Positions 1 to 64,000 of a stretch of 64,000 bases of DNA are shown here, in pieces. The notes beneath the pieces are model-generated. The model ran no database searches. It was given only the letters and a program-made list of their open reading frames with translations, and was not told the DNA's origin. The DNA lies in IMG/VR virus record IMGVR_UViG_3300037467_001303, positions 1 through 64,000 of that record. One strand, given 5' to 3'. Source of the DNA: a virus. The position numbers and the translations under genes were made by a program. Position 1 is the first letter of the stretch. The number at the start of each line of letters is the position of its first letter.

Positions 1-1
1 C

Positions 2-3000
2 GAAGCGCTGCTCGACGAGCAGGCGCACCACCCGGAGCGCAAGGACAGCAACACCGTAGCCGGCAATCGCATCTTCTCGTTCAAGTTCCACACCTCGATC
101 CCGGTCTCGCAGGAGGCCCTGGACCAGTTCGTCCCGCTCAAGGGTGACGCGCTGAAAGCGCGCACCGCCAAGGTCGAGAAACAGTGGGAAGAGGAGCGTG
201 CCCGCCAGCAGGCCGAGAAGGACAACTTCCCGACCAGGGGTTTTGAACACGTCATCAAGCCGGAATCGTCCGACGTGCAGCTGCAGCTGGCGACCGCCAA
301 GGGCTGGGGCTTTACGGAGAAGACGGTGCCGGTCCGCTATCCGGGCAGCATCGACACCGTGTTCCACGACTACGAGCGCGGTCTGGAATACGACAATGGC
401 AAGCCCAGCAGCACCAAGGATTCGGTGAAATTCGAGGTGCGGGTGGCGCAAGGTCCGAACGGCAACTGGACCTACTCGACCGCGTACAACGTGGGGAACA
501 GTGGCGGCGCGAGCAGCGCACCGAGCATCTGGGACCCGCAGTATGCCACGCGCGAACAGGCCATCACCGCCGGCAAGGACGAGCTGCTCGACCGCATGAA
601 AGACCGCCCGGACGTGGTCAAGAAGATCGAGCGGGAGTACGCCAAGCTGGGCATCAGCGGCGAAGCGAAGGCGATCGCGCCCACCGGCGACTGGCCGTGG
701 AAGGATTCGCCGTTCGCGGCGCGCATCGACGCCGCGCTGGCCAAGCTGGCCGCGCACGCCCCGGACTACCTGCGGGCGTACCGCAGCGGCTTCGTGCAGG
801 ACGCCAACGCCAACCGCCTGACCGAGGAATCGGTGGCGTTCCGCGAGAAGAAGGTCGACCAGATCGTCGGCGAGAAGACCGGCAAGGCAACTGCCGTGCC
901 GTTCACGCCGCTCGACGCGGCCGGCATGCAGAAGGTCAGCGACGTGTCCGACGCCCTGCCCAAGGAAATCGTCGACGCCGCGATCGCCAGGTGGAACCCG
1001 GTCGCCGAGCAGCTGGCGCAACTGGGCTACCAGCACGGCGAGGTGTTTACCAACGCGCCGCAGGCCGCGCAGGCCCTGGAACGCCAGCTGAAGGACATCG
1101 CCAACGCCCTGATGAGCCTGGCGCCGCGCCGCTGGCTGGTCGAGCGCGACAAGAAGCTGGACCCGCCGAAGACGGAAAAGGAAGCCAAGCGCCGCGCCGC
1201 CACCCTGCGCCACCTGGAGCGCGCCGAGGACTACGCGACCGAAGTGCTGGGCATCAAGACCCGCGATTACCCGGCCGTCGACACCGCGAACCGGATCACG
1301 CTGGCGGCCGGTATCCGCAAGAAGGCCGGCGAACTGGAGTCGAGCGACGAGGAGATCGCGGCATCGGCCGCCCCGGCCATGCAGCCGAAGGGCACCTGGC
1401 AGGAATCCGCCTTCGCCAAGCGCATCGAGACCATGATCGGGCAGCTGCGCGGCGTCGGCAACGACGACATGGCGCGCGTGGTCGAGGACGACATGAAGAC
1501 GGCCGCCGGGCGCGGCCTGCTCGACGAGGCCGAGGTCAAGCGCAAGGAAGAACTCACGCGCAACATCCTCGCCAAGGTGGCGCCAAAGCCCGGCCAGTCG
1601 ATGGTCGTGACGAAGGGCAAGGACGGCCACCCGCAGGTGGATTTCTGGCGGATCGAGTTCAAGGGCGTCGTCCACGCCGATGTCGACCTGCCGGCGCCGC
1701 TGGTGGCGCGCGTGCAGAACGTGCTGCGCACCCGCCCGGACGCCTACCACCTGAGCCGCCCTTACCGCCAGAACGATACCCGCATCCACCTCGGCCAGGA
1801 AGACGACCGCAACGCCAACAGCCAGGCCTCGATGCTGCTGCTGGACAACGGCACCGTGGAAATGCTGGGCGACGATTCCCACCACTGGGGTTCGACCATG
1901 ACCCAGGCCAGCGCGGTCAAGGCGCTGAACAACTGGCTGAACAGCCTGCCGGAGCTGGACCACAACCCGAGGAATCTGCCGAACGGCATGTGGGGCACGG
2001 TCGAGAACCCGCTGAAATTCGTCTCCGGCATGAGCCGGCCGGGCGACTACAGCAAGTTGTTCGAAGGCCACCGCAGCGTCGGCGTGATGGTCTCCGAGCT
2101 GTCCAACAGGGATGTCGACAAGGCCCTGGCCGAGCAGATGGCCAAGTCGAACGGCTACCTGTTCGTCGATTCGGGCGCGTTCCCGATCTATAAACTGAAC
2201 GAGCGCGCGTTCGCCAAGGCGCTGGAAAAGGGTTTTGAGGATTTTAAAGGCGAACAGATCCTGACGTTCGACCAGATCCTGGAGCGCTACGAGCGCCTGG
2301 ACCGGGCGATTTCGGAAGCCTCCGATGGCGAAGCCAACGACCGCGCCTTCTTCGTGATGCCCGACATCGTCGGCCGGCAGGAGGAATCGCTGCGCCTGGT
2401 CGGCGAGTATGCCCGCACGATCAAGCAGTACGGCGACCGCGCCATCATCCCGCTGCAGTCGGGCAAGTTGAGCCTGACCCAGGCCTACGAGTCGGCCATG
2501 CTGGAGCTGGCGCGCGACCCGGACCTGGATGACGGCCCGGTCATCGGCATCCCGAGCGCGGCCGAAGCGGTCTCGAACGAGGAACTGACGGCCCTGCTGA
2601 AAAAGCACGGCGACCGCATCGCCGGCGTGCACGTGCTGGGGGCATACTCCGACCTGCGCCTGGCGCCGCGCCTGAAAGCGATCCGTGACGCCGGCTACGA
2701 GGGCAACGTCTCGGCCGACGCCAACCGCCTGCGCGCGCTGATGTATGGCGACCGCACCCGCGGCCAGGCCTGGGAGGAACTGTTCAACCAGTCGCAGCCC
2801 GAGGGCGGGCGCGTCGACACGACCGAGCAGCGCAAGGAAGAGGCCAGCAAGCTGGTGCTCGCCCGCTGGGGTTTTACCCAGGACACCGTCCCGGCCAACG
2901 GCGAGTTCGGCGACTGGGAAGTGGCGGTTCGCAAGGACAACGGCCGCTTCGGCAAGGAGCAGCTCGCATTCGAGATCAACGTCGCACAGGCGCCGAACGG

Positions 3001-6000
3001 CAAGTGGGCGTATTCGGCCAGCTATAGCCAAGGCGGCACGACCGGCAACAAGATCGGCATGGGTACGCCCGGCGCCGCGCCGAAACTGGCCTCGCCGGCC
3101 TACGCCACCCGGATGCAGGCGATCGAGGCGGGTTCCGAGGCGATCCGCACCGACATGCTGAAAACCCACGGCGACATCACCCGCCTGGCCGCGCCGCTGC
3201 ACAACGCCGTCAAGCGACTCAAGGAGGCCGAGCAGGAAGCGGCCAAGCCGGCGAAGGCCGACAGGCGCGTCGTGAAAGGCTTTGCGACCATGGAGCAGGA
3301 GGCCGCGCGCCTCAAGCAGCTGCAGGAGATCGTGCGCTACCAAGCCATGCCGACCGCCGGCCTGACCTCCGAGCAGAGGAAGACCATCACGCGCGGCATC
3401 AGCGGCGCGCAGAAGGCGCTGGGCCAGCTGCCGGCCGGCCGCCTGACGCTGGCTGGCGCACGCGACCTGCGCGGAGTCGCCGATCCCTTGAACAGCAAGC
3501 TGTTCAAGGACTGGGTCGAGAACATCCGCATCCGCATCGAGGAAAAGACCCCGGCCGACCTGCACGCCGTCTATGCCAACTACCGCCACGACCGCAACGG
3601 CGAGCAGCCGCTGACGAAGGAATTTGTCGCGCAGATGCTGGCCGAGCAGGTCGGCAAGACGGAGCGCCCGCTGGCCGAACCGGGCTGGCTCGGCACGCTG
3701 AACGACGACCAGGTCGAGGACGTGCGGGACGCCATGCAGGACCTGCGCGAGCAATCGAACACGTTGCTGCGCGAGTACGAACGGCTGGCGCCGGTGGATG
3801 GCATCGCCCCGCAGGGCGGCGCCTACGTCGACGCGCTGGCGCGCGGGCAGGCCCTGGCCACCCTGCTCCAGCGCGTGGCGCAAGGCGACACCGTGAGCGA
3901 GGCCAAGATCCGCGCCAAGCTGTTCGGCAGCCAGATCCTGGGCAACGCCGCCCACACGGACAACCCGATCCATCGCAGCGCCGAGCCGCTCAACCGCTTC
4001 ATCGACGAGGCCGGCGCGAAGATCATCGAGGCCAGCGAGATCGACGCCCAGATCAAGGCGAGAACGGATGCAGCGAAAACGAAACCCGCGCCGTTCACCG
4101 AAGCGCCGGTCCGCAACTACACGGTGGAGCGCGCCGCAGCCAACAGCGTGAAGCTGCGCCCATTGCCGGGACAGAGTTTCAGCCAGGAGGACATCGCGGC
4201 GCTGCAGTCCTGGTTGAAGGAGAACGGCTGGAGTGCGTTCTCGGAGAAGAACTACGTGCATGGCATCGGACCGACCGGCGCCGCATGGAGCGACGTGCCG
4301 GACGCAGACCGCGTGACCAAAAAGGACGCCGCGGCACAGGCCGCCAGCGACAAACGCGATGCCGAGCGCAAGGCTGCCGAGGAAAGCCGGGCGGCCGATC
4401 TCGCGCGCCTCGGATCGGCCGCTTGGATCGACCAGGTCTTCGGCACCGATAGCATGAACGGCTTCAACAAGGCGGCGTTGGCGCGCTACCTGGATGGTGA
4501 GGCGGCGCAGTTCGCAGGCTTGATGAACCACAAGTGGGAAGCCGGGCTGCGCACGCTCGGCTTGCAGGAAGCCGATCTCGCAAACGGACGGGTCGACGAC
4601 ATCTTGCAGAAGGTGAAGCGTGCTTACGACCAGGCGAAAACCGCCCCGCGACTCAACCCGGAAACCAAGCCCGCACCGCGCCAGATCACCGACGACGAGC
4701 TGTTCGACGCCGATTTCCAGGACGCACTCGGCCACCTGGGCGACGTGCTGGGCGACGTGTTCGGCGGCAAGCTGAACATCACCGGCCAGAAGTACACCGC
4801 AGGTGATTTGCTGCCGGCGCTGTCCAGGGTCATCGAAATGCTGGTGAAGAAGGGCGTGCGCTCGTTCTCGAAGGCCGTCGCCACCGCCGCGCGCGGCATG
4901 CGCGCCAACGACAAGACCGCGCCGTTTGTCGACCAGATCAGCCCGCGCCAGTGGAAGGCCGCCTACAACGCGATCGCCGAAATGCACGAGGGCACCGACA
5001 CCGAGGCGGCCGTCAACGCCGTCTCGAACGACGAGGTGGCGCGCCTGGTGGCGCCGCCGGCGCCGGTGACGGCCGAGGGCATCGACATGCTCGGCAAGCG
5101 GATCGGCGAGATCGAGGCACGCCTGTCGACGCTCAGGACGCTGCGCGAGCGGGCCGAATCGACCGGCAACGCCTGGGTCTACGACGAGAAGATCGCCGAG
5201 CACGAGAAGGAGCTGCAGGAATTCCGTGACGCCCGCGAGCGCGCCATGCTGGCGCAGGGCAAGGCCGAACCGGCCAAGGACGAAGCGCCCGCCGCGCCGG
5301 CCAAGGAAAAGCCGAAGAAACCTGGCAAGGTGTATGGACAGGCCAAGTTGCGCCTGGACTACGGTGTGCCGGCGATCGACGGCTACACGGAAACGAAGGA
5401 ATTCCCGCACGGTCCGCCCGGCGACATCCCGAGCGGCGGCGTCAAGGACGCGTTCCTGAAGGATGCCCAGCGCTACCTGAAGGACGTGACCGGCATGCTG
5501 CTGGACGCCGGTTTTACCAATGCCGAGCACTTTGGCAAGGCGATCAAGCCGGTCAGCGTGAACCGCGCCGGCCCGGCCGCCGGCGGCGACGCCTACCTGA
5601 CGATGTTCCACGAGCAGGCCCAGCGCGGCATCTACATCCACGTCGGCACCGGCGGTTTCGGCGGGGTCAGCGGCTCCAAGTCCGGCATCAGCCTGATGAT
5701 GCGCGTGACCGAGGCGAAAGACCCGTTCGGCGGCGGCGAGAACCTGTGGATGCCGGCCGACCTCACCGCGGCCGCGCTGGCCGAGCGCGCACGCAAAGCC
5801 GTGTTCGCCGCCAGCCCGAACCGCGATACACTCAACGCTACGGACACGCAGGAGAAGGGCCATGGACAGGACGACGCTGGCGATGATGGCACGCAAGCAC
5901 TGGGAGGAGTACCTGCCGGAGAAAACGGCGGAACTGAAAGCGCAGGGGATGCTGGCCTCGGCGATCCAGGTCGCCGCCCGGCAGGCGCAGGACGAGATCC

Positions 6001-9000
6001 AGGCCTTGATGGCGCAGGGGTATCAGGAGCACGAGGCGGCCGAGGTGGTGCTGCCGCAACTGATCCTGCTGCCGCCGGAGCCGGATCTGGACAGCGAGGA
6101 GGCAAGGGACGCGGCCGAAGCGGAAAGGCAGTACCAGGACATGATGCGGGAAGCACCGGAGCGCCCGGACGAGTAAGCCCGGCGCCGGCCAACGTTCCGG
6201 CCGTCAATTTCCGCATCAACCCGGACCTGCGCCTCGGGCAGGGCAGCGAGACCGTCAAGTTCAACGACAACCTCGACGCCATCCGCACGCTGAAACAGGT
6301 CGAGCGTGATAACCGCCGCGCCACGCCGGAAGAACAGGCGATCCTGGCGAGATACGTCGGCTGGGGCGGCCTGAAAAACGCCTTCCCCGACCCGCTGACC
6401 GGCCAGTTCAAGCCGGAGTGGGCTGCGCGCGGCGAGGAGCTGGCCAGCCTGCTGACCGACAAGGAACACGCCGCCGCCAGCCGTTCGACGCTGGACGCGC
6501 ACTACACCTCGGAAAAGGTGGTGCAGGCGATGTGGAAGGCGGCCGAGCACCTGGGCTTCAAGGGTGGCATCACCCTCGAATCGTCGATGGGCGTCGGCAA
6601 CTTCTTCGGCCTGGTGCCGGAACACCTGGCCCCGCAGACCAAGTTCGTCGGCGTCGAATACGATGCCATCACGGCCCGCATCGCGGCCCTGCTGTACCCG
6701 CGCGAGACCGTGCTGCACTCGGGTTTCCAGAAGGTGCCGCTGCCGGACGCCTCGTTTGATCTCGCCATCGGCAACCCGCCGTTCGGCAGCCAGTCGCTGA
6801 CGTTCCAGTTCAAGCCCGAGCTGAACGGCCTGTCGATCCACAACCAGTTCTTCCTCGGCGCGATCGAGGCCGTCAAACCCGGCGGCCTGCAGATCCAGGT
6901 CGTCTCGCGCTACCTGATGGATGCCGTGGACCCGGGCGCGCGCCAGCGCCTGGCCCAGCGCGCGCGCCTGCTGGGCGCAATCCGCCTGCCGGACTCGGCG
7001 TTCCGCGAGAACGCCCGCACCGATGTCGTGACCGACATCGTGTTCCTGCAGCGCCTGACCCCGTCCGAGGAAGTGACGATGACGGCCGCGCTGGAAGCGG
7101 CGCGCTCGAAGCCGGAAAAGAACCACCAGAAGGAAATGGAGCGGCGCGAGCTGGCCGCCATGGTGCCGGAATGGGTCCAGACCGGCAAGGTCAAGGACCC
7201 GGCCGGCGGCGAAGACATGGTCGTGAACCAGTATTACGTCACGCACCCGTCGATGGTGATGGGCGATCTTGGCCGCACCGGCAAGATGCACGGCCGCGAA
7301 GAGGTCAACGTCACGCTGCCCAAGGGCGCCGACCTGGCGGGCATGCTGGACGAGGCGATCGGCCGCCTGCCGAAAGGCGTCATGAGCGCCGAGGTCGACC
7401 CGATCGAGGAAATGCTGGCCGCGCACCAGGCGATGAGCGATTCGCTCAGGATCGCGCTGGCCGGGCACGAGGCCGGTTCGATCACGATCGACCAGGACGG
7501 CAAGCTGCAGCAGATCATCGAGCGCGAGACCGCGCGCGGCGACTACGAGCTGGCCCGGCGCGAGCTGACCCCGCAGGCGCCGTGGTCGCCGTCGCTCCTG
7601 CTGGACAACCGCGGCCGCTGGTACAGGGTCGAGGCGGTCAAGGACGCCAACGGCAAGGCGGTCAAGAAGACCGTCATGTTCGATGGCAAGGAGGTCCCGA
7701 CCAAGCAGAACCTGTACGAGCGCCGCTATTTCAATAGCGAAGCCGAGGTGCCGGCCACCCTGCAGCTGGGGCAGGCCCGCTTCAACCGCCTGACCCAGAT
7801 GGTCAAGCTGCGCGACCTGCTGGTCAAGCAGCTGAACCTGGAAGCGGCCGACGCCGCGCCGAAGGAGATCGAGGCCAACCGCAAGGCGCTGCGCGCCGCC
7901 TACGACGCGTTTGTCGCCGAACACGGTTTCATCAGCGAGCCGAACAACTCGGGCCTGGTCGCCAACATGCCCGACGGCGCGCTGGTGCAGGCGCTCGAAG
8001 TCGGCTACCGCCCGGCACTGTCCAAGGCCAAGGCCGACAAGATCAACGAGCAGCCGCGCCCGGCGAAAGCCAAGCCGGCGCCGATCCTGTCGGCGCGCGT
8101 CATCAACAAGTACATCCCGCCGACCCAGGCCGCCAGCGCCGCCGATGCCCTGGCCATCACGATGGCCGAGCGCGGCCGCGCCGACATGGCGCGCATCGCC
8201 GAGCTGCTGGGCAAGCCGGAAGACGAGGTGCGCACGGAACTGCTGAACGCCGACAAGCCGCTGGTGTTCGAGGACCCGGAAAGCGGCATCGTGGTGCCGG
8301 CCGACGAATACCTGTCGGGCGAGGTGCGCCGCAAGCTGGCCGCCGCCAAGGCCGCCAACATGGACAAGAACGTGGCCGCGCTGGAAGCGGTCCAGCCCGA
8401 GGCCTGGGGCGCCGAGAACGTCACGGTGCTGCTCGGCTCGACCTGGGTGCCGCCGCAGGTGTACGCCGAGTTCGTCAAGCACATCACCGGCGCCGACGCC
8501 CGCGTCTCGTTCTCGAAAGTGACCAATGCCTATTCGGTGTCGACCGGCCAGGCCGTGCGTGCCAACGAGGAACAGTGGGGATCGGACGGCATCACGGCGG
8601 CCGGCATCATCAACGAGCTGCTGAACAGCCGCTCGATCCGCCTGACCTACATGGACTCGAACGGCAACTCGCACTTCGACGAGGAGCGCACCAAGCTGGC
8701 GCTGCTCAAAGCGCGCGCGATCCGAAACGAGTTCAACGACTGGGTGTTCGGCGACGGCGAGCGCCGCCGCCAGCTGGTGGATCTGTTCAACGATAAGTTC
8801 AACGTGCGCGTGAACCGCCAGCACGACGGCTCGCACCTGGTGTTGCCGGGCAAGGTGCCGGATGCCGTCATCAACATGCGGCGCCACCAGAAGAACGCGA
8901 TCTGGCGCGGCATCAGCGAACGCTTCATGCTGCTCGACCACGCGGTCGGCGCCGGCAAGACCTATACCGCGATCGCGCGCGCGATGGAGCGCCGCCGCAT

Positions 9001-12000
9001 GGGCCTGTCCAGGAAGCCCATGATCGTGGTGCCGAACCACATGGTCGAGCAGTTCACGAACGACGCCTATAAACTGTATCCGGGCGCCAAGGTGCTCGCG
9101 GCCGGCAAGAAGGACTTCGAGAAGTCGCGCCGTAGAAAACTGTTCGCCAAGATCGCCACCGGCGACTACGACCTCGTGATCGTGCCGCACTCGTCGTTCT
9201 TCTACATCGGGATTTCCCCGGAGACCGAGGAACGCTACCTGCAGCGCGAGCTGGACGCGGCGCTGGAAGCGGTCGCCGAAGCCGAGGAACAGGCCAAGGA
9301 AGACGGCCTGGACAACGGCCGCAGGAAACCGTTCGGCGTCAAGGAGGCCGAGCGCCTGGTCGACTCGATCACCGCGCGCATGGAGAAGGTGCGCGGCGCC
9401 GCCAGGAAGGACCGCCTGCTGACCTTCGAGCAGATGGGCGTGGACGACATGACCGTGGACGAGGCCCACGAATTCAAGAACCTCTTCTACAGCTCGCGCC
9501 TGACGAACGTCAAGGGCATGGGCAACAAGACGGGTAGCCAGAAGGCGTTCGACCTGTACAACAAGGTGCGCGTGCTGGCCGAGTCGCCCACCGGGACCGT
9601 GACCTTCATGACCGGCACGCCGATCAGCAACTCGGCCGCCGAGATGTACACGATGATGCGCTACCTGGCGGCCGATAAACTGCGCGAGTTCGGGCTGGAG
9701 CACTTCGATGCCTGGCGCGCCCAGTTCGTCTCGACCGACGCCGGCTGGGAGCCGAACGAGACCGGGCGCCTGGTGGAAGTGAACCGCCTGGGCCGCACCT
9801 GGTCGAACATGCGGTCCCTGATGGACCTGTACTACTCGTTCACCGACGCGGTCGACAACGACGACATCAAGCGCGCCTATGCCGAGGACAACCCCGGCAA
9901 GCAGTTCCCTGTGCCGGAAGTGGAAGGGGGCGGGCGCGAGTCCGTGATCGTGCAGCCGACCCCGGCCCAGATCGCGCTGCTGGAACAGACGATCGCCGAC
10001 TTCGACAGCCTGCCGTACATCCAGGACCCGTACGAGCGCAACAAGGCGCGCCTGCGCCTGATGGATCGCGCCCGGAAAGTTTCGCTGGACGTGCGCGCGG
10101 TCGACCCGATGAATACGTCGGACGAGAAAGACGGCAAGCTGGAGGTGCTGTCCGACCGCGTGCTGGAGCATTATAAAAAGTGGGACAAGGAGAAGGGCAC
10201 CCAGCTGATCTTCCTGGACCGCTCGGTGCCGAGGGGCAAGGGCGACGACAAGGTGCTGAAGGCCTACGACGCCCTGCTGAAGGACCAGGCCGAAGCGTTG
10301 CGCGAGGGCGACGAGGCGAAGCTGCGCGCGATCTCGGAGAGCCTGGAAGCGTACGATGCGAACGCGATGGAGGAAATGCGCAATGCGCAGCGCGGCGGCT
10401 GGAACGCCTACCAGCAGATCAAGGACAACCTGATCGCGCGTGGCATCCCGGCCTCCGAGATCCGCTTCGTGCAGGAAGCCGAGACCGACGAGGCCAAGCA
10501 GGCCCTGTTCGACGCCGTCAACGATGGCGAAGTGCGGGTGCTGATCGGCTCGACCCAGCGCATGGGCGCCGGCACGAACGTCCAGCAGCGCCTGGTGGCG
10601 CTGCACCACGCGGATGTGACCTGGAAGCCGTCCGACATCGAGCAGCGAGAGGGCCGCATCATCCGCCAGGGCAACCTGATCGGTTTTGATGAAAACGGCA
10701 ACGTGCGCCGCCCCGGCTTCAAGGTGGCGATCCTGGCGTATGCCACCGAGCGCACGATCGACGCCAAGATGTGGAACCTGAACGCATCGAAGCTGCGCAC
10801 CATCAATGGCATCCGCAAGTACGACGGCGCGTTCTCGATGGACTTCGCCGACGAGGAATCGGTCAGCATGGCCGAACTGGCGGCGCTCGCCTCGGGCGAC
10901 CCGCTGCTCCTGGAGCGGGTCCAGCTGGCGTCCGACATCGACAACCTGGAACTGCTGCAGCGCCAGCACGCGCGCCGCGAGTGGGGCATCATCAGCCAGG
11001 TCGAGGACGCCGAGCGCACGATCGCGCGCCATCCGAAGCGCATCGAGGCCCTGCAGCAGGACGCCCAGCTGATCGACGACGGCCGCGACCAGCTGGCCGA
11101 GCAGGTCGCCAAGCGCAGCGTCGAGATGGAGGGCGCCACCTACACCAGCTACGACGAGGCCACGCGCGCCCTGAAGGAGCTGGTCCTGCAGCAGCAGGCC
11201 GGCGACGAGGACGCGAAGATCTCGGTCAAGATCGGCAGCAAGCGCTACCAGGCCATCAACACGGCGATGGACGCGCTGCACGCCGGCTTCGGCGACCAGC
11301 TGCCGTTCCAGGCCAGGATCGACGGCCAGGACTACATCACCCGCACCGACGCCGCCCGCGAGCTGGCCGAAATGGCCAGCGACATGATGGCCGGCCTGAA
11401 AAAGGGCCAGTCGGATTCGCGCGTGGTCGGCACGATGCTGGGCCTGAAGGTGGAGCTGACGGTCGAGAAGCCGGACGGCTTCAAGAAGGAAACCACGTTC
11501 GCCACCGTGAGCCTGAATCGCCCGGACGGCTCGACCCTGGTGCACGGCTCGACCTCGACGGACGAACTGAAATTCGCCACCAACGGCCTGCGCAATGCGC
11601 TGTCCGACCTGGACAGCAGGGCCGACGCCCCCGCCCTGCGCGGCAGCGCCCGCTATTACCAGGAGCAGCTGAACCAGGCCAGGGAAAACCTGCCGGGGCT
11701 GCAGGCCAAGCGCGGCCAGCCGTTCCCGCAGCAGGAAGAACTCGACACCAAGATGGCGCGGCTGGAAGAAGTGATCCGCGAGCTGGCCAACGGCACCAGC
11801 GACACGCGCCGGGCCGCGGCGATGCAGTTCAACCTGGTGCCGTCGCCGGCGGAAATCGCCGTGCGCCAGCAGCGCCGCGAGGACGACCGCCATCGCCGGC
11901 GCGACGACAAGCTGCCGGACGACGAGGATGGACAGGCCCGGTTCTCGCGCGGCGGGCGTGGCGCCGGCATGGCGCGCGACAAGGCCGAGCAGGCCGCGCG

Positions 12001-15000
12001 CCGCATCATGCAGGGCTGGCGCGCCGCCCCGGACCTGGCGGTGGTCGAGACGGTCGACCAGCTGCCGTTCGAGGCACCGGGCGACACGCACGGCGTCTAC
12101 CTCGACGGCAAGGTGTGGATCGTGGCCGGCAACCTGGCCGACGAACGCCAGCTCGAATTCGTGCTGGCGCACGAGGCGCTGGGCCACCACGGCCTGCGCG
12201 TCATCATGGCCGAGGACGAAATCACGCGGGAAATGAACCGCCTGCGCCTGATCAACCCCGAGCTGGCGAAAGCGGCGCGCGAGAAGGTCGAGCGCTATGA
12301 GAACCAGATCGACCTGGCCACCGCGACCGAGGAAGCGCTGGCCGACCTGGCGGCGGACGGCCGCCCGATCCGCGGCTGGGACAAGTTCGTGGCCAAGGTG
12401 CAGGCCGCCCTGCGCGCCGTGGGCCTGGGCCGGATCGCCGACTGGATGGAGGAACGTACCCAGGCGGAAACGATGGCCCTGATCGGCCGCGCCCGTGCGG
12501 CGGTCGTCAACGGCCGCAGCGCGCGCCCGTTCGGCGAGATCCAGGCCGCGCGCTTCTCGGACGGCCAGAAGCCGCGCTGGTACTCGCAGCTGGCGCGTGC
12601 GATCGAGCGCCTGCCGCAGAAATCGGCTACCGCCCTGCAGTGGGCCGAGACCATCATGGGCAGCGGGTTCGCCCAGAAGGGCGTCAAGCAGGACGAGATC
12701 TACTGGACCGGCGTGCTGGACTGGCTGAACCTGCAGGGGTCCGCCAACAAGGTCAGCAAGGCCGCGCTGCTGGATTACCTGGCCGCCAATGGCGTGCGCG
12801 TCACGGAAACGGTGCACGAGGATGCGCCGACGCCGACCCCGGAAGGGCTGGCCAAGCGCCAAGCGGTGTTCGAGAAGTACAACGAACGGATCGGCGCACT
12901 GGTCAACCGCATGCTGGACCCCGACCTCACGTTCGCGCAGCACGAGGCCGCCGAGGCCGAGTACGACGAGCTGCTGGCCGCGCGCAACATCGAGGCGGAT
13001 CTCGCCTACCGCCTGCCGGCGGACACCGTTCCGCAGCCGAAGTACGACACCTACACGCTGCCGGGCGGGGATAACTACCGCGAACTGCTGCTGACCCTGC
13101 CCGAGCGCGAACCGTCGTTCAGGCTGGACGACTACATCGGCGAGCTGAGCGACAAGTACGGCTGGGAGGTCGAGGGCAACATGCGCAGGCCCGGCTGGAC
13201 CGAGGCCGACCTGACCGCCGACGAACGCACCCAGCTGGCCAGGCTGCAGGCCGACGAGGCGCTGGAGCGCCAGCAGCGCGCCCGCCGCACCTTCCAGTCG
13301 AGCCACTGGGGCGAGAAAAACGTGCTTGCCCACATCCGCTTCAATGACCGGATCGACGCCGAGGGCAACCGCGTGCTCCACGTGGAGGAACTGCAAAGCG
13401 ACTGGGGCCAGGTCGGCAAGCGCGAAGGCTTCATCGGCACCACCCAGGAGGACGCGAAGGCGTTCTTCGGCATCAGCGACGAGGACTGGGCGCGCCTCGA
13501 CAACCAGGATCGGGAAAGCTACCGGCAGGAAATGCTGGACGCGAAGGATGCCGTCCCGGCCGCGCCGTTCGTCGGCAAGACCGATGCGTGGCTGAACCTG
13601 GCCCTGAAACGCGTGCTGACCTATGCGGCCGAGAACGGCTATGACCGGGTCTCGTTCGTCACCGGCCAGCAGGCGGTCGACCGCTTCCAGCTGTCGGCGG
13701 AGGTCGACCGGATCGACTACTGGACCCGCAGCGGCCAGACCATGATCGCCATCTTCCCGAAGGGAGAGGACACGGCGGTCAACCTGGTGGTGGTCGATGG
13801 CGTGGTCGGCAAGGCGGTGCACACCCCGGAGGAATTCGTCGGCCAGCGCCTGGACCGCGTGCTGGGCAAGGAAATGGCCGACCGCATCCTCGACGACCCG
13901 AACGACGGCTCGATCGAGGGCGAGAACCTGGTGCTGGGCGGGGACGGGATGCGCACGTTCTATGACAGGATCGTGCCGAACGCCGTCAATGGCCTGCTCA
14001 AGCAGGTCGGCGGCAGCCGCGTCGGCACGGTCGAGATCGAGAACGGCACCCCGGGCTACCGCCGCACCGACGAGAGCGGCGACTACCTGGCGCAACCCGG
14101 CTTCGACATCACCGACGCCATGCGCGAGAAGCTGGCCGGCGGCATGCCGCTGTTCAAGCGCGACGGCGCCCGCCTGGCGCCCAACGGTCGCCCGTCGAAG
14201 CTGTCCGAGCGCCAGTGGGAGCAGGTGCGCACGCCCGAGTTCAAGGCCTGGTTCGGCGACTGGGAAAACAACCCGGCGGCCGCCTCGAAGGTGGTCGACG
14301 AGAACGGCGAGCCGCGCGTGGTGTTCCACGGCACCCACGCCGACGTGGCCGCCTTCGACAAGTCCAAGATCCGCTCGCCTGGCGGATTCTGGTTCTCCGA
14401 CCGGCGCGACTACATCGACAACGTCTCGCGCGAGGACCAGCCGGGCTTCAACCAGATGCCGGTGTTCCTGAACATCAGGAAGCCGCTCGATGCCGGCCGC
14501 TACGCGCTGGCCCGCAAGGACATGGGCCAGTTCGACAACACTGGCGTCCAGCGCAATCTGAAACTGATGGGCGGCGACGGCGTGCGCCTGGACAACGGCC
14601 GCGATTCGACCTGGATCGCGCTGGAGCCGGGGCAGATCAAGAGCGCGGTGTCCAACGCCGGCACCTATGACCGTGGCAACGCCGACATCCGGTTCTCGCG
14701 CGGCGAGCTGCCGGAACTGAGCGACCCGGGCAGCCTGCGCCTGATGCGCGCCACCCCGCAGCAGATGGCGAATGCGGCCGCGCGCAGCGTCAAAGCCGTT
14801 ACCTGGACCCGCACCGGCAACACGCTGGCGCACATGCGCAGCCTGGGCCTGCAGTTCCTGGGCCGCCTGCAGCTGACCGACGTGTACGGCAAGCTGTTCC
14901 CGCAGCAGCAGGGCGGCGACAACCTGATGCAGGTGTACTCGGATCTCGCGGCCCTGATGGACGCCGAGAAGAACGAAGGCGGCACCAAGGCCGACGAGGT

Positions 15001-17452
15001 GGCCAAGCGCTGGGCCAAGCTGAAGGACGAGGAAGCGCTGGCCAAGCTGATGCACGATTCGACCCGCCTGGAGATCGACCCCTCGAAGCCGTTCCAGTAC
15101 GGCGACATCCGCCGCCACTACAACGACCTGAAGCAGCGCTACGACCGGCTCACGCCGCAGGCCAAGCAGGTGTACCAGGACGCGGCGCGCATGTACGCCG
15201 ACCAGCACGAGGCGGTGCGCCGGGCCGTGCACGAGCGGATCGCCCGCTCGCTGCCGGACCACCCGAACCGCGCCAGCATGATCCGCCAGCTCGAAGGCGA
15301 ATTCTTCTCGCGCCGGATCAAGGGCGTGTACTTCCCGCTGGCACGCTTCGGCGACTACGTCATCACGGTGCGCTACGTCGGCAAGAACCCGCAGCCGGGA
15401 CAGTCGGTGGTGCGCGAGGCGGTGGCGTTCGAGGAAACCCTGAACGCGGCCGAGGACCGCCGCGCCGAGCTGATCAAGCAGTATCCGCCGGAGCAGGGCT
15501 ACGAGGTGATGCCGATCGTCAAGCGCGCCGAGTACAACGCGGCCCGGGACTCCGTCTCGCGCGGGTTCCTGAAAAAGCTGTTCGGCACCCTGGACGAGGC
15601 CGGCCTGCAGGACCCGTCGCTGCTGGACGCGATCAACCAGATCTATCTGACCAGCCTGCCGGACCTGTCCTGGGCCAAGACCGGCATCCACCGCGCCGGC
15701 ATGCCGGGCTTCTCGCAGGACGCGCGCCGGGCGTTCGCGCACCACATGTTCCACGGTGCGAACTACCTGGCCAAGCTGAACTACTCGGACCAGCTGGCCG
15801 AGACGCTGGAGTCGATGCAGAAGCACGTCCTCGAGAAGAACACCGACGCCAGCTACGACCGCGTCAAGGCCCAGCAGGTGGTCGACGAAATGGTCAAGCG
15901 CCACGACGCCTACATGAACCCGAAGGCCAGCCCGCTGTCGACCAAGCTGACCGGCCTGGGCTTCCTGTTCTACCTGGGCCTGTCGCCGGCCTCGGCGATG
16001 GTCAACCTGCTGCAGACCCCGACGGTGGCGTTCCCGCTCCTGGGCGGGCGCTTCGGCTACAAGAAGGCGTCCAGCGAACTGCTGACGGCCTCGAAAGCCG
16101 TCATGCGTGGCCACAACAAGCTCGAAGGCCAGCTGACCGGCGACGAGAAGCTGGCGTACGACGAGTGGGTCCGCACCGGCCTGATCGACCTGACCATGGT
16201 GCACGACCTGGCCGGCATCGCCTCGGGGCGCGACAGCGTCTGGCGCGGCCACATGCGCGGCTACATGGAGAAGGCGGCCTGGATGTTCCACCATGCCGAG
16301 CTGTTCAACCGGCAGGCGACGGCGCTGGCCACCTACCGCCTGGCACGCCAGAGCGGCATGAACCACGAAGCGGCCTACCGCGCCTCGGTCGACATCACCA
16401 AGGCCAGCCACTTCGACTACTCGGCCGGCAACCGCCCGCGCTTCATGCAGGGGCCGATCGCGCAGGTGATCTTCCTGTTCAAGCAGTACGCGCAGAACCT
16501 GATGTATACGTTCGCGCGCAACGCCTACCTGATGACCAAGGGCGACAAGCAGGCCAGGAACGCGTTCCTGGGCCTTCTGGCCACGCACACGATGGCGGCC
16601 GGCGTGCTGGGCCTGCCGGCGGTGTCGACGCTGCTCGCCGCGGCCTCGATGCTGGGCGGCAGCGACGACGATCCGTGGGACGCCCAGGTGGCGCTGCGCC
16701 GCGCGCTGGCGGACATGTTCAGCGAGGCGTTCGGCGACGAGGTCGGCCAGAAGCTGGGCGAGGTGCTGTCGCACGGCGTCTCTCGCCTGACGCCCTGGGA
16801 TATTTCCGGGCGCGTCGGCGCCGACCACCTGATCGTGCCGGACGTGCAGGAAAGCCTGCAGGGAGCCGACGCCTACAACGCGTACCTGGCCGGCCTGCTC
16901 GGGCCGGTGGTGGGCATGGGCGCGAGCTGGGCCAAGTCGTTCGAGATGATCGTGCGCGGCGACGTGGGGCGCGGCATCGAGAACATGCTGCCGGCCTTCC
17001 TCAAGGGGCCGGTGCGCTCGATGCGCTACGCCACCGAGGGCGGCGCCAAGGACCGTAACGGCATCACGCTGGTCGAGGACATCAGCGAAGCCGAACACGC
17101 CGGTTCCTGGCTGGGCTTCTCGGCCGGGCGCGTGCGCGAGGCGCAGGAGGCCAAGAGCGCCGTGTACGCGCAGGACGTGACGCTGCAGCACCGGCGCCAG
17201 GTCCTGATGAACAAGTTCGCCGATGCCGTCATCGGGCAGGACGACGGCGACCGCGAGCAGGCGCTGGCCGCGATCATGGCGTTCAACGAGAAGCACCCGA
17301 ACCGCCTGATCGCGCCGCTGCACCTGCAGATGAGCGTGCGCAACCGGATGATGCGCCGGGCGCAGGCCAGGGATGGCCTGTACCTGCCGGGCAAGCGCGG
17401 GCTGGATGCGCGCCAGTATGGAGATTTCGCCAACGGAGAAGGAGGGGACTGA
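2..17452 (+). CDS. Giant polyvalent DarB-like virion/ejection protein (5'-truncated, >5,800 aa)
   Basis: The frame of ORF 275..17452 is open back to position 2 (EALLDEQAHHPERK...), so the true start lies upstream of the window. It contains MTase (LESSMGVGNF, NPPF), SNF2 (HAVGAGKT, DEAH, TGTP, QREGRIIRQGN), HEALGH, ART-like and PLARFG motifs, and sits just upstream of the lysis genes. Confidence 0.93.
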   Translation, partial: EALLDEQAHHPERKDSNTVAGNRIFSFKFHTSIPVSQEALDQFVPLKGDALKARTAKVEKQWEEERARQQAEKDNFPTRGFEHVIKPESSDVQLQLATAKGWGFTEKTVPVRYPGSIDTVFHDYERGLEYDNGKPSSTKDSVKFEVRVAQGPNGNWTYSTAYNVGNSGGASSAPSIWDPQYATREQAITAGKDELLDRMKDRPDVVKKIEREYAKLGISGEAKAIAPTGDWPWKDSPFAARIDAALAKLAAHAPDYLRAYRSGFVQDANANRLTEESVAFREKKVDQIVGEKTGKATAVPFTPLDAAGMQKVSDVSDALPKEIVDAAIARWNPVAEQLAQLGYQHGEVFTNAPQAAQALERQLKDIANALMSLAPRRWLVERDKKLDPPKTEKEAKRRAATLRHLERAEDYATEVLGIKTRDYPAVDTANRITLAAGIRKKAGELESSDEEIAASAAPAMQPKGTWQESAFAKRIETMIGQLRGVGNDDMARVVEDDMKTAAGRGLLDEAEVKRKEELTRNILAKVAPKPGQSMVVTKGKDGHPQVDFWRIEFKGVVHADVDLPAPLVARVQNVLRTRPDAYHLSRPYRQNDTRIHLGQEDDRNANSQASMLLLDNGTVEMLGDDSHHWGSTMTQASAVKALNNWLNSLPELDHNPRNLPNGMWGTVENPLKFVSGMSRPGDYSKLFEGHRSVGVMVSELSNRDVDKALAEQMAKSNGYLFVDSGAFPIYKLNERAFAKALEKGFEDFKGEQILTFDQILERYERLDRAISEASDGEANDRAFFVMPDIVGRQEESLRLVGEYARTIKQYGDRAIIPLQSGKLSLTQAYESAMLELARDPDLDDGPVIGIPSAAEAVSNEELTALLKKHGDRIAGVHVLGAYSDLRLAPRLKAIRDAGYEGNVSADANRLRALMYGDRTRGQAWEELFNQSQPEGGRVDTTEQRKEEASKLVLARWGFTQDTVPANGEFGDWEVAVRKDNGRFGKEQLAFEINVAQAPNGKWAYSASYSQGGTTGNKIGMGTPGAAPKLASPAYATRMQAIEAGSEAIRTDMLKTHGDITRLAAPLHNAVKRLKEAEQEAAKPAKADRRVVKGFATMEQEAARLKQLQEIVRYQAMPTAGLTSEQRKTITRGISGAQKALGQLPAGRLTLAGARDLRGVADPLNSKLFKDWVENIRIRIEEKTPADLHAVYANYRHDRNGEQPLTKEFVAQMLAEQVGKTERPLAEPGWLGTLNDDQVEDVRDAMQDLREQSNTLLREYERLAPVDGIAPQGGAYVDALARGQALATLLQRVAQGDTVSEAKIRAKLFGSQILGNAAHTDNPIHRSAEPLNRFIDEAGAKIIEASEIDAQIKARTDAAKTKPAPFTEAPVRNYTVERAAANSVKLRPLPGQSFSQEDIAALQSWLKENGWSAFSEKNYVHGIGPTGAAWSDVPDADRVTKKDAAAQAASDKRDAERKAAEESRAADLARLGSAAWIDQVFGTDSMNGFNKAALARYLDGEAAQFAGLMNHKWEAGLRTLGLQEADLANGRVDDILQKVKRAYDQAKTAPRLNPETKPAPRQITDDELFDADFQDALGHLGDVLGDVFGGKLNITGQKYTAGDLLPALSRVIEMLVKKGVRSFSKAVATAARGMRANDKTAPFVDQISPRQWKAAYNAIAEMHEGTDTEAAVNAVSNDEVARLVAPPAPVTAEGIDMLGKRIGEIEARLSTLRTLRERAESTGNAWVYDEKIAEHEKELQEFRDARERAMLAQGKAEPAKDEAPAAPAKEKPKKPGKVYGQAKLRLDYGVPAIDGYTETKEFPHGPPGDIPSGGVKDAFLKDAQRYLKDVTGMLLDAGFTNAEHFGKAIKPVSVNRAGPAAGGDAYLTMFHEQAQRGIYIHVGTGGFGGVSGSKSGISLMMRVTEAKDPFGGGENLWMPADLTAAALAERARKAVFAASPNRDTLNATDTQEKGHGQDDAGDDGTQALGGVPAGENGGTESAGDAGLGDPGRRPAGAGRDPGLDGAGVSGARGGRGGAAATDPAAAGAGSGQRGGKGRGRSGKAVPGHDAGSTGAPGRVSPAPANVPAVNFRINPDLRLGQGSETVKFNDNLDAIRTLKQVERDNRRATPEEQAILARYVGWGGLKNAFPDPLTGQFKPEWAARGEELASLLTDKEHAAASRSTLDAHYTSEKVVQAMWKAAEHLGFKGGITLESSMGVGNFFGLVPEHLAPQTKFVGVEYDAITARIAALLYPRETVLHSGFQKVPLPDASFDLAIGNPPFGSQSLTFQFKPELNGLSIHNQFFLGAIEAVKPGGLQIQVVSRYLMDAVDPGARQRLAQRARLLGAIRLPDSAFRENARTDVVTDIVFLQRLTPSEEVTMTAALEAARSKPEKNHQKEMERRELAAMVPEWVQTGKVKDPAGGEDMVVNQYYVTHPSMVMGDLGRTGKMHGREEVNVTLPKGADLAGMLDEAIGRLPKGVMSAEVDPIEEMLAAHQAMSDSLRIALAGHEAGSITIDQDGKLQQIIERETARGDYELARRELTPQAPWSPSLLLDNRGRWYRVEAVKDANGKAVKKTVMFDGKEVPTKQNLYERRYFNSEAEVPATLQLGQARFNRLTQMVKLRDLLVKQLNLEAADAAPKEIEANRKALRAAYDAFVAEHGFISEPNNSGLVANMPDGALVQALEVGYRPALSKAKADKINEQPRPAKAKPAPILSARVINKYIPPTQAASAADALAITMAERGRADMARIAELLGKPEDEVRTELLNADKPLVFEDPESGIVVPADEYLSGEVRRKLAAAKAANMDKNVAALEAVQPEAWGAENVTVLLGSTWVPPQVYAEFVKHITGADARVSFSKVTNAYSVSTGQAVRANEEQWGSDGITAAGIINELLNSRSIRLTYMDSNGNSHFDEERTKLALLKARAIRNEFNDWVFGDGERRRQLVDLFNDKFNVRVNRQHDGSHLVLPGKVPDAVINMRRHQKNAIWRGISERFMLLDHAVGAGKTYTAIARAMERRRMGLSRKPMIVVPNHMVEQFTNDAYKLYPGAKVLAAGKKDFEKSRRRKLFAKIATGDYDLVIVPHSSFFYIGISPETEERYLQRELDAALEAVAEAEEQAKEDGLDNGRRKPFGVKEAERLVDSITARMEKVRGAARKDRLLTFEQMGVDDMTVDEAHEFKNLFYSSRLTNVKGMGNKTGSQKAFDLYNKVRVLAESPTGTVTFMTGTPISNSAAEMYTMMRYLAADKLREFGLEHFDAWRAQFVSTDAGWEPNETGRLVEVNRLGRTWSNMRSLMDLYYSFTDAVDNDDIKRAYAEDNPGKQFPVPEVEGGGRESVIVQPTPAQIALLEQTIADFDSLPYIQDPYERNKARLRLMDRARKVSLDVRAVDPMNTSDEKDGKLEVLSDRVLEHYKKWDKEKGTQLIFLDRSVPRGKGDDKVLKAYDALLKDQAEALREGDEAKLRAISESLEAYDANAMEEMRNAQRGGWNAYQQIKDNLIARGIPASEIRFVQEAETDEAKQALFDAVNDGEVRVLIGSTQRMGAGTNVQQRLVALHHADVTWKPSDIEQREGRIIRQGNLIGFDENGNVRRPGFKVAILAYATERTIDAKMWNLNASKLRTINGIRKYDGAFSMDFADEESVSMAELAALASGDPLLLERVQLASDIDNLELLQRQHARREWGIISQVEDAERTIARHPKRIEALQQDAQLIDDGRDQLAEQVAKRSVEMEGATYTSYDEATRALKELVLQQQAGDEDAKISVKIGSKRYQAINTAMDALHAGFGDQLPFQARIDGQDYITRTDAARELAEMASDMMAGLKKGQSDSRVVGTMLGLKVELTVEKPDGFKKETTFATVSLNRPDGSTLVHGSTSTDELKFATNGLRNALSDLDSRADAPALRGSARYYQEQLNQARENLPGLQAKRGQPFPQQEELDTKMARLEEVIRELANGTSDTRRAAAMQFNLVPSPAEIAVRQQRREDDRHRRRDDKLPDDEDGQARFSRGGRGAGMARDKAEQAARRIMQGWRAAPDLAVVETVDQLPFEAPGDTHGVYLDGKVWIVAGNLADERQLEFVLAHEALGHHGLRVIMAEDEITREMNRLRLINPELAKAAREKVERYENQIDLATATEEALADLAADGRPIRGWDKFVAKVQAALRAVGLGRIADWMEERTQAETMALIGRARAAVVNGRSARPFGEIQAARFSDGQKPRWYSQLARAIERLPQKSATALQWAETIMGSGFAQKGVKQDEIYWTGVLDWLNLQGSANKVSKAALLDYLAANGVRVTETVHEDAPTPTPEGLAKRQAVFEKYNERIGALVNRMLDPDLTFAQHEAAEAEYDELLAARNIEADLAYRLPADTVPQPKYDTYTLPGGDNYRELLLTLPEREPSFRLDDYIGELSDKYGWEVEGNMRRPGWTEADLTADERTQLARLQADEALERQQRARRTFQSSHWGEKNVLAHIRFNDRIDAEGNRVLHVEELQSDWGQVGKREGFIGTTQEDAKAFFGISDEDWARLDNQDRESYRQEMLDAKDAVPAAPFVGKTDAWLNLALKRVLTYAAENGYDRVSFVTGQQAVDRFQLSAEVDRIDYWTRSGQTMIAIFPKGEDTAVNLVVVDGVVGKAVHTPEEFVGQRLDRVLGKEMADRILDDPNDGSIEGENLVLGGDGMRTFYDRIVPNAVNGLLKQVGGSRVGTVEIENGTPGYRRTDESGDYLAQPGFDITDAMREKLAGGMPLFKRDGARLAPNGRPSKLSERQWEQVRTPEFKAWFGDWENNPAAASKVVDENGEPRVVFHGTHADVAAFDKSKIRSPGGFWFSDRRDYIDNVSREDQPGFNQMPVFLNIRKPLDAGRYALARKDMGQFDNTGVQRNLKLMGGDGVRLDNGRDSTWIALEPGQIKSAVSNAGTYDRGNADIRFSRGELPELSDPGSLRLMRATPQQMANAAARSVKAVTWTRTGNTLAHMRSLGLQFLGRLQLTDVYGKLFPQQQGGDNLMQVYSDLAALMDAEKNEGGTKADEVAKRWAKLKDEEALAKLMHDSTRLEIDPSKPFQYGDIRRHYNDLKQRYDRLTPQAKQVYQDAARMYADQHEAVRRAVHERIARSLPDHPNRASMIRQLEGEFFSRRIKGVYFPLARFGDYVITVRYVGKNPQPGQSVVREAVAFEETLNAAEDRRAELIKQYPPEQGYEVMPIVKRAEYNAARDSVSRGFLKKLFGTLDEAGLQDPSLLDAINQIYLTSLPDLSWAKTGIHRAGMPGFSQDARRAFAHHMFHGANYLAKLNYSDQLAETLESMQKHVLEKNTDASYDRVKAQQVVDEMVKRHDAYMNPKASPLSTKLTGLGFLFYLGLSPASAMVNLLQTPTVAFPLLGGRFGYKKASSELLTASKAVMRGHNKLEGQLTGDEKLAYDEWVRTGLIDLTMVHDLAGIASGRDSVWRGHMRGYMEKAAWMFHHAELFNRQATALATYRLARQSGMNHEAAYRASVDITKASHFDYSAGNRPRFMQGPIAQVIFLFKQYAQNLMYTFARNAYLMTKGDKQARNAFLGLLATHTMAAGVLGLPAVSTLLAAASMLGGSDDDPWDAQVALRRALADMFSEAFGDEVGQKLGEVLSHGVSRLTPWDISGRVGADHLIVPDVQESLQGADAYNAYLAGLLGPVVGMGASWAKSFEMIVRGDVGRGIENMLPAFLKGPVRSMRYATEGGAKDRNGITLVEDISEAEHAGSWLGFSAGRVREAQEAKSAVYAQDVTLQHRRQVLMNKFADAVIGQDDGDREQALAAIMAFNEKHPNRLIAPLHLQMSVRNRMMRRAQARDGLYLPGKRGLDARQYGDFANGEGGD
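2010..2760 (+). other. TGT/DpdA-like guanine-transglycosylase TIM-barrel domain within the giant protein
   Basis: Ordered motifs LFVDSGAF (2168-2182 = DSGAF), VMPDIVG, IPLQSG, VIGIP, VHVLG and SADA follow the order of the TGT-family motifs. Confidence 0.75.
5804..5854 (+). promoter_or_regulatory. Candidate internal sigma70 promoter and RBS for the nested gene
   Basis: TTCGCC(5804-5809)-17 bp-TACACT(5827-5832); AGGAG at 5850-5854, 7 nt before ATG 5862. The -35 element is weak. Confidence 0.45.
5862..6176 (+). CDS. Nested, out-of-frame 104-aa helical protein (TnpV-like pattern)
   Basis: Good SD and strongly GC3-biased codons in this frame. The product looks like a natural protein, whereas the giant frame over the same bases is a Gly/Ala/Asp/Arg-rich linker using rare codons. 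Confidence 0.8.
   Translation: MDRTTLAMMARKHWEEYLPEKTAELKAQGMLASAIQVAARQAQDEIQALMAQGYQEHEAAEVVLPQLILLPPEPDLDSEEARDAAEAERQYQDMMREAPERPDE
6200..7400 (+). other. N6-adenine DNA methyltransferase domain of the giant protein
   Basis: Motif I LESSMGVGNFF, VGVEYD, motif IV IGNPPF (NPPF 6773-6784), RLPDSAF and TDIVFLQR, as in DarB-type MTases. Confidence 0.9.
7700..11000 (+). other. SNF2/SWI2-family helicase domain of the giant protein
   Basis: DHAVGAGKT (Walker A), VDEAHEFKN (Walker B), MTGTPISN, GAGTNVQ, EQREGRIIRQGN. Confidence 0.92.
11960..12520 (+). other. Zincin-like metallopeptidase (MPTase-type) domain of the giant protein
   Basis: GVYLDGKVWIV...VLAHEALGHHGL...ATEEALADLA (HExxGH plus a downstream EE). 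Confidence 0.7.
14170..14700 (+). other. ADP-ribosyltransferase-like (ART-PolyVal type) domain of the giant protein
   Basis: FKAWFGDW...VVDENGEPRVVFHGT...GFWFS...PVFLNIRKP...GDGV...QIKSA pattern. Confidence 0.7.
14800..17452 (+). other. PLxRFG / LPD-type C-terminal region of the giant protein
   Basis: YFPLARFGDY, SPASAMVNLLQ, ELFNRQAT, HFDYS..NRPRF, FLFKQY, plus hydrophobic segments. Confidence 0.7.
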
Positions 17453-17516
17453 TGTACCGCACGCGCCCCGTCGCCGTGCGGGGCTGTTTCACACTATATA
17501 ACTAGGGAACACAGCC

Positions 17517-17699
17517 ATGCCATCGCATGAAACGCACATCGCGCTCGCCGAACAGCGCATCGCCGCACTGGAAGAACAGGTCGCCCGGCTCACCGCCGAC
17601 CGCGACCAGGCCCTGAAATGGGGAATCATGACGCTCGGGTCGGCCGTGGTCGGCCTCGTGACGTGGATCGTCACCTATTTCAAGGAGCACATCAAATGA
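17517..17699 (+). CDS. Small coiled-coil + TM protein (holin/antiholin-like)
   Basis: 60 aa, N-terminal coiled coil and C-terminal TM; first gene of the lysis cassette; SD AGGGA. Confidence 0.55.
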   Translation: MPSHETHIALAEQRIAALEEQVARLTADRDQALKWGIMTLGSAVVGLVTWIVTYFKEHIK

Positions 17700-18163
17700 C
17701 CAGCCACCGGATGCAGATGCGTGTGTTCCACACGCTTGCTGCCGTCGCCCTGTCCCTGGCGGCCCTGATCCTGGGTGGCTACTTCTTCGGGATCACCGTC
17801 GAACAGCCCTACCTGCGCTACCAGAACGTGCCGTTCCCTGTCATCACCCGCACGGTGAGGGCGGGGGAGCCGGTCCGCCTGATGGTGGCGCGCTGCAACG
17901 ACGACAGCGTTCGGCACGGCTACCTGGTGACGCACATGCTGCGCAACCTGGACACCGGCGGCTTCGTGCTGTTGCCGGACGTGTGGGTCGAGATCGCGCC
18001 GGGTTGCGCGACCGCGATCAGCCAGCTCAACATCGTTCCGCCCGGCACGCCGCCGGGCACCTATGAAGCCAGCGGCCGCGCGCTGGTCGACGGCCGCTTC
18101 GCCAACCACCAGGTGATGTGGCGCAGCGAACCCTTCGAGGTGGTCAAAGGAGAATCGCCATGA
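17696..18163 (+). CDS. Membrane-anchored protein in lysis cassette
   Basis: ATGA overlap with the previous gene; N-terminal TM followed by a beta-rich domain with 2 Cys. Confidence 0.7.
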   Translation: MTSHRMQMRVFHTLAAVALSLAALILGGYFFGITVEQPYLRYQNVPFPVITRTVRAGEPVRLMVARCNDDSVRHGYLVTHMLRNLDTGGFVLLPDVWVEIAPGCATAISQLNIVPPGTPPGTYEASGRALVDGRFANHQVMWRSEPFEVVKGESP

Positions 18164-18633
18164 TCCTGACCTTGTTGTCCATGCTGGGTGGCGGCCTGAT
18201 GCGGCTGCTGCCCGAGGTGTTCGCCATCCTCAAGCAGCGCGGCGACAACCAGCACGAGCTGGCCATGCTGGATAAACAGATCGCACTGGAGCAGACCAGG
18301 AGCGCGATGCGCCAGGACGAGATCCGCACGCAGGGCGAGGCCGACATGAACCTGGCGCAGATGGATGCACTGGCCGAAGCACTTAAAGGTCAGATGCAAC
18401 TAACCAACATGCGATGGGTCGACGGCTTGAACTTCCTGGTGCGGCCTGCGACGACCTACTATCTCCTCACGCTGTACGGACTGGCCAAGGCGGCCATGTA
18501 CCAGGTCGCCATCGCGCACGGCATCACCGGCTGGGAAGCGATCCTCAAGATCTACGACGAGGAGGACCGCGCGATCCTGTCCGGAGTGCTGGCGTTCTGG
18601 TTCGTCTCGCGCACGATCGAGAAGGGCAAGTGA
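18160..18633 (+). CDS. Putative holin (multi-TM)
   Basis: ATGA overlap; hydrophobic N-terminus, coiled coil, VRP motif then two TMs ending in FWFVSR; immediately before the lysozyme. Confidence 0.65.
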   Translation: MILTLLSMLGGGLMRLLPEVFAILKQRGDNQHELAMLDKQIALEQTRSAMRQDEIRTQGEADMNLAQMDALAEALKGQMQLTNMRWVDGLNFLVRPATTYYLLTLYGLAKAAMYQVAIAHGITGWEAILKIYDEEDRAILSGVLAFWFVSRTIEKGK

Positions 18634-19068
18634 GTGGGGGCCGCGCTTGAACTGGCGCTGCGCCTGATCCGGCTGTTCGAGGGCTGCAGGCTCAAGGCCT
18701 ACCTGTGCCCGGCCGGCGTCTGGACGATCTGCTGGGGATCGACGCGCGGGGTGAAGCAGGGAGACACGGCCACGCAGACCCACTGCGACATGCTGCTGGC
18801 CAGCGAGGCCGGCGGCTTCATGCTGCGCGTCCTGCAGCTGTGCCCGGAGCTGGCGCCGTACCCGGCCCGGCTGGCGGCCGTGACCTCGTTCGCGTACAAC
18901 CTGGGCCTGGGGGCGCTGTCGGCCTCGACCCTGCGCCGCAAGATCCGCCGCAAGGACTGGAGCGGAGCAGCAGGGGAGTTCCCGAAGTGGCGCTTCGGCG
19001 GCGGACGCGAGCTGCGCGGCCTGGTGCTGCGCCGGGCGGCCGAGAGGAAGATGTTCGAGGGAGGGTAG
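18634..19068 (+). CDS. Endolysin, phage lysozyme (GH24)
   Basis: FEGCRLKAYLCPAGVWTICWG (E-x8-C-x5-T), SFAYNLG, GLVLRRAAE. Confidence 0.93.
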   Translation: MGAALELALRLIRLFEGCRLKAYLCPAGVWTICWGSTRGVKQGDTATQTHCDMLLASEAGGFMLRVLQLCPELAPYPARLAAVTSFAYNLGLGALSASTLRRKIRRKDWSGAAGEFPKWRFGGGRELRGLVLRRAAERKMFEGG

Positions 19069-19110
19069 GGCGATCAGATTAGCCCGGCTATCCTGATTTT
19101 CTGACAGCAG

Positions 19111-19144
19111 GCCCGTCCACCTTCGCGGTGGGCGGGCTTTTTTT
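19111..19144 (+). terminator. Rho-independent terminator after the lysis cassette
   Basis: GCCCGTCCACC-TTCGC-GGTGGGCGGGC followed by T7. Confidence 0.9.
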
Positions 19145-19148
19145 GCGT

Positions 19149-19382
19149 TTACGGGGTCAAGGTCGCCGGCGCGTTCTCGGCCAGGTCGCGGTAGACGCCA
19201 TCGTCATCCATCAGCAGCGGGATCGAGTTGACCAGCAGGCCGCCGCCGGGCGTGCGCAGGGCGCCGTCAAAGTACAGCATCAGGCTGCGGCTGTTGCCGG
19301 ACGCGAGCACGATCAACGCCTCTTTCTCCTGGCCGTGATAGGCAAGGGTAACGGCCTGGCCCGTTTTGTAGGTCGTGCTCAT
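19149..19382 (-). CDS. Hypothetical protein
   Basis: 77-aa ORF, translationally coupled to the upstream gene. Confidence 0.65.
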   Translation of the reverse strand: MSTTYKTGQAVTLAYHGQEKEALIVLASGNSRSLMLYFDGALRTPGGGLLVNSIPLLMDDDGVYRDLAENAPATLTP

Positions 19383-19630
19383 CGTTGCCCGCTCCGGGCT
19401 TTCTCGGCCAGGTATTGCAAGACGGACGCGGCGCCGTCCGGATTGAAGGCAACCAGGTGCAGGTAGGTGTTGGCGGTCGGGTCAGGCTGGCGCCGGCCCT
19501 GTTCCCAGTTCCGCAGGGCGGCGATCGGCACACCGAAGCGCGAGCTGAATTCACTTTGCGACAGGTCGAGGCCGTGGCGCAGCGCCTTGATCTCGATGGG
19601 GGAGAGGATGGGCAGGTCGGTCGCGCTCAT
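19379..19630 (-). CDS. XRE-family HTH protein (HigA/YiaG-like)
   Basis: IKALRHGLDLSQSEFSSRFGVPIAALRNWEQGRRQP; start reassigned to ATG 19630. Confidence 0.85.
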   Translation of the reverse strand: MSATDLPILSPIEIKALRHGLDLSQSEFSSRFGVPIAALRNWEQGRRQPDPTANTYLHLVAFNPDGAASVLQYLAEKARSGQR

Positions 19631-19950
19631 GGCATCACGTATTCCTTGCCGTCCGGGTCGCGCCGGCGGCCAGTGTCGGGATGTCGGTGCCAATTGCTGG
19701 GTTCGGTGCCGTCCTCGCCCGACCACGCATCGAGCGCGGCCCTGGCCTTCTCGTAGCTGGAGTAGCACCAGCGGCCGTCGCGTTCGTGGCCCCAGGGGGT
19801 GAGGTCGGCCAGCAGCGCCCAGGTATACATCAGCTTCTGGATCGCACAGATCCGGCCGGCCTTGACCTGCAGGTCGGTGACGTAGGGTTCCCAGTTCGCG
19901 CGCACGGCGGCCAGCTCCTGGGCGAGCAGATCGGGGGAGTCGAGGTTCAT
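19627..19950 (-). CDS. Hypothetical protein
   Basis: 107-aa ORF with RWCY and WHRHP motifs; ATGA-coupled to the HTH gene. Confidence 0.7.
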   Translation of the reverse strand: MNLDSPDLLAQELAAVRANWEPYVTDLQVKAGRICAIQKLMYTWALLADLTPWGHERDGRWCYSSYEKARAALDAWSGEDGTEPSNWHRHPDTGRRRDPDGKEYVMP

Positions 19951-19992
19951 GGAGCGGGAGTATAGCGCCTGGATCGGCAGCTCACATCTTGG

Positions 19993-20712
19993 TTAGTTGC
20001 AAAATGGGGGAACGGCCAGGAATTCCGCCGGCAGGTCGACGTTTGGCGGACTGCCGGCGAACATCGGCGCGATCTCGTGATGCTGGTAGCCGGCAAGGCC
20101 ACAGCCGATCGGCGTCAGCATGAAGCGCAGCTCGGGGTGTGCGGCCGCGAACGACTTGAAGGTCTCGACCTTGCGCGCGATCGTGGCCAGCGGCAGCGGG
20201 CGCAGCAGCGCGTCCTTGGTCGGGATCGCGTAGCTGTCGCCCTGCAGGCCCTCGGCCTGGCCGTAGATGGCGCCGTACTTCACCCCCGCCGCCAGGGCAG
20301 CGCCGCGGCCGTGACGGCCGGCCATGTTCGAGCCGAACACGAAGATCGCCCGGCGGGGTTCCGGCACCCGCCACACCGGCACGCCGGCCGCTTCGGCCTT
20401 GGCCACCATGTCGGCGGTGCCAGTGCCGCCCTTGAACGCGACCACGGCCTCGGGGCTGTACTTGATCAGCATGACGGCGTTGCGCATGATGCCGGCGCGC
20501 TTGCCGTAGCGGACCCAGTCCTCTTTCGTGACTTCCTCGGTCTCGAAAGGAATGCCGCGCGTGATCGCCCAGCCGCGTGCGAGCCGGTCGGCGCCGGTGG
20601 CGCCTCCTTCGATCAGCAGGGTGATGCCGTGCTTGGCGTGCACCGCGTCGAGCGCCGAGTAGACCCTGCCCTGGTTGGCGTACTTGCGCCCGCCGGTGAC
20701 GAGCACGCGCAT
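19993..20712 (-). CDS. SLOG (YspA-like) domain fused to a macro-like domain
   Basis: N-term RVLVTGGR..IEGGATGAD..AGIMRN..GGTGTADM; C-term IFVFGSNMAGRHGRGAA..GLQGDSYAIPT..TPIGCGLAG. Confidence 0.8.
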   Translation of the reverse strand: MRVLVTGGRKYANQGRVYSALDAVHAKHGITLLIEGGATGADRLARGWAITRGIPFETEEVTKEDWVRYGKRAGIMRNAVMLIKYSPEAVVAFKGGTGTADMVAKAEAAGVPVWRVPEPRRAIFVFGSNMAGRHGRGAALAAGVKYGAIYGQAEGLQGDSYAIPTKDALLRPLPLATIARKVETFKSFAAAHPELRFMLTPIGCGLAGYQHHEIAPMFAGSPPNVDLPAEFLAVPPFCN

Positions 20713-21057
20713 CTACCAGCCGGCCCAGGCCGCGAACTGCTTGGCCGCCATCCAGGCGTCCAGCAGGTCCCATTCGTGATAGCGCGCTTCCATGAACCAG
20801 GCGTCGAACGAGCCGCGCGTCAGGTCGGGTTCGGCCGACACGCCGTGTTCGCGCAGCCAGCCCTGCCAGACCTGCCAGCCGGTGATACGGCCGACCTGGC
20901 GCGCACGCCATGCGCGGAACTGGTCGCGTTCGGCCTCGGTGGCGCTGCGGCCCGGCCGGATCTGTTCCCATGCCGCCAGCCCGAGCTGGCCGAGCCGGCC
21001 GGCCTGCAGGATGCGCGCCGGGTGTTCTGGCTGCGCGAGGTCGGAAGCCGCCATCAT
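20713..21057 (-). CDS. Trp-rich hypothetical protein
   Basis: Start reassigned to ATG 21057, overlapping the stop of the upstream gene. Confidence 0.6.
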   Translation of the reverse strand: MMAASDLAQPEHPARILQAGRLGQLGLAAWEQIRPGRSATEAERDQFRAWRARQVGRITGWQVWQGWLREHGVSAEPDLTRGSFDAWFMEARYHEWDLLDAWMAAKQFAAWAGW

Positions 21058-21623
21058 GGGCGCGGCCCCAGCTCGTCGTCCAGCTGCCGCTCGGGTGCGA
21101 ACCAGCCGGCGAACCGTCCCCCGGCTGTCAGATGGTCCACGCTCATGATGAGCGGCGCGCCCAGGGTGACGGCACGGCCCTTGCGATGGATTTCCGACCT
21201 GGCCAGCCAGCCGCGGCCGTCGCGGCACTCGATGTTCACCATCAGGCCCTCGATCCGCTCCGGCATGCGGGAGATCTGGCCGTACTGCTGCATCAGCGCA
21301 CGCTTGCGCTCGGCCGGCATCGCATCGGGCAGCGTCCACATTTCGTTGATATGGACGACCGTATGCGCGTTGTGCAGCTTGACCAGTTCGCGGACCGCGA
21401 AGGCGAACCTGTCCTTCTCGGCGGAGGTGCGGAAGATGGCGTCGACGACCACGGTCTCGTCGCCATAGATCAGGACCACCGGGTCGGACTCGCCAGCCTC
21501 GACGATCTGCTTGCGCGCGCCCTTGAGCGCCTGGGTGATGTGGCCCTGGATCTCCGGCGGCAGGTCGGCCAGTGCCAGGTATGCGCTTTCGGGTTCGGGT
21601 GCGGAGTGATCGTTGTCTGTCAT
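21054..21623 (-). CDS. Hypothetical protein
   Basis: 189-aa ORF with SD, normal codon bias. Confidence 0.75.
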   Translation of the reverse strand: MTDNDHSAPEPESAYLALADLPPEIQGHITQALKGARKQIVEAGESDPVVLIYGDETVVVDAIFRTSAEKDRFAFAVRELVKLHNAHTVVHINEMWTLPDAMPAERKRALMQQYGQISRMPERIEGLMVNIECRDGRGWLARSEIHRKGRAVTLGAPLIMSVDHLTAGGRFAGWFAPERQLDDELGPRP

Positions 21624-21627
21624 GGTG

Positions 21628-21960
21628 TCATCCTACAAGTTCGGCGATCTCGCGGACCTTGGCGTGCACGCGCGCGCCGTCCTCGCGGTCCAGGTAGTGG
21701 ACCGAGAAAAACGTCGGGTAGCCGTTGACGCTCATCGGGCCGGCTTCGCTGTACGCTTCATAGAAGAAATGGATGTTGTCGACCACCAGCTGGTCGAGCG
21801 CCGGTTTTTCCATGAAGTTCAGGACCATGAACACCATCGGCAGGTCTTCCTGGCGCTTGAGCATCCAGCTGATAAACACTTCGTGGCGGTAGATCCGCTT
21901 GGCCAGCGCGGCGACTTCGTCGTCGGTCTTGCGTCGGTACAATGGTTCGGGATTTGACAT
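21628..21960 (-). CDS. Hypothetical protein
   Basis: Start ATG 21960 (MSNPEP...); GPMSVNGYPTFFS motif. Confidence 0.7.
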   Translation of the reverse strand: MSNPEPLYRRKTDDEVAALAKRIYRHEVFISWMLKRQEDLPMVFMVLNFMEKPALDQLVVDNIHFFYEAYSEAGPMSVNGYPTFFSVHYLDREDGARVHAKVREIAELVG

Positions 21961-21987
21961 AATGCTAATTATGCGCGCGGGCAATGG

Positions 21988-22173
21988 TTATGGATTGGCG
22001 GCATCTGCCGCAGCCGACTGATCGCGCGCCTGCGCGCGGCGCAGGATCTTCCCGACCGCGAACTTGCTGACCTTGAACTCGGCCGCCAGGGCGACGTGGG
22101 TCAGGCCTTCGCGCCGGCGGCGGCTCACGATCGCCGCGCGTGTCTCGGGCGGGATCTTCCTCGGGGCATTCAT
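21988..22173 (-). CDS. Small HTH-like protein
   Basis: LTHVALAAEFKVSKFAVGKIL. Confidence 0.6.
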   Translation of the reverse strand: MNAPRKIPPETRAAIVSRRRREGLTHVALAAEFKVSKFAVGKILRRAQARDQSAAADAANP

Positions 22174-22430
22174 GCGGACATACGCTCCTGCCGGTCAAGG
22201 CGGCGCATCAGTTTCAGGTCTTCGGCCAGCATCTTGCGCAGCGATCTCCCGCCGTGGCCCTTGACCGCCTTGATGTGGGAGCGGATCTCGGCCAGCGCAC
22301 CCGGCTGGCGCAGCAGGTCCACCCGCGCATGGCGGACCTGGGTCAGGGTCGCCAGCACCTCGGCCTCGTTCTGGTCCACTGGCGGCGCCCACATCGCCAG
22401 CGCGGCCCGCTTTCTGTCTCTCATGTTCAT
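22170..22430 (-). CDS. Hypothetical protein
   Basis: Start reassigned to ATG 22430; coupled overlaps at both ends. Confidence 0.6.
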   Translation of the reverse strand: MNMRDRKRAALAMWAPPVDQNEAEVLATLTQVRHARVDLLRQPGALAEIRSHIKAVKGHGGRSLRKMLAEDLKLMRRLDRQERMSA

Positions 22431-22663
22431 AGTGGCTTCTCGTTCACAGGGTCGATCTTCGGCATCTTGAGGCCGAACTGCTTCTCGATCGCGGCCAGGA
22501 TGTCGTCCTGGGTCTCGCCATACAGGATGGCGACCACGTCGTCGGGGCTGGCCTTGCCCAGCTCGCTCATCTTGAACAGCATGGGGTCGCCGGCCTTCAG
22601 GCGCTCGATGTTCTTCGCTTCGAGGCCGAAGATCACCAGGTTGCCGCTGCGTGCTTTGATCAT
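22427..22663 (-). CDS. Hypothetical protein
   Basis: Start reassigned to ATG 22663 (MIKARSG...). Confidence 0.65.
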   Translation of the reverse strand: MIKARSGNLVIFGLEAKNIERLKAGDPMLFKMSELGKASPDDVVAILYGETQDDILAAIEKQFGLKMPKIDPVNEKPL

Positions 22664-23031
22664 TGGTCGTCCAGGTACTTGTTGCAGTTGCCGCAGTAGC
22701 GGTGCTGGATGTCGTTCGCGTTGTACGAGGTGCGCCCGCACGTCGTGCAGGTGATGCCGGGGAACGGCTCATCGACCAGCCGGTAGCGCGGGCGCGGCCC
22801 GTCCACTGCGAGGCCGAGCCGTTCGCGCCATGCCAGGGAGGCCTCGGGCGGGCCGACCACCATGTTGCATTTCAGGTGCCCCGACAGCAGGCTGTCGACG
22901 ATCCACGCCGGCTCGTCCTCGGCTCGGCGTTTTTCCCACGCCTTGATAAGCGAGGTGAGATCGTCGATCGGGATGGCGCCCTCGATCACGATGCAGTCAT
23001 TGCTGCGGATGATCGCGTAGCGTTCGCTCAT
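22660..23031 (-). CDS. Hypothetical protein with C-terminal Zn ribbon
   Basis: CTTC...CGNC. Confidence 0.7.
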   Translation of the reverse strand: MSERYAIIRSNDCIVIEGAIPIDDLTSLIKAWEKRRAEDEPAWIVDSLLSGHLKCNMVVGPPEASLAWRERLGLAVDGPRPRYRLVDEPFPGITCTTCGRTSYNANDIQHRYCGNCNKYLDDQ

Positions 23032-23246
23032 GGCATGAGACTGTTCAGGTCGCGCCGGATCTCGGCCGCCATGTCCTCAAGGAGGCCAGGCAGCGCGGCC
23101 AGCACTCCCGGCGGGGCCTGGACGGAAAAGCCGGTGCCCTTCCCGCCGCCGATGATGATGAGCGCCGCGCCGAGCGCGCCAGTCTTCATGCGCGCCTCGG
23201 TACACACGTCGTCGTACTTGCCCGGATTGTGTTCGGTATGGATCAT
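23028..23246 (-). CDS. Hypothetical protein
   Basis: Coupled 72-aa ORF. Confidence 0.65.
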   Translation of the reverse strand: MIHTEHNPGKYDDVCTEARMKTGALGAALIIIGGGKGTGFSVQAPPGVLAALPGLLEDMAAEIRRDLNSLMP

Positions 23247-23485
23247 GCGTTGCCTCCGGGCGCGTTGTCCATCATGTAGGCAGAGAACATCTTGAACGAG
23301 CCGCGCACGAACGCGCTCACGTCGGCCGGCGTGGGGTGGCGTTCGCGCACCTGGGCCAGCAGCACGTCGCGCGGGGGCGTCGGCACGCCGTGCTTGGCCG
23401 CGCCGTTCATCATCACGTCGACCAGCTCCTCGTGCGTCACCACGCCGCGCTCGGCCTTGTCCATCAGTTCCGCGGTTGAATTCAT
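23243..23485 (-). CDS. Hypothetical protein
   Basis: Coupled 80-aa ORF. Confidence 0.65.
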   Translation of the reverse strand: MNSTAELMDKAERGVVTHEELVDVMMNGAAKHGVPTPPRDVLLAQVRERHPTPADVSAFVRGSFKMFSAYMMDNAPGGNA

Positions 23486-23486
23486 G

Positions 23487-24113
23487 TCATTTTTCCTTGT
23501 TCGGCCTCGGCGGGAAGAACTCCCGGATGTCGGCGTATTTCATTTCCAGCGGTCCGCCCCAGGCCATCGAGATCGCCCAGTCGTACTGTTTCGTGTCGAC
23601 CATCGGCACCCGGATCTTCTGGCCCGGCACGATCTCGCATAGCGTCTCGTCGCGGTCGACGATGATGTGCAGGCGGCAGGCCAGCGGGCGCTCGGCGTAG
23701 ATCGAGCAGGCGCCGTTCACGAGGAACCGGCACGCGACCCCGTCGTAGCGGTTGCGCACCTTCTCGATGTTGGCGAGGTCGACGTTGAACGCCTTCGGCA
23801 TCGTCATCTTCGCGCCGGTGGCGGCGGCGATCGCGCGGGCTTCGTCCAGGTGGACCATGGTCGCCATGTGGCAGCAGTGGCTGCAGCCCTTCCTGCAGGG
23901 CGTGAACCCCTTCGCGGCCTGGCCCAGCTTGTCGGCCATGTTGCGCAGCAGGATCACCTTGGCCTTCGGGCTGTTCGCGGCCTTGGCCTGGTTGGCCAGC
24001 GCGCTCATGCCTGGTGTGTCCAGGCGTCGGTTGATCTCCTTGGCCATGCGCTCGGCGTGCTCGAACATCGCCGGGTCGTTCTCCCGCTGTCGTATCTTTT
24101 CCAGGTCAGCCAT
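23487..24113 (-). CDS. YkgJ-family CxxxCxxCC metal-binding protein
   Basis: CRKGCSHCCH...CRFLVNGACSIYAERPLACR. Confidence 0.85.
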   Translation of the reverse strand: MADLEKIRQRENDPAMFEHAERMAKEINRRLDTPGMSALANQAKAANSPKAKVILLRNMADKLGQAAKGFTPCRKGCSHCCHMATMVHLDEARAIAAATGAKMTMPKAFNVDLANIEKVRNRYDGVACRFLVNGACSIYAERPLACRLHIIVDRDETLCEIVPGQKIRVPMVDTKQYDWAISMAWGGPLEMKYADIREFFPPRPNKEK

Positions 24114-24342
24114 CCTGCCCTCCAAAACTGGGCGTCAGGATAGCAAAATAGCGCAGGTCGGGTGGGTACAGGTGGCCGACGGCCCACTTGGCGGCCGAGT
24201 CGGCCTTCTCGAACGTGTCGTACGGGGTGGCCAGGCGCACGTCGGTCATCGTGTAGGTCTTGGTGCGCGGACCGTCCAGGCTGTCATACGACTCGATCAC
24301 GAGAAAGCCGCCGTACAGGGCGACGTAATACGGTGCGCTCAC
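24106..24342 (-). CDS. Hypothetical protein
   Basis: GTG start overlapping the stop of the upstream gene (MSAPYYVALY...). Confidence 0.55.
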   Translation of the reverse strand: MSAPYYVALYGGFLVIESYDSLDGPRTKTYTMTDVRLATPYDTFEKADSAAKWAVGHLYPPDLRYFAILTPSFGGQDG

Positions 24343-24713
24343 GCCATCGCCCTCGCGCGGCGTACCAGGTAGCGGCCCTCGCGGGCGTTGCGGCTGGTCG
24401 AGGATAGCGCGCCGGCGCGCAGCTGCTCGCTGACGTGGTAGACGGCGCGCCGGTGGCCGGCCAGCGCCTGCTGGTAGGTGCAGTAGCGCTCCTGGTAGTC
24501 CTGCACCCTGGTATCGAAGATCATGGTCTCGAACAGCAATGGCTCGCCCGGCCCGAAGCGGTGGTCGAGGCCGAGGAAGACGGTCGAGATCCTGATCTTG
24601 CCCAGCCGGGTGAGGGCGACCCGGCGCCGCCCGGGGTTGCCGAACCATTCGACCCACGTCATCAGGTCGACCTCGACCGGGATCTTGTCCTTGTTCAGGA
24701 TGTAGTGCGTCAT
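24339..24713 (-). CDS. Hypothetical phage protein
   Basis: ISTVFLGLDH..LLFETMIF motif. Confidence 0.7.
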   Translation of the reverse strand: MTHYILNKDKIPVEVDLMTWVEWFGNPGRRRVALTRLGKIRISTVFLGLDHRFGPGEPLLFETMIFDTRVQDYQERYCTYQQALAGHRRAVYHVSEQLRAGALSSTSRNAREGRYLVRRARAMA

Positions 24714-26440
24714 GCGGTTTTTCGTTCAGATGTGTTGAGCAGGCCATGGATGACCCGCTTGGCGTCGGTGACGCTGCCGTTGATCAGGATCAGGCGGTCG
24801 CCGACCGCCTTCTTGAGGCGGTCCTGCATCGAGTGCGAGGTGAAGCGGGTCATCAGGATCACGCGGTCGCAGTTCTTGACGCTGTCGACCATGCGCGTGT
24901 TGTGGGATTCGATGTACTCGAACTTGACCTCGGGGAAGGTCTTGTCCAGGTCGTCGGCATAGGTGCTGCGGCCGCTGACCATGCCGATGCGCATCTTCTT
25001 GGGCTTCGGCTCCGGTGCCCGTCCGATGCTGCCCAGCAGTGACGCGACGTTGGTGACGTTCGCCGGCAGCGCGCTGGGGGCCTCGACCTGGCTGCTTGCC
25101 AGTGCCTGCACGATCATCGGCAGCAGCTGGGCGCCCAGTTCGCGTGCGAACAGCTCGACCAGCGGGCGTAGTGCCGTTTCCCAGGGATTCGGGGGTGGCG
25201 CGACCACCGCGGCGCGGCGCTCCTCGAACGCTTGCACGGCCTGGGCATGCTGGGCCTTGGAGGCCTCGGTACGCATGCGCCTGATCTCCTTGAAGGCGTC
25301 CAGCAGGCATGCGCGCAGCTTGTCCATCAGTGCGCTGCGCAGCTGGCGGCGCCGTTCCTGGGGCAGCACGCGCTGGGCCTGCATGATGTCCTGCACCGTC
25401 AGCGCGCCGGTGGTATTGCGCTCGATGTACCTGGAGTGCGGATGAAGGCGGTCGATCTCCAGTGCGATCTCGACCCATTCGGCGGTGCTCCAGAAGATCC
25501 GCTGCTCGCCGACCCGAGAGAAGGTGGCGCCGACCGGCTTCTCCCTGGATGTGGTCGCTTGCACCGCAGGTTCCGGCACCGCCTCGGCCGCTGGCGAAGG
25601 TGGTGCTGGCGGCTCCGGGACAGGTTCCAGGGCCGCTACCTGTACCGATTCGACAGGCGATTCGACCATGACGGGGTTGCCGTAATAGAACGGATCGCGG
25701 TCGCGCCGGGCACGTTCGTACTCCTGCATCAGGCGCGCGGCCGGTCCCTTGAGCCACTTGAAGTTGCGTTGCCGGCCTGGCTCCATCATCGAGGCGGCCA
25801 TGTTCAGCTCGCGCAGTGTGACGCCATCCATGGTCTTGGCCTCGACCAGGTTGAGCGTCGGGCACATCGTGTGCAGGGCCAGTGCGCAGAACCGCCACTC
25901 GTCGTCGCTCCAGCGGATCTTCGACTGGCGTTGCTTGTTGCCCTTGCGCCGCCCGCTCCGTGCGTCGCCCTCGTCTGTCTCGTCGTCCTCTTCACTGCCC
26001 CCATCAGGCACCGCGGCCGCCACGGCTGCCGGCTCGGATACGGATAGCACAGGGGCCTGCGGGGCCGCCACAGCCTCTACAGGCGTCGATCCGGTGGTGG
26101 GCAAGGGGTCGGGCTGGTGAGCGGGATCGAATGGCATGGCGGGCGTTCCAGAGGCTGGCTGCAGGTGGGCGATGGCGTCGGCCGTCTCGACGGTGAGGCC
26201 GCCCCGGCCGGTGACGCGAATCAGGGCCGCCACCAGGTCGCGCTTGAGGCGGTTGAGCTTGGGGCGCATGGCCTGCCGATGCGGCGGCATGGCGTTCTGG
26301 ATCAGGGGCGTCACTTCGAGGTCGTTCAGGTCGATCTGGTGCGGCTGGGTTACACGGTCAAGGCCACGTCCCGGGTACTTGAACAGGATGTCGCGGGCAA
26401 GTGCGTCTAGTTCGCTGTCGGTCCAAATGCTTTTGCTCAT
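24710..26440 (-). CDS. Protein with three W(S/T)xxE helical repeats and a C-terminal DUF2325-like domain
   Basis: IWTDSEL, RWSDDEW and FWSTAEW repeats; C-term CDRVILMTRFTSHS..ILINGSV. Confidence 0.75.
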   Translation of the reverse strand: MSKSIWTDSELDALARDILFKYPGRGLDRVTQPHQIDLNDLEVTPLIQNAMPPHRQAMRPKLNRLKRDLVAALIRVTGRGGLTVETADAIAHLQPASGTPAMPFDPAHQPDPLPTTGSTPVEAVAAPQAPVLSVSEPAAVAAAVPDGGSEEDDETDEGDARSGRRKGNKQRQSKIRWSDDEWRFCALALHTMCPTLNLVEAKTMDGVTLRELNMAASMMEPGRQRNFKWLKGPAARLMQEYERARRDRDPFYYGNPVMVESPVESVQVAALEPVPEPPAPPSPAAEAVPEPAVQATTSREKPVGATFSRVGEQRIFWSTAEWVEIALEIDRLHPHSRYIERNTTGALTVQDIMQAQRVLPQERRRQLRSALMDKLRACLLDAFKEIRRMRTEASKAQHAQAVQAFEERRAAVVAPPPNPWETALRPLVELFARELGAQLLPMIVQALASSQVEAPSALPANVTNVASLLGSIGRAPEPKPKKMRIGMVSGRSTYADDLDKTFPEVKFEYIESHNTRMVDSVKNCDRVILMTRFTSHSMQDRLKKAVGDRLILINGSVTDAKRVIHGLLNTSERKTA

Positions 26441-26689
26441 GGTTGTCAGTGTTTGGTTTCTTCTTGTTATCTATCGTACCTGACATGTCTTTAAACAAAA
26501 AGCATTCAAATGCAATCGCAATTTGAAATTCCGGGTTTTACATTCCCCGCGTTGCTGGATCAATACACATTTGCAAGCATATGATTTGAAAGCACAAAAA
26601 AATGATTACAAAGTGACAAGGTGAAAATTTGTGAGATTTTGTAGGAAAGCTCCTACGGCCTAACGTGGAAGTTCTCGAATGTGTGTCAT

Positions 26690-27019
26690 TTGTAGCAAGC
26701 GCGCTTTACAAGTTCAACTTGCTACAACTGACCCACATTGCATAGCGCTTTGGGGGTTTGCCTGCATTGCCCGGGTCTATTTATTAAATAAGGGTTCAGA
26801 GAATGGTTAGCGGGTGTGGACAAGTGGCGCAAGTTGTTGATAACACTGGCCGTTTTCCACACCCCTTGTGGGCTGGGTGTAGCGATATGTGGGTCAGTTT
26901 TAGCAAAACGTGGGCTGGCTGTAGTGCATTGTGGGCTGGCTGGAGTGGGTTTTGCCCCGATTGTGGGCTGGCTGTAGTCCAATGTGGGCTGGTTGTAGCT
27001 CATTGTGGGCTGGTTGTAG
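26690..27019. promoter_or_regulatory. Plasmid-type replication origin (iterons, DnaA boxes, AT-rich segment)
   Basis: AT-rich 26778-26791; DnaA-box-like 9-mers at 26815, 26835 and 26853 (each 8/9 match); iterons lie downstream of, and overlap, the initiator gene. Confidence 0.85.
26867..27019 (+). repeat. Seven 16-bp iterons TGTGGGCTGGYTGTAG
   Basis: Starts at 26867, 26888, 26909, 26930, 26962, 26983 and 27004 (spacing 21,21,21,32,21,21); an inverted copy at 26722-26737. Confidence 0.92.
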
Positions 27020-28022
27020 TTGGTGCGGCCTCGTCATCGTCGGGCGGTTCGGGCGCCCGCACCACGTGAACCAGCACATCACCCCTGCCCTTGTCGATCT
27101 TGACGCTTTCGAGCACGCCCTCTTTCTGCAGCTGGATCAGGGCGCTCTCGATGGTGCGCTTGTTCTCGCGCAGCTCGCCGTCCAGGTTCAGCATCTTGGC
27201 CAGCGACGACATCTTGACCGGGAACGGCTGCTGGTGGCTCATGAAGTAGGCCTGCAGGTTGCGCGCCGCGCCACGCGGCAGCTTGCGCCGCCGCTCGTAT
27301 GGGACCAGCGTCAGGTACGACCAGGCGAACAGGGCCACGATCTCGGCGTCGAGCGGGATCGTCCATTTCAGGTTGCCCTGCGGGATGTCGTCGACCACCT
27401 CGACGCCTTCGGCATCGAACAGCACCTTGCTGCCGATCATCGACATCATGATTCCCGACACCGCCTCGTCCTCGCCTGCCTCGTCGCTGTCGGTGCGCAT
27501 CATGGCCGCATACAGGCTGGCCAGCTCCTCGTCGGAGGCGCCGCTGCGCCGCGCCTGCTCGTAGGCCCTGGCCTTCTTGAGGCGCGGCGAGAACACCGTC
27601 AGCGCGGTCGCCTTCATCCGCTGGATCGACTTGTAGATCTCGGTGTAGTAGTCCTGCCCGATGCGCCAACCCACCAGCCGGCAGATCTCCGAGCTGGTGA
27701 TGTGCAGGACGATGTTCTCGCCCGGGTAGTCGCGCACCGCGTGCGCCAGGGCCAGCCAGATGTCCTGGTCATTGCTGCGCAGTTCCTCGCCGCTGTAGGT
27801 CATGACCGATTTGCCGAGCGTGAACAGGCGCTCGTTGGTGTAATGGTGCCGCGGCGTCTTCGGATTGCGACACGAAAACAACGAGCAACGGGCGATTTCG
27901 TTGGCGACCGCCCGATACTTGTTCGGCCAGACCGACATCTTGGTCGGCGCCACCTTCTTCATTTCCTCTTTGGCCGAGTTCTTGAAAAGGGTGAGTTGTC
28001 GTTTGTAGTGCGGGTCGTCCAC
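27000..28022 (-). CDS. trfA: TrfA-family plasmid replication initiator
   Basis: RAVANEIARCSLF..YSGEELRSNDQDIWLAL; adjacent to the iterons. Confidence 0.8.
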   Translation of the reverse strand: MDDPHYKRQLTLFKNSAKEEMKKVAPTKMSVWPNKYRAVANEIARCSLFSCRNPKTPRHHYTNERLFTLGKSVMTYSGEELRSNDQDIWLALAHAVRDYPGENIVLHITSSEICRLVGWRIGQDYYTEIYKSIQRMKATALTVFSPRLKKARAYEQARRSGASDEELASLYAAMMRTDSDEAGEDEAVSGIMMSMIGSKVLFDAEGVEVVDDIPQGNLKWTIPLDAEIVALFAWSYLTLVPYERRRKLPRGAARNLQAYFMSHQQPFPVKMSSLAKMLNLDGELRENKRTIESALIQLQKEGVLESVKIDKGRGDVLVHVVRAPEPPDDDEAAPTTTSPQ

Positions 28023-28053
28023 TGCGGCTCCACTCGAATGTCTGGCAGGTCGT

Positions 28054-28407
28054 TTATGCGCTATCGCCGATCAGGAACTGCGACCGATCCTTGTCCTTGA
28101 TCCACCGTGGTACGGTGCCCAGGCCGCTCCAGGTCTTGCCCGATTCCGGGTCGCGGTACTTGGGCACGCCGGCGCCAGGGAACGGGCGGCGCGGCGCCGT
28201 TTCCATGGCCAGCAAGGCCTCGGGCGACATGCCCACGCTCAGGGCGATCTTCATGATTCGGGCGCGCGCCTCGGAAATGGCCTCTTCGCGGCGCTTGGCG
28301 ATGTGCCCGGCCAGCAGCTGCTGCAGGGATTCCAGATAAGGCAGTTCGAGAGACTCGATCAGTGGCAGTACGTCGGCCAGCGCGGCCTGGTGGGGTGTTT
28401 GACTCAT
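28054..28407 (-). CDS. H-NS family protein (atypical DNA-binding motif)
   Basis: Helical N-terminus, then PKYRDPESGKTWSGLGTVPRWI; start reassigned to 28407. Confidence 0.85.
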   Translation of the reverse strand: MSQTPHQAALADVLPLIESLELPYLESLQQLLAGHIAKRREEAISEARARIMKIALSVGMSPEALLAMETAPRRPFPGAGVPKYRDPESGKTWSGLGTVPRWIKDKDRSQFLIGDSA

Positions 28408-28676
28408 GATTCGGTAGGTTGCGGGTTGATGAGGTGGTCGGGTACGGTGCCCAGGTGGAAAAACAGCGCGGCCGCCATCGCGGCCTGGCGACGGCTCAGG
28501 CCGGGAGGATCTTCCTCCTCCCCGCCGAAGCAGAAGCAGCGCATCTTCTGGTGCCCGACCGAGCCGATCGCGGCGCGCAGGCCGCACTCGTAATGGGTCG
28601 GCCGGACGTAGTTCGGGGCGCGGCGGTCGTCGTTCAGGACGGGTTCCTCGCACCAGTCGCAGATCGGCGCGCTCAC
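28404..28676 (-). CDS. Small Cys/His-containing hypothetical protein
   Basis: GTG start; CDWC..HYEC..H..C.C. Confidence 0.6.
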   Translation of the reverse strand: MSAPICDWCEEPVLNDDRRAPNYVRPTHYECGLRAAIGSVGHQKMRCFCFGGEEEDPPGLSRRQAAMAAALFFHLGTVPDHLINPQPTES

Positions 28677-29020
28677 GTCTTCTGCTCCAGCTCGGCGATG
28701 CGGGCGCGGGCGGTGGCCAGCGCGGCCTGCTGCTCGCGGATCGTGGTCAGGAATTCGCCGTGCTCGCGGCTGATTTCCCACACGCGCGGCTGCTCGGCGT
28801 GGAACACGGCCAGCTCGCGCTGCGCCGCCTCCAGTCTGGCCTGCAGCTGCCTGCGGTCTTCGTCCAGGCCGTGCTCGGCGTGCCATGCCGTGCCGGCATA
28901 GAAGGCGTTCATCACGTCGGTCTTGATGCACTCGCGGTCGTCGTCGTCGTACGCGCTCGCGTGTTCCTCGGCCGCGTCGATCAGCGCGTTGGTGTAGGGA
29001 TCGGTCGGTTCAGGGGTCAT
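28673..29020 (-). CDS. Hypothetical coiled-coil protein
   Basis: Coupled 115-aa ORF. Confidence 0.65.
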   Translation of the reverse strand: MTPEPTDPYTNALIDAAEEHASAYDDDDRECIKTDVMNAFYAGTAWHAEHGLDEDRRQLQARLEAAQRELAVFHAEQPRVWEISREHGEFLTTIREQQAALATARARIAELEQKT

Positions 29021-29343
29021 TGCCTATCTCCTTGCGGGAAACTGTCGGGGTTGTCGCGCCAGGCGATCATCTGGGCGCCCTGCACGATGGTATCGGCGCG
29101 CACCGCGCGCCACGCGTTGGCGGCATCGCGCAGGCGCTCGTAGTCGAATTCGTCGGCACCAGGCAAGGTCACGGCGACATACGCGTTGGCCAACGCCGCG
29201 GCCGTCCTGGCCAGCTCGGCCACGTCGTGGGTCGACCAGGAACAGTCCTCGGGCGGGCGCCCGCGCAGCGCGTTCACGCTCTCTTCGAGGATCTCGCCCA
29301 TGGCGATCACGTTGTGCCGCAGCAGTGTCACTTCGTCGTTCAT
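29017..29343 (-). CDS. Hypothetical protein
   Basis: Coupled 108-aa ORF. Confidence 0.65.
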   Translation of the reverse strand: MNDEVTLLRHNVIAMGEILEESVNALRGRPPEDCSWSTHDVAELARTAAALANAYVAVTLPGADEFDYERLRDAANAWRAVRADTIVQGAQMIAWRDNPDSFPQGDRQ

Positions 29344-29570
29344 ATCCAGCTCTCCACGATGGATGGCCGGTCGCCCGGCTGGCGCACCACCCGGTGCAGG
29401 CCGGGCGGCAACTGAGCACGCACCCCGTCCAGGGTGTCCGCAACGAGGATGTCGGCAGTCACGGCCAGCCCGCCGCCCGTCGTGACTTCATGGCGGCGGC
29501 CCACGAAGTGCTCAGGGAAGTCCGCCGGGTGGCGGTACACGGTCCAGATCGACATCAGTGCGCCGCTCAC
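29340..29570 (-). CDS. Hypothetical phage protein
   Basis: IWTVYRHPADFP..IVESWI; start is GTG 29570 or ATG 29555. Confidence 0.65.
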   Translation of the reverse strand: MSGALMSIWTVYRHPADFPEHFVGRRHEVTTGGGLAVTADILVADTLDGVRAQLPPGLHRVVRQPGDRPSIVESWI

Positions 29571-29746
29571 GCCGTCGCCCTCATGACGATGCGCGTGATG
29601 CGTGCGGCTGCCATGCCGGCCAGCAGGGCGCCGCCGAATGTCGCCAGGCTGGACCAGGGATCGGTCCACTGCCACGATGCGGTCGAGATCGTGGTGCCGC
29701 CCAGCACCGCGATCAGCAGCAGCTTGGTTTCAAGTACCTGGTTCAA
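29567..29746 (-). CDS. Small 2-TM membrane protein (59 aa, not in the ORF track)
   Basis: TTG start and coupled at both ends; two hydrophobic stretches. Confidence 0.55.
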   Translation of the reverse strand: MNQVLETKLLLIAVLGGTTISTASWQWTDPWSSLATFGGALLAGMAAARITRIVMRATA

Positions 29747-30003
29747 TGCATGCCTCCGTCGGGGGTTTGCTTGACCGTGATGTCGGACACCTCGCCGCCA
29801 AAGCCGGCGGCGAAGCGGTTCAGCGCTTTCTCGGCCAGTTCCTGGACCGAGCCGTCGCCGCGCTGGTGGGCGTGCTCGACGAACCCGCGCGCGAGGCTGC
29901 CGAACAGGTACAGCGCTTCGCCCGGCGAGACCTGCAGCTCCTTGCCCAGCAGGGCAACGCGGCGCACGAACTCGGTGTATTTCTCTTCCTTGTCGTCGCT
30001 CAT
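29743..30003 (-). CDS. Small helical protein, paralog 1 of 3
   Basis: LFGSLAR...FAAGFG; start reassigned to 30003. Confidence 0.7.
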   Translation of the reverse strand: MSDDKEEKYTEFVRRVALLGKELQVSPGEALYLFGSLARGFVEHAHQRGDGSVQELAEKALNRFAAGFGGEVSDITVKQTPDGGMH

Positions 30004-30269
30004 CAATGCACCTGCTCCTGGTCGCCCGCCTGCATGCTGAAGCCCAGGCCTTCCATCAGGAAGCCGACCACGTAGTGCATGGCCTCGTCCTCGTCGGTCC
30101 CGTTGTCGGTGTACATCTTGGCGATGCTCTTGGCGATCAGGCCGAACGTGATCAGGCACTGCCCGAACGGCATGCCGGACTGCTCGGCCAGGTCGAGCAC
30201 GTCACGCATGAACTTGCGCACGACCTCGTTGGGCTGTGGCGTCGTGCCCTTGGGGAGATCCATCAACAT
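30003..30269 (-). CDS. Small helical protein, paralog 2 of 3
   Basis: TFGLIAK...LMEGLG. Confidence 0.7.
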   Translation of the reverse strand: MLMDLPKGTTPQPNEVVRKFMRDVLDLAEQSGMPFGQCLITFGLIAKSIAKMYTDNGTDEDEAMHYVVGFLMEGLGFSMQAGDQEQVH

Positions 30270-30276
30270 GGTGCCC

Positions 30277-30597
30277 TCACTGCAGCGGGTGGTCGCCGGA
30301 CTCGCGCTCGACCGCGGCCTTGAACTGCGCGGCCACCTCGCCCTCCATCTTCACCATGGCCGCCTTCAGGCCCAGGCCTTCGGCGAACGCGTCGAATACC
30401 TGCCCGGTGATGCTGGCTTCCTCGGCGCCCGCCTCGACCTCGATCTCGACCACGCGGCGCGCGAAAAAGCCGAACAGCGTGATGGCGAACTTCGGCGGGA
30501 TCTCCAGCTTCGTCATGGCCGTGCCGATCGTCTCCAGGAATTCCTGGGCGGCCAGCGCGGTTTCGTGTTCGGTGCGTTCTTTCTTGTTGTCAGTCAT
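30277..30597 (-). CDS. Small helical protein, paralog 3 of 3
   Basis: LFGFFAR...FAEGLG; start reassigned to 30597. Confidence 0.7.
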   Translation of the reverse strand: MTDNKKERTEHETALAAQEFLETIGTAMTKLEIPPKFAITLFGFFARRVVEIEVEAGAEEASITGQVFDAFAEGLGLKAAMVKMEGEVAAQFKAAVERESGDHPLQ

Positions 30598-31019
30598 GCT
30601 CGCCACTTTCCTTGTTTGGCAATATGGTAGGGAGGGACGCGCCACTTCATGCAGACGGCGAGGCACGCCAGGGACAGCACAGCCAGCGCCCATTGGCCGT
30701 CGAGAGTGTAGGTGATGACGCCGATCGCGTTCATCGCGCCCACCGCCCACTGGCCGTACCACCAGAACAGCGGGTGCCCGATCACTTTCGGGCGCCGCAT
30801 CGGCGGCAGCGGCGTGTGCGGCTCGCCCTCCAGCCGGCAGATCTCGGCCAGCACGGCGTCGGCCTGGAACAGCAGGCGCTTGCCGCGATTGTGCTCCAGC
30901 ATCTTCCAGAGGATGAAGCGGTCCGGCTTGTAGATCCGGTTCATTTCGTCGATCAGCACGGCCATCACGCCGTGCAGGTAGGCCAGCCGGCGCTCGCGGT
31001 CCAGTTGTTCGTCGCTCAT
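30594..31019 (-). CDS. Hypothetical membrane protein
   Basis: Start 31019; two C-terminal TMs. Confidence 0.6.
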   Translation of the reverse strand: MSDEQLDRERRLAYLHGVMAVLIDEMNRIYKPDRFILWKMLEHNRGKRLLFQADAVLAEICRLEGEPHTPLPPMRRPKVIGHPLFWWYGQWAVGAMNAIGVITYTLDGQWALAVLSLACLAVCMKWRVPPYHIAKQGKWRA

Positions 31020-31168
31020 GCGCCGCTCCGTGCGATGTGCTCGGCCAGCGCCTCGTTCACCAGGTCTTCCAGCGAGCAGCCGAGGATGCGCGCCTGGCAC
31101 GCGAGCCGGCAGATGATCGGCCATGGCATCGTCAGCGTCATGTCGATGTCGGGTTCGGGGATGTTCAT
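31016..31168 (-). CDS. Small RHH/CopG-like protein (50 aa, not in the ORF track)
   Basis: MTLTMPWPIICRLACQARILGCSLEDLVNEAL; coupled at both ends. Confidence 0.5.
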   Translation of the reverse strand: MNIPEPDIDMTLTMPWPIICRLACQARILGCSLEDLVNEALAEHIARSGA

Positions 31169-31491
31169 CAATGCCTCCTGACCGGCAGCACGATCGTCTG
31201 CGGGGTCTCGTCGTCCTTGGTCTTCACCGTGCGCACCAGTTCGGCCGGCATGCTCATCACTTCGAGGAACTGCAGCGTCATCGCCCGGCGCGCGTCGTCG
31301 AGCTTGATGGCCGGGTTGTCGCTCATCGCCACGGCGGCCACGCCGCGACAGGCGACGGCGGCGGCCAACACCATGTTCAGCCAGGTGAGGTCGGGGTTGG
31401 CGCGCCCGGCCGCCGTCATCGCGTCGGTCAGGGTGGCGGCCAGCCGCATCATCGCCTCGGCATGCGCCGGGTCCAGTTGATCGTCGTTCAT
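31168..31491 (-). CDS. Hypothetical protein
   Basis: Start reassigned to 31491 (MNDDQL...). Confidence 0.65.
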   Translation of the reverse strand: MNDDQLDPAHAEAMMRLAATLTDAMTAAGRANPDLTWLNMVLAAAVACRGVAAVAMSDNPAIKLDDARRAMTLQFLEVMSMPAELVRTVKTKDDETPQTIVLPVRRH

Positions 31492-31859
31492 TTCAGGGTT
31501 CCCAGTGCAGCGAGGCCGACGAAGATGTCCGGCGGACGCGGGATCTCCGCGCCGGTCGGGCGCCACAGGTGCAGGCAGTACGGGTGGTTGGAGATCCACG
31601 ACGATTTCGGCGGATGCAGCTGCATCACCGTGTCCTCGGGGTCCCAGAACAGGTCCTTGACCGCACACATTTCTTCCCACAGCGGACAACGGTCCTGCCG
31701 GGAGACAGACACGTGCTCCCAGCCCAGCTGGTCCGAGCAGACGACCTGCAGGGTCTGGTTGCGTGCCAGCTTGACCTGGAAGTGGCCGTTATTGCCGGCC
31801 TCGGCGGTGGTGCCGTAGATGCCGGTGGCAACGCGGAAACGCTCAGGAACTTTGAACAT
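31488..31859 (-). CDS. Conserved phage protein (WEHVSVS / HPYCLHLW motifs)
   Basis: GWEHVSVS..RCPLWEEMCAVKDLFW..NHPYCLHLW. Confidence 0.75.
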   Translation of the reverse strand: MFKVPERFRVATGIYGTTAEAGNNGHFQVKLARNQTLQVVCSDQLGWEHVSVSRQDRCPLWEEMCAVKDLFWDPEDTVMQLHPPKSSWISNHPYCLHLWRPTGAEIPRPPDIFVGLAALGTLK

Positions 31860-31983
31860 TGGCAGTCTGGAATGTAACGACGGGTCTAAATGGTAGTGCG
31901 TAAAGGTGCATCTATGCAACCTGTGTTTCCGCAGTGTCCCAGAGTGGAAACAACTGCGGCGCCCTGTTACTTTTGGTGATTTT

Positions 31984-32913
31984 TCAGGCGGCCACAAGCA
32001 GCTCGGAAAGATGCGTCTCGATCAGCTTGTGCAGGCGGTCGTAGTCGAGGTTGCCGGAGACGCGCGCGCCGTCGCTGGTGACGACCAGGCGCACACCGTT
32101 GCCCAGTTCCATGTCCTTCCTCGGCTTCCTGGCGCGCGGGTTCGCCTTGTCCTCGATCCAGGCCGGCACTGAGGCTTGTGTCAGCTTTTCCTGCGACAGC
32201 AGGACCAGCGCGTCGAACACCAGATTGGCATGTCGCGGGCAGTAGGATTTGAGCTTGTGGGCGAGGTTGTAGCCGATCAGGTTCGGGTGGTCGTCGAGCA
32301 GATCCTGGACGGCCTGCGGCAGCTCGCCGAAGCCATCGAGCATCTGGACGATGGTGCGGTTCTTGTTCAGCACCCGCGCCGCCTCGACGTTGCTGGCGAC
32401 GGCGTTTTCTTTGCGCAGCATCACCAGGTGCTTGTAGAGTTCCCAGTCCCCCAGCCCCTTGCGGATGGTGTTCTCGCTGGTGAGCGCCCGCGCAGCCTCG
32501 GCATCGGACAGGTGGCGCACGAAGCCGCGAATTTCGTCGCGGCCGAGGATGCCGAAGGCGTCCACGCGGTGGTGGCCGGCGACCAGCTCATACAGCGGAA
32601 GGGCAGGATCGGGGGGTGTTATAGTATAACACTCAGCAATTTCAGTCCCGGCCGGCAGCGGGCGCACGATGATCGGATCGAGCAGGCCTTCGGCACGGAT
32701 GCTTTCGACCAGGTTCTCCAGGTAGACCTCGTCGCGCTTGCCGCGCGACTGGAAGCGTGACCGCACCAGCTGGGACAGCTTGAGCATTTCCGCCGCGCCT
32801 GCCTCCCGGCCCATCGTGCCCAGGACCGTGCCGCCAAGACCGGCGCCACCGGCTGCCGGCCCACCTCGACGCGCCACCTGTTCGGCCATTTGCTGTTCGA
32901 GCTTACTCGGCAT
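31984..32913 (-). CDS. parB: ParB partition protein
   Basis: LVESIRAEGLLDPIIVR...YELVAGHHR...ENTIRKGL; downstream of parA. Confidence 0.92.
   Translation of the reverse strand: MPSKLEQQMAEQVARRGGPAAGGAGLGGTVLGTMGREAGAAEMLKLSQLVRSRFQSRGKRDEVYLENLVESIRAEGLLDPIIVRPLPAGTEIAECYTITPPDPALPLYELVAGHHRVDAFGILGRDEIRGFVRHLSDAEAARALTSENTIRKGLGDWELYKHLVMLRKENAVASNVEAARVLNKNRTIVQMLDGFGELPQAVQDLLDDHPNLIGYNLAHKLKSYCPRHANLVFDALVLLSQEKLTQASVPAWIEDKANPRARKPRKDMELGNGVRLVVTSDGARVSGNLDYDRLHKLIETHLSELLVAA
32616..32632. promoter_or_regulatory. parS candidate inside parB
   Basis: Palindrome GTGTTATAGTATAACAC. Confidence 0.75.
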
Positions 32914-33700
32914 GGGCAACCTCCTTCGCTTGCACGCCGATCTTCGCCATGACTTCGCGCGCCAGGTCGACCACGGCGCGCGTGACGGTGTGATCCTTGT
33001 CGAATTGCAGGATGGTCTTGTTCAGGATCTGACCCTTCTGGACATCGGTGCTGGCCGGAATGGTCGTCTCGAACACCTCGTCATACGAGGCGCGCACGCC
33101 GTTGGCGATGATGCGGCACACGGTCTTGCGGCCGTCGTGCATGGTCAGCAGAGCGCCGCCCAGTGTCAGCCGTGGGTTGATGTTGCGGGCCTCGCTGATG
33201 AAGGCCAGCGTGTCGTCGCTTCCGGTGAGGGAGAGCTTGGAACCGGACTCGACCGGCACGATCGCCATGTCGGCGGCGGCCAGCGCATTGGCGGTGAGGC
33301 CGCCCAGCGATGGCGGGCAGTCCAGGATGATGATGTCGTACACGTCCTCCACGCTCTTGAGCTTTTGCGAGAGCAGGCGCGTCGAGGTGAACGGGTTGTT
33401 CTGGATCGTGCGCTCCAGGTTGGCCAGCTTGATCGTCGATCCAAGCAGGTGGACCCCGCGAACGTTGGTCGACGTGATGATCCCTTCGGCGATCGTCGCC
33501 TCGCTGGACAGCACTCTCTCGATCGGCGCCGGCGGCGACTGCTCGAACGAATACACCAGCTTGGTGGCGTTGGCCTGCGGGTCCAGGTCGCACAGCAGGA
33601 CGTTCTGCCCTTCGCGGGCCAGTGCATCGGACAGGTTGACGCTGGTGAAGGTCTTGCCGACCCCGCCCTTGTGCGTGACTACCGCAATGATCTTTGCCAT
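32903..33700 (-). CDS. parA: ParA (Walker-type) partition ATPase
   Basis: KGGVGKT, DLDPQANAT, IILDCPPS. Confidence 0.95.
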   Translation of the reverse strand: MAKIIAVVTHKGGVGKTFTSVNLSDALAREGQNVLLCDLDPQANATKLVYSFEQSPPAPIERVLSSEATIAEGIITSTNVRGVHLLGSTIKLANLERTIQNNPFTSTRLLSQKLKSVEDVYDIIILDCPPSLGGLTANALAAADMAIVPVESGSKLSLTGSDDTLAFISEARNINPRLTLGGALLTMHDGRKTVCRIIANGVRASYDEVFETTIPASTDVQKGQILNKTILQFDKDHTVTRAVVDLAREVMAKIGVQAKEVAHAE

Positions 33701-33721
33701 GTGAGATCCTCTTGAATGAAC

Positions 33722-33754
33722 AAGCGGAAATTATCTCACGAAAAGCGGAAATTA
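33722..33754. promoter_or_regulatory. Direct repeat upstream of parA (candidate operator)
   Basis: AAGCGGAAATTA at 33722 and 33743 (21-bp spacing). Confidence 0.5.
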
Positions 33755-33770
33755 CCTAGGAGACATTATC

Positions 33771-33793
33771 GGGGTGTTATACTATAACACCCC
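33771..33793. promoter_or_regulatory. parS candidate upstream of parA
   Basis: Perfect palindrome GGGGTGTTATA-C-TATAACACCCC. Confidence 0.75.
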
Positions 33794-33809
33794 GTCGCCG
33801 CCGCGCCTG

Positions 33810-34475
33810 TCAGGCCGCGGTTGCCAGGTACATCGCGGTCAGGGTCTCGCGCAGGTTGTCGATGTCGCCGTTGACCAGCATCGGCTCCTGGCCGATCCCG
33901 CGCAGCAGCTGGACCGTCTTGGGATGGGCGTGGCGCGTCATGACGAGCACCTTGTGGTACAGCTTGAGCGATTCCAGTTTCGGCATGGCGTTGGCGTAGT
34001 CGAGCAGCATCAGCTTGAACTCGTTGCCGAACTCCTTCTCGATCGTGCGGTGGTGGATCACCGGCAGCGCGACCACGGCCACGCGGCGCCGGAACCCGCT
34101 GACCTTCTCCGATGCGGCACTGGCCAGCGCGGTGCGCGGGTGGCGCGCCGGTTCGGAAGTCGCTTCGGCGGACGGCGCACTGTCGACGATCGACAGGTGC
34201 GGCAGCTCGGCCTGCGCCGGCGGTTCCGGCGCGACCGGCACCGGCGCTTCGCCCTTGAGGCCGGCCAGCCAGCCGGCGTAGCCGCCCAGGCGCCACAGCT
34301 CCCACTTGGCCAGCAGGGTGGCCTGCGTGCCGTTGGGATCGCTGATCCCGTTCTCGGCCATGAACCGTTCGATGTCCTGCCGGACCGTCAGGTTGTAGTC
34401 GCAGAACTCGGCTTCTTCAAGATTGCGGTGGACCTGGCCGTCGGCGGACAGGTATGCAGTGATGGACGTGACCAA
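33810..34475 (-). CDS. Protein with a C-terminal DUF2325-like domain
   Basis: HKVLVMTRHAH..MLVNGDI resembles the C-terminus of 24710..26440. Confidence 0.7.
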   Translation of the reverse strand: MVTSITAYLSADGQVHRNLEEAEFCDYNLTVRQDIERFMAENGISDPNGTQATLLAKWELWRLGGYAGWLAGLKGEAPVPVAPEPPAQAELPHLSIVDSAPSAEATSEPARHPRTALASAASEKVSGFRRRVAVVALPVIHHRTIEKEFGNEFKLMLLDYANAMPKLESLKLYHKVLVMTRHAHPKTVQLLRGIGQEPMLVNGDIDNLRETLTAMYLATAA

Positions 34476-34649
34476 TGCCTACTCCTTGGCGGGACGGGGA
34501 AGCGGCAGGCCCGCCCGCATCGGGCATGCCGGGGTTGGGCGATGCAATATTGAACAACCAGTATTGCATATTTGAAACCAACTGTGTGGCGCCAGGCGGG
34601 TTTTTTACGGGCTTTTTACGGGTCGTGCCGGATGGGGCAGGCAAAAAAA

Positions 34650-34672
34650 GGGGTGTCATACTATAACACCCC
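34650..34672. promoter_or_regulatory. parS candidate
   Basis: GGGGTGTCATA-C-TATAACACCCC, one mismatch from the 33771 copy. Confidence 0.72.
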
Positions 34673-34678
34673 CCTGCA

Positions 34679-35221
34679 TCAGGCATGCTCGCGGTAGGCC
34701 CGCAACACCCGCTCCATGCCCGGCCTGCACTCCCTGAACTCGGGACAGATGCCGTTGCGGTACACGCACTCGGGCACCATGAAGCGCGCCAGGTCGGCGT
34801 CGACCTCCAGCATTTCCTTGCGCACGCGGCGCCAGGTGGCGACCGTCTTGCCGGACGCGTTGTAGCACAGGCGCTTGCGGCTCATGGTGATGATGGCCTG
34901 GGCGTTGAGCAGCATGCCGTGGTTGACCGGGGTGTTGCGGTTGACGACATCGTCGCCCGCCCCGCCCCGGTCGTCGCGCATGCTCTGCACGAAGTGCTCG
35001 ACGCCCTGCTTGTGGCGCACCAGGTGGACCGACACGAAGGTCGGGATCGCCGCCAGCTCGATCCAGAACATGCGCGCGCGGATCGGGCTGTGCTCGGTGC
35101 GATACCAGGCCTTCAAAGGCGCCTTCACCGGCTGGCCATGGGTCGTCATCTGGGCCGCGCGCTGCACCAGGGCCAGGTCGGTGACGGGCGTGATGGTGAT
35201 GGTGCGGCGCGTGCTCATCAA
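34679..35221 (-). CDS. thyX: ThyX-like FAD-dependent thymidylate synthase
   Basis: EHSPIR..PTFVSVHLVRH..QSMR..RLC..PECVYRNGICPE. Confidence 0.75.
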   Translation of the reverse strand: MMSTRRTITITPVTDLALVQRAAQMTTHGQPVKAPLKAWYRTEHSPIRARMFWIELAAIPTFVSVHLVRHKQGVEHFVQSMRDDRGGAGDDVVNRNTPVNHGMLLNAQAIITMSRKRLCYNASGKTVATWRRVRKEMLEVDADLARFMVPECVYRNGICPEFRECRPGMERVLRAYREHA

Positions 35222-35484
35222 TTGCCCAGCTCGGTGCCGTCCGGTTCCACCAGGTACAGCTTCGCGCGCAGCTCGTCGAGCGACAGGCCGGTGAAGTCGT
35301 GCGCGGCGATCAGGAAGGCCGGGCCGACCGGCACGCGGAAGTGGCGGAACTTCGAGAGCACCGGCGGCGGCACGCCCATGGTGCGCGACAGCTGGGCGTC
35401 GTTCTTGAGCTTCAGGTGCTCGTGCAGGAAATCCAGGAATCCGTTCGGGTCCTGCGGGCGCGGCGGGTTGATGCGTTTCGGCAT
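35218..35484 (-). CDS. Small XRE-like DNA-binding protein
   Basis: LKLKNDAQLSRTMGVPPPVLSKFRH..TGLSLDELR. Confidence 0.75.
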   Translation of the reverse strand: MPKRINPPRPQDPNGFLDFLHEHLKLKNDAQLSRTMGVPPPVLSKFRHFRVPVGPAFLIAAHDFTGLSLDELRAKLYLVEPDGTELGN

Positions 35485-35500
35485 GGTGATGCTCCTCTGG

Positions 35501-35893
35501 TTAAGTAAACTGCACGCCGAGGGTGCCCGCGGCGTAGGCTTCGACTTGCTGCATGAAATTGCTGAACTCCTCGACCCCCAGGTCGGTCGACGACATCGCC
35601 ATCGTCGCGCCGTCCGGCAGGTCGATCACGCCGATGAACTGGCGTTTGAACTGCTCGTGCCAGACCGTCTTGCTGTACTGGCGCCCGCCGACCCAGGCCT
35701 GTTCGGCAATGGCGCCGAGGACGGCCGGCCCGAAGTAGCGCCGGTTCTGCTCCAGCGAGCGGCGGCTCTTGTATAGCGTGACCGTCACGGCAAGGAACTT
35801 GCCCTCGCCGGCGAACTGCTGCCAGTTCGCCGACAGGAACGAGATCAACGACGCCAGGTGGGTCGCCTCGCGCAGGACGAACAGGCGGTTCAC
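35501..35893 (-). CDS. ninB: NinB-family recombination protein
   Basis: RSLEQNRRY..IAEQ..WHEQFK..SSTDLGVEEFSNFMQQVEA. Confidence 0.75.
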   Translation of the reverse strand: MNRLFVLREATHLASLISFLSANWQQFAGEGKFLAVTVTLYKSRRSLEQNRRYFGPAVLGAIAEQAWVGGRQYSKTVWHEQFKRQFIGVIDLPDGATMAMSSTDLGVEEFSNFMQQVEAYAAGTLGVQFT

Positions 35894-36258
35894 TTGGGTT
35901 CCTGCTCCACCTGGTGCTGGGCGACCATCGTGCGCAGCATGTCGATGAAGCCGTCGAGCGCCCGTTCGATGTCGTTCGGGTAGATCTGCAGCAGCGTCGA
36001 GGCGATGCCGGCGGTCAGGAAGCCCCAGGTGATGGCGAAGCGGTCGTTGACGCGGGCCTCCTCCACCGGCAGCGCGGACGGGATGTCCTTCTGCAGCTCG
36101 TCGAGCATGCTGTCGGGCACCGCGTCGTGCATGGCCATGATGAAGTGCTCGACTACAGGAATGCCGTCGTCGTCGACCGGCACCAGGACGACGCCGTGGA
36201 TCTCCAGCGGGCTGGTGTGCGGATCGGTGCTCATGAAGCCTCCCGGATCAGTGGACAT
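35890..36258 (-). CDS. Hypothetical protein
   Basis: 122-aa acidic ORF. Confidence 0.65.
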   Translation of the reverse strand: MSTDPGGFMSTDPHTSPLEIHGVVLVPVDDDGIPVVEHFIMAMHDAVPDSMLDELQKDIPSALPVEEARVNDRFAITWGFLTAGIASTLLQIYPNDIERALDGFIDMLRTMVAQHQVEQEPK

Positions 36259-36613
36259 GGGCGGCCGGCTTCTGCGCGAATTCGGCGGCGTACTCGACGA
36301 TCGCGCGCTGCATGCGCTTGTACATGCCGTCGGCGACCAGCTCGGGACCGCTGTAGGCCTCGACGATGAAGGCGGCCACGCCGTCGATCACGTAGGTCAG
36401 CGCCGCGGCGTGGCGGTGCGCGCGGTCGGCGATCTCGGGCGGCAGCTGGCTGTCGCCGGCCAGCTGGGCCAGCACGTCCTCGGGGATGGTGTCGGCCACC
36501 ATCTCGAAGAAGCTGCGAAAGTCCGGCATGCCCATGTCGTTGAGCGGCACCGGGGCGATGAACTGCTCGCTGGATTCCTCGTTGGCTGCGGCGTTGATGT
36601 CTTTGTCGGTCAT
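36248..36613 (-). CDS. Hypothetical protein
   Basis: 121 aa; VPLNDMGMP..F..MVADTIP resembles VPVDDDGIP..F..MHDAVP of the neighbouring gene. Confidence 0.7.
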   Translation of the reverse strand: MTDKDINAAANEESSEQFIAPVPLNDMGMPDFRSFFEMVADTIPEDVLAQLAGDSQLPPEIADRAHRHAAALTYVIDGVAAFIVEAYSGPELVADGMYKRMQRAIVEYAAEFAQKPAAHVH

Positions 36614-36628
36614 GGTTTTCCTGTGGTT

Positions 36629-36877
36629 TCAGTTCTGGTTCGGGCCGAACACCGGCTCGTTCTCGATCTCCCGGCGCTGGCGCGAGGAGCGCGGGGCCGG
36701 CTTGTCGGCCCAGGCCTTCAGCACCGGGGCCTTCGGGATGTCCGGCAGCGGCATGCGGTCGTACTGCTCGCGCGACCGGGCCGCCACGATCGCGTGCATG
36801 GCCCAGTGCAGATCCTGCGGGTCGGCCGTGTGCACGATCGGCACCGGCTCGTCCTTGCTGCGGCGTCCTGGCTTCAT
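36629..36877 (-). CDS. Hypothetical protein
   Basis: 82-aa ORF with SD AAGGAG. Confidence 0.55.
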   Translation of the reverse strand: MKPGRRSKDEPVPIVHTADPQDLHWAMHAIVAARSREQYDRMPLPDIPKAPVLKAWADKPAPRSSRQRREIENEPVFGPNQN

Positions 36878-36891
36878 CGCGTCTCCTTCGG

Positions 36892-37260
36892 TCAGTTCGG
36901 CCGGCCTTCGGGCTTGGCCGAGTGCAGCATCACCTGGCGCATCAGGCTCTGGCAGATCGCCTCGGCCACGCCGATCGCCTCGTCGCCGGCGATGTCGCTG
37001 ATGATGTAGGCCAGGCCGTCGGTGACGACCGAGAAGCTGGCACCGTGGCGGCGCGCCTCCTCGGCGACCTCGGCCGGCAAATCGTCGCCCGCGTCGACCC
37101 GTTCCAGCTCCTCGTCGGTGAACGAGTCGAACAGCGCCGTGAAGTAGCAGCCGAAGCAGGGCCGGCCATGGCGGTCGCGGCCGATCACGACCAGGTCCGT
37201 GTCCGCCATCAGCGCGTCGGGATCGTCCTCGTCCTCGTCGGCGTGGAAGTAGTCAGTCAT
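36892..37260 (-). CDS. Acidic hypothetical protein
   Basis: 122-aa ORF. Confidence 0.65.
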   Translation of the reverse strand: MTDYFHADEDEDDPDALMADTDLVVIGRDRHGRPCFGCYFTALFDSFTDEELERVDAGDDLPAEVAEEARRHGASFSVVTDGLAYIISDIAGDEAIGVAEAICQSLMRQVMLHSAKPEGRPN

Positions 37261-37828
37261 CGACCGGACCCTCCGGCGCGAGACCGAAGATGGCGCGCAG
37301 GTCGGCGTACTGCTGCGCGCTGGGCAGCGTGCGGCCGGTTTCCCAGTGGCTGATGCAGGTGCCGGTCATGTCGAACTTTTCTCCGAGCGCGTCCTGGGTC
37401 ATGCGCAGGCGCTTGCGGTGCCGCATGATCTGCTTGCCGGTCATGTACAGCGGACCGGCGTTCAGGCCGCGCACCCAGGGCTTGACGGGCAGCGCCTGCT
37501 CGGGAGCGGTGGCCGGCAGCGTTTCCGCCTGCTCGTCCTGCGGCGGGGCCGGCGGCAGGTCGTCCTTCGGCACCGGGTCCGGGCCGATGCGGACCTGCTG
37601 CGGCTTGCCGGCGCGTACGTCGACCACCTTGTCGAGGAAGCAGCCGACCCAGGTCGAGAACTTCTCGGCCGACCGGATCTCGCCGACGAACAGGCCGCAG
37701 GCGGTGGCGACTTCCTCGATCAGGTAGGCCAGGGCCACCTCGAACAGGATCGGGTCAGGGTTGGCGGCGAAGATGGCCTGCATGCGTTCATGCAGGTATT
37801 GCTCGGTGCGGTTGCGTTGGCGGGTCAT
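37253..37828 (-). CDS. Protein with a C-terminal XRE HTH
   Basis: RKRLRMTQDALGEKFDMTGTCISHWETGRTLP. Confidence 0.8.
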   Translation of the reverse strand: MTRQRNRTEQYLHERMQAIFAANPDPILFEVALAYLIEEVATACGLFVGEIRSAEKFSTWVGCFLDKVVDVRAGKPQQVRIGPDPVPKDDLPPAPPQDEQAETLPATAPEQALPVKPWVRGLNAGPLYMTGKQIMRHRKRLRMTQDALGEKFDMTGTCISHWETGRTLPSAQQYADLRAIFGLAPEGPVDD

Positions 37829-37839
37829 CGTGGCCTCCG

Positions 37840-38277
37840 TCAGAACGGCACATCGTCATCGCTCAGGGGCGGCGCCGGGCGCGCGGTATTCTGCGGGCGC
37901 GACGGCGGGGCCTGGTGGCCGCCGCCCGCACCGGCGCCGTCGCTGCGGCCACCCAGCATCTGCATGTTCTCGGCGATGATGTCGGTGGCGTACTTCTCGA
38001 CGCCGTCCTTGTCCGTGTACTTGCGGGTCTGCAGGCGGCCCTCGACGTACACGCTCGAACCTTTCTTGAGGTACTGTCCGACGATCTCGGCCAGCTTGCC
38101 GAAGAACGAAATGCGGTGCCATTCGGTCAGTTCCTTGGCTTCGCCGGTGGCCTTGTCCTTGGTCTTGTACGAGGTCGCCACGGCGACGTTGGCGATCGCA
38201 TCGCCGCTGGGCATGTAGCGCATTTCCGGGTCGCGGCCGAGGTTGCCGACGATGATGACTTTGTTGACAGATGCCAT
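37840..38277 (-). CDS. ssb: Single-stranded DNA-binding protein
   Basis: [18 protein letters not shown]...TEWHR...DDDVPF. Confidence 0.97.
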
Positions 38278-38320
38278 GTCAGGGATTCCTTTGAGGTCGG
38301 GGGTGGGTGGATGAAAGGTG

Positions 38321-38662
38321 TCAGCCGGCCAGCTTGTGGCCCTTGGCGGCCAGGTCGGTCTTGATGTCGTTGAGGGTGCCGAGGCCCAGGTTGGGCAGCT
38401 TGAGCAGCTCGTTCGGGGTCTGGCGGCACAGCTTCTCGACGGTGTCGATGCCGGCCGCGACCAGGCAGTTGTGGGCACGCGCGGTCAGCTCCAGGAACGC
38501 CAGCGGGGTACGCGTCGAGGTTTCCGGGAAGTTGTCGAAGCGGGCGGCCTGCTCGGCGCGGCGCTGTTCGGCGCGGCGCGCCATGATGTAGTCGTGCAGC
38601 AGCACGCGCGCCTGGCGTGCCTCGTCGATGCTCGAAACGGTCAGGGTGATCGTCATGGCCAT
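38321..38662 (-). CDS. Stand-alone RNA polymerase alpha-CTD-like protein
   Basis: [23 protein letters not shown]...L.DIK..L. Confidence 0.85.
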
Positions 38663-38666
38663 GGGG

Positions 38667-39404
38667 TCAGGTCTGGTATTTGTGGGCGATTTCGACGCGA
38701 TGGATGCGGCCGGCCACGTAGCTGCGCGAAGCCTCGACCTTGCGGATGATCTTCTGCTCCAGAAGCGGGTCGCGCTGGTACTCGACGATCGTGACGCGCA
38801 TTTCGAGCGGCAGGCGGTCCATCTGGTGCAGCTCGGGGTTCTCGTAGCCGATCAGTTCCTCGGGCGTGTCGACCAGGCAGTAGGCGACCTTGGCGCGCTC
38901 GCGGTTGCGCAGCATCATGTAGCCGCGCACCTGCCATTCGTATTCCGGCTTGTGGCCGTCCTCGGGCAGCTCGGGGAAGGTGGCCATCGACCACGACGAC
39001 TTGATGTCGATGATCTCTTCGCCGGTGTCGATGTCGGGTTCGCCGGTCAGCCACGCGTTGACGGTGCGGACCGTGTTCTTCCTGTGGCTGGTGAAGAACA
39101 GCTCGTTGTACAGCGCGATCGACTGGTCCTCGACGATGATGCCCTTCTGGGTGTACTTGCTGGACACCACGTTGTTGTAGCCGTACAGGTACTCCTTGGC
39201 CATGTCGTTCAGGACCGTCTTGGCGCCGCTGGACAGGGTCATGTCGAACAGCGGCGCCAGGATCGCCTTGTCCTCGTCGGTCTTGACCTTCTTCGCCGCG
39301 ATCGCGGCCAGCTCGGGGGTGTTGAGCAGGGCCGGGTCGATCGCCTTCGGGTCGGTCATGATGGCCGACAGGGCCGAGCAGCGGATGCGGAAGTCCGGGA
39401 TCAC
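38667..39404 (-). CDS. YqaJ/lambda-exonuclease-like recombination nuclease
   Basis: GTG start 39404; RCSAL..KGIIVED..TGEPD..IIDIKSSW..YEWQVRGYM. Confidence 0.8.
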   Translation of the reverse strand: MIPDFRIRCSALSAIMTDPKAIDPALLNTPELAAIAAKKVKTDEDKAILAPLFDMTLSSGAKTVLNDMAKEYLYGYNNVVSSKYTQKGIIVEDQSIALYNELFFTSHRKNTVRTVNAWLTGEPDIDTGEEIIDIKSSWSMATFPELPEDGHKPEYEWQVRGYMMLRNRERAKVAYCLVDTPEELIGYENPELHQMDRLPLEMRVTIVEYQRDPLLEQKIIRKVEASRSYVAGRIHRVEIAHKYQT

Positions 39405-39946
39405 GCGGCCTCCGGTTCGGCGCCCGGGTCGTTCGGGGCCGCTTCCACGCCGGACGCCAGTTCCGCCTCGACCTGCGCCAGGCGTTCGGCCTGGGCGTCG
39501 GTCAGCGCGTATTTCACGCGCAGCGTGTCGGCCGCGAAGTCTCCCTTCTTCACCGCGGCCAGGGCCTTGTCCATGCGGGCGTCGGTCAGCGTTTCCTTCA
39601 CGTCCTGCGGGACCTTGGCGCGGATGCGCAGGCACTCGACCATGTCGCTGCCCAGCTTGGTCGTGCTGGCGTACAGCGTGATGCGGCGCCCGGCCCAGTC
39701 CTCGATGTAGGGGCCGTACAGCTTCTCGATCGTCTTGCTGTTGGTCGAGTTCAGGATCAGCGGCTTCGTTTCGACCAGGTAGGCGAGGCTATGGTCCTCC
39801 TTCTTCCCGCCCATCATGGTGATGGTCTCTTTCTGGACGTACTTGATCGTGACCGTCATGTCTTCGCCGTTGGGCAGCGCGTAGACGCCGACGAAGCGCG
39901 GGTCGACCAGCTGCTTCCAGTGGGTTTTCACCTGCGGCGCGCTCAT
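39401..39946 (-). CDS. Putative ssDNA-binding/annealing protein partnering the exonuclease
   Basis: THWK..KPLILNSTN..IEDWAGRRITLY; adjacent to the exonuclease. Confidence 0.6.
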   Translation of the reverse strand: MSAPQVKTHWKQLVDPRFVGVYALPNGEDMTVTIKYVQKETITMMGGKKEDHSLAYLVETKPLILNSTNSKTIEKLYGPYIEDWAGRRITLYASTTKLGSDMVECLRIRAKVPQDVKETLTDARMDKALAAVKKGDFAADTLRVKYALTDAQAERLAQVEAELASGVEAAPNDPGAEPEAA

Positions 39947-40353
39947 GGGCGGCCCTCCACCGACAGCGCGGCCAGGCGCGGGATCATCAGGTCGAGCAGG
40001 CCGTCGTCCTGCTGCTCGCGCAGGCGCGCCAGCATCGCGTGCTCGATGTCGGCGATGGCGGCCTCCGACAGGTACTCGTAGATGTCGGCGCCGGCCTCGA
40101 TCAGGAAACGGCCGCGGTTGTTGGGCGCGGTCAGCACCAGCGGATGCGGCGAGAGGATGCGCTTGAAGTCGAAGTATTCCGACAGGCCCGGCTCGCCCGG
40201 GTCGCCATTGGGCAGCGTCGGGATCGCGGGATAGCCCGGGTCATGGGTGAACTCGACCTGCAGCTGGGCCGACGTGCGCAGGCGCACCGGCACGCCGTTG
40301 GGGCCGACCTCAAGCTCAAGGTGCGGCAGGGTGTAGGGAAAGGTGTGGTCCAA
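39943..40353 (-). CDS. Hypothetical first gene of the PL operon
   Basis: TTG 40353 with AGGAG upstream. Confidence 0.6.
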   Translation of the reverse strand: MDHTFPYTLPHLELEVGPNGVPVRLRTSAQLQVEFTHDPGYPAIPTLPNGDPGEPGLSEYFDFKRILSPHPLVLTAPNNRGRFLIEAGADIYEYLSEAAIADIEHAMLARLREQQDDGLLDLMIPRLAALSVEGRP

Positions 40354-40398
40354 GGCGGCTCCTGTTTTTTTTCCAGAGGAAACAGGAACCAGTGTATT

Positions 40399-40452
40399 AA
40401 AGTCCAACTTTAATTTACAAGGGAAACTTTAATATTTTTTAAGCGGACCTTA
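40399..40452. promoter_or_regulatory. OL-like operator triplet
   Basis: AAAGTccaACTTT (40399), CAAGGgaaACTTT (40418), TAAGCggaCCTTA (40440); variants of CAAGT-N3-ACTTG. Confidence 0.6.
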
Positions 40453-40578
40453 GATTACAATTCGGTGAACTTGTTGCATCTGCGCAAATGTTGATATGTA
40501 TCAAGCTCCAATCGCGTCACAAGATGCAGTCTGAGGCGCCTCCAACGCTTCTGTGGCCACCTCGGAAATGTGGAGACG

Positions 40579-40609
40579 AAAAAAAAGCCGGCGCATGGCC
40601 GGCTTCTTC
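40579..40609 (-). terminator. Terminator downstream of cI
   Basis: GCCGGC-N5-GCCGGC stem with an A8 run on +, i.e. a U-tract on -. Confidence 0.8.
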
Positions 40610-40628
40610 GGTGGCGTTCGACCCCCGG

Positions 40629-41261
40629 TTACAGGGTGCCCTGGAACGCCACCACTCTACCCAGCACGTGGACCGCCTCGGGAGGGACGATCTGCTCCGG
40701 GATGTCGGGGCGATCGGCCAGTACGCGCACCTTCTGGTCGAGTTGCACGAAGAGGCGGCGCACGATCGGGCCGCTCGGGGATTTGAGGACATACACGCGG
40801 CCGTTCTGGACTTCCTTCTGCTGCAGGTCGACCAGGAGCTGGTCGCCAAGCGTCATGCTGGTGTCGCCGCGGACCACCCGGCACCACTCGGGTTTCACCC
40901 CGAGCTGTTCGAGGAAATCGCGGCGGTAGGCGAAGCTGTTGCGGTCGTCCTTGAGTTCTCCGACCTCGTCGTGGTATTGCACGTCGCCGCCTCCTTCAGG
41001 TTCCGTCCCCAGTAGAGGGATCAGTGTGTAATTAGCGCCAGTTGGTACATTAACACTAATTCCGGCTGACAACCATTCAACTGTTGTTTCTAGCGCCTCG
41101 GCAATTTTCTTTAACCGATGGTATGCCGGTATCGCCCCTTTTTCCTCCCATCCGTGGACCGCCTGCTGTGTCACGCCGGATTCGATGCCGAGGTCATTGC
41201 GGCTCATTTTGAGTTCTTCGCGTCTCTGTTTGATGCGTGCACCGATGGTCGACATGGCCAA
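40629..41261 (-). CDS. cI: CI-like repressor (XRE HTH + degenerate S24 domain)
   Basis: IGARIKQRREEL..QQAVHGWE..IAEALETTVEWL; C-term VRGDTSM..GDQLLVD..VRRL; divergent from cro. Confidence 0.88.
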   Translation of the reverse strand: MAMSTIGARIKQRREELKMSRNDLGIESGVTQQAVHGWEEKGAIPAYHRLKKIAEALETTVEWLSAGISVNVPTGANYTLIPLLGTEPEGGGDVQYHDEVGELKDDRNSFAYRRDFLEQLGVKPEWCRVVRGDTSMTLGDQLLVDLQQKEVQNGRVYVLKSPSGPIVRRLFVQLDQKVRVLADRPDIPEQIVPPEAVHVLGRVVAFQGTL

Positions 41262-41313
41262 TTCTCCGTCATTGGGAAGTATTCACGAGTAGCAACATAA
41301 CACAGCGCACATT

Positions 41314-41365
41314 AAAGTGGCGCTTGCCCGTTTCAAGTTTTACTTGAAGTTTCAAGTAGGACTTG
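41314..41365. promoter_or_regulatory. OR-like operator triplet between cI and cro
   Basis: AAAGTggcGCTTG (41314), CAAGTtttACTTG (41334), CAAGTaggACTTG (41353). Confidence 0.75.
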
Positions 41366-41377
41366 TAAAATGCCCTC

Positions 41378-41653
41378 ATGAAAAAACTTTCCGCACGGAT
41401 GCTCGCCGCCCGCCTGCGCCGCGAACGCAGGCACCTCGACCGCGCCATCGAGCACGTCGGCTCGCAGTCCAAGCTGGCCCGCCTGCTGGGCGTGTCGCCC
41501 CAGGCCGTGCGGCAGTGGTACACCAACGAGACCGGCGTGCCGCCGCGCCGCTGCCCGCAGATCGAACGCCTCACGCGCGGCAAGGTCATGTGCGAGCAGC
41601 TGCGCGAGGAATTCGAGTGGGTGCGCGTCATCAGGAAAGGTGCCCGCGAGTGA
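41378..41653 (+). CDS. cro: Cro/YdaS-like repressor
   Basis: GSQSKLARLLGVSPQAVRQW..VPPRRCPQIERLTRGKV. Confidence 0.88.
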   Translation: MKKLSARMLAARLRRERRHLDRAIEHVGSQSKLARLLGVSPQAVRQWYTNETGVPPRRCPQIERLTRGKVMCEQLREEFEWVRVIRKGARE

Positions 41654-42078
41654 AGCGCACGACGCCCATGAAACGCACCGGCTTCAAGGCCAGGGCGCCC
41701 GGCGACACGCCGGCCAAGGCGCCGTACCCGCGCGTCACGTTCGCCCGGAAGGAGGGCCTGAAAACCCGCCAGCGCGCCGTCACGCCCGAGGAAAAGGTCC
41801 TGTGGGACCGCCTGGCCAACGAGGTCGGCTGTGTCGCCTGCCTGGTGGCCGGCCTGCCGACCTCGAACCACGTCTCGATCCACCACATCGACGGCCGCAC
41901 CAAGGAAGGTTGCCACCGCAATGTCCTTCCCTTGTGCGCGGGCCATCACCAGCAGGGCACCGGCAACGACAAGAGCCTGGTGGCCGTGCACCCGAACAAG
42001 GCCCGTTTCGAGAAGCTGTACGGCACCCAGGAATACCTGCGTCTGTACGCGTTCAACCTGCTGGAGGTGCTGCCGTGA
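41650..42078 (+). CDS. Ref-like (recombination enhancement) HNH nuclease
   Basis: GTG 41650; basic N-terminus, GCVAC..IHHIDGRTK..H..LPLCAGHHQ. Confidence 0.75.
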   Translation: MKRTTPMKRTGFKARAPGDTPAKAPYPRVTFARKEGLKTRQRAVTPEEKVLWDRLANEVGCVACLVAGLPTSNHVSIHHIDGRTKEGCHRNVLPLCAGHHQQGTGNDKSLVAVHPNKARFEKLYGTQEYLRLYAFNLLEVLP

Positions 42079-42383
42079 GCGCCGGCCTGCCGATGGATGC
42101 CGAGCTGGTCGAGCTGGTCGACTCCCTGCGCGACGAGATCGACGTGCTGGAGGCCCAGCTGGCCGCGCTGGAGGCGGGCGAGCATGGCGAGGCGCTGAAA
42201 GCCGAGATCCGCAAGCGCTTCGGCATCGACCGCCGCCTGCAGCAGAGCATGGAACAGGTCAAGGCGATGGAAGCGACGATCCGCCGTCACGAAAAATGGC
42301 ACGAGAAGGTCGCCGCACTGGTCGGCACCCGCAATCGTAACGCCATCCTCGAGATCATCCAGGACCTGCGGGCGCGCCCATGA
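42075..42383 (+). CDS. Coiled-coil hypothetical protein
   Basis: GTG 42075 overlapping the previous stop. Confidence 0.65.
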   Translation: MSAGLPMDAELVELVDSLRDEIDVLEAQLAALEAGEHGEALKAEIRKRFGIDRRLQQSMEQVKAMEATIRRHEKWHEKVAALVGTRNRNAILEIIQDLRARP

Positions 42384-43891
42384 CCGAGCTGGCCGTGCCC
42401 GACATCTACGCCGGCCTGCGCGGCTACCAGATCGCCGGCATCGAGGCGATCCGCCACGCGATCGCGGCCGGCAAGCGCCGCATCTGCCTGGTGGCGCCGA
42501 CCGGCTCCGGGAAAACCAAGCTGGCCGCGTTCATGGTCCGCGAAGCGCGCCGCAAGATGAAGAAGGTCGCCTTCGTGTGCGACCGCATCAACCTGATCGA
42601 CCAGACCAGCCGCGTGTTCGACGCCGAGGAGATCCCGCACGGCGTGATGCAGTCCAACCACTACCGCGTGGTGCCGTGGGAGCGCGTGCAGGTGTGCTCG
42701 GTGCAGACCCTGGCCCGGCGCAAGTGGCCCGAGGCCCAGCTGGTCCTGGTCGACGAATGCCACTCGGTGAGCCGCACCGTCACCCAGAAGATGGCGGCCG
42801 AACCCGACACCATCTTCGTCGGCCTGACCGCGACCCCGTTCACGAAGGGCATGGGCAAGCTGTACGACGCCATGATCAACGTGGCCACCACCAACGAACT
42901 CATCAACACCGGGTTCCTGGCGCCGTACCGGATCTATGCCGCGCGCGAGCCGGACATGACCGGCGTGCCGGTCATCGGCGGCGAGTGGGAAGTGCGCGAG
43001 ACCAGCAAGCGCGCCCTGGCCGTGGTCGGCGACTGCGTGGCCGAGTACCTGAAGCTGGGACAAGGCCGCAAGTTCATCTGCAGCGCGGTCGACACCGCCC
43101 ACGTGCAGGAGCTGGAGCGCCAGTTCATGGCCGCCGGCGTCATCACCCGGGCCTACACCTACCGCGAGGACGACATCGAGCGCGCCGAGGTGGTCGAGGA
43201 ATTCCGCCGGCCCGACTCCAGCATCCGCGGCCTGATCACCGTGACCGCCGCCAGCAAGGGTTTTGACGTGCCCGACATCGGCGTGGTCATCATGGCGCGC
43301 CCGTTGCGCAACTCGCTGGCCGAATATATCCAGCTGTTCGGCCGGGGCCTGCGCATCAGCGAGGGCAAGGACGCCTGCATCGTGCTGGACCACTCCGGCA
43401 ACTCGGAGCGCTTCTGGGCGCGCTGGACCCGCTTTTTCGCCGAGGGCTGCCTGGAACTGGACAAGGGCAAGCAGGGCCGCAGCAGCAGTGCCAAGGCCGA
43501 CAAGGAAATCAAGCCGGTGAAATGCCCGTCGTGCGCGCACCTGCACGACCCGCTGCCGTACTGCCCGGCCTGCGGCCACGTGTACCCGCCCAAGCCGGCG
43601 CTGCTGCACAAGCCCGGCAGCCTGGTCGAGCTGGTCGCCACGCGTGACGCCAGCCTCATGGTGGCCGAGCTGTACCCGCAGATCGTCTCCGAGGCGATCC
43701 GCCTGGGCAAGGGAGAAAGCTGGGCCAAGGACAGGTACGCCCAGATCACCGGCCAGCCGCCGGGCGTGGCGTTCGCCGACGTGGTGCCGGTCGAGGCCGG
43801 GCGCGAGGTCAAGGGCAAGCTGCGCTCGATCAACATCGCCTGGGCCAAGGCGCGCATGAAGGCCGGCCAGCGCCTGCGGGGTGGTGCCTGA
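42380..43891 (+). CDS. SF2 DEAD/DEAH helicase with Zn finger
   Basis: APTGSGKT, VDECH, GLTATP, GFDVPD, QLFGRGLR, CPSC..CPACG. Confidence 0.93.
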   Translation: MTELAVPDIYAGLRGYQIAGIEAIRHAIAAGKRRICLVAPTGSGKTKLAAFMVREARRKMKKVAFVCDRINLIDQTSRVFDAEEIPHGVMQSNHYRVVPWERVQVCSVQTLARRKWPEAQLVLVDECHSVSRTVTQKMAAEPDTIFVGLTATPFTKGMGKLYDAMINVATTNELINTGFLAPYRIYAAREPDMTGVPVIGGEWEVRETSKRALAVVGDCVAEYLKLGQGRKFICSAVDTAHVQELERQFMAAGVITRAYTYREDDIERAEVVEEFRRPDSSIRGLITVTAASKGFDVPDIGVVIMARPLRNSLAEYIQLFGRGLRISEGKDACIVLDHSGNSERFWARWTRFFAEGCLELDKGKQGRSSSAKADKEIKPVKCPSCAHLHDPLPYCPACGHVYPPKPALLHKPGSLVELVATRDASLMVAELYPQIVSEAIRLGKGESWAKDRYAQITGQPPGVAFADVVPVEAGREVKGKLRSINIAWAKARMKAGQRLRGGA

Positions 43892-44781
43892 TGGACTTCT
43901 ACAACACCCTGCTGGCCGCCGGCTTCCTGCCGCGCGAGGTCGCCCCGAACGGCAAGTGGTATCGCTGCGCCACGGCCGACAAGCCGAAGAAGAAGAACGG
44001 CGCCTACATGCTGCGCATCGACGGCCGCCGCGGCTACTACAAGGACTACGCGGTCGACGAGGAGTGGATCGAGTGGACCGACGACACCCCGGTCTCGCCG
44101 ATCGAGAGAAAGCGCATCGAGCGCGACAACGCGCAGCGCCGCCAGCGCGAGCGCGAGAAGGCCGCGCGCGCCTACCAGGGCATGGTCCGCTACTACCAGT
44201 CGCTGCCGCGCCTGTACGACGGCCACCCGTACCTGGCCCGCAAGGGCCTGTCCATGCTCGGCGGCGACAAGCTGCGCCTCGATGGCGAGGTGCTGGTCTG
44301 GCCGCTGTTCAGGGACGGGCGCCTCGCCACCGTCCAGCGCATCTGGCCGGACGGCACCAAGCGCAACTACACCGGCTGCTCGACCAAGGGCGTCTCGCTG
44401 CTGCTGACCCGCCCCGGCGCCGTCCTGCACGGCTTCGCCGAAGGGTTCGCCACCGGCCTGGCGCTGTTCCAGACCCTGGCCAACAGCCAGATCGAGATCT
44501 GCCTGGACGCCGGCAACCTGGTCGAGGTGGTTTCGCGTTCGACCGTGGCCGGCCTGGCCGTGGTGTGCGGCGACAACGACTGGGAGACCTGCGAACGCCG
44601 TGGCTTCAACCCCGGCGTCGAGAAGGCCACCAAGGCGGCCGAGGTGCTCGGCTGCGGCGTGGCCTACCCCGAGAACATCGTCGGTTCGGACTGGGCCGAC
44701 GCGCTGCTGGAGTGGGGAGAAGAGGGGCCGCGACGGCTGCGCATGGCGATCATGCGCGCGGCGAAGCCGGTGATCCGGTAG
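43891..44781 (+). CDS. Toprim-domain primase
   Basis: HPYLARKG..QRIWPDGTK..AEGFATG..CGDND..SDWAD. Confidence 0.88.
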   Translation: MDFYNTLLAAGFLPREVAPNGKWYRCATADKPKKKNGAYMLRIDGRRGYYKDYAVDEEWIEWTDDTPVSPIERKRIERDNAQRRQREREKAARAYQGMVRYYQSLPRLYDGHPYLARKGLSMLGGDKLRLDGEVLVWPLFRDGRLATVQRIWPDGTKRNYTGCSTKGVSLLLTRPGAVLHGFAEGFATGLALFQTLANSQIEICLDAGNLVEVVSRSTVAGLAVVCGDNDWETCERRGFNPGVEKATKAAEVLGCGVAYPENIVGSDWADALLEWGEEGPRRLRMAIMRAAKPVIR

Positions 44782-44789
44782 CCGCACAG

Positions 44790-44980
44790 GCAGCGCACTG
44801 GTCGGGTCAGAAGACGACAGCGGTGCGTGGTGAGGCTCCTACTGTGGGAAGTGTCTGAAACAGGAGCGATGGGCGGCGAAGCCAGCACCCATGACACGCA
44901 AGGCTGGCGCGTCGTGCGGCTCCGTCGGAGAAGTGCGTAAAGGCAGGCGTCAGGGAAGGCTACGTCTGCCCACCATCAGA
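44790..44980 (+). ncRNA. Candidate structured RNA (multistem junction with a kissing-loop/pseudoknot)
   Basis: Non-coding gap with 7 compatible stems; GCCAGC (44881) is complementary to GCTGGC (44903). Confidence 0.5.
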
Positions 44981-45056
44981 GAAACGGGGTTGCGCAGGCG
45001 GCAGCACAGAGAGAAGCAGGAAAGCGGGCAGTACCTATAACCAGCAAGGGGAACAC

Positions 45057-45629
45057 ATGAAGATCGAGATCATCAGCATCCTGGACCGCAGCGGCTCGAT
45101 GTCGCACCTGCGCCACGACACCATCAACGGCTACAACGGCTTCCTGTCCGAGCAGAGGACCGTGCCCGGCCAGGCGCGCGCGACCCTGGTCCTGTTCGAC
45201 GACAAGATCGACACCCTGTACGAGGGTGTCAACATCGCGCACCTGGGCAACCTGACCAGCGTGCACTACGAGCCGAACGGCACCACGGCGGTCTGGGACG
45301 CGATCTGCCGCACCCTGCTGCGCCAGCGCGCGCGCATCACCGCCGAAGGCTGGGCCGACAAGGTGATCGTCAACGTCGTCACCGACGACGGCGACAACGC
45401 CAGCAAGGACTTCACCGAGGCCAAGACCCGCGCCCTGCGCCGCGAGGTCGAGCAGGAGAACGGCTGGATCGTGCGCTACGACGCCTGCGGCAAGAAGGCA
45501 GAGCTGGGCGGCCAGAACCTGGGCATCGACCCGAAGTACCTGCGCACCTTCGCCGGCAACGCGCAGGGCGTGGCCGACACCTACGCGACCATGAGCGCGT
45601 TCGCCACCAGCGTCCGCACCAGCGCCTGA
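45057..45629 (+). CDS. vWA-domain protein
   Basis: MIDAS motif ILDRSGSM, T..WDAI, VTDDGDNAS. Confidence 0.88.
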   Translation: MKIEIISILDRSGSMSHLRHDTINGYNGFLSEQRTVPGQARATLVLFDDKIDTLYEGVNIAHLGNLTSVHYEPNGTTAVWDAICRTLLRQRARITAEGWADKVIVNVVTDDGDNASKDFTEAKTRALRREVEQENGWIVRYDACGKKAELGGQNLGIDPKYLRTFAGNAQGVADTYATMSAFATSVRTSA

Positions 45630-46054
45630 TGCCGCGCCTGCCACGTCCTCCGATGCCGGTCGCGCCCGCGGTGCGCAAGATCCGGGTGACGCGCGAGTTC
45701 GAGAAGGATTTCAACAAGGTCGCCTGGTTCTACGACTGGGAGAAGGCCGACATCGACTTCGAGAAATCGCGCATCCGCGTCAAGCAGGCCGCCATGGACG
45801 ACATCCCGGTCCTGGCCCGCGTGATCCGGGCGCTGGAGGTGGTGGCAAGGCACTACGGCTGGACGGTCGAGGAGATGGGACAGTGGCGCAGTCCCCTGCG
45901 CCACCCCGGCCCCGACCGCGATTTCATCCTCACCCTGGCGATGGCCCTGCAGCACGGCTACCGCCAGACCCCTGGCAACAACCACCAGCGCCTGGGCGAA
46001 TGGCTGGCCGAGAACGGCCTGGACCCGGTCTATTCCGAAGGAGACGTGCGATGA
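45629..46054 (+). CDS. Hypothetical protein
   Basis: Coupled 141-aa ORF. Confidence 0.65.
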   Translation: MPRLPRPPMPVAPAVRKIRVTREFEKDFNKVAWFYDWEKADIDFEKSRIRVKQAAMDDIPVLARVIRALEVVARHYGWTVEEMGQWRSPLRHPGPDRDFILTLAMALQHGYRQTPGNNHQRLGEWLAENGLDPVYSEGDVR

Positions 46055-46452
46055 AGATGCCGAACCCGAACTCGTGTGGCCGCAAGATCACCAACCTGCT
46101 GCTGACCGGCGTTGCCATCACGCCCGAGGAAGGCATCCTGTTGCACGGCACGCTGCGCCTGACGCTGGCCGAGATCGGCGACCTGTACCGCGAGCTGGTG
46201 GTGCGCGGCTGCGCAGTCATGGTCAGCGAGATCGGCCCGCGCATCGAGGCCAGTGACGCGCTGCTGGACAAGTACGGCCTGATCGAGATCTCGGAGAAGG
46301 AAAAGGGCGAGAAGGTGCCGCCGCCGACCCGTCCGCCGTTCCGGCCGCTGTCGAACCGCTACCTGCCGTCCTCGCGTGGCCAGCGCGAAGGCAGCAACGA
46401 CATGCGCGACAAGCCCAGCCACTACGCCAAGCTGTCCGGGGTCCCTGCATGA
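46051..46452 (+). CDS. Hypothetical protein
   Basis: Start ATG 46051 with SD AAGGAG. Confidence 0.65.
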   Translation: MKMPNPNSCGRKITNLLLTGVAITPEEGILLHGTLRLTLAEIGDLYRELVVRGCAVMVSEIGPRIEASDALLDKYGLIEISEKEKGEKVPPPTRPPFRPLSNRYLPSSRGQREGSNDMRDKPSHYAKLSGVPA

Positions 46453-46685
46453 GCGTGATCTATCTCGCCAACGTGCGCGCCGCGCGCGCCGCGCGCAACC
46501 TGGCCGAATCCCTGTCGAGCGACCCGGCGGTGCGCCGCGCCGCCCGCGTGCGCGCGATCGCCGCGATCAACAAGCGCGAGCAGCGCTGGAAGAACCCGCA
46601 GCCGGCCGAGGTGATCTACCTCGACACCCGGATCGCCGAGCTGGGCCGCGCATCCTGGAGCAGCAGCAACCCGAAGGATTACTGA
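46449..46685 (+). CDS. Hypothetical protein
   Basis: Coupled 78-aa ORF. Confidence 0.6.
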   Translation: MSVIYLANVRAARAARNLAESLSSDPAVRRAARVRAIAAINKREQRWKNPQPAEVIYLDTRIAELGRASWSSSNPKDY

Positions 46686-47023
46686 TGCGCCGGCCCAAGT
46701 TCCATAACATCAAGACGATGGTCGATGGCATCCCGTTCGACTCGCGCGCCGAGGCCCGCCGCTGGAAGAACCTGGTCGCGCTGGAGCAGATGGGGTCGAT
46801 CTCGAACCTGCGCCGCCAGGTGAAGTTCGAGCTGATCCCGTCGGTGCGCATCCTCGGCAGCAAACGGGCCACGCCGGCCCTGCGCTACGTCGCCGACTTC
46901 GTCTACGACCAGGGCGGCAGGACGATCGTCGAGGATGTGAAGGGCCTCCTGACCCCGGTCTACAAGATCAAGCGCCACCTGATGAAGCACATTTTCAACA
47001 TCGACATCCTGGAGACCAAGTGA
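46685..47023 (+). CDS. DUF1064-like PD-(D/E)xK nuclease
   Basis: KFHNIKT.VDGIPFDSRAEA..YVADFVY..VEDVKG. Confidence 0.85.
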   Translation: MRRPKFHNIKTMVDGIPFDSRAEARRWKNLVALEQMGSISNLRRQVKFELIPSVRILGSKRATPALRYVADFVYDQGGRTIVEDVKGLLTPVYKIKRHLMKHIFNIDILETK

Positions 47024-47211
47024 TTACCCAAGCCCAAGAGAACGAGCGCGATGCGCGCCGCTACCGCATGGTGCGCGAACTGCTGTGCGCCAGCGACGAG
47101 CGCCTGGACGAGATCGCGGACATGATCGACCCGATCCTGGGCAATCACCCGACCCCGCAGCTGGTCGACCGCGCCATCGACCACGTCCTGACCACCCTGA
47201 AAATCGTTTGA
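47020..47211 (+). CDS. Hypothetical protein
   Basis: ERDARRYR motif; coupled. Confidence 0.6.
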   Translation: MITQAQENERDARRYRMVRELLCASDERLDEIADMIDPILGNHPTPQLVDRAIDHVLTTLKIV

Positions 47212-47218
47212 GGTTCCC

Positions 47219-47734
47219 ATGATCCTGGCCGAACGCTACGCCCGCGCCACCATTTCCGGCAACCTGCGCAACGACGCGCTGCACCACACGCCCGACGTGC
47301 TGATGGCCGTGGCCCTGGCCGGCGGCTTCAGTTCCCAGCTCATCCGCCTGAAATTCGGCAACGAGGCGCCCAGCTACCGTCGCGTGCTGCACGAATGGAC
47401 CTGGCTGGTCTCGACCAAGGCGGTGCGCCGCACCTGGCCGGACCACATCCCGGTCGACGCCGTCGCCCACTACTCGCTGCGTTACTGGCTCAACTCCGTG
47501 TGCCCGGCCTGCACCAGCCACGGCAAGGTCAAGGAGCTGGGCGCGCCGGTGCTGTCCGAGCGTGACTGCCCGCTGTGCGGCGGCAGCGGCCAGGCCGAAC
47601 TGCGCTGCGACACCCGCCTGCGCGACTATGTGCTCGACATGATCGAGGAACTGGAAGCGTATGTGCGCCGCGGCGTGTTCCGTGCAAAGAAGAAAATGCG
47701 CAGCGACCGCGAGGACGCCGAGGCCAGGCTCTGA
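47219..47734 (+). CDS. Antiterminator Q-like Zn-finger protein
   Basis: CPACTSHG..CPLCGGSG; last gene of the early-right operon, followed by a promoter. Confidence 0.65.
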   Translation: MILAERYARATISGNLRNDALHHTPDVLMAVALAGGFSSQLIRLKFGNEAPSYRRVLHEWTWLVSTKAVRRTWPDHIPVDAVAHYSLRYWLNSVCPACTSHGKVKELGAPVLSERDCPLCGGSGQAELRCDTRLRDYVLDMIEELEAYVRRGVFRAKKKMRSDREDAEARL

Positions 47735-47759
47735 ATTTGTTGCAGCCTGCAAAAATGGC

Positions 47760-47788
47760 TTGAAGTCGGCCGCCGGAATCCGTATTCT
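47760..47788 (+). promoter_or_regulatory. PR'-like late promoter
   Basis: TTGAAG-17 bp-TATTCT just after the Q-like gene. Confidence 0.6.
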
Positions 47789-48008
47789 GGCGGCACTGCT
47801 GAGCACATTGGGTTGTATTGGCTGAACACTGGCCCTTTCTGCTTTGCATAACTCGGGCGAATACCCGGTGTTATCCGGGTCTCAGCGACGAACCGTGCAG
47901 TAGCGGACGGCGACCCTGCTGGACCCCGTTCGTCCGTACCATTCTCCGGGGTGCAACACTGTAAGGCCCAGCCCCTCTATCCCGTCACCGACCCTATAGA
48001 GGAACATC

Positions 48009-48281
48009 ATGTCTGATGTCATGGTCTGCAAACTGCAACTCCACAGCGCCAGCCCGGCCCGATCGAGCAGCAACACCGGCGGCGAGCTGACCGGCGCCTA
48101 TGTGAAATTCGGCGCGGTCTGGGAAGGCACCACCGAGAAGCAGGCGATGAGCGAGAACGCCATCTTCGGCCACTGGACCCCCTGCGCGGAATTCAACGCC
48201 TCGATCCTGAACCAGGCCGTCGTCGACAAGCTCGTCGTCGGCAAGAAATACTACGTGACCTTCACCGAAGCGCCCGACTGA
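48009..48281 (+). CDS. Hypothetical phage protein
   Basis: 90 aa, SD GAGGA; ENAIFGHWTP..GKKYYVTF. Confidence 0.75.
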   Translation: MSDVMVCKLQLHSASPARSSSNTGGELTGAYVKFGAVWEGTTEKQAMSENAIFGHWTPCAEFNASILNQAVVDKLVVGKKYYVTFTEAPD

Positions 48282-48346
48282 TTCCTGCGGAGGTACGGGG
48301 CCGCCCTGGCGCTTGGCGCCTGCCCGTCATCCGCAACCCTTTACGC

Positions 48347-48373
48347 AAACCCGCCACCCGGCGGGTTTTTTTT
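48347..48373 (+). terminator. Rho-independent terminator (tR'-like)
   Basis: AAACCCGCC-ACCC-GGCGGGTTTTTTTT. Confidence 0.85.
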
Positions 48374-48422
48374 CGTCTCGACCCCTGTATGTCCGGCGTG
48401 AACGCTGGCGAGGAGATCTATC

Positions 48423-48842
48423 ATGGCCATGAACACCCAGCTTGCCGACGCCACCGTCAACGCCCAGGCGGACGCCCTGTCGGCCCTCCTGAACAACGGC
48501 TACCTGCGCATCTACAGCGGCACCCAGCCAGCCACCGCCAACACGGCGCTGTCCGGCAACACGCTGCTGGCCGAGCTGCGCTTTGCCGCCACCGCCGCGC
48601 CGGCCGCAGTCGGCGGCCTGATCACGTTCAACGCGATCACCGCCGATTCCAGCGCCGACAACACCGGCACCGCGACCTTCTTCCGCGCGTTCAAGAGCGA
48701 CGGCACGACCGTCGTGCTGGACGGCTCGGTCGGCACCAGCGCCGCCAACATGATCATCGCCACGACCAGCATCAGCTCGGGCCAGACCGTGTCTTGCTCG
48801 TCGTTCACGCATGATGTCCTGAACTCGTCGGCAGGCCTTTAA
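48423..48842 (+). CDS. Putative virion/tail-fibre-associated protein
   Basis: LRIYSGTQPATA..GTATFFR; Thr/Ser/Ala-rich; SD AGGAG. Confidence 0.7.
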   Translation: MAMNTQLADATVNAQADALSALLNNGYLRIYSGTQPATANTALSGNTLLAELRFAATAAPAAVGGLITFNAITADSSADNTGTATFFRAFKSDGTTVVLDGSVGTSAANMIIATTSISSGQTVSCSSFTHDVLNSSAGL

Positions 48843-48860
48843 GGCTGAGCTGGGGCCGCC

Positions 48861-51551
48861 ATGACCGTCTTTCTCATCGACCCGACGGTGACGGCCGGCT
48901 CCGACTTTCCGTACGACGCCTCCAGCAACGGCAGGACGCTGACGGTCCAGTCGACCGTCACCTCGGTCGGCGACAGTCCGAAGTTCGGGTATGGTTCGCT
49001 GGGGTTCAATCTGCCAGGGGCAACCACCGCCGCCAGCATCACGACGGTCGATTCGCCTGACTGGCTGTTCTCCGGCCAGTTCACGGTCGAGGCCTGGATC
49101 TACCTGCAGGCGACCAGCGGCGGCACGTCGCAGCAGGCGATCATGGCGCAGTCGTCTTCGACCGGCGCCTCCAACAGCGCGTGGATGTTCTCGCTCAACA
49201 CGGCCCAGACCGCCCTGCAGTTCCAGTATTCGACCAGCGGCACGGCCTTGACCATGCTGTCCGGCGCCAAGACGTTCGCCCTGAACACCTGGTATCACGT
49301 CGCCGTCGACCGTGATGCCGGCGGCGTGATCCGCATCTACTGCGATGGCGCGATGCTCAACTCGGCGACGATGGCGAGCAGCCTGTTCGACTCGACCACG
49401 GCCCTGTATGTGGGCAACCAGTCCAGCAGCAGCGGGCGCTTCCCGGGCCTGATCGAGGAACCGCGCATCACCAACGGCACCGCGCGCTACGCCAGCAATG
49501 CCGGCTACACGATCCCAAGCGCCGAATTCCCGACCAACGGCACCGACGACCCGTACTGGGCCAACGTCAAGCTGCTGGTGCGCGGCCCCGGCGGAAAGAC
49601 CATCAAGGGCCGGTTCCGCTCCTTCTCGGCGTTGAGCACGCTGCGCTGCGGCGCCGGCGACGAGGCCCGCCTGGCCGCCACGCCCGGCCCGGTCCAGATG
49701 GGCACCGCCACCTGGGCGAACGGCAGCCGTTTCCTGACGATGGATACGGCGCGCACCGCCAACATCGAGACCTGCGATGCCACCTGGACCGGCGTGTCCA
49801 CGAACGTCACCCAGGCCGCCAATACCGCGGTGCGCAAGCACAACACCGCGTGCCTGTCGCTGACCATCGCGTCCGCCTTCACCACCGGCAAGGTGGCGTA
49901 CAAGACCCTGCCGTCCACGCTCGACCTCTCAAGCTACCAGCAGGTCAGCTTCTGGTTCCGCACGTCGGCCGGCCCGGCCGTCGGCACGCTCGAACTGCGC
50001 CTGTGCAGCGATACCTTGGGCGACGTGCCGGTCCACACGATTCCGTTGACCGAGTTCAGCTTCTTGGGGAGCACCTGGCGCGCGATCGTGAAGGACTTCG
50101 GCGCCGCGCTGGCGAGCAACATCGCCTCGGTCTCGGTGTATGCCAGCGCCGACCCTGGCTCCCTGACGATTTACCTCGACAACATCATCGCCTGCAAGGC
50201 ATCCAGCAGCGCCGATGCGATCACGCACCTGTCGCTGGTCGGCAAGAACACGGCCGGGGAACCCGAGTGGTATCCGCTCCAGTCGATCGACGGCACCTCG
50301 GTCGAGCTGGGCAACTGGGCCGAGGCCTCGGTCGGGACCGCCGCGAACACCCCGAGACCGTATGCCGGCACCTCCGAGACGGTGGCGCTGTACCGGCTGC
50401 AGCCGCTCGACGCGGTCAACGGCTATACGTCGCCCGCGTCCTTGTCCCCTTCGCGCGTGATCGGGGCATCCGGCACGGATGGAACGCCGATCACGATCTC
50501 CGGCGGCTGGGACGCGACCTACACGAACCAGACCGGCGTGACGTGGCTGAGCGGTGCGCATGCCATGTCCGGCTTTCTCGACGCGAGCGGCAAAAGCTAT
50601 GTCAGCGTGTCGAAGATCGGCGCCGCGCACTTCATGGGCGCCGGGCCGGTCCTGACCAATCTCACCTCGACCGGCGTGCGCCTGCAGTACGAGGCCGTGG
50701 TCGGGTGCAGCAATACGTTCAACCAGTCGTTCCTCGCTTCGCTCTACATCAGCGCCGGGAATGTCGTGCACTGCCAGAACGGCTTCAATATCGGCGCCGG
50801 CAGCGGCGACTTCACGATCATCGCCCGCCGCGTGACCGGCTCGCTCGGCTACGGCTACAGCGGCGCCCCGAACGATGGCGGCATCGGGCGCGTCTACATC
50901 GACCAGATCGACAACTGCGGCACCTACGGCGTCTGGCCGAGTGCCACGACCGGCAAGGTGACGCTGTACAGCCCGACCCTGTCGAACAACGTCACCGCGG
51001 ACGTGTTCTTCCCTCAAGGGAATACGGTACTCATCAACGCGCTGTCGCAGTCGGCCACCAAGGTCCTGTACAGCGCGCCAGGCATGGGCGACACTGTCCG
51101 GTTCCAGAACTTCGGGCGCGATGCGACCGACCAGCGCACCTACTTCCAGTGGGGTACGGTGTTCTCGGATACGACCACGCGCCACACGGCCAGCGGCCTG
51201 GCCTGGAAGCTCTCGATCACGAACGTCACCTACATCAATTCGTCGCGTCCGGCGAGGCTGCCCCTGGTGCGCCGCCGCGTGCTCGCCGGCGTGGCCACCA
51301 CGATTGCGTGCTGGATGCTCCGCGACAATGCCGCCCTGAACTGCGGCATCCGGGTCGCGGGCGGGTCGCTGGCCGGGATCGGCAGCGCCGGCGTGCCCGT
51401 CAGCGCGGCGATGACGGCGGCCGCCAACACCTGGGAACAGGTGTCGATCACGTTCACGCCGAGCGAGGACGGGGTCGTGGAAGTGTTCGGCTGGGCCTGG
51501 ACCACCGCGACCACCTATTCGTGCTGGTTCGATGACCTGACCGTCGTGTAA
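48861..51551 (+). CDS. Putative tail fibre/receptor-binding protein with LamG-like lectin and beta-rich domains
   Basis: FTVEAWIY..LNTWYHVAV..IYCDG..G.IEEPRITNG.ARY (LamG-like); T/S/G-rich. Confidence 0.8.
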   Translation: MTVFLIDPTVTAGSDFPYDASSNGRTLTVQSTVTSVGDSPKFGYGSLGFNLPGATTAASITTVDSPDWLFSGQFTVEAWIYLQATSGGTSQQAIMAQSSSTGASNSAWMFSLNTAQTALQFQYSTSGTALTMLSGAKTFALNTWYHVAVDRDAGGVIRIYCDGAMLNSATMASSLFDSTTALYVGNQSSSSGRFPGLIEEPRITNGTARYASNAGYTIPSAEFPTNGTDDPYWANVKLLVRGPGGKTIKGRFRSFSALSTLRCGAGDEARLAATPGPVQMGTATWANGSRFLTMDTARTANIETCDATWTGVSTNVTQAANTAVRKHNTACLSLTIASAFTTGKVAYKTLPSTLDLSSYQQVSFWFRTSAGPAVGTLELRLCSDTLGDVPVHTIPLTEFSFLGSTWRAIVKDFGAALASNIASVSVYASADPGSLTIYLDNIIACKASSSADAITHLSLVGKNTAGEPEWYPLQSIDGTSVELGNWAEASVGTAANTPRPYAGTSETVALYRLQPLDAVNGYTSPASLSPSRVIGASGTDGTPITISGGWDATYTNQTGVTWLSGAHAMSGFLDASGKSYVSVSKIGAAHFMGAGPVLTNLTSTGVRLQYEAVVGCSNTFNQSFLASLYISAGNVVHCQNGFNIGAGSGDFTIIARRVTGSLGYGYSGAPNDGGIGRVYIDQIDNCGTYGVWPSATTGKVTLYSPTLSNNVTADVFFPQGNTVLINALSQSATKVLYSAPGMGDTVRFQNFGRDATDQRTYFQWGTVFSDTTTRHTASGLAWKLSITNVTYINSSRPARLPLVRRRVLAGVATTIACWMLRDNAALNCGIRVAGGSLAGIGSAGVPVSAAMTAAANTWEQVSITFTPSEDGVVEVFGWAWTTATTYSCWFDDLTVV

Positions 51552-51561
51552 GGGGGCGACC

Positions 51562-53625
51562 ATGGCCCTCGACCTGCTGTCGCTCGACACTGCGTTCGAG
51601 GGACAACCCTTCGCCGACACCGGCCGGGAATCCAGCACCTCGCTTGACCTGGCCTTCGAGGGCCAGCCGTTCACCTGCTACGGCGGCGCGGTCGTCGACG
51701 CGACCGTCACCACCAGCCAGGCCCAGCACGCGATCGCGGCGCCGCCAGTCGTCGGTACGGTCGCCACCAGCCAGGGCCAGAGCAGCGCCGCCATTGTTGG
51801 TCTCGGCTGGAACGTCACGGCGACGACCAGTCAGGGGCAGAGCGCGCAGGCCCAGGCCAAGGCGCATACGCCCTGGCAGCTCGTCACCGCCGCCCATGGC
51901 GACAGCCGCAACGCCGATCCAACGATCCCCGCGTTCACGCTCGCCAGTGGAAACCATGTGGTCGTCAGCGTGTTCTGCGGCGCCTACACGAACCGTGCCG
52001 ACGGCACGGTGGACATGAGCACCAGCCGCGCCTGGACCCTTGCGGTCTCGGACTCGGCGGGCAACACCTACGTCGGGCTGACGCCGGTCCGCGACCAGGT
52101 TGTCGCATCGCCCCAGTTTTCGGTCTCGTGGCTGTACCAGTTCTATTGCGTCAACGCCGTCGGCAGCGCCGCCAACACCGTCACGGTGACGCCGGTCTCC
52201 GGGCCTTCGGATGCCTACAGCTCGGCCAGCCCGACCCTGATCAGCAGCGTGTCGGTGCTGTCCAGTTCCGGGGTTTCCGCCGAGTTCGATGCCATCGCGT
52301 CGGCGGGTTCGTCCAGCAACAACGCCGTCAGCCTGTCGCTGCCGGCAACGGTGGTGCAGCCCGGCGCGACCGTGCTGTTCGACTTCGCGGGCAACGGCAA
52401 CAATACCGAATCCGCCGGCAGCGGCTGGACGGTTGCGGATAACTACATCGACGCCTGGTTCACCTACTGGCGGCCGAACAACCAGCCCGCCACCCAGACC
52501 GCCACCGCCACCGGCAACGGCGGTATCCGGCTGCTGTCGGGCCTGTCGCTGCGCAACGCGCAGGGCATTGTCGGCACGACCCGGCAGGGACAGACCAGCA
52601 ACGCGTCGGTCGAAGCCATCACCACCGTTATTACCAGCTCGGCGACGACCGCGCAGGGCCAGCACGGTGCCGCGACGGGTGCGACTGCCGCCGACACCAC
52701 GGTCGGCACGGCGCAGGGCCAGCACACTGCGGCCAGCAGCGGCGCCACGCTGCAGGCAACGGGCACGACGGCGCAGGCGCAGGCGGCCAGCGCCCTGGCG
52801 GGCCTGTTCCAGCCGGCCAGCAGCGGCACCGCGCAGGCCCAGGCGGCGAGCGCGCAGGCGAACGTTGCCGTGGACGGCGCGACCGCTACCGCGCAGGTCC
52901 AGCAGGGCGATGCGCAGGGTGAACTGTCCCTTGATGTGGCCGTTACGGCCAGCCAGGCGCAGCAGCAGGGTGCCGTGCTCGACACGGGCGCGGCGCTGTC
53001 CGTACAAACCTCGACCGTCCAGCAGGCCACCGGCCAGCTCGCCAGCGCGTATGTCGCCGATGTCCTGACGGCGCAGCAGCAGGACACCGAAGCACTGGCC
53101 GGGGTCGCCATCGACGCGCAGGTGGACAGCGCACAGGCGCAGGGCGCAAGCGCCGATGCCGCGACCGGCGCCGATGCCGCCGTCGCCACGCGCCAGTACC
53201 AGCGCGTGCGTGCCCAGGCGCGCGCCGAGAGCGAGAACACGACTGAAACCGGCCAGACCCAGCGCGCCGCCGGCCAGCTGGGCCTGTCCTCGGACGCGCC
53301 AGCGGCCACCATGCAGGGCCAGCACGCCGATCTGCTGGCGGGCGTGGCGTCCGATGTGCAGGCAACGACCGGCCAGGCCGAACATATCGGCGACGGAAAC
53401 ATTCTGGTGGTCGGTGTCGTGCTGGGCATCACCACGACGCAGGCGGCGCAACACACGAAGGGCGCACTGGCGCAGTACGCGGCCCAGCCCGGCACGCTGT
53501 CGCTGGCCACGAAGCGGCTGCACCTGTCACTGGCGGGATCGGCCCAGGCCCAACCCGCGCTACAGGCGCCCAACCGCGTGCGCACCGCCCTCGGCGGGCG
53601 CGTTGATCTGAGGCCCGAACGATGA
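51562..53625 (+). CDS. Repeat-rich putative fibre protein
   Basis: Twin LD.AFEGQPF repeat; many T(S/A)Q(A/G)Q repeats about 20 aa apart. Confidence 0.7.
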   Translation: MALDLLSLDTAFEGQPFADTGRESSTSLDLAFEGQPFTCYGGAVVDATVTTSQAQHAIAAPPVVGTVATSQGQSSAAIVGLGWNVTATTSQGQSAQAQAKAHTPWQLVTAAHGDSRNADPTIPAFTLASGNHVVVSVFCGAYTNRADGTVDMSTSRAWTLAVSDSAGNTYVGLTPVRDQVVASPQFSVSWLYQFYCVNAVGSAANTVTVTPVSGPSDAYSSASPTLISSVSVLSSSGVSAEFDAIASAGSSSNNAVSLSLPATVVQPGATVLFDFAGNGNNTESAGSGWTVADNYIDAWFTYWRPNNQPATQTATATGNGGIRLLSGLSLRNAQGIVGTTRQGQTSNASVEAITTVITSSATTAQGQHGAATGATAADTTVGTAQGQHTAASSGATLQATGTTAQAQAASALAGLFQPASSGTAQAQAASAQANVAVDGATATAQVQQGDAQGELSLDVAVTASQAQQQGAVLDTGAALSVQTSTVQQATGQLASAYVADVLTAQQQDTEALAGVAIDAQVDSAQAQGASADAATGADAAVATRQYQRVRAQARAESENTTETGQTQRAAGQLGLSSDAPAATMQGQHADLLAGVASDVQATTGQAEHIGDGNILVVGVVLGITTTQAAQHTKGALAQYAAQPGTLSLATKRLHLSLAGSAQAQPALQAPNRVRTALGGRVDLRPER

Positions 53626-53945
53626 GCACCATCCATATTCTCTATATTGGCAACAACAGCATCGTGGACGTGACGGGCCTGAAGAACGAGAACAGCGGCG
53701 CGGTCGTGACCGATGCGCGCGTCTCGGTGGCCCTGTTCGACGCCGCCGGCCTGCCGGTCGCCGGGGCGCAGTGGCCCCTGGAAATGGCGTACCTGGCCGA
53801 CTCGAACGGTGTCTACCGCGCTACGCTGCCGTACACGCTCGACCTGGCCGAAGGAGGGCGCTACATTGCGCGCGTCGTGGCCGATGCCGGCGACGGCCTG
53901 CACGCGCAGTGGGACATGCCCTGCGTGGGCCGGCTGCGGACGTAA
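53622..53945 (+). CDS. Small beta-rich virion protein
   Basis: 107 aa, GVYRATL motif; ATGA overlap. Confidence 0.65.
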   Translation: MSTIHILYIGNNSIVDVTGLKNENSGAVVTDARVSVALFDAAGLPVAGAQWPLEMAYLADSNGVYRATLPYTLDLAEGGRYIARVVADAGDGLHAQWDMPCVGRLRT

Positions 53946-53966
53946 AAAAGCCGCCCGCAGGCGGCT
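53944..53966 (-). terminator. Terminator for the convergent leftward operon
   Basis: A6-GCCGCC-CGCA-GGCGGC. Confidence 0.7.
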
Positions 53967-53985
53967 CGAACGGAACTGTGCCGGC

Positions 53986-54255
53986 TCAACTGCACCAGCC
54001 GCCGATCCGGTCCCACAGCAGATTCAGGTAATAGCCGATCTCATTGGTGTTGCCGACCATCGCCTCGGCGGCATCGTGCAATGAGATCATGCCGTCGAAC
54101 CCGCCGAAGAAGGCGGCGGTCTGGCCGATCAGGCGGATGTCGTGACAGATCGCCTGTCCGCGCGCACCGTTGCGCTGCTGCTTGTCCATCTGGTCCCACT
54201 CCCGCACCAGTTCGACGAGCACGTCTGCGATGGGGCGTTCGTTGCTGATGTCCAT
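53986..54255 (-). CDS. Hypothetical protein
   Basis: SD AAGGAG; ends in WDRIGGW. Confidence 0.7.
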   Translation of the reverse strand: MDISNERPIADVLVELVREWDQMDKQQRNGARGQAICHDIRLIGQTAAFFGGFDGMISLHDAAEAMVGNTNEIGYYLNLLWDRIGGWCS

Positions 54256-54267
54256 CTTGTCTCCTTG

Positions 54268-54483
54268 TTAGCGTGGGGAATAGCCCTGTTCGGCCAGCGC
54301 CGCCTGGACGGCCTCGATCCCGCGGATCATGCGGTAGGCCAGGGCGGTACGTTCGGCTTCGGGCAGGTGCGGTTCCGTCTTGTTGTAGAACGTCTGGAAC
54401 GTTGACCGCTTGCAGAACTGCGCCAGTTCCCACGCACAGTCGTCGTCCATGGTGGCGGTGATGGTGACGGGATCGTGGCTCAT
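54268..54483 (-). CDS. Hypothetical protein
   Basis: AWELAQFCKR..ALAEQGYSPR; start 54483. Confidence 0.7.
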   Translation of the reverse strand: MSHDPVTITATMDDDCAWELAQFCKRSTFQTFYNKTEPHLPEAERTALAYRMIRGIEAVQAALAEQGYSPR

Positions 54484-54887
54484 GATGGCTCCGACTCGTT
54501 TACGATCGCCACGCGCAGCGCCATCATGGACTGAGCATACTCCCAGCGCCATTCGTAGTACGCCGCCGTCTTGCACATATGGTCGTAGTCCTTGCGCGCC
54601 TGATGGTAGGCGTTGACGGCGTCCTGGAACCACGCGTACTCGCCTTCGAGGTCGAAGCAGTCATCATTGATCCAGCTTTCGAGCATCTTGCGGTCCTCCT
54701 CGGGGATGCCCTCGGGGACCTTCGGGAAGGCCGGTCCATCGTATTTCGGCGTGCTCGGCTTGAACCAGTAGGGAATTTCGTGCGGCGCGTGCGCGGCGAA
54801 ATAGTCCAGCAGGGTAATCACCTGGCCATCGTCGTGGCCGGCTAGTGCGGTGTTGAAGCTGGCGTGGCGTCGGGTTCTGTTTTGCAT
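54480..54887 (-). CDS. Hypothetical phage protein
   Basis: TLLDYFAAHAP..WRWEYAQSM; start 54887 with AAGGAG. Confidence 0.7.
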   Translation of the reverse strand: MQNRTRRHASFNTALAGHDDGQVITLLDYFAAHAPHEIPYWFKPSTPKYDGPAFPKVPEGIPEEDRKMLESWINDDCFDLEGEYAWFQDAVNAYHQARKDYDHMCKTAAYYEWRWEYAQSMMALRVAIVNESEPS

Positions 54888-54897
54888 GGTCGCTCCT

Positions 54898-55350
54898 TTA
54901 GTGAAGGTGGTTGCGAAGGACGGGCTGCTGCTTGACAAGGGACGGCTCGAACCCGGAATCCCATGGCCATCGCCGATTCTTGTCAGGCCACACTAGTTGT
55001 AGCGCGGTGTAGTCGGGGAAACGGTGCAGGACGGCATACATGTACTGGTCGGCTTCGCTGCGCGGCGCCGGTACAAGGCGCGCGGGGAAGCCCTCGGCCA
55101 CGTCGTCCAGGTCGGTATCGAGCGCCGGTACGCCGCTGTTCGTGAAGCGCCTGCCCATGTCGTTCAGGAACCTGTGCGCGATCTCCATCGGCAGGCCGAA
55201 CATGATGATCTCTGGATAGCCCTTCGCGCTCAGGCCGACCGTGTACGAGAATGGCGGGCTGTTATCACTGCCGAACACACCCTGTACGGCCCATCCGTAC
55301 TTGGCGATCATGGCGTCGAATTCGGCTTCGACGGCTTTGCGGTCTTTCAT
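54898..55350 (-). CDS. DUF4262-like protein
   Basis: IAKYGWAVQGV..FSYTVGL..PEIIMFGLP..LQLVWPD..WPW. Confidence 0.8.
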   Translation of the reverse strand: MKDRKAVEAEFDAMIAKYGWAVQGVFGSDNSPPFSYTVGLSAKGYPEIIMFGLPMEIAHRFLNDMGRRFTNSGVPALDTDLDDVAEGFPARLVPAPRSEADQYMYAVLHRFPDYTALQLVWPDKNRRWPWDSGFEPSLVKQQPVLRNHLH

Positions 55351-55370
55351 GCTTGCTCCTTTTGGTGGTT

Positions 55371-55395
55371 GAAAAAAGGCAGGCCGAAGCCTGCC
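55371..55395 (-). terminator. Terminator-like hairpin
   Basis: A6-GGCAGGC-CGAA-GCCTGCC. Confidence 0.7.
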
Positions 55396-55399
55396 GGGG

Positions 55400-55576
55400 T
55401 TACTGTTTCGGTTTCGTTCCCTGTTCGGCCTTGTACGCCTTGTACAGGGGCGAACGGTAGATGGTGGACAGGGCGATCCCGACCTGCCTGGCGGCAGCGT
55501 AGGCCGACAGCGTGCCGCCACTCGCGCGCAGCAGGGCGACGGCCTTGGCGACTTCGGCGGACGGACGGCCGCTCAT
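55400..55576 (-). CDS. Small HTH protein (58 aa, not in the ORF track)
   Basis: SAYAAARQVGIALSTIYR; SD AAGGAG. Confidence 0.65.
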   Translation of the reverse strand: MSGRPSAEVAKAVALLRASGGTLSAYAAARQVGIALSTIYRSPLYKAYKAEQGTKPKQ

Positions 55577-55608
55577 TGCTTGGCTCCTTGCATGGTTCTC
55601 TCCTTCGG

Positions 55609-55812
55609 TTACAGGCCCGCTTCGCGCGGGTCGATCAGGTCATACTTGCGCGCCCAGGCGTCAACCGTGGCTTCCACAGGCCGGTCGCCGGCATCGCACT
55701 CGTACAGTTCGGCCAGCATCAACTCGTCGTCCCAGCACCAGCGGTCGCTGGCGTAGGCCAGGATGCGCTGGAACAGGTGGTCGGTCGTGTCGTTCACGTC
55801 AGCCCCTTTCAT
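55609..55812 (-). CDS. Hypothetical protein
   Basis: Short acidic ORF; the start may be GTG 55797. Confidence 0.55.
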   Translation of the reverse strand: MKGADVNDTTDHLFQRILAYASDRWCWDDELMLAELYECDAGDRPVEATVDAWARKYDLIDPREAGL

Positions 55813-56126
55813 TTGTGCAGCAGCCCGTTGCGGTCGCCCGGATCAATCGGCGAAGCGGGATGGTAGTCGAACAGCTTGGCCCAGGGGATGCTGGCCAGTG
55901 CTCCGCGCAGGACCGGCAGGGTCTCGATGCAGCACGCTGCGAGCACCAGCACCGCGCTGGCCAGCACCAGCGGCCACGTCCTGCGCCCGGCCTGGACAGC
56001 GGTGACGGGCCGGTCGCGCATCCACTGGCGCTCGGCTGCGGTCGCCACCCACGGATCACGCGCCGGGGTGACGAACCGCCCGTCAGGCTTCGTCACATGG
56101 TGACGAACTTCGTCAGGGCGGGTCAT
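55809..56126 (-). CDS. Hypothetical single-TM protein
   Basis: WPLVLASAVLVLAACC. Confidence 0.55.
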   Translation of the reverse strand: MTRPDEVRHHVTKPDGRFVTPARDPWVATAAERQWMRDRPVTAVQAGRRTWPLVLASAVLVLAACCIETLPVLRGALASIPWAKLFDYHPASPIDPGDRNGLLHK

Positions 56127-56128
56127 GG

Positions 56129-56545
56129 TCAGGCTCCGTCGTTGGCGGCAGCGGGCGCCATGATGGCGTCGGCGGTCTTGTCCAGCGCAGCACGCATGCG
56201 GCGCGCGAGGTCCTTGTCGTCGCGCACGCGGAAGAACGATTCGACGAGGTCGATCAGAATCTCCATCGCGTGCGCGTCATTGGGCAGCCCGTTGTACTCG
56301 ATGATGCTGTCGCCCAGCCAGTCGCCGAATTCCAGACTGACTTCGTACTCGAACACGCCGGGATAGTCTTCGCGCACGGCCTCGGCAGCCTCGCGCAGCG
56401 CATCAATGCGCGGCACCCATTCCATGGCGGCATCGACCAGCTCGATCATGCCTTGGTCGTACGCCTTGTAGACCTTGTCCAGGTCGGCCCTGTACAGGCC
56501 CTGCATCACGAATGCCGCCGTGATTGCGGTCTGACGCTGATCCAT
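56129..56545 (-). CDS. Hypothetical protein
   Basis: Start 56545 with AAGGAG; YPGVFEYEV..FGDWL. Confidence 0.7.
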   Translation of the reverse strand: MDQRQTAITAAFVMQGLYRADLDKVYKAYDQGMIELVDAAMEWVPRIDALREAAEAVREDYPGVFEYEVSLEFGDWLGDSIIEYNGLPNDAHAMEILIDLVESFFRVRDDKDLARRMRAALDKTADAIMAPAAANDGA

Positions 56546-56564
56546 TGCTATCTCCTTGGGTTGC

Positions 56565-56613
56565 CGGGACAATTCCCGCACCAGCGCCCGCACATGGCAG
56601 GCGCTGATACTGG
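56565..56613 (-). repeat. Structured leader repeat, copy 1
   Basis: On +: CGGGACaatTCCCG-C-ACCAGCGCC-loop-GGCGCTGATACTGG. Confidence 0.8.
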
Positions 56614-56618
56614 CGCTG

Positions 56619-56867
56619 TCACTTGGGACGGGTTTCGTCCTTGTACATGCCGCGCGCCTTGGCCAGGGCCGCATCGAAGTCGATGCCGAGCCGGTCGCAC
56701 CAGTGCATGAGATCGGCCAGCAGGTCGCCGAGCACGGTGGCGTTATCCTCTCCGGCCCGCACCATGCCGGTCGCATGCGCGAAGGTCATCACGCCCTGCG
56801 CGGCCCATCCGGCGCGCTGCTCGTTCATCCCGTCCGGGTCGGGCGGCAGGTTGGAGATCGTGTTCAT
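56619..56867 (-). CDS. Hypothetical phage protein
   Basis: LGDLLADLMHWCD..FDAAL..Y..E; start 56867. Confidence 0.7.
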   Translation of the reverse strand: MNTISNLPPDPDGMNEQRAGWAAQGVMTFAHATGMVRAGEDNATVLGDLLADLMHWCDRLGIDFDAALAKARGMYKDETRPK

Positions 56868-57295
56868 TGCCCGTCCTCCGGTTCGTACTCGATGTCGAAG
56901 CCGGCTTGACGGTTCGACACCCACATCCACGCCATCACATAGGCGCCGTCATCGTCGCCCTTCGAGACGACTGCGGGATTGTCCACCTCGATCTCACCGT
57001 CCTTGGCCATGCGCTGCGCTGCGGCCACGTAAGGGCTGTGCTGGGCCAGCTCGGCGAACATCGGCACGATGGCCGAGAAGTCCAGGCCGTGGTGGTTCAG
57101 GCTATCGCACAGCTCGCTGATGTCGTCGCCCTCCAGCGGTTGCAGCGTGCCGCAGTTGCTGGCAATGTCGTTGATGCCTGCTGGCAGATCGCCGAACGCG
57201 TCCAGATTCGACTGGTAGAAGCGCAGCGCGGCCAGCACGGTCGCGTGGGCTTCCTGGGTCAGCGCGTACAGCGCGGGTTTCTTGGTGTCGGACAT
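56864..57295 (-). CDS. Hypothetical protein
   Basis: ATVLAALRFYQ..GAYVMAWMWV; SD AAGGAG. Confidence 0.7.
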   Translation of the reverse strand: MSDTKKPALYALTQEAHATVLAALRFYQSNLDAFGDLPAGINDIASNCGTLQPLEGDDISELCDSLNHHGLDFSAIVPMFAELAQHSPYVAAAQRMAKDGEIEVDNPAVVSKGDDDGAYVMAWMWVSNRQAGFDIEYEPEDGQ

Positions 57296-57297
57296 GG

Positions 57298-57750
57298 TCA
57301 GGCTCCTTTCGTGGTGTCAAGTGAAGGGCAGTCGGCAGGCGCGGCAACGCTCCAGCCCCGCGCACGCATGATGCGGCCGACGATGTACAGGGTGTAGTGC
57401 GGCACGTCGCGGTCGGCGATCCCGATCACGGCGCCACACTCCGGGCAGCAGCCGGCCGGGGCAAGTTCCCCAGGTAGCACGCGGTCGTGAATGTGGTGGA
57501 TGTGGTGAATCCCGTTGATCTCGCTCATGGTGCCGGTCCAGTCGCACTCCTCGCACGCGTAGGTGGTCGGCGTGCCCGGCTTCTGCTTCGGCGCGGCCGG
57601 CGGCAGCGGTTCGACCAGGTGCCGGAACAGACCGTACAGCACGTTGTAGTCGTCGCCGGTCGGCGCACGTTCCTCGGCGCTCAGCCTCGCGTCGTAGTCT
57701 TGCATGGCCTTCACCAGCCGCTCCAGCGGGTCCTGCGGTGTCGTTGTCAT
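57298..57750 (-). CDS. Hypothetical Zn-ribbon protein
   Basis: CEECDW..PAGCCPECGA. Confidence 0.7.
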   Translation of the reverse strand: MTTTPQDPLERLVKAMQDYDARLSAEERAPTGDDYNVLYGLFRHLVEPLPPAAPKQKPGTPTTYACEECDWTGTMSEINGIHHIHHIHDRVLPGELAPAGCCPECGAVIGIADRDVPHYTLYIVGRIMRARGWSVAAPADCPSLDTTKGA

Positions 57751-57766
57751 GGCATCCTCCTGTGAT

Positions 57767-57813
57767 CGGGACTATTCCCGCGTCAGCGCCCCCTCTGGAG
57801 ACGCTGACACTGG
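57767..57813 (-). repeat. Structured leader repeat, copy 2
   Basis: On +: CGGGACtatTCCCG-C-GTCAGCGCC-loop-GACGCTGACACTGG. Confidence 0.8.
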
Positions 57814-57814
57814 C

Positions 57815-58090
57815 CTAGTCTTCGTAGCGTGTCAGTCCGGGGACCGTGTCGCCGTCGCTGTCAAAGCGCAGCAGCGCGATGCCCAGGCGTTGTGCGTAGC
57901 GCATGACGCCCGCCAGATCGTCGGGCAGGCTGGAAAGACTCTGTTCCATCACGTCCGGCACCGTCACGAAAAAGCCGTTCGGATAGGCGCCGATGCTCAT
58001 GGCGGGCCAATTGTTGTCGCCGCGTTGCATCTTGTCCATGGTGCGCTGTGTCAGGTAGCCTGTAGACAGGTCCAGGTAGGTATAGAGCAT
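57815..58090 (-). CDS. Hypothetical protein of a mobile-element family
   Basis: LDLSTGYL..GFFV..L..VMRYA..LLRFDSDG. Confidence 0.7.
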   Translation of the reverse strand: MLYTYLDLSTGYLTQRTMDKMQRGDNNWPAMSIGAYPNGFFVTVPDVMEQSLSSLPDDLAGVMRYAQRLGIALLRFDSDGDTVPGLTRYED

Positions 58091-58099
58091 GGCGTTCTC

Positions 58100-58474
58100 C
58101 TAGAGTCGGGTTGCCACGCGGGCGTTGGCGCGCAGGATCGTCCAGTGCTCGATCTCGTTGTCGCAGTAGCGGATGTATGCCGCTTCGCGCTGCGCCTCGT
58201 CACTGCCGAACACGGCGAAATCGCGCTCGCTCGGGCCGGTCTGGAGCGCAGCGGCTGTTTCGCAATGGTCGTCCACGAACGCAATCAGGCCGTCCCACAC
58301 GACGCTGTAGTGAGCGTATGGCACGTCCTCGTTAAGGGCGATCTCCAGCAGGTTGCCGTTCAGGGTCCAGGTGCTGTATTCCTCGGGCTGGACCAGTTCG
58401 GCCAGCGCCTCGATAGCGGCCTCATGGCCGGGTTTGATGCGCAGCTCGCCGCGCAGGAACAGATTGGTGCTCAC
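58100..58474 (-). CDS. Hypothetical protein
   Basis: GTG start with AGGAGG. Confidence 0.65.
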   Translation of the reverse strand: MSTNLFLRGELRIKPGHEAAIEALAELVQPEEYSTWTLNGNLLEIALNEDVPYAHYSVVWDGLIAFVDDHCETAAALQTGPSERDFAVFGSDEAQREAAYIRYCDNEIEHWTILRANARVATRL

Positions 58475-58496
58475 AGTGCCTCCTATAGGTGGTTGC

Positions 58497-58544
58497 CGGG
58501 GACTGCCCCCGCGTCAGCGCCCGTTGTCCAGGCGCTGACACTGG
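58497..58544 (-). repeat. Structured leader repeat, copy 3
   Basis: On +: CGGGGACtgCCCCCG-C-GTCAGCGCC-loop-GGCGCTGACACTGG. Confidence 0.8.
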
Positions 58545-58545
58545 A

Positions 58546-58932
58546 TCAGTCGTCAGCCTGCTCGATCTGCGCCTCGACCCACTGCCAGTAACCGCGCAGG
58601 GTGTCGCCCTCGGCCACTTCGTGCCGCCAGTCGCGGCGCAGGTACTGCGGATGCTCGCCGTTGTCGCGCTCGGTGCTGTACTTCTCCTGTAGCTCGTCGG
58701 CGGCCAGCAGGCGGTCGGAGCGCGCCAGCTCGGGCCGGTAGGGCATGCCGTCCGGCGCGCCTTTCTTGATGTTGAAGTCCCACTCGGACACGGTCGCGTC
58801 CGTCATGGCCGTCAGGATGTCGTGTTGCCCGATGTGGTGCGCGGCGGATTCCAGGTTGTGGCCAAGCTGCGCCGCGTCGGATTCGTCCGCGTCGAAGGTG
58901 AAGTTCAGGATCAGGCGTCGTTTGATGAGCAT
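58546..58932 (-). CDS. Hypothetical protein
   Basis: GEHPQYLRRDWRHEVAEGDTLRGYWQWV; start 58932. Confidence 0.7.
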   Translation of the reverse strand: MLIKRRLILNFTFDADESDAAQLGHNLESAAHHIGQHDILTAMTDATVSEWDFNIKKGAPDGMPYRPELARSDRLLAADELQEKYSTERDNGEHPQYLRRDWRHEVAEGDTLRGYWQWVEAQIEQADD

Positions 58933-58945
58933 GGTCGCCTCCGTC

Positions 58946-59452
58946 TCACAGCAGGCCACATTCGGCCATCGAGCACGATGCGGCCGCGGTGACGATGATG
59001 TGGTCAAGCACGCGCACGTCGATCAGGGCCAGCGCCTGCGACAGCTGGTTGGTCAGCACCTTGTCGGCCTCGCTCGGTTCGACCTTGCCCGACGGATGAT
59101 TGTGCGCAAGGATCACGTGGGCGGCGTTGTGGTGCAGCGCGGCCTTGACCACTTCGCGCGGGTAGACCCTCGCGCCGGTCAGGTCGCCCCGGAACATTTC
59201 CTCGCGCGCGATCAGGCAGTTCTTGGCGTCCAGGAACAGCACCATGAAGACTTCGTGTTCCAGCTCGCCGGCGTACAGGCGCATGTACTCGCGCACCGCC
59301 GACGGACGGGTCAGCAGCTCGCCGGGCTTGCGCATGCGGTTCGAGAGGATCGACAGGGCGCGGCGGATCGTGGCGTCCTCGCGCTGCCTGCGGGTGTCCG
59401 GGCGCGGTTGAACCGGCTCGGTGTGAAGGGTAACGACGTTCGTGCGGGTCAT
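58946..59452 (-). CDS. radC: RadC-family JAB-domain protein
   Basis: [42 protein letters not shown]; start 59452. Confidence 0.93.
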
Positions 59453-59501
59453 GACAGGCTCCAGAGTAGGGCGCAGCCACATGGGCCGCGCCGTGGGTTC
59501 A

Positions 59502-59873
59502 TCAGGCAGGTTGGGCGGCTTCGTCTTGCAGGCGGTAGTATTCGCGCGCCTCGGCCAGCACCTTGTCGATCTCCAGCAGTGCCTGCGCATGGGTGTCGCG
59601 GATGGCCTTCTCGGTGCCGCGCTTGCCTTGTGCTACCAGCAGCACGCGCGACAGGTCGCCGCCAGTGCCGCCCAGGTTGAACCGATGCGACCGGAAATGG
59701 CCCTCCCGCTTGTGGCCCGTCACGCATGTCGCCACGCCGACCACACGGCCCCGCTGTGTGTGCTTGCCAGTGCGGAGCACGATCACGCGGCTGTTGCCGA
59801 TGTCGCACTCGGTCTCTGCTTCCCAATCGGCGTGCAGGGTCTTGCCGATCTTGGTCTGGTGCTGCTGTTCCAT
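59502..59873 (-). CDS. Hypothetical first gene of the leftward cluster
   Basis: 123 aa, SD AGGAGG; TATACT -10 element upstream. Confidence 0.7.
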
Positions 59874-60007
59874 GATGCCCTCCTATGGTTGAGTGATTGA
59901 CGGACAGTGCGGGCGCACAAGCCCACGAACACAGTATATAGCATGATGCTACATAAGTACATGCACGATTGCGCACGGCAATGCGCGCATACCCAGGACA
60001 GAACACC

Positions 60008-60565
60008 ATGAGCACCCAATACGACTTCGCCGCCGCCGAGATCGACTACGCGGCCGGCGGCTATTCGATCAACGCACTGGCGATCAAGCACAACATTCCC
60101 GAGCCGACCTTGCGCAGGTACGCGAAGAAACAGGGCTGGATCAAGGGGACCAGCGATGTTAAGCGCGAACTCGTCCGCGAGGCAATGGCCGGGATGCCGC
60201 TTGACGAATCGTTGACGAACGAAATGACGAATGGCGAGGCGATTCGTCAGGTCCAGCTCGATGAAGCGACGCAGGACGTGGCCGACATGAACACCGGCCT
60301 GGCAGTGGCCCGTAGAAGCATGGGCAAGCTGCTGCAAATGGTCGACCAGGTCGATCACCCCAAGGACGTGAAGACCATCTGCGAGGCCAACAAGCTGGCA
60401 GTGGAGACGATCCGCAAGATTCGCGCACTGGACGACGACACCCCGCCCGAAGCCAGCGTGCAGGTCGAGATCAGCGACGGATTCGCCGAGCTGCGCGCCG
60501 CCTTCCACAAGCGCCTCCAGCAGCCCGTAGGAGCTGTCCAGGACGACGATGCTGGCACTGCCTGA
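60008..60565 (+). CDS. terS: Terminase small subunit-like HTH protein
   Basis: DYAAGGYSINALAIKHNIPEPTLRRYAKKQGW; overlaps the terL start. Confidence 0.75.
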   Translation: MSTQYDFAAAEIDYAAGGYSINALAIKHNIPEPTLRRYAKKQGWIKGTSDVKRELVREAMAGMPLDESLTNEMTNGEAIRQVQLDEATQDVADMNTGLAVARRSMGKLLQMVDQVDHPKDVKTICEANKLAVETIRKIRALDDDTPPEASVQVEISDGFAELRAAFHKRLQQPVGAVQDDDAGTA

Positions 60566-62165
60566 CGAATTCCGCGCCACGCTGCACAGCGCGCCGTTCG
60601 ACACGGTCGCGGACCTGTGGGAGCTGGTCGAGACCCGCTACGGCATCGAGGGCAAGGCATGGCTGGGACGCAACGACAGGTTCTACCTGCTCACGCGCCT
60701 GCTGCACCGGCTCGACGCGATCCACCCCTGGCTGTACGCGCGCTGCCGTGAAGTGGAAGCCGAACCCGACGGATGCCTCGACCTGTGGGCGCGCGAGCAC
60801 TACAAGAGCACGATCATCACCTTCGCCGGCATCATCCAGGAAATGATCGTCAATCCCGAGATCACCATCGGCATCTTCTCGCATACCAAGCCGGTTGCCC
60901 GGAAGTTCCTCTTGCAGATCAAGCAGGAGCTGGAAGCGAACAAGGACCTGCACAGCACCTACCCGGACGTGTTCTACACCGATCCACGCGGCCAGTCGCC
61001 GAAGTGGAGCGAAGAGAAGGGCATCGTCATCAAGCGCAAGAGCAACCCCAAGGAAGCCACGCTCGAAGCGCACGGCCTCGTCGACGGCCAGCCGACGGGC
61101 GCCCACTTTTTGCTGCGCGTCTACGACGACGTGGTGACGCGCGAGTCTGTCTCTACGCCGGACCAGGTGAACAAGACCACCACCGCATGGGAGCTGTCCG
61201 ACAACCTCGGCGCACGCGGGGAAGACGGGCGCATCCGGGCCTGGCACGTCGGGACCCGCTACTCCTACATGGACACGTACCAGGAGATCATCGACAGGAA
61301 GATCCTCAAGGTGCGGCTGTATCCGGCCACGAAGGACGGCACGCCGGACGGCGAGCCGGTCTTCCTGACGGCCCAGGCATGGCGCGACAAGAAGCTCGCA
61401 CAAGGCCCGTCCACGATCGCGTGCCAGCAGCTGATGAACCCCGCGGCCGGCAATGAGGCCATGTTCAAGAAGGAATGGCTGTCCTTCATCGACATCCGGC
61501 CCGCAACCCTGAACGTCTACATCATGGTCGACCCCGCCCACTCGAAGAAGAAGGGCAGCGACAACACCGCCATGGCCGTGGTCGGTATCGACGCCGGCGG
61601 CAACAAGTACCTCTTGGACGGCTACCGCCACAAGATGGGCCTGCGGGAGCGATGGGAAGCCTTGAAGGGCCTGCGCAGGTACTGGACCAGCCAGCCAGGT
61701 GTGCAGGCCGTGTTCTGCGGCTACGAACGCTACGGCATGCAGGCCGATCTCGAATACATGGAAGAACAGATGCAGCGCGACCGCGAGGCGTTCGAGATCA
61801 TCGAGCTGAACTGGACCAGCGACGGCGCCCAGGCCAAGGATGACAGGGTCCAGAGGCTTCAGCCCGACTTCATCAGCAAGCGGTTCTACCTGGCCGCCGT
61901 GGTGCAGGGCGAGACTGCCAACCAGCGCCGTATCCGTGAGCAGGGTCAGCCCTTCCGCATCTTCAAGCCCGTCATGCGCCGCGACCACGAAGGGAACATG
62001 TACAGCCTCAACAAAGGGTTCCTCGAAGAGTTCCTGACCTACCCATTCAGCGCCAAGAAGGACCTGATCGACGCCGTCAGCCGCATCTACGACATGTCGC
62101 CGGTCTCCCCGATCCTGATCGACGAGCGGGTGCTGGAGCCGGAAACCTACGCCGACGGGATGTGA
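60549..62165 (+). CDS. terL: Terminase large subunit
   Basis: AREHYKSTIIT (Walker A variant), VYDDVV, GTRY, IMVDPA..DNTA, DLIDA nuclease motifs. Confidence 0.9.
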   Translation: MLALPDEFRATLHSAPFDTVADLWELVETRYGIEGKAWLGRNDRFYLLTRLLHRLDAIHPWLYARCREVEAEPDGCLDLWAREHYKSTIITFAGIIQEMIVNPEITIGIFSHTKPVARKFLLQIKQELEANKDLHSTYPDVFYTDPRGQSPKWSEEKGIVIKRKSNPKEATLEAHGLVDGQPTGAHFLLRVYDDVVTRESVSTPDQVNKTTTAWELSDNLGARGEDGRIRAWHVGTRYSYMDTYQEIIDRKILKVRLYPATKDGTPDGEPVFLTAQAWRDKKLAQGPSTIACQQLMNPAAGNEAMFKKEWLSFIDIRPATLNVYIMVDPAHSKKKGSDNTAMAVVGIDAGGNKYLLDGYRHKMGLRERWEALKGLRRYWTSQPGVQAVFCGYERYGMQADLEYMEEQMQRDREAFEIIELNWTSDGAQAKDDRVQRLQPDFISKRFYLAAVVQGETANQRRIREQGQPFRIFKPVMRRDHEGNMYSLNKGFLEEFLTYPFSAKKDLIDAVSRIYDMSPVSPILIDERVLEPETYADGM

Positions 62166-62167
62166 GC

Positions 62168-62356
62168 ATGCGGATCACCACCAGGAAGTACAGCGAAGCG
62201 GGCGGGCTGACGTTCTACCGCATGCGCTTGGGCGATCACGCCATCGAGCTGATGGCCACCGCCAAGGAAATGCAGGTGGAAGGGCGCCGCCAGGTAGTCG
62301 CAAGGCTGCTGTGGCGTGCCAGGGCCGAGCTGCGCCGGGCAGCAGCCGGCGCCTGA
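62168..62356 (+). CDS. Hypothetical protein
   Basis: Short ORF directly after terL. Confidence 0.5.
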   Translation: MRITTRKYSEAGGLTFYRMRLGDHAIELMATAKEMQVEGRRQVVARLLWRARAELRRAAAGA

Positions 62357-62482
62357 CCGACACCTCGACTCGCACCAGCAACGCCGCTATACTCGATCCT
62401 GCATGGCTGTGGGGGCAATGCCAACGTCCTCGGTGCTGCAAGGTGCCGGGGACGTTTCTACGTCCGGCTCCGGCACTCAGCA

Positions 62483-62617
62483 TCATCGCTTCCACTTTGC
62501 CCCGAGCGCGGCCAGGATCGCGTCGTTGCCCACGCCGCGCACCGTGAACGACCGGAAGTGCTTCCACCGGCAGCGGCCAACGTAGCGCCCCTCTCTCTGG
62601 TTGCGGCTAGTCGTCAT
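62483..62617 (-). CDS. 44-aa SRxQREG-motif peptide (not in the ORF track)
   Basis: MTTSRNQREGRYVGRCRWKHFR...; SD GGAGG. Confidence 0.6.
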   Translation of the reverse strand: MTTSRNQREGRYVGRCRWKHFRSFTVRGVGNDAILAALGAKWKR

Positions 62618-62870
62618 GGCCTGCCTCCTCCAGCACCACCTCGGCCATGATGCCCTTGCTGCGGTAGCGGATGCGCAGCGGCAGGACCGGCGGCACAGGG
62701 CTACGGGCGTTCATCGTCAGCCATGCGACCCCACTGTCAGGGAAGGGGATCGAGACCGGCAGCACCTCAACGTCGCCGACCATCAGCGCATCGAGCATGG
62801 CGCGGCGCCGGACATGCTTGCCGGCCCAGGTTCCGACGTACCAGCCTTCGCGCTGTCGCCGGCTGCTCAT
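62607..62870 (-). CDS. SRxQREG-motif protein
   Basis: MSSRRQREGWYVGTWAGKHVRR... Confidence 0.65.
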   Translation of the reverse strand: MSSRRQREGWYVGTWAGKHVRRRAMLDALMVGDVEVLPVSIPFPDSGVAWLTMNARSPVPPVLPLRIRYRSKGIMAEVVLEEAGHDD

Positions 62871-63031
62871 GCCGCTCCCTGCTGGCCGGTCAGTCTAGCC
62901 ACGGTCTCTTCCAGTTCGCGGACTTTCTCCAGCAAGGCAGCAGCACGCTGCTGTGCCCACTCGGCAGTCTCGAAGGGAAACTGTGCCCGGTAGATGTACT
63001 CCTGCAAGGCCGGGATAATGCTGTCGTTCAT
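62867..63031 (-). CDS. Small coiled-coil protein (54 aa, not in the ORF track)
   Basis: MNDSIIPALQEY...; ATGA-coupled at both ends. Confidence 0.55.
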   Translation of the reverse strand: MNDSIIPALQEYIYRAQFPFETAEWAQQRAAALLEKVRELEETVARLTGQQGAA

Positions 63032-63384
63032 AGCGCCCCCTGTCCATCGAGCATGCGGTTCGCCACCAGCGGCACGCCGAGTTCCCGCGCCATCCTGCGT
63101 GCGAGCTGGCCACGACGGAAGGCGCGAGCGAACTGCGCGTGCGGCCTCGGCACCAGTGGAGCGTAGCGGCGCACCGCCCTGCCATCCACATGGCCCATGT
63201 AGAAGCCCTCCCGCTGGTTGCGGCTGGTGGGCATGGTCCCCGGCAAGATACCCGACACGACCCAGGCAGCGTACTGGTTGCGGGTCAGGCCCAGGAACTC
63301 GCGCAGGGTCCGGCCCTCGCCCTCACCGGCATGCCAGCGTTCGGTGAGATCGTCGAGCTGTTCAAGGGATGGCAGTCGGGTCAT
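63028..63384 (-). CDS. Fusion of a small domain with an SRxQREG-motif module
   Basis: Start 63384; internal MPTSRNQREGFYMG at ATG 63234. Confidence 0.6.
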   Translation of the reverse strand: MTRLPSLEQLDDLTERWHAGEGEGRTLREFLGLTRNQYAAWVVSGILPGTMPTSRNQREGFYMGHVDGRAVRRYAPLVPRPHAQFARAFRRGQLARRMARELGVPLVANRMLDGQGAL

Positions 63385-63671
63385 GCAGGCAGCTCGCCGG
63401 TATGCACCTGGCCAGCCTGCACCAGTGCAAGGTACTCTGGATCGTCGTAGATGCGCTTCGAGCCGACCACGGCGCGGTAGATGCGACCCTCGGCGTCCGA
63501 GAACAGGCACAGGTCGCTGTTCGAGACGGTGCGATTGCGCCCGCAGGCCTTGCCGTTGGAGACGACGTAGCGGACCGCGCAGCCGGCGTCCAGCGCCTTG
63601 CGGAACGCGTGCTCGTCCTTCATGCCGATCACGGTGTCGGCAATGCGTTGCGCCCTCTTGATCACGGCCAT
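63381..63671 (-). CDS. Hypothetical protein
   Basis: 96-aa coupled ORF. Confidence 0.6.
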   Translation of the reverse strand: MAVIKRAQRIADTVIGMKDEHAFRKALDAGCAVRYVVSNGKACGRNRTVSNSDLCLFSDAEGRIYRAVVGSKRIYDDPEYLALVQAGQVHTGELPA

Positions 63672-63672
63672 G

Positions 63673-63903
63673 TCAGAAGTCCTCGTAGTTCAGGGTTGGC
63701 TTGTCCAGGGCGACCAGCATCTTCGTCAGGCCGGTCCGCAGGTCCTCGACGCTGTCAAAGCTGGTCGTCATGGCGTTCTGCGTGATCGAGTGCGGCGCCT
63801 CGATGGGCGTGTCGTAGTGCGCTTCGTGGATCGCGTAGGACTCGTAGCGCACGCCTTCGACGATCTGCGTCGAGCGGACGACGCGGTAGTTCCAGGTGTT
63901 CAT
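63673..63903 (-). CDS. Conserved small phage protein
   Basis: WNYRVV..YAIHEAHYD..L..M..AL.KP.L pattern. Confidence 0.7.
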   Translation of the reverse strand: MNTWNYRVVRSTQIVEGVRYESYAIHEAHYDTPIEAPHSITQNAMTTSFDSVEDLRTGLTKMLVALDKPTLNYEDF

Positions 63904-64000
63904 TCGGATTGGTTCCTCGGCAGGGCGTGGAAGGTGTGGTTGCAGTGCGGGCAGGTGTAGATCACCAGGTTGAAGAACGGCTCGACCTCGACCGCATCGG
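63900..64000 (-). CDS. Partial Zn-ribbon protein (5' end outside the window)
   Basis: ...YTCPHCNHTFHALPRNQSE*. Confidence 0.5.
   Translation of the reverse strand, partial: DAVEVEPFFNLVIYTCPHCNHTFHALPRNQSE

Follow-up and report, generated by a model that had tools for sequence, protein, structure and literature searches.

The dpdA gene is taken as the signature of 7-deazaguanine modification of DNA, and the bacterial form of the enzyme requires the ATPase DpdB. To our knowledge, the known DpdA subfamilies are stand-alone genes, usually adjoining the pathway for synthesis of the base. Phage DpdA1, typified by gp03 of Enterobacteria phage 9g, is a small TIM barrel of ~300 aa that goes undetected by the Pfam TGT model and is encoded by a stand-alone gene in a folE-queD-queC-queE cluster; it can use host-made preQ0, in E. 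coli the 9g dpdA gene is sufficient for dPreQ0 to appear in plasmid DNA, and phages encoding DpdA only exist (Hutinet et al. 2019, PMC6884629). DpdA4 (DUF6610, PF20314), with Halovirus HVTV-1 gp69 as its representative, belongs to archaeal viruses and lies beside a preQ1 pathway (PMC10516641). Bacterial DpdA from the Salmonella Montevideo Dpd restriction-modification system (PDB 7ui4) is encoded in a host defence island and is a 413-residue chain with a zinc site and with two insertions, Ins1 and Ins8, proposed to hold DNA; its residues D95, F99, D130, H181, L236 and D256 are catalytic by mutagenesis and structure (PMC10164549). P1 DarB and the polyvalent proteins, as treated in the main text of the survey by Iyer et al. 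(2017, PMC5512222), are giant multi-enzyme proteins, encoded among late or virion genes, that contain a methylase-SF2 helicase pair together with ART-PolyVal, LPD39 and InPase modules, and that main text does not mention a TGT/DpdA-like module.

The locus described here places such a module inside a giant of the latter kind. The window, the whole stretch of 64,000 nucleotides that was analysed, is part of a 104.9-kb phage record (IMGVR_UViG_3300037467_001303), and frame 2 of its + strand holds a single open frame from position 2 to 17452 that encodes 5,816 aa and is open at its 5' end. The full gene runs from record position 94751 to 98898 and then from 1 to 17452, giving a protein of 7,199 aa with no cysteine anywhere. 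Its closest representative, P0002, has 7,235 aa and a domain that is 96% identical; searching IMG/VR with the single protein returned 3 close relatives, and a blastn/megablast comparison of the giant gene with plasmids and phages turned up short fragments only. The initial annotation had placed a guanine-transglycosylase domain at 2010-2760 of this frame on the strength of six ordered motifs. All six occur in frame and in that order at 2159-2728, inside a conserved domain of about 2006-2790, and the span first proposed fits the conserved core well, the HMMER core covering 2006-2773 (query residues 45-300 of window:1874-2836) and the AlphaFold2 barrel 2012-2788. The features are as follows.

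2..17452, + strand: giant polyvalent ORF, window part (5,816 aa)
2006..2790, + strand: TGT/DpdA-like TIM-barrel domain (window-ORF aa ~669-930; full-length aa ~2052-2313)
2159..2182, + strand: LFVDSGAF, barrel strand 3, with Asp at 2168-2170 (window-ORF D723) and Phe at 2180-2182
2354..2371, + strand: VMPDIV, barrel strand 4, aligned with LDGIGD of DpdA1 and GDY of DpdA4
2450..2464, + strand: PLQSG, barrel strand 5, with Gln at 2456-2458 (Q819), counterpart of TGT Q203 and DpdA H181
2540..2557, + strand: VIGIPS, barrel strand 6, Gly-rich loop position (TGT G229/G230, DpdA G206/G207)
2627..2641, + strand: VHVLG, barrel strand 7, with His at 2630-2632 and a Leu corresponding to DpdA L236
2708..2728, + strand: VSADANR, barrel strand 8, with Asp at 2717-2719 (D906), counterpart of the nucleophile TGT D280 and DpdA D256

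LFVDSGAF aligns with FLDSGAF of the phage 9g DpdA family and TDSGGF of E. coli-type TGT, its Asp being the counterpart of the general acid/base TGT D102 or DpdA D95 and its Phe that of the base-stacking Y106 or F99. The Gln column of strand 5 aligns with the conserved His of DpdA1 and DpdA4, VHVLG with HLLGG of DpdA4 and VHGFG of DpdA1, and VSADANR with VSIDGN of DpdA4, while the VIGIPS position was assigned from strand order in the AlphaFold2 model and from hhalign. Across 144 aligned, diverged family members, the catalytic Asp, stacking Phe and HxLG residues are 88-100% conserved. The Asp of strand 3 is kept in 99%, that of strand 4 in 100% and that of strand 8 in 99% of these sequences; four positions after the first Asp there is Phe in 88% and Tyr in 9% (97% F/Y), and the strand 5 column has Gln in 90% and His in 4% (together 94%). 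The strand 6 motif keeps its Gly in 83% and its Pro in 99%, HxLG its His and Gly in 100% and its Leu in 99%, and the strand 8 motif its Arg in 93%. The conserved positions map onto D95, F99, D130, H181, L236 and D256 of bacterial DpdA, and the role of each catalytic residue was assigned from that enzyme (PMC10164549).

Curated models do not recognise the domain. Pfam TGT (PF01702) gives no match at E<=10, neither to the domain nor in six frames of the record, and the DpdA (PF23859) and DUF6610 (PF20314) HMMs run over the record match nothing; searches of the domain against Pfam, PHROGs, NCBIfam and PDB sequences returned nothing useful, the sole line being an insignificant one to TrbJ (E=0.16). 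A 37-sequence profile found nothing in the PDB, and PADLOC defence-protein models found nothing in all 37 members. PF20314 did match three of the 37 stand-alone relatives weakly (E=0.0026, not significant enough for membership), which prompted a comparison with DpdA4. The family profile of 144 sequences was compared with other families profile to profile by hhalign. Against the phage 9g DpdA1 family it aligns over 140 columns (Prob 91.6%, E 8.4e-7), spanning strands 3-7 and pairing FVDSGAF with FLDSGAF, PDvvGD with LDGIGD, and Q with H. Against the DpdA4/DUF6610 family it aligns over 128 columns (Prob 86.6%, E 4.5e-6), spanning strands 4-8 and pairing HxLG with HLLGG and SaDaN with SIDgN. The scores for these two subfamilies, 51.7 and 48.9, compare with at most 21 (Prob <=1.2%) for controls consisting of reversed targets and 30 column-shuffled targets. 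At the level of sequence profiles, this comparison settles that the family is homologous to DpdA subfamilies with experimental support. An E. coli-type TGT alignment of low diversity gave 8.6% over 25 columns, covering the DSG-Phe motif only, and DpdA1 and DpdA4 themselves score 2.7% and 1.1% against this same target, so that the TGT comparison is uninformative rather than negative.

The fold supports this assignment. The initial annotation had proposed to look for a TIM barrel in the predicted structure, and AlphaFold2 returned one, an 8-stranded (beta/alpha)8 barrel (pLDDT 91.3, pTM 0.89) with each motif at the C-terminal end of one strand, strands 3 to 8. The acid/base Asp, base-binding Asp, Gln, HxLG and nucleophile Asp thus follow one another in the strand order expected of the TGT/DpdA superfamily, and on barrel topology the Asp residues are predicted to share one pocket. 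Foldseek against the PDB favours TGT structures: Z. mobilis TGT makes up nearly all of the ~50 matches listed (E about 1e-5). In a fold comparison over 48,161 chains, TGT-family chains rank 1, 2, 5, 6 and 16, so that they are the best matches, with generic TIM barrels close behind in score. In BFVD the top match is a phage 'ART-PolyVal-like domain-containing protein' (E 1.7e-13); below it, as far as E about 1e-2, phage proteins named queuine/queuosine tRNA-ribosyltransferases, in other words DpdAs, make up most of the named matches. Among named ESM-Atlas clusters, the nearest (score 0.92) has PF23859 DpdA in 17% of its members and serves as a lead only.

We read the domain as a putative new, zinc-less DpdA-like subfamily that curated HMMs do not recognise. 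The structural zinc site, a Cys/His cluster after strand 8, is absent, the domain containing no Cys at all and the family having none that is conserved. Conserved Cys and His residues do occur in DpdA1, but not in the present family. The family forms a bridge between DpdA1 and DpdA4; compared directly in the same way, those two fail to find each other. With DpdA1 it shares the near-identical (F/L)DSGAF, the equivalent base-binding Asp and an acidic pI, the latter being no guide to substrate (median 5.6 for the family against 5.7 for DpdA1), and it differs from DpdA1 in having Gln where the latter has His. DpdA4 likewise has no conserved Cys, so that it appears zinc-less in the present alignment, and has similar strand 7 and 8 motifs, but the N-terminal halves of the two families do not align, the window domain has no PF20314 match, and its surroundings are unlike those of the archaeal viral genes. 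Compared to the bacterial enzyme, the domain is small (260 residues), resides on a mobile element, where its role is likely counter-defence, and has no dedicated DpdB partner that we could find. ParB in the window was considered as a DpdB-like partner and set aside, as it sits with ParA in a partition locus.

The rest of the giant protein follows the polyvalent pattern, with the further features listed below.

6743..7183, + strand: N6-adenine methyltransferase-like region (Pfam N6_Mtase E=0.013, below the curated cut-off; Eco57I E=0.054)
8870..10672, + strand: SF2/SNF2-type helicase (ResIII, SNF2-related, Helicase_C; Pfam, scores near cut-offs)
14297..14665, + strand: ART-PolyVal (Pfam E=3.3e-19)
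14813..15337, + strand: LPD39 (Pfam E=1.1e-28)

ART-PolyVal and LPD39 are hallmark polyvalent-protein modules, and the giant also contains an InPase module. A DNA methylase and a helicase had been proposed in the same polypeptide; the SF2/SNF2 helicase stands, its region giving blastn matches to a 'helicase-related protein' and to the 'DarB-like antirestriction protein' of Burkholderia phage JC1, whereas the methylase is represented by a weakly scoring region in which NPPFG (6773-6787) occupies the position expected for a DarB-type enzyme. The P1 DarB-like pair has an EcoKI/TaqI-type adenine methylase N-terminal to its SF2/SNF2 helicase. The region here matches no PDB sequence, and blastn finds a short stretch resembling an annotated N-6 DNA methylase downstream of it, at 8300-8355. 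The gene lies on the same strand as, and after, portal, capsid, head-closure and structural genes, starting 4 nt past the preceding ORF, and closes the virion gene block. The protein therefore has what defines a polyvalent protein, namely several unrelated effector and signature modules encoded with virion genes. The element is a phage-plasmid, encoding TrfA, ParA and ParB, and from the gene's position, the DarB-like content and the Cys-free sequence we infer that the protein may be packaged and delivered with the virion. That the domain is new to described polyvalent repertoires agrees with its absence from the survey's main text (PMC5512222) and with the finding that 0 Pfam LPD models match it. 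The absence of folE, queD and queC, first noted for the window, extends to the whole 104.9-kb record, in which FolE, QueD, QueC, DpdC and DUF6884 were all searched for and none was found. The phage record having no preQ0 synthesis genes that we found, any base would come from the host.

The domain is not confined to this phage. It turns up repeatedly in polyvalent giants, from phages as well as from conjugative plasmids, and the family comprises 298 representative clusters (50% identity) at E<=1e-3 and 110 at E<=1e-10. By tblastn it is present in 42 PLSDB records, its carriers including Pseudomonas megaplasmids and Shewanella and Cupriavidus plasmids, and 50,697 GenBank phage records gave 0 matches at E<=1e-3; the family is at least as common on conjugative plasmids, where relatives are found within conjugative transfer genes. 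It occurs in many architectures, stand-alone proteins among them, such as the one encoded on plasmid pHN39-SIM. Four of 150 representatives, and Cupriavidus basilensis pRK1-3 as well, have DUF6884 directly next to the domain, a fusion that recalls the bacterial Dpd system: Pfam curators relate DUF6884 to YaaA/PF03883 (PMC11701544), and PF03883 includes DpdC, the enzyme that turns dPreQ0 in DNA into dADG (PMC12839542). DUF6884 is also predicted to flip DNA bases (PMC11701544). An InPase (pyrophosphatase) domain is present in 27 of 150 representatives; about 10 of these have it directly adjacent (gap <=65 aa), some as proteins of 500-630 aa made up of just the two domains. This frequent fusion is not accounted for by a DNA base-exchange reaction.

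With moderate confidence, we propose that an intact, zinc-less TGT domain of the DpdA branch, carried by a DarB-like polyvalent protein, rewrites the double-stranded DNA of the element with a host 7-deazaguanine. By analogy with the characterised enzymes, the pocket on the barrel's C-terminal face would take in a flipped guanine, which would stack on the Phe of DSGAF and be read by the strand 4 Asp and strand 5 Gln. The strand 8 Asp would then displace the base to form a covalent enzyme-sugar intermediate, and the DSGAF Asp, acting first as general acid and then as base, would allow a free 7-deazaguanine to take the place of guanine. The inserted base is probably preQ0 from the host queuosine pathway, because the phage has none of the synthesis genes searched for. 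The favoured substrate would be the element's own double-stranded DNA, modified before packaging or straight after entry, and the methylase and SNF2 translocase of the same polypeptide may work alongside, so that two chemistries would blunt host restriction.

A first alternative, which we regard as possible but rather doubtful, is that the domain is an active TGT-like enzyme acting not on DNA but on a nucleotide or nucleotide-like signal, or on a protein-attached nucleobase, and serves as an injected counter-defence or metabolic effector. The InPase fusions argue for it, and polyvalent InPase domains have been argued to process nucleotide-like substrates (Iyer et al., PMC5512222). The significant profile matches, however, are to the DNA-acting DpdA1 and DpdA4; the guanine-recognition and nucleophile residues are all kept; the same polypeptide has DNA-directed methylase and helicase modules; and DUF6884, the predicted DNA-base flipper related to DpdC, is fused adjacently in four architectures. 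A precedent for a protein-attached nucleobase is found in type IV CBASS, whose 7-deazaguanine-tagged enzymes are handled by Cap10 (PDB 9ntn; Wassarman et al. 2025 preprint, PMC11996544). The base bound by Cap10 is linked to a protein and the gene lies in a host defence operon, and the PADLOC models found no sequence-level link to it among the 37 members.

It is unlikely that the domain instead strips phage or host DNA of guanine, or of a modified or damaged purine, without putting in a 7-deazaguanine, or inserts some other base, in a glycosylase-type or novel exchange. The 7-deazaguanine synthesis genes searched for are missing from the record, the family forms its own clade apart from every DpdA subfamily with a known product, and DUF6884 has been linked to abasic and RNA-base lesions (PMC11701544), all of which such a reaction would suit. 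Conservation of the full double-displacement set (acid/base and nucleophile Asp) and of the Asp and Gln/His that read the guanine edge points the other way, and both phages with DpdA alone and 9g DpdA expressed in E. coli are documented to draw on host preQ0 (PMC6884629). We give slightly less credence still to canonical TGT-like action on host tRNA, with exchange at G34 or G15 perturbing or hijacking translation. TGT structures are the top Foldseek matches and the DSG-Phe motif does align with E. coli-type TGT, but the Pfam TGT model gives no match, hhalign against the low-diversity E. coli-type target reached just the 25 columns noted above (a target that DpdA1 and DpdA4 also miss), the zinc subdomain and C-terminal tRNA-binding parts are missing, DNA-specific DpdAs have the nearest profiles, and the domain's fusion partners are DNA enzymes. 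Finally, a TGT look-alike that has no catalytic activity and serves as a scaffold or for binding would fit the lack of curated HMM matches, but is very improbable given the 99-100% conservation, among representatives of <=50% identity, in many architectures and in stand-alone proteins, of the polar residues that lie where strands 3-8 end on the C-terminal side.

Returning to base exchange in DNA, we tentatively advance a broader reading, for which the case is suggestive: the family may be a sixth DpdA subfamily, minimal and zinc-free, that travels as a module of injected or translocated polyvalent proteins or as a small leading-region gene in many phages and conjugative plasmids and writes a host-derived 7-deazaguanine into incoming DNA, with a fused DpdC-like domain maturing the base in some lineages and a pyrophosphatase also fused. 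A diverged subfamily missed by curated models would widen the range of elements in which 7-deazaguanine modifications are expected, to giant polyvalent proteins and to conjugative plasmids devoid of synthesis genes, and its bridging of DpdA1 and DpdA4 helps the classification of the superfamily. The recurrent DUF6884 and pyrophosphatase fusions provide testable leads on the roles of these two domains, and the question is raised whether entering DNA is rewritten with the recipient's own preQ0 pool. If true, plasmids too would commonly counter restriction by placing 7-deazaguanine in DNA, an overlooked strategy that reaches beyond the phages that carry que genes.

All six motifs quoted in the initial annotation for a guanine-transglycosylase domain (LFVDSGAF, VMPD, PLQ, IGIP, VHVLG and SAD) are present, in frame and in that order, between window positions 2159 and 2728. 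With window 1874–2836 as query, HMMER was run exhaustively on 1.8 billion cluster representatives; it returned 298 matches to the domain at E ≤ 1e-3, 110 of these at E ≤ 1e-10, and delimited a conserved core at window 2006–2773. The domain copies of 143 representatives were excised for a full alignment of 144 copies; about half of these representatives are proteins of 1,000–7,200 amino acids, and roughly one in three stands alone, at less than 500 amino acids. Conserved at 88–100% over the 144 copies are the Asp residues of DSGAF, of PD and of S/T-x-D-A-N, together with the His, Leu and Gly of HxLG, the Phe of DSGAF and the Gln of PxQxG, and the active site is likely intact.

Searches of the barrel against curated models (Pfam, including TGT, DpdA PF23859 and DUF6610; PHROGs; NCBIfam; PADLOC) and PDB sequences gave no match. 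Three stand-alone relatives, however weak their matches to DUF6610, offered a lead, since DUF6610 is equated in the literature with DpdA4 of Halovirus HVTV-1 (PMC10516641). We then compared the 144-sequence profile with an assembled DpdA4 family and with the phage 9g DpdA1 family. DpdA1 is detected over 140 columns covering strands 3–7 (Prob 91.6%, E 8.4e-7), with FVDSGAF aligned on FLDSGAF, PDvvGD on LDGIGD and the barrel Gln on the DpdA His; DpdA4 is detected over 128 columns covering strands 4–8 (Prob 86.6%, E 4.5e-6), with HxLG on HLLGG and SaDaN on VSIDgN. As controls, the reversed targets and 30 targets with shuffled columns all stayed at or below a Prob of 1.2% and a score of 21. Under the same conditions DpdA1 and DpdA4 fail to find one another, and neither finds E. 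coli-type TGT; the barrel family therefore bridges known DpdA subfamilies. The aligned barrel residues are the counterparts of D95, F99, D130, H181, L236 and D256 of bacterial DpdA, of which D95 and D256 are essential for guanine exchange by mutagenesis (PMC10164549). The zinc site that defines TGT and bacterial DpdA is, in contrast, absent from the barrel family, which has no conserved Cys; DpdA4 likewise has none in the alignment made here. In our judgment the barrel is very likely homologous to the DpdA branch within the TGT superfamily. Some DpdA4/DUF6610 proteins among the HVTV-1 gp69 relatives (database representatives P0164–P0168) carry fused GNAT acetyltransferase domains, reminiscent of the combination of GNAT with TGT described in a BREX-related system (PMC12839542).

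AlphaFold2, run on an alignment of 36 stand-alone relatives, predicts the TIM barrel expected of such an enzyme, with eight alternating strand–helix units (pLDDT 91.3, pTM 0.89). Active sites of TIM-barrel enzymes lie at the C-terminal ends of the strands, and each conserved motif is found at such an end in the model. With Foldseek against the PDB, Z. mobilis TGT accounts for nearly all of the about 50 top matches listed (E ~1e-5, TM 0.5/0.4), and one sugar epimerase scores similarly. Among predicted viral structures the best match is a phage "ART-PolyVal-like domain-containing protein" (E 1.7e-13), itself a member of the barrel family, and the next named matches are mostly phage queuine/queuosine tRNA-ribosyltransferases, that is, DpdAs.

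The barrel lies in a giant protein whose gene enters the window already in frame: window 2–17452 on the plus strand is a single frame without stop (5,816 amino acids). Record IMGVR_UViG_3300037467_001303 from IMG/VR, of which the window is the initial 64 kb, has 104,865 bp, and its bases 1–5276 equal 98899–104174 at 99.9% identity. Since these end copies recur, the record is a circularly permuted assembly, of which about 98.9 kb is unique (CheckV completeness 100%); its IMG/VR entry reads linear. Past these bases the two copies differ by about 530 bp and then re-align at 96.6% (window 1–5436; record 98899–104865), a length variant located inside the giant gene. The true start of this gene is at record 94751, and its closest database representative, 96% identical within the domain, has 7,235 amino acids, in line with the joined length. 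The main features are as follows.

Record 94751–98898 joined over the junction to window 1–17452, plus strand: giant gene, 7,199 residues
Record 96494–96898: InPase domain (PF18823, a pyrophosphatase of polyvalent type) near the giant N-terminus, E 1e-55
Record 71058–74207 (7058–10207 of extracted locus L003): SU10-type portal, 1,049 amino acids, virion gene
Record 87354–89675 and 89686–91818: two adjoining large paralogous genes, both phrog_10969, function unknown, E ~1e-80
Window 27000–28022: TrfA replication initiator, on the same record as the portal and capsid genes
Window 31984–33700: ParA/ParB pair, likewise
Window 19993–20712, minus strand: 239-amino acid ORF, YAcAr (SLOG-family) domain at its N-terminus, Pfam E=1.7e-18

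TrfA, ParA and ParB occur together with genes for the portal, major head protein, head-closure protein and other virion proteins, and the record is therefore a phage-plasmid. Residues 923–1000 of the portal, a C-terminal extension, match parts of PHROGs for tape-measure and endolysin proteins. The phrog_10969 pair is placed just upstream of the giant gene, which is the last of an unbroken same-strand block whose first members are structural genes and starts 4 nt from the preceding ORF. Besides InPase and the barrel, the giant carries a weak N6-methylase region with an NPPF motif, an SF2/SNF2 helicase, ART-PolyVal and LPD39, the same DarB-like architecture as that of the polyvalent proteins described by Iyer et al. 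(PMC5512222); a TGT/DpdA-like module inside polyvalent proteins was not found described in the literature searched. None of its 7,199 residues is a cysteine, where the mean Cys content of the 21 other ORFs of the record (0.89%) predicts about 64 (P ~1e-28). This provides circumstantial support for transit via a channel or an oxidizing compartment, and may reflect unfolded passage through portal and tail, or exposure to the periplasm. We infer that the giant is packaged in the virion, with which it would probably be delivered.

Searching with the domain by tblastn yielded 42 PLSDB plasmids and none of 50,697 GenBank phage records. On a Cupriavidus gilardii plasmid it is part of a 2,174-amino acid LPD1 polyvalent protein surrounded by transfer genes. 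Plasmids of Pseudomonas and Shewanella carry it as a short gene of its own, set among further small genes, with neighbors that include a cytosine methylase gene and one for a large helicase. On C. basilensis pRK1-3 (7785–9533 of locus L008) it is fused to DUF6884. This partner, with CxxxK and LSAxxG motifs, immediately flanks the barrel in four of 150 representatives (C-terminally in three, N-terminally in one; P0063, P0053, P0022, P0006). DUF6884 is related to YaaA/PF03883 and is a predicted DNA base flipper according to the Pfam curators (PMC11701544), and PF03883 is the family of DpdC, which converts dPreQ0 into dADG in DNA (PMC12839542); the fusions, through this kinship, thus lend independent contextual support to a role in placing 7-deazaguanine in DNA. 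The main alternative is a TGT-like enzyme acting on something other than DNA, such as a nucleotide-like signal or a protein-linked base. In its favor counts InPase, present in 27 of the 150 barrel-bearing representatives (P0064, P0071, P0055, P0073, P0040 and others) and directly adjoining the barrel in about ten, two-domain proteins included, an adjacency for which base exchange does not account.

If the barrel exchanges bases in DNA, the base would come from the host. Models for QueC, QueD/PTPS, GTP cyclohydrolase I, DUF6884, TGT and DpdA find no match anywhere in the record, which extends to its full length the absence of folE, queD and queC reported for the window. The dpdA of phage 9g alone brings dPreQ0 into plasmid DNA in E. 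coli, and the hosts of DpdA-only phages mostly bear the queuosine pathway (PMC6884629); both are precedents for a host-supplied base. We accordingly give roughly even weight to the proposal that the substrate of the barrel is DNA, into which it would insert a host-derived 7-deazaguanine.
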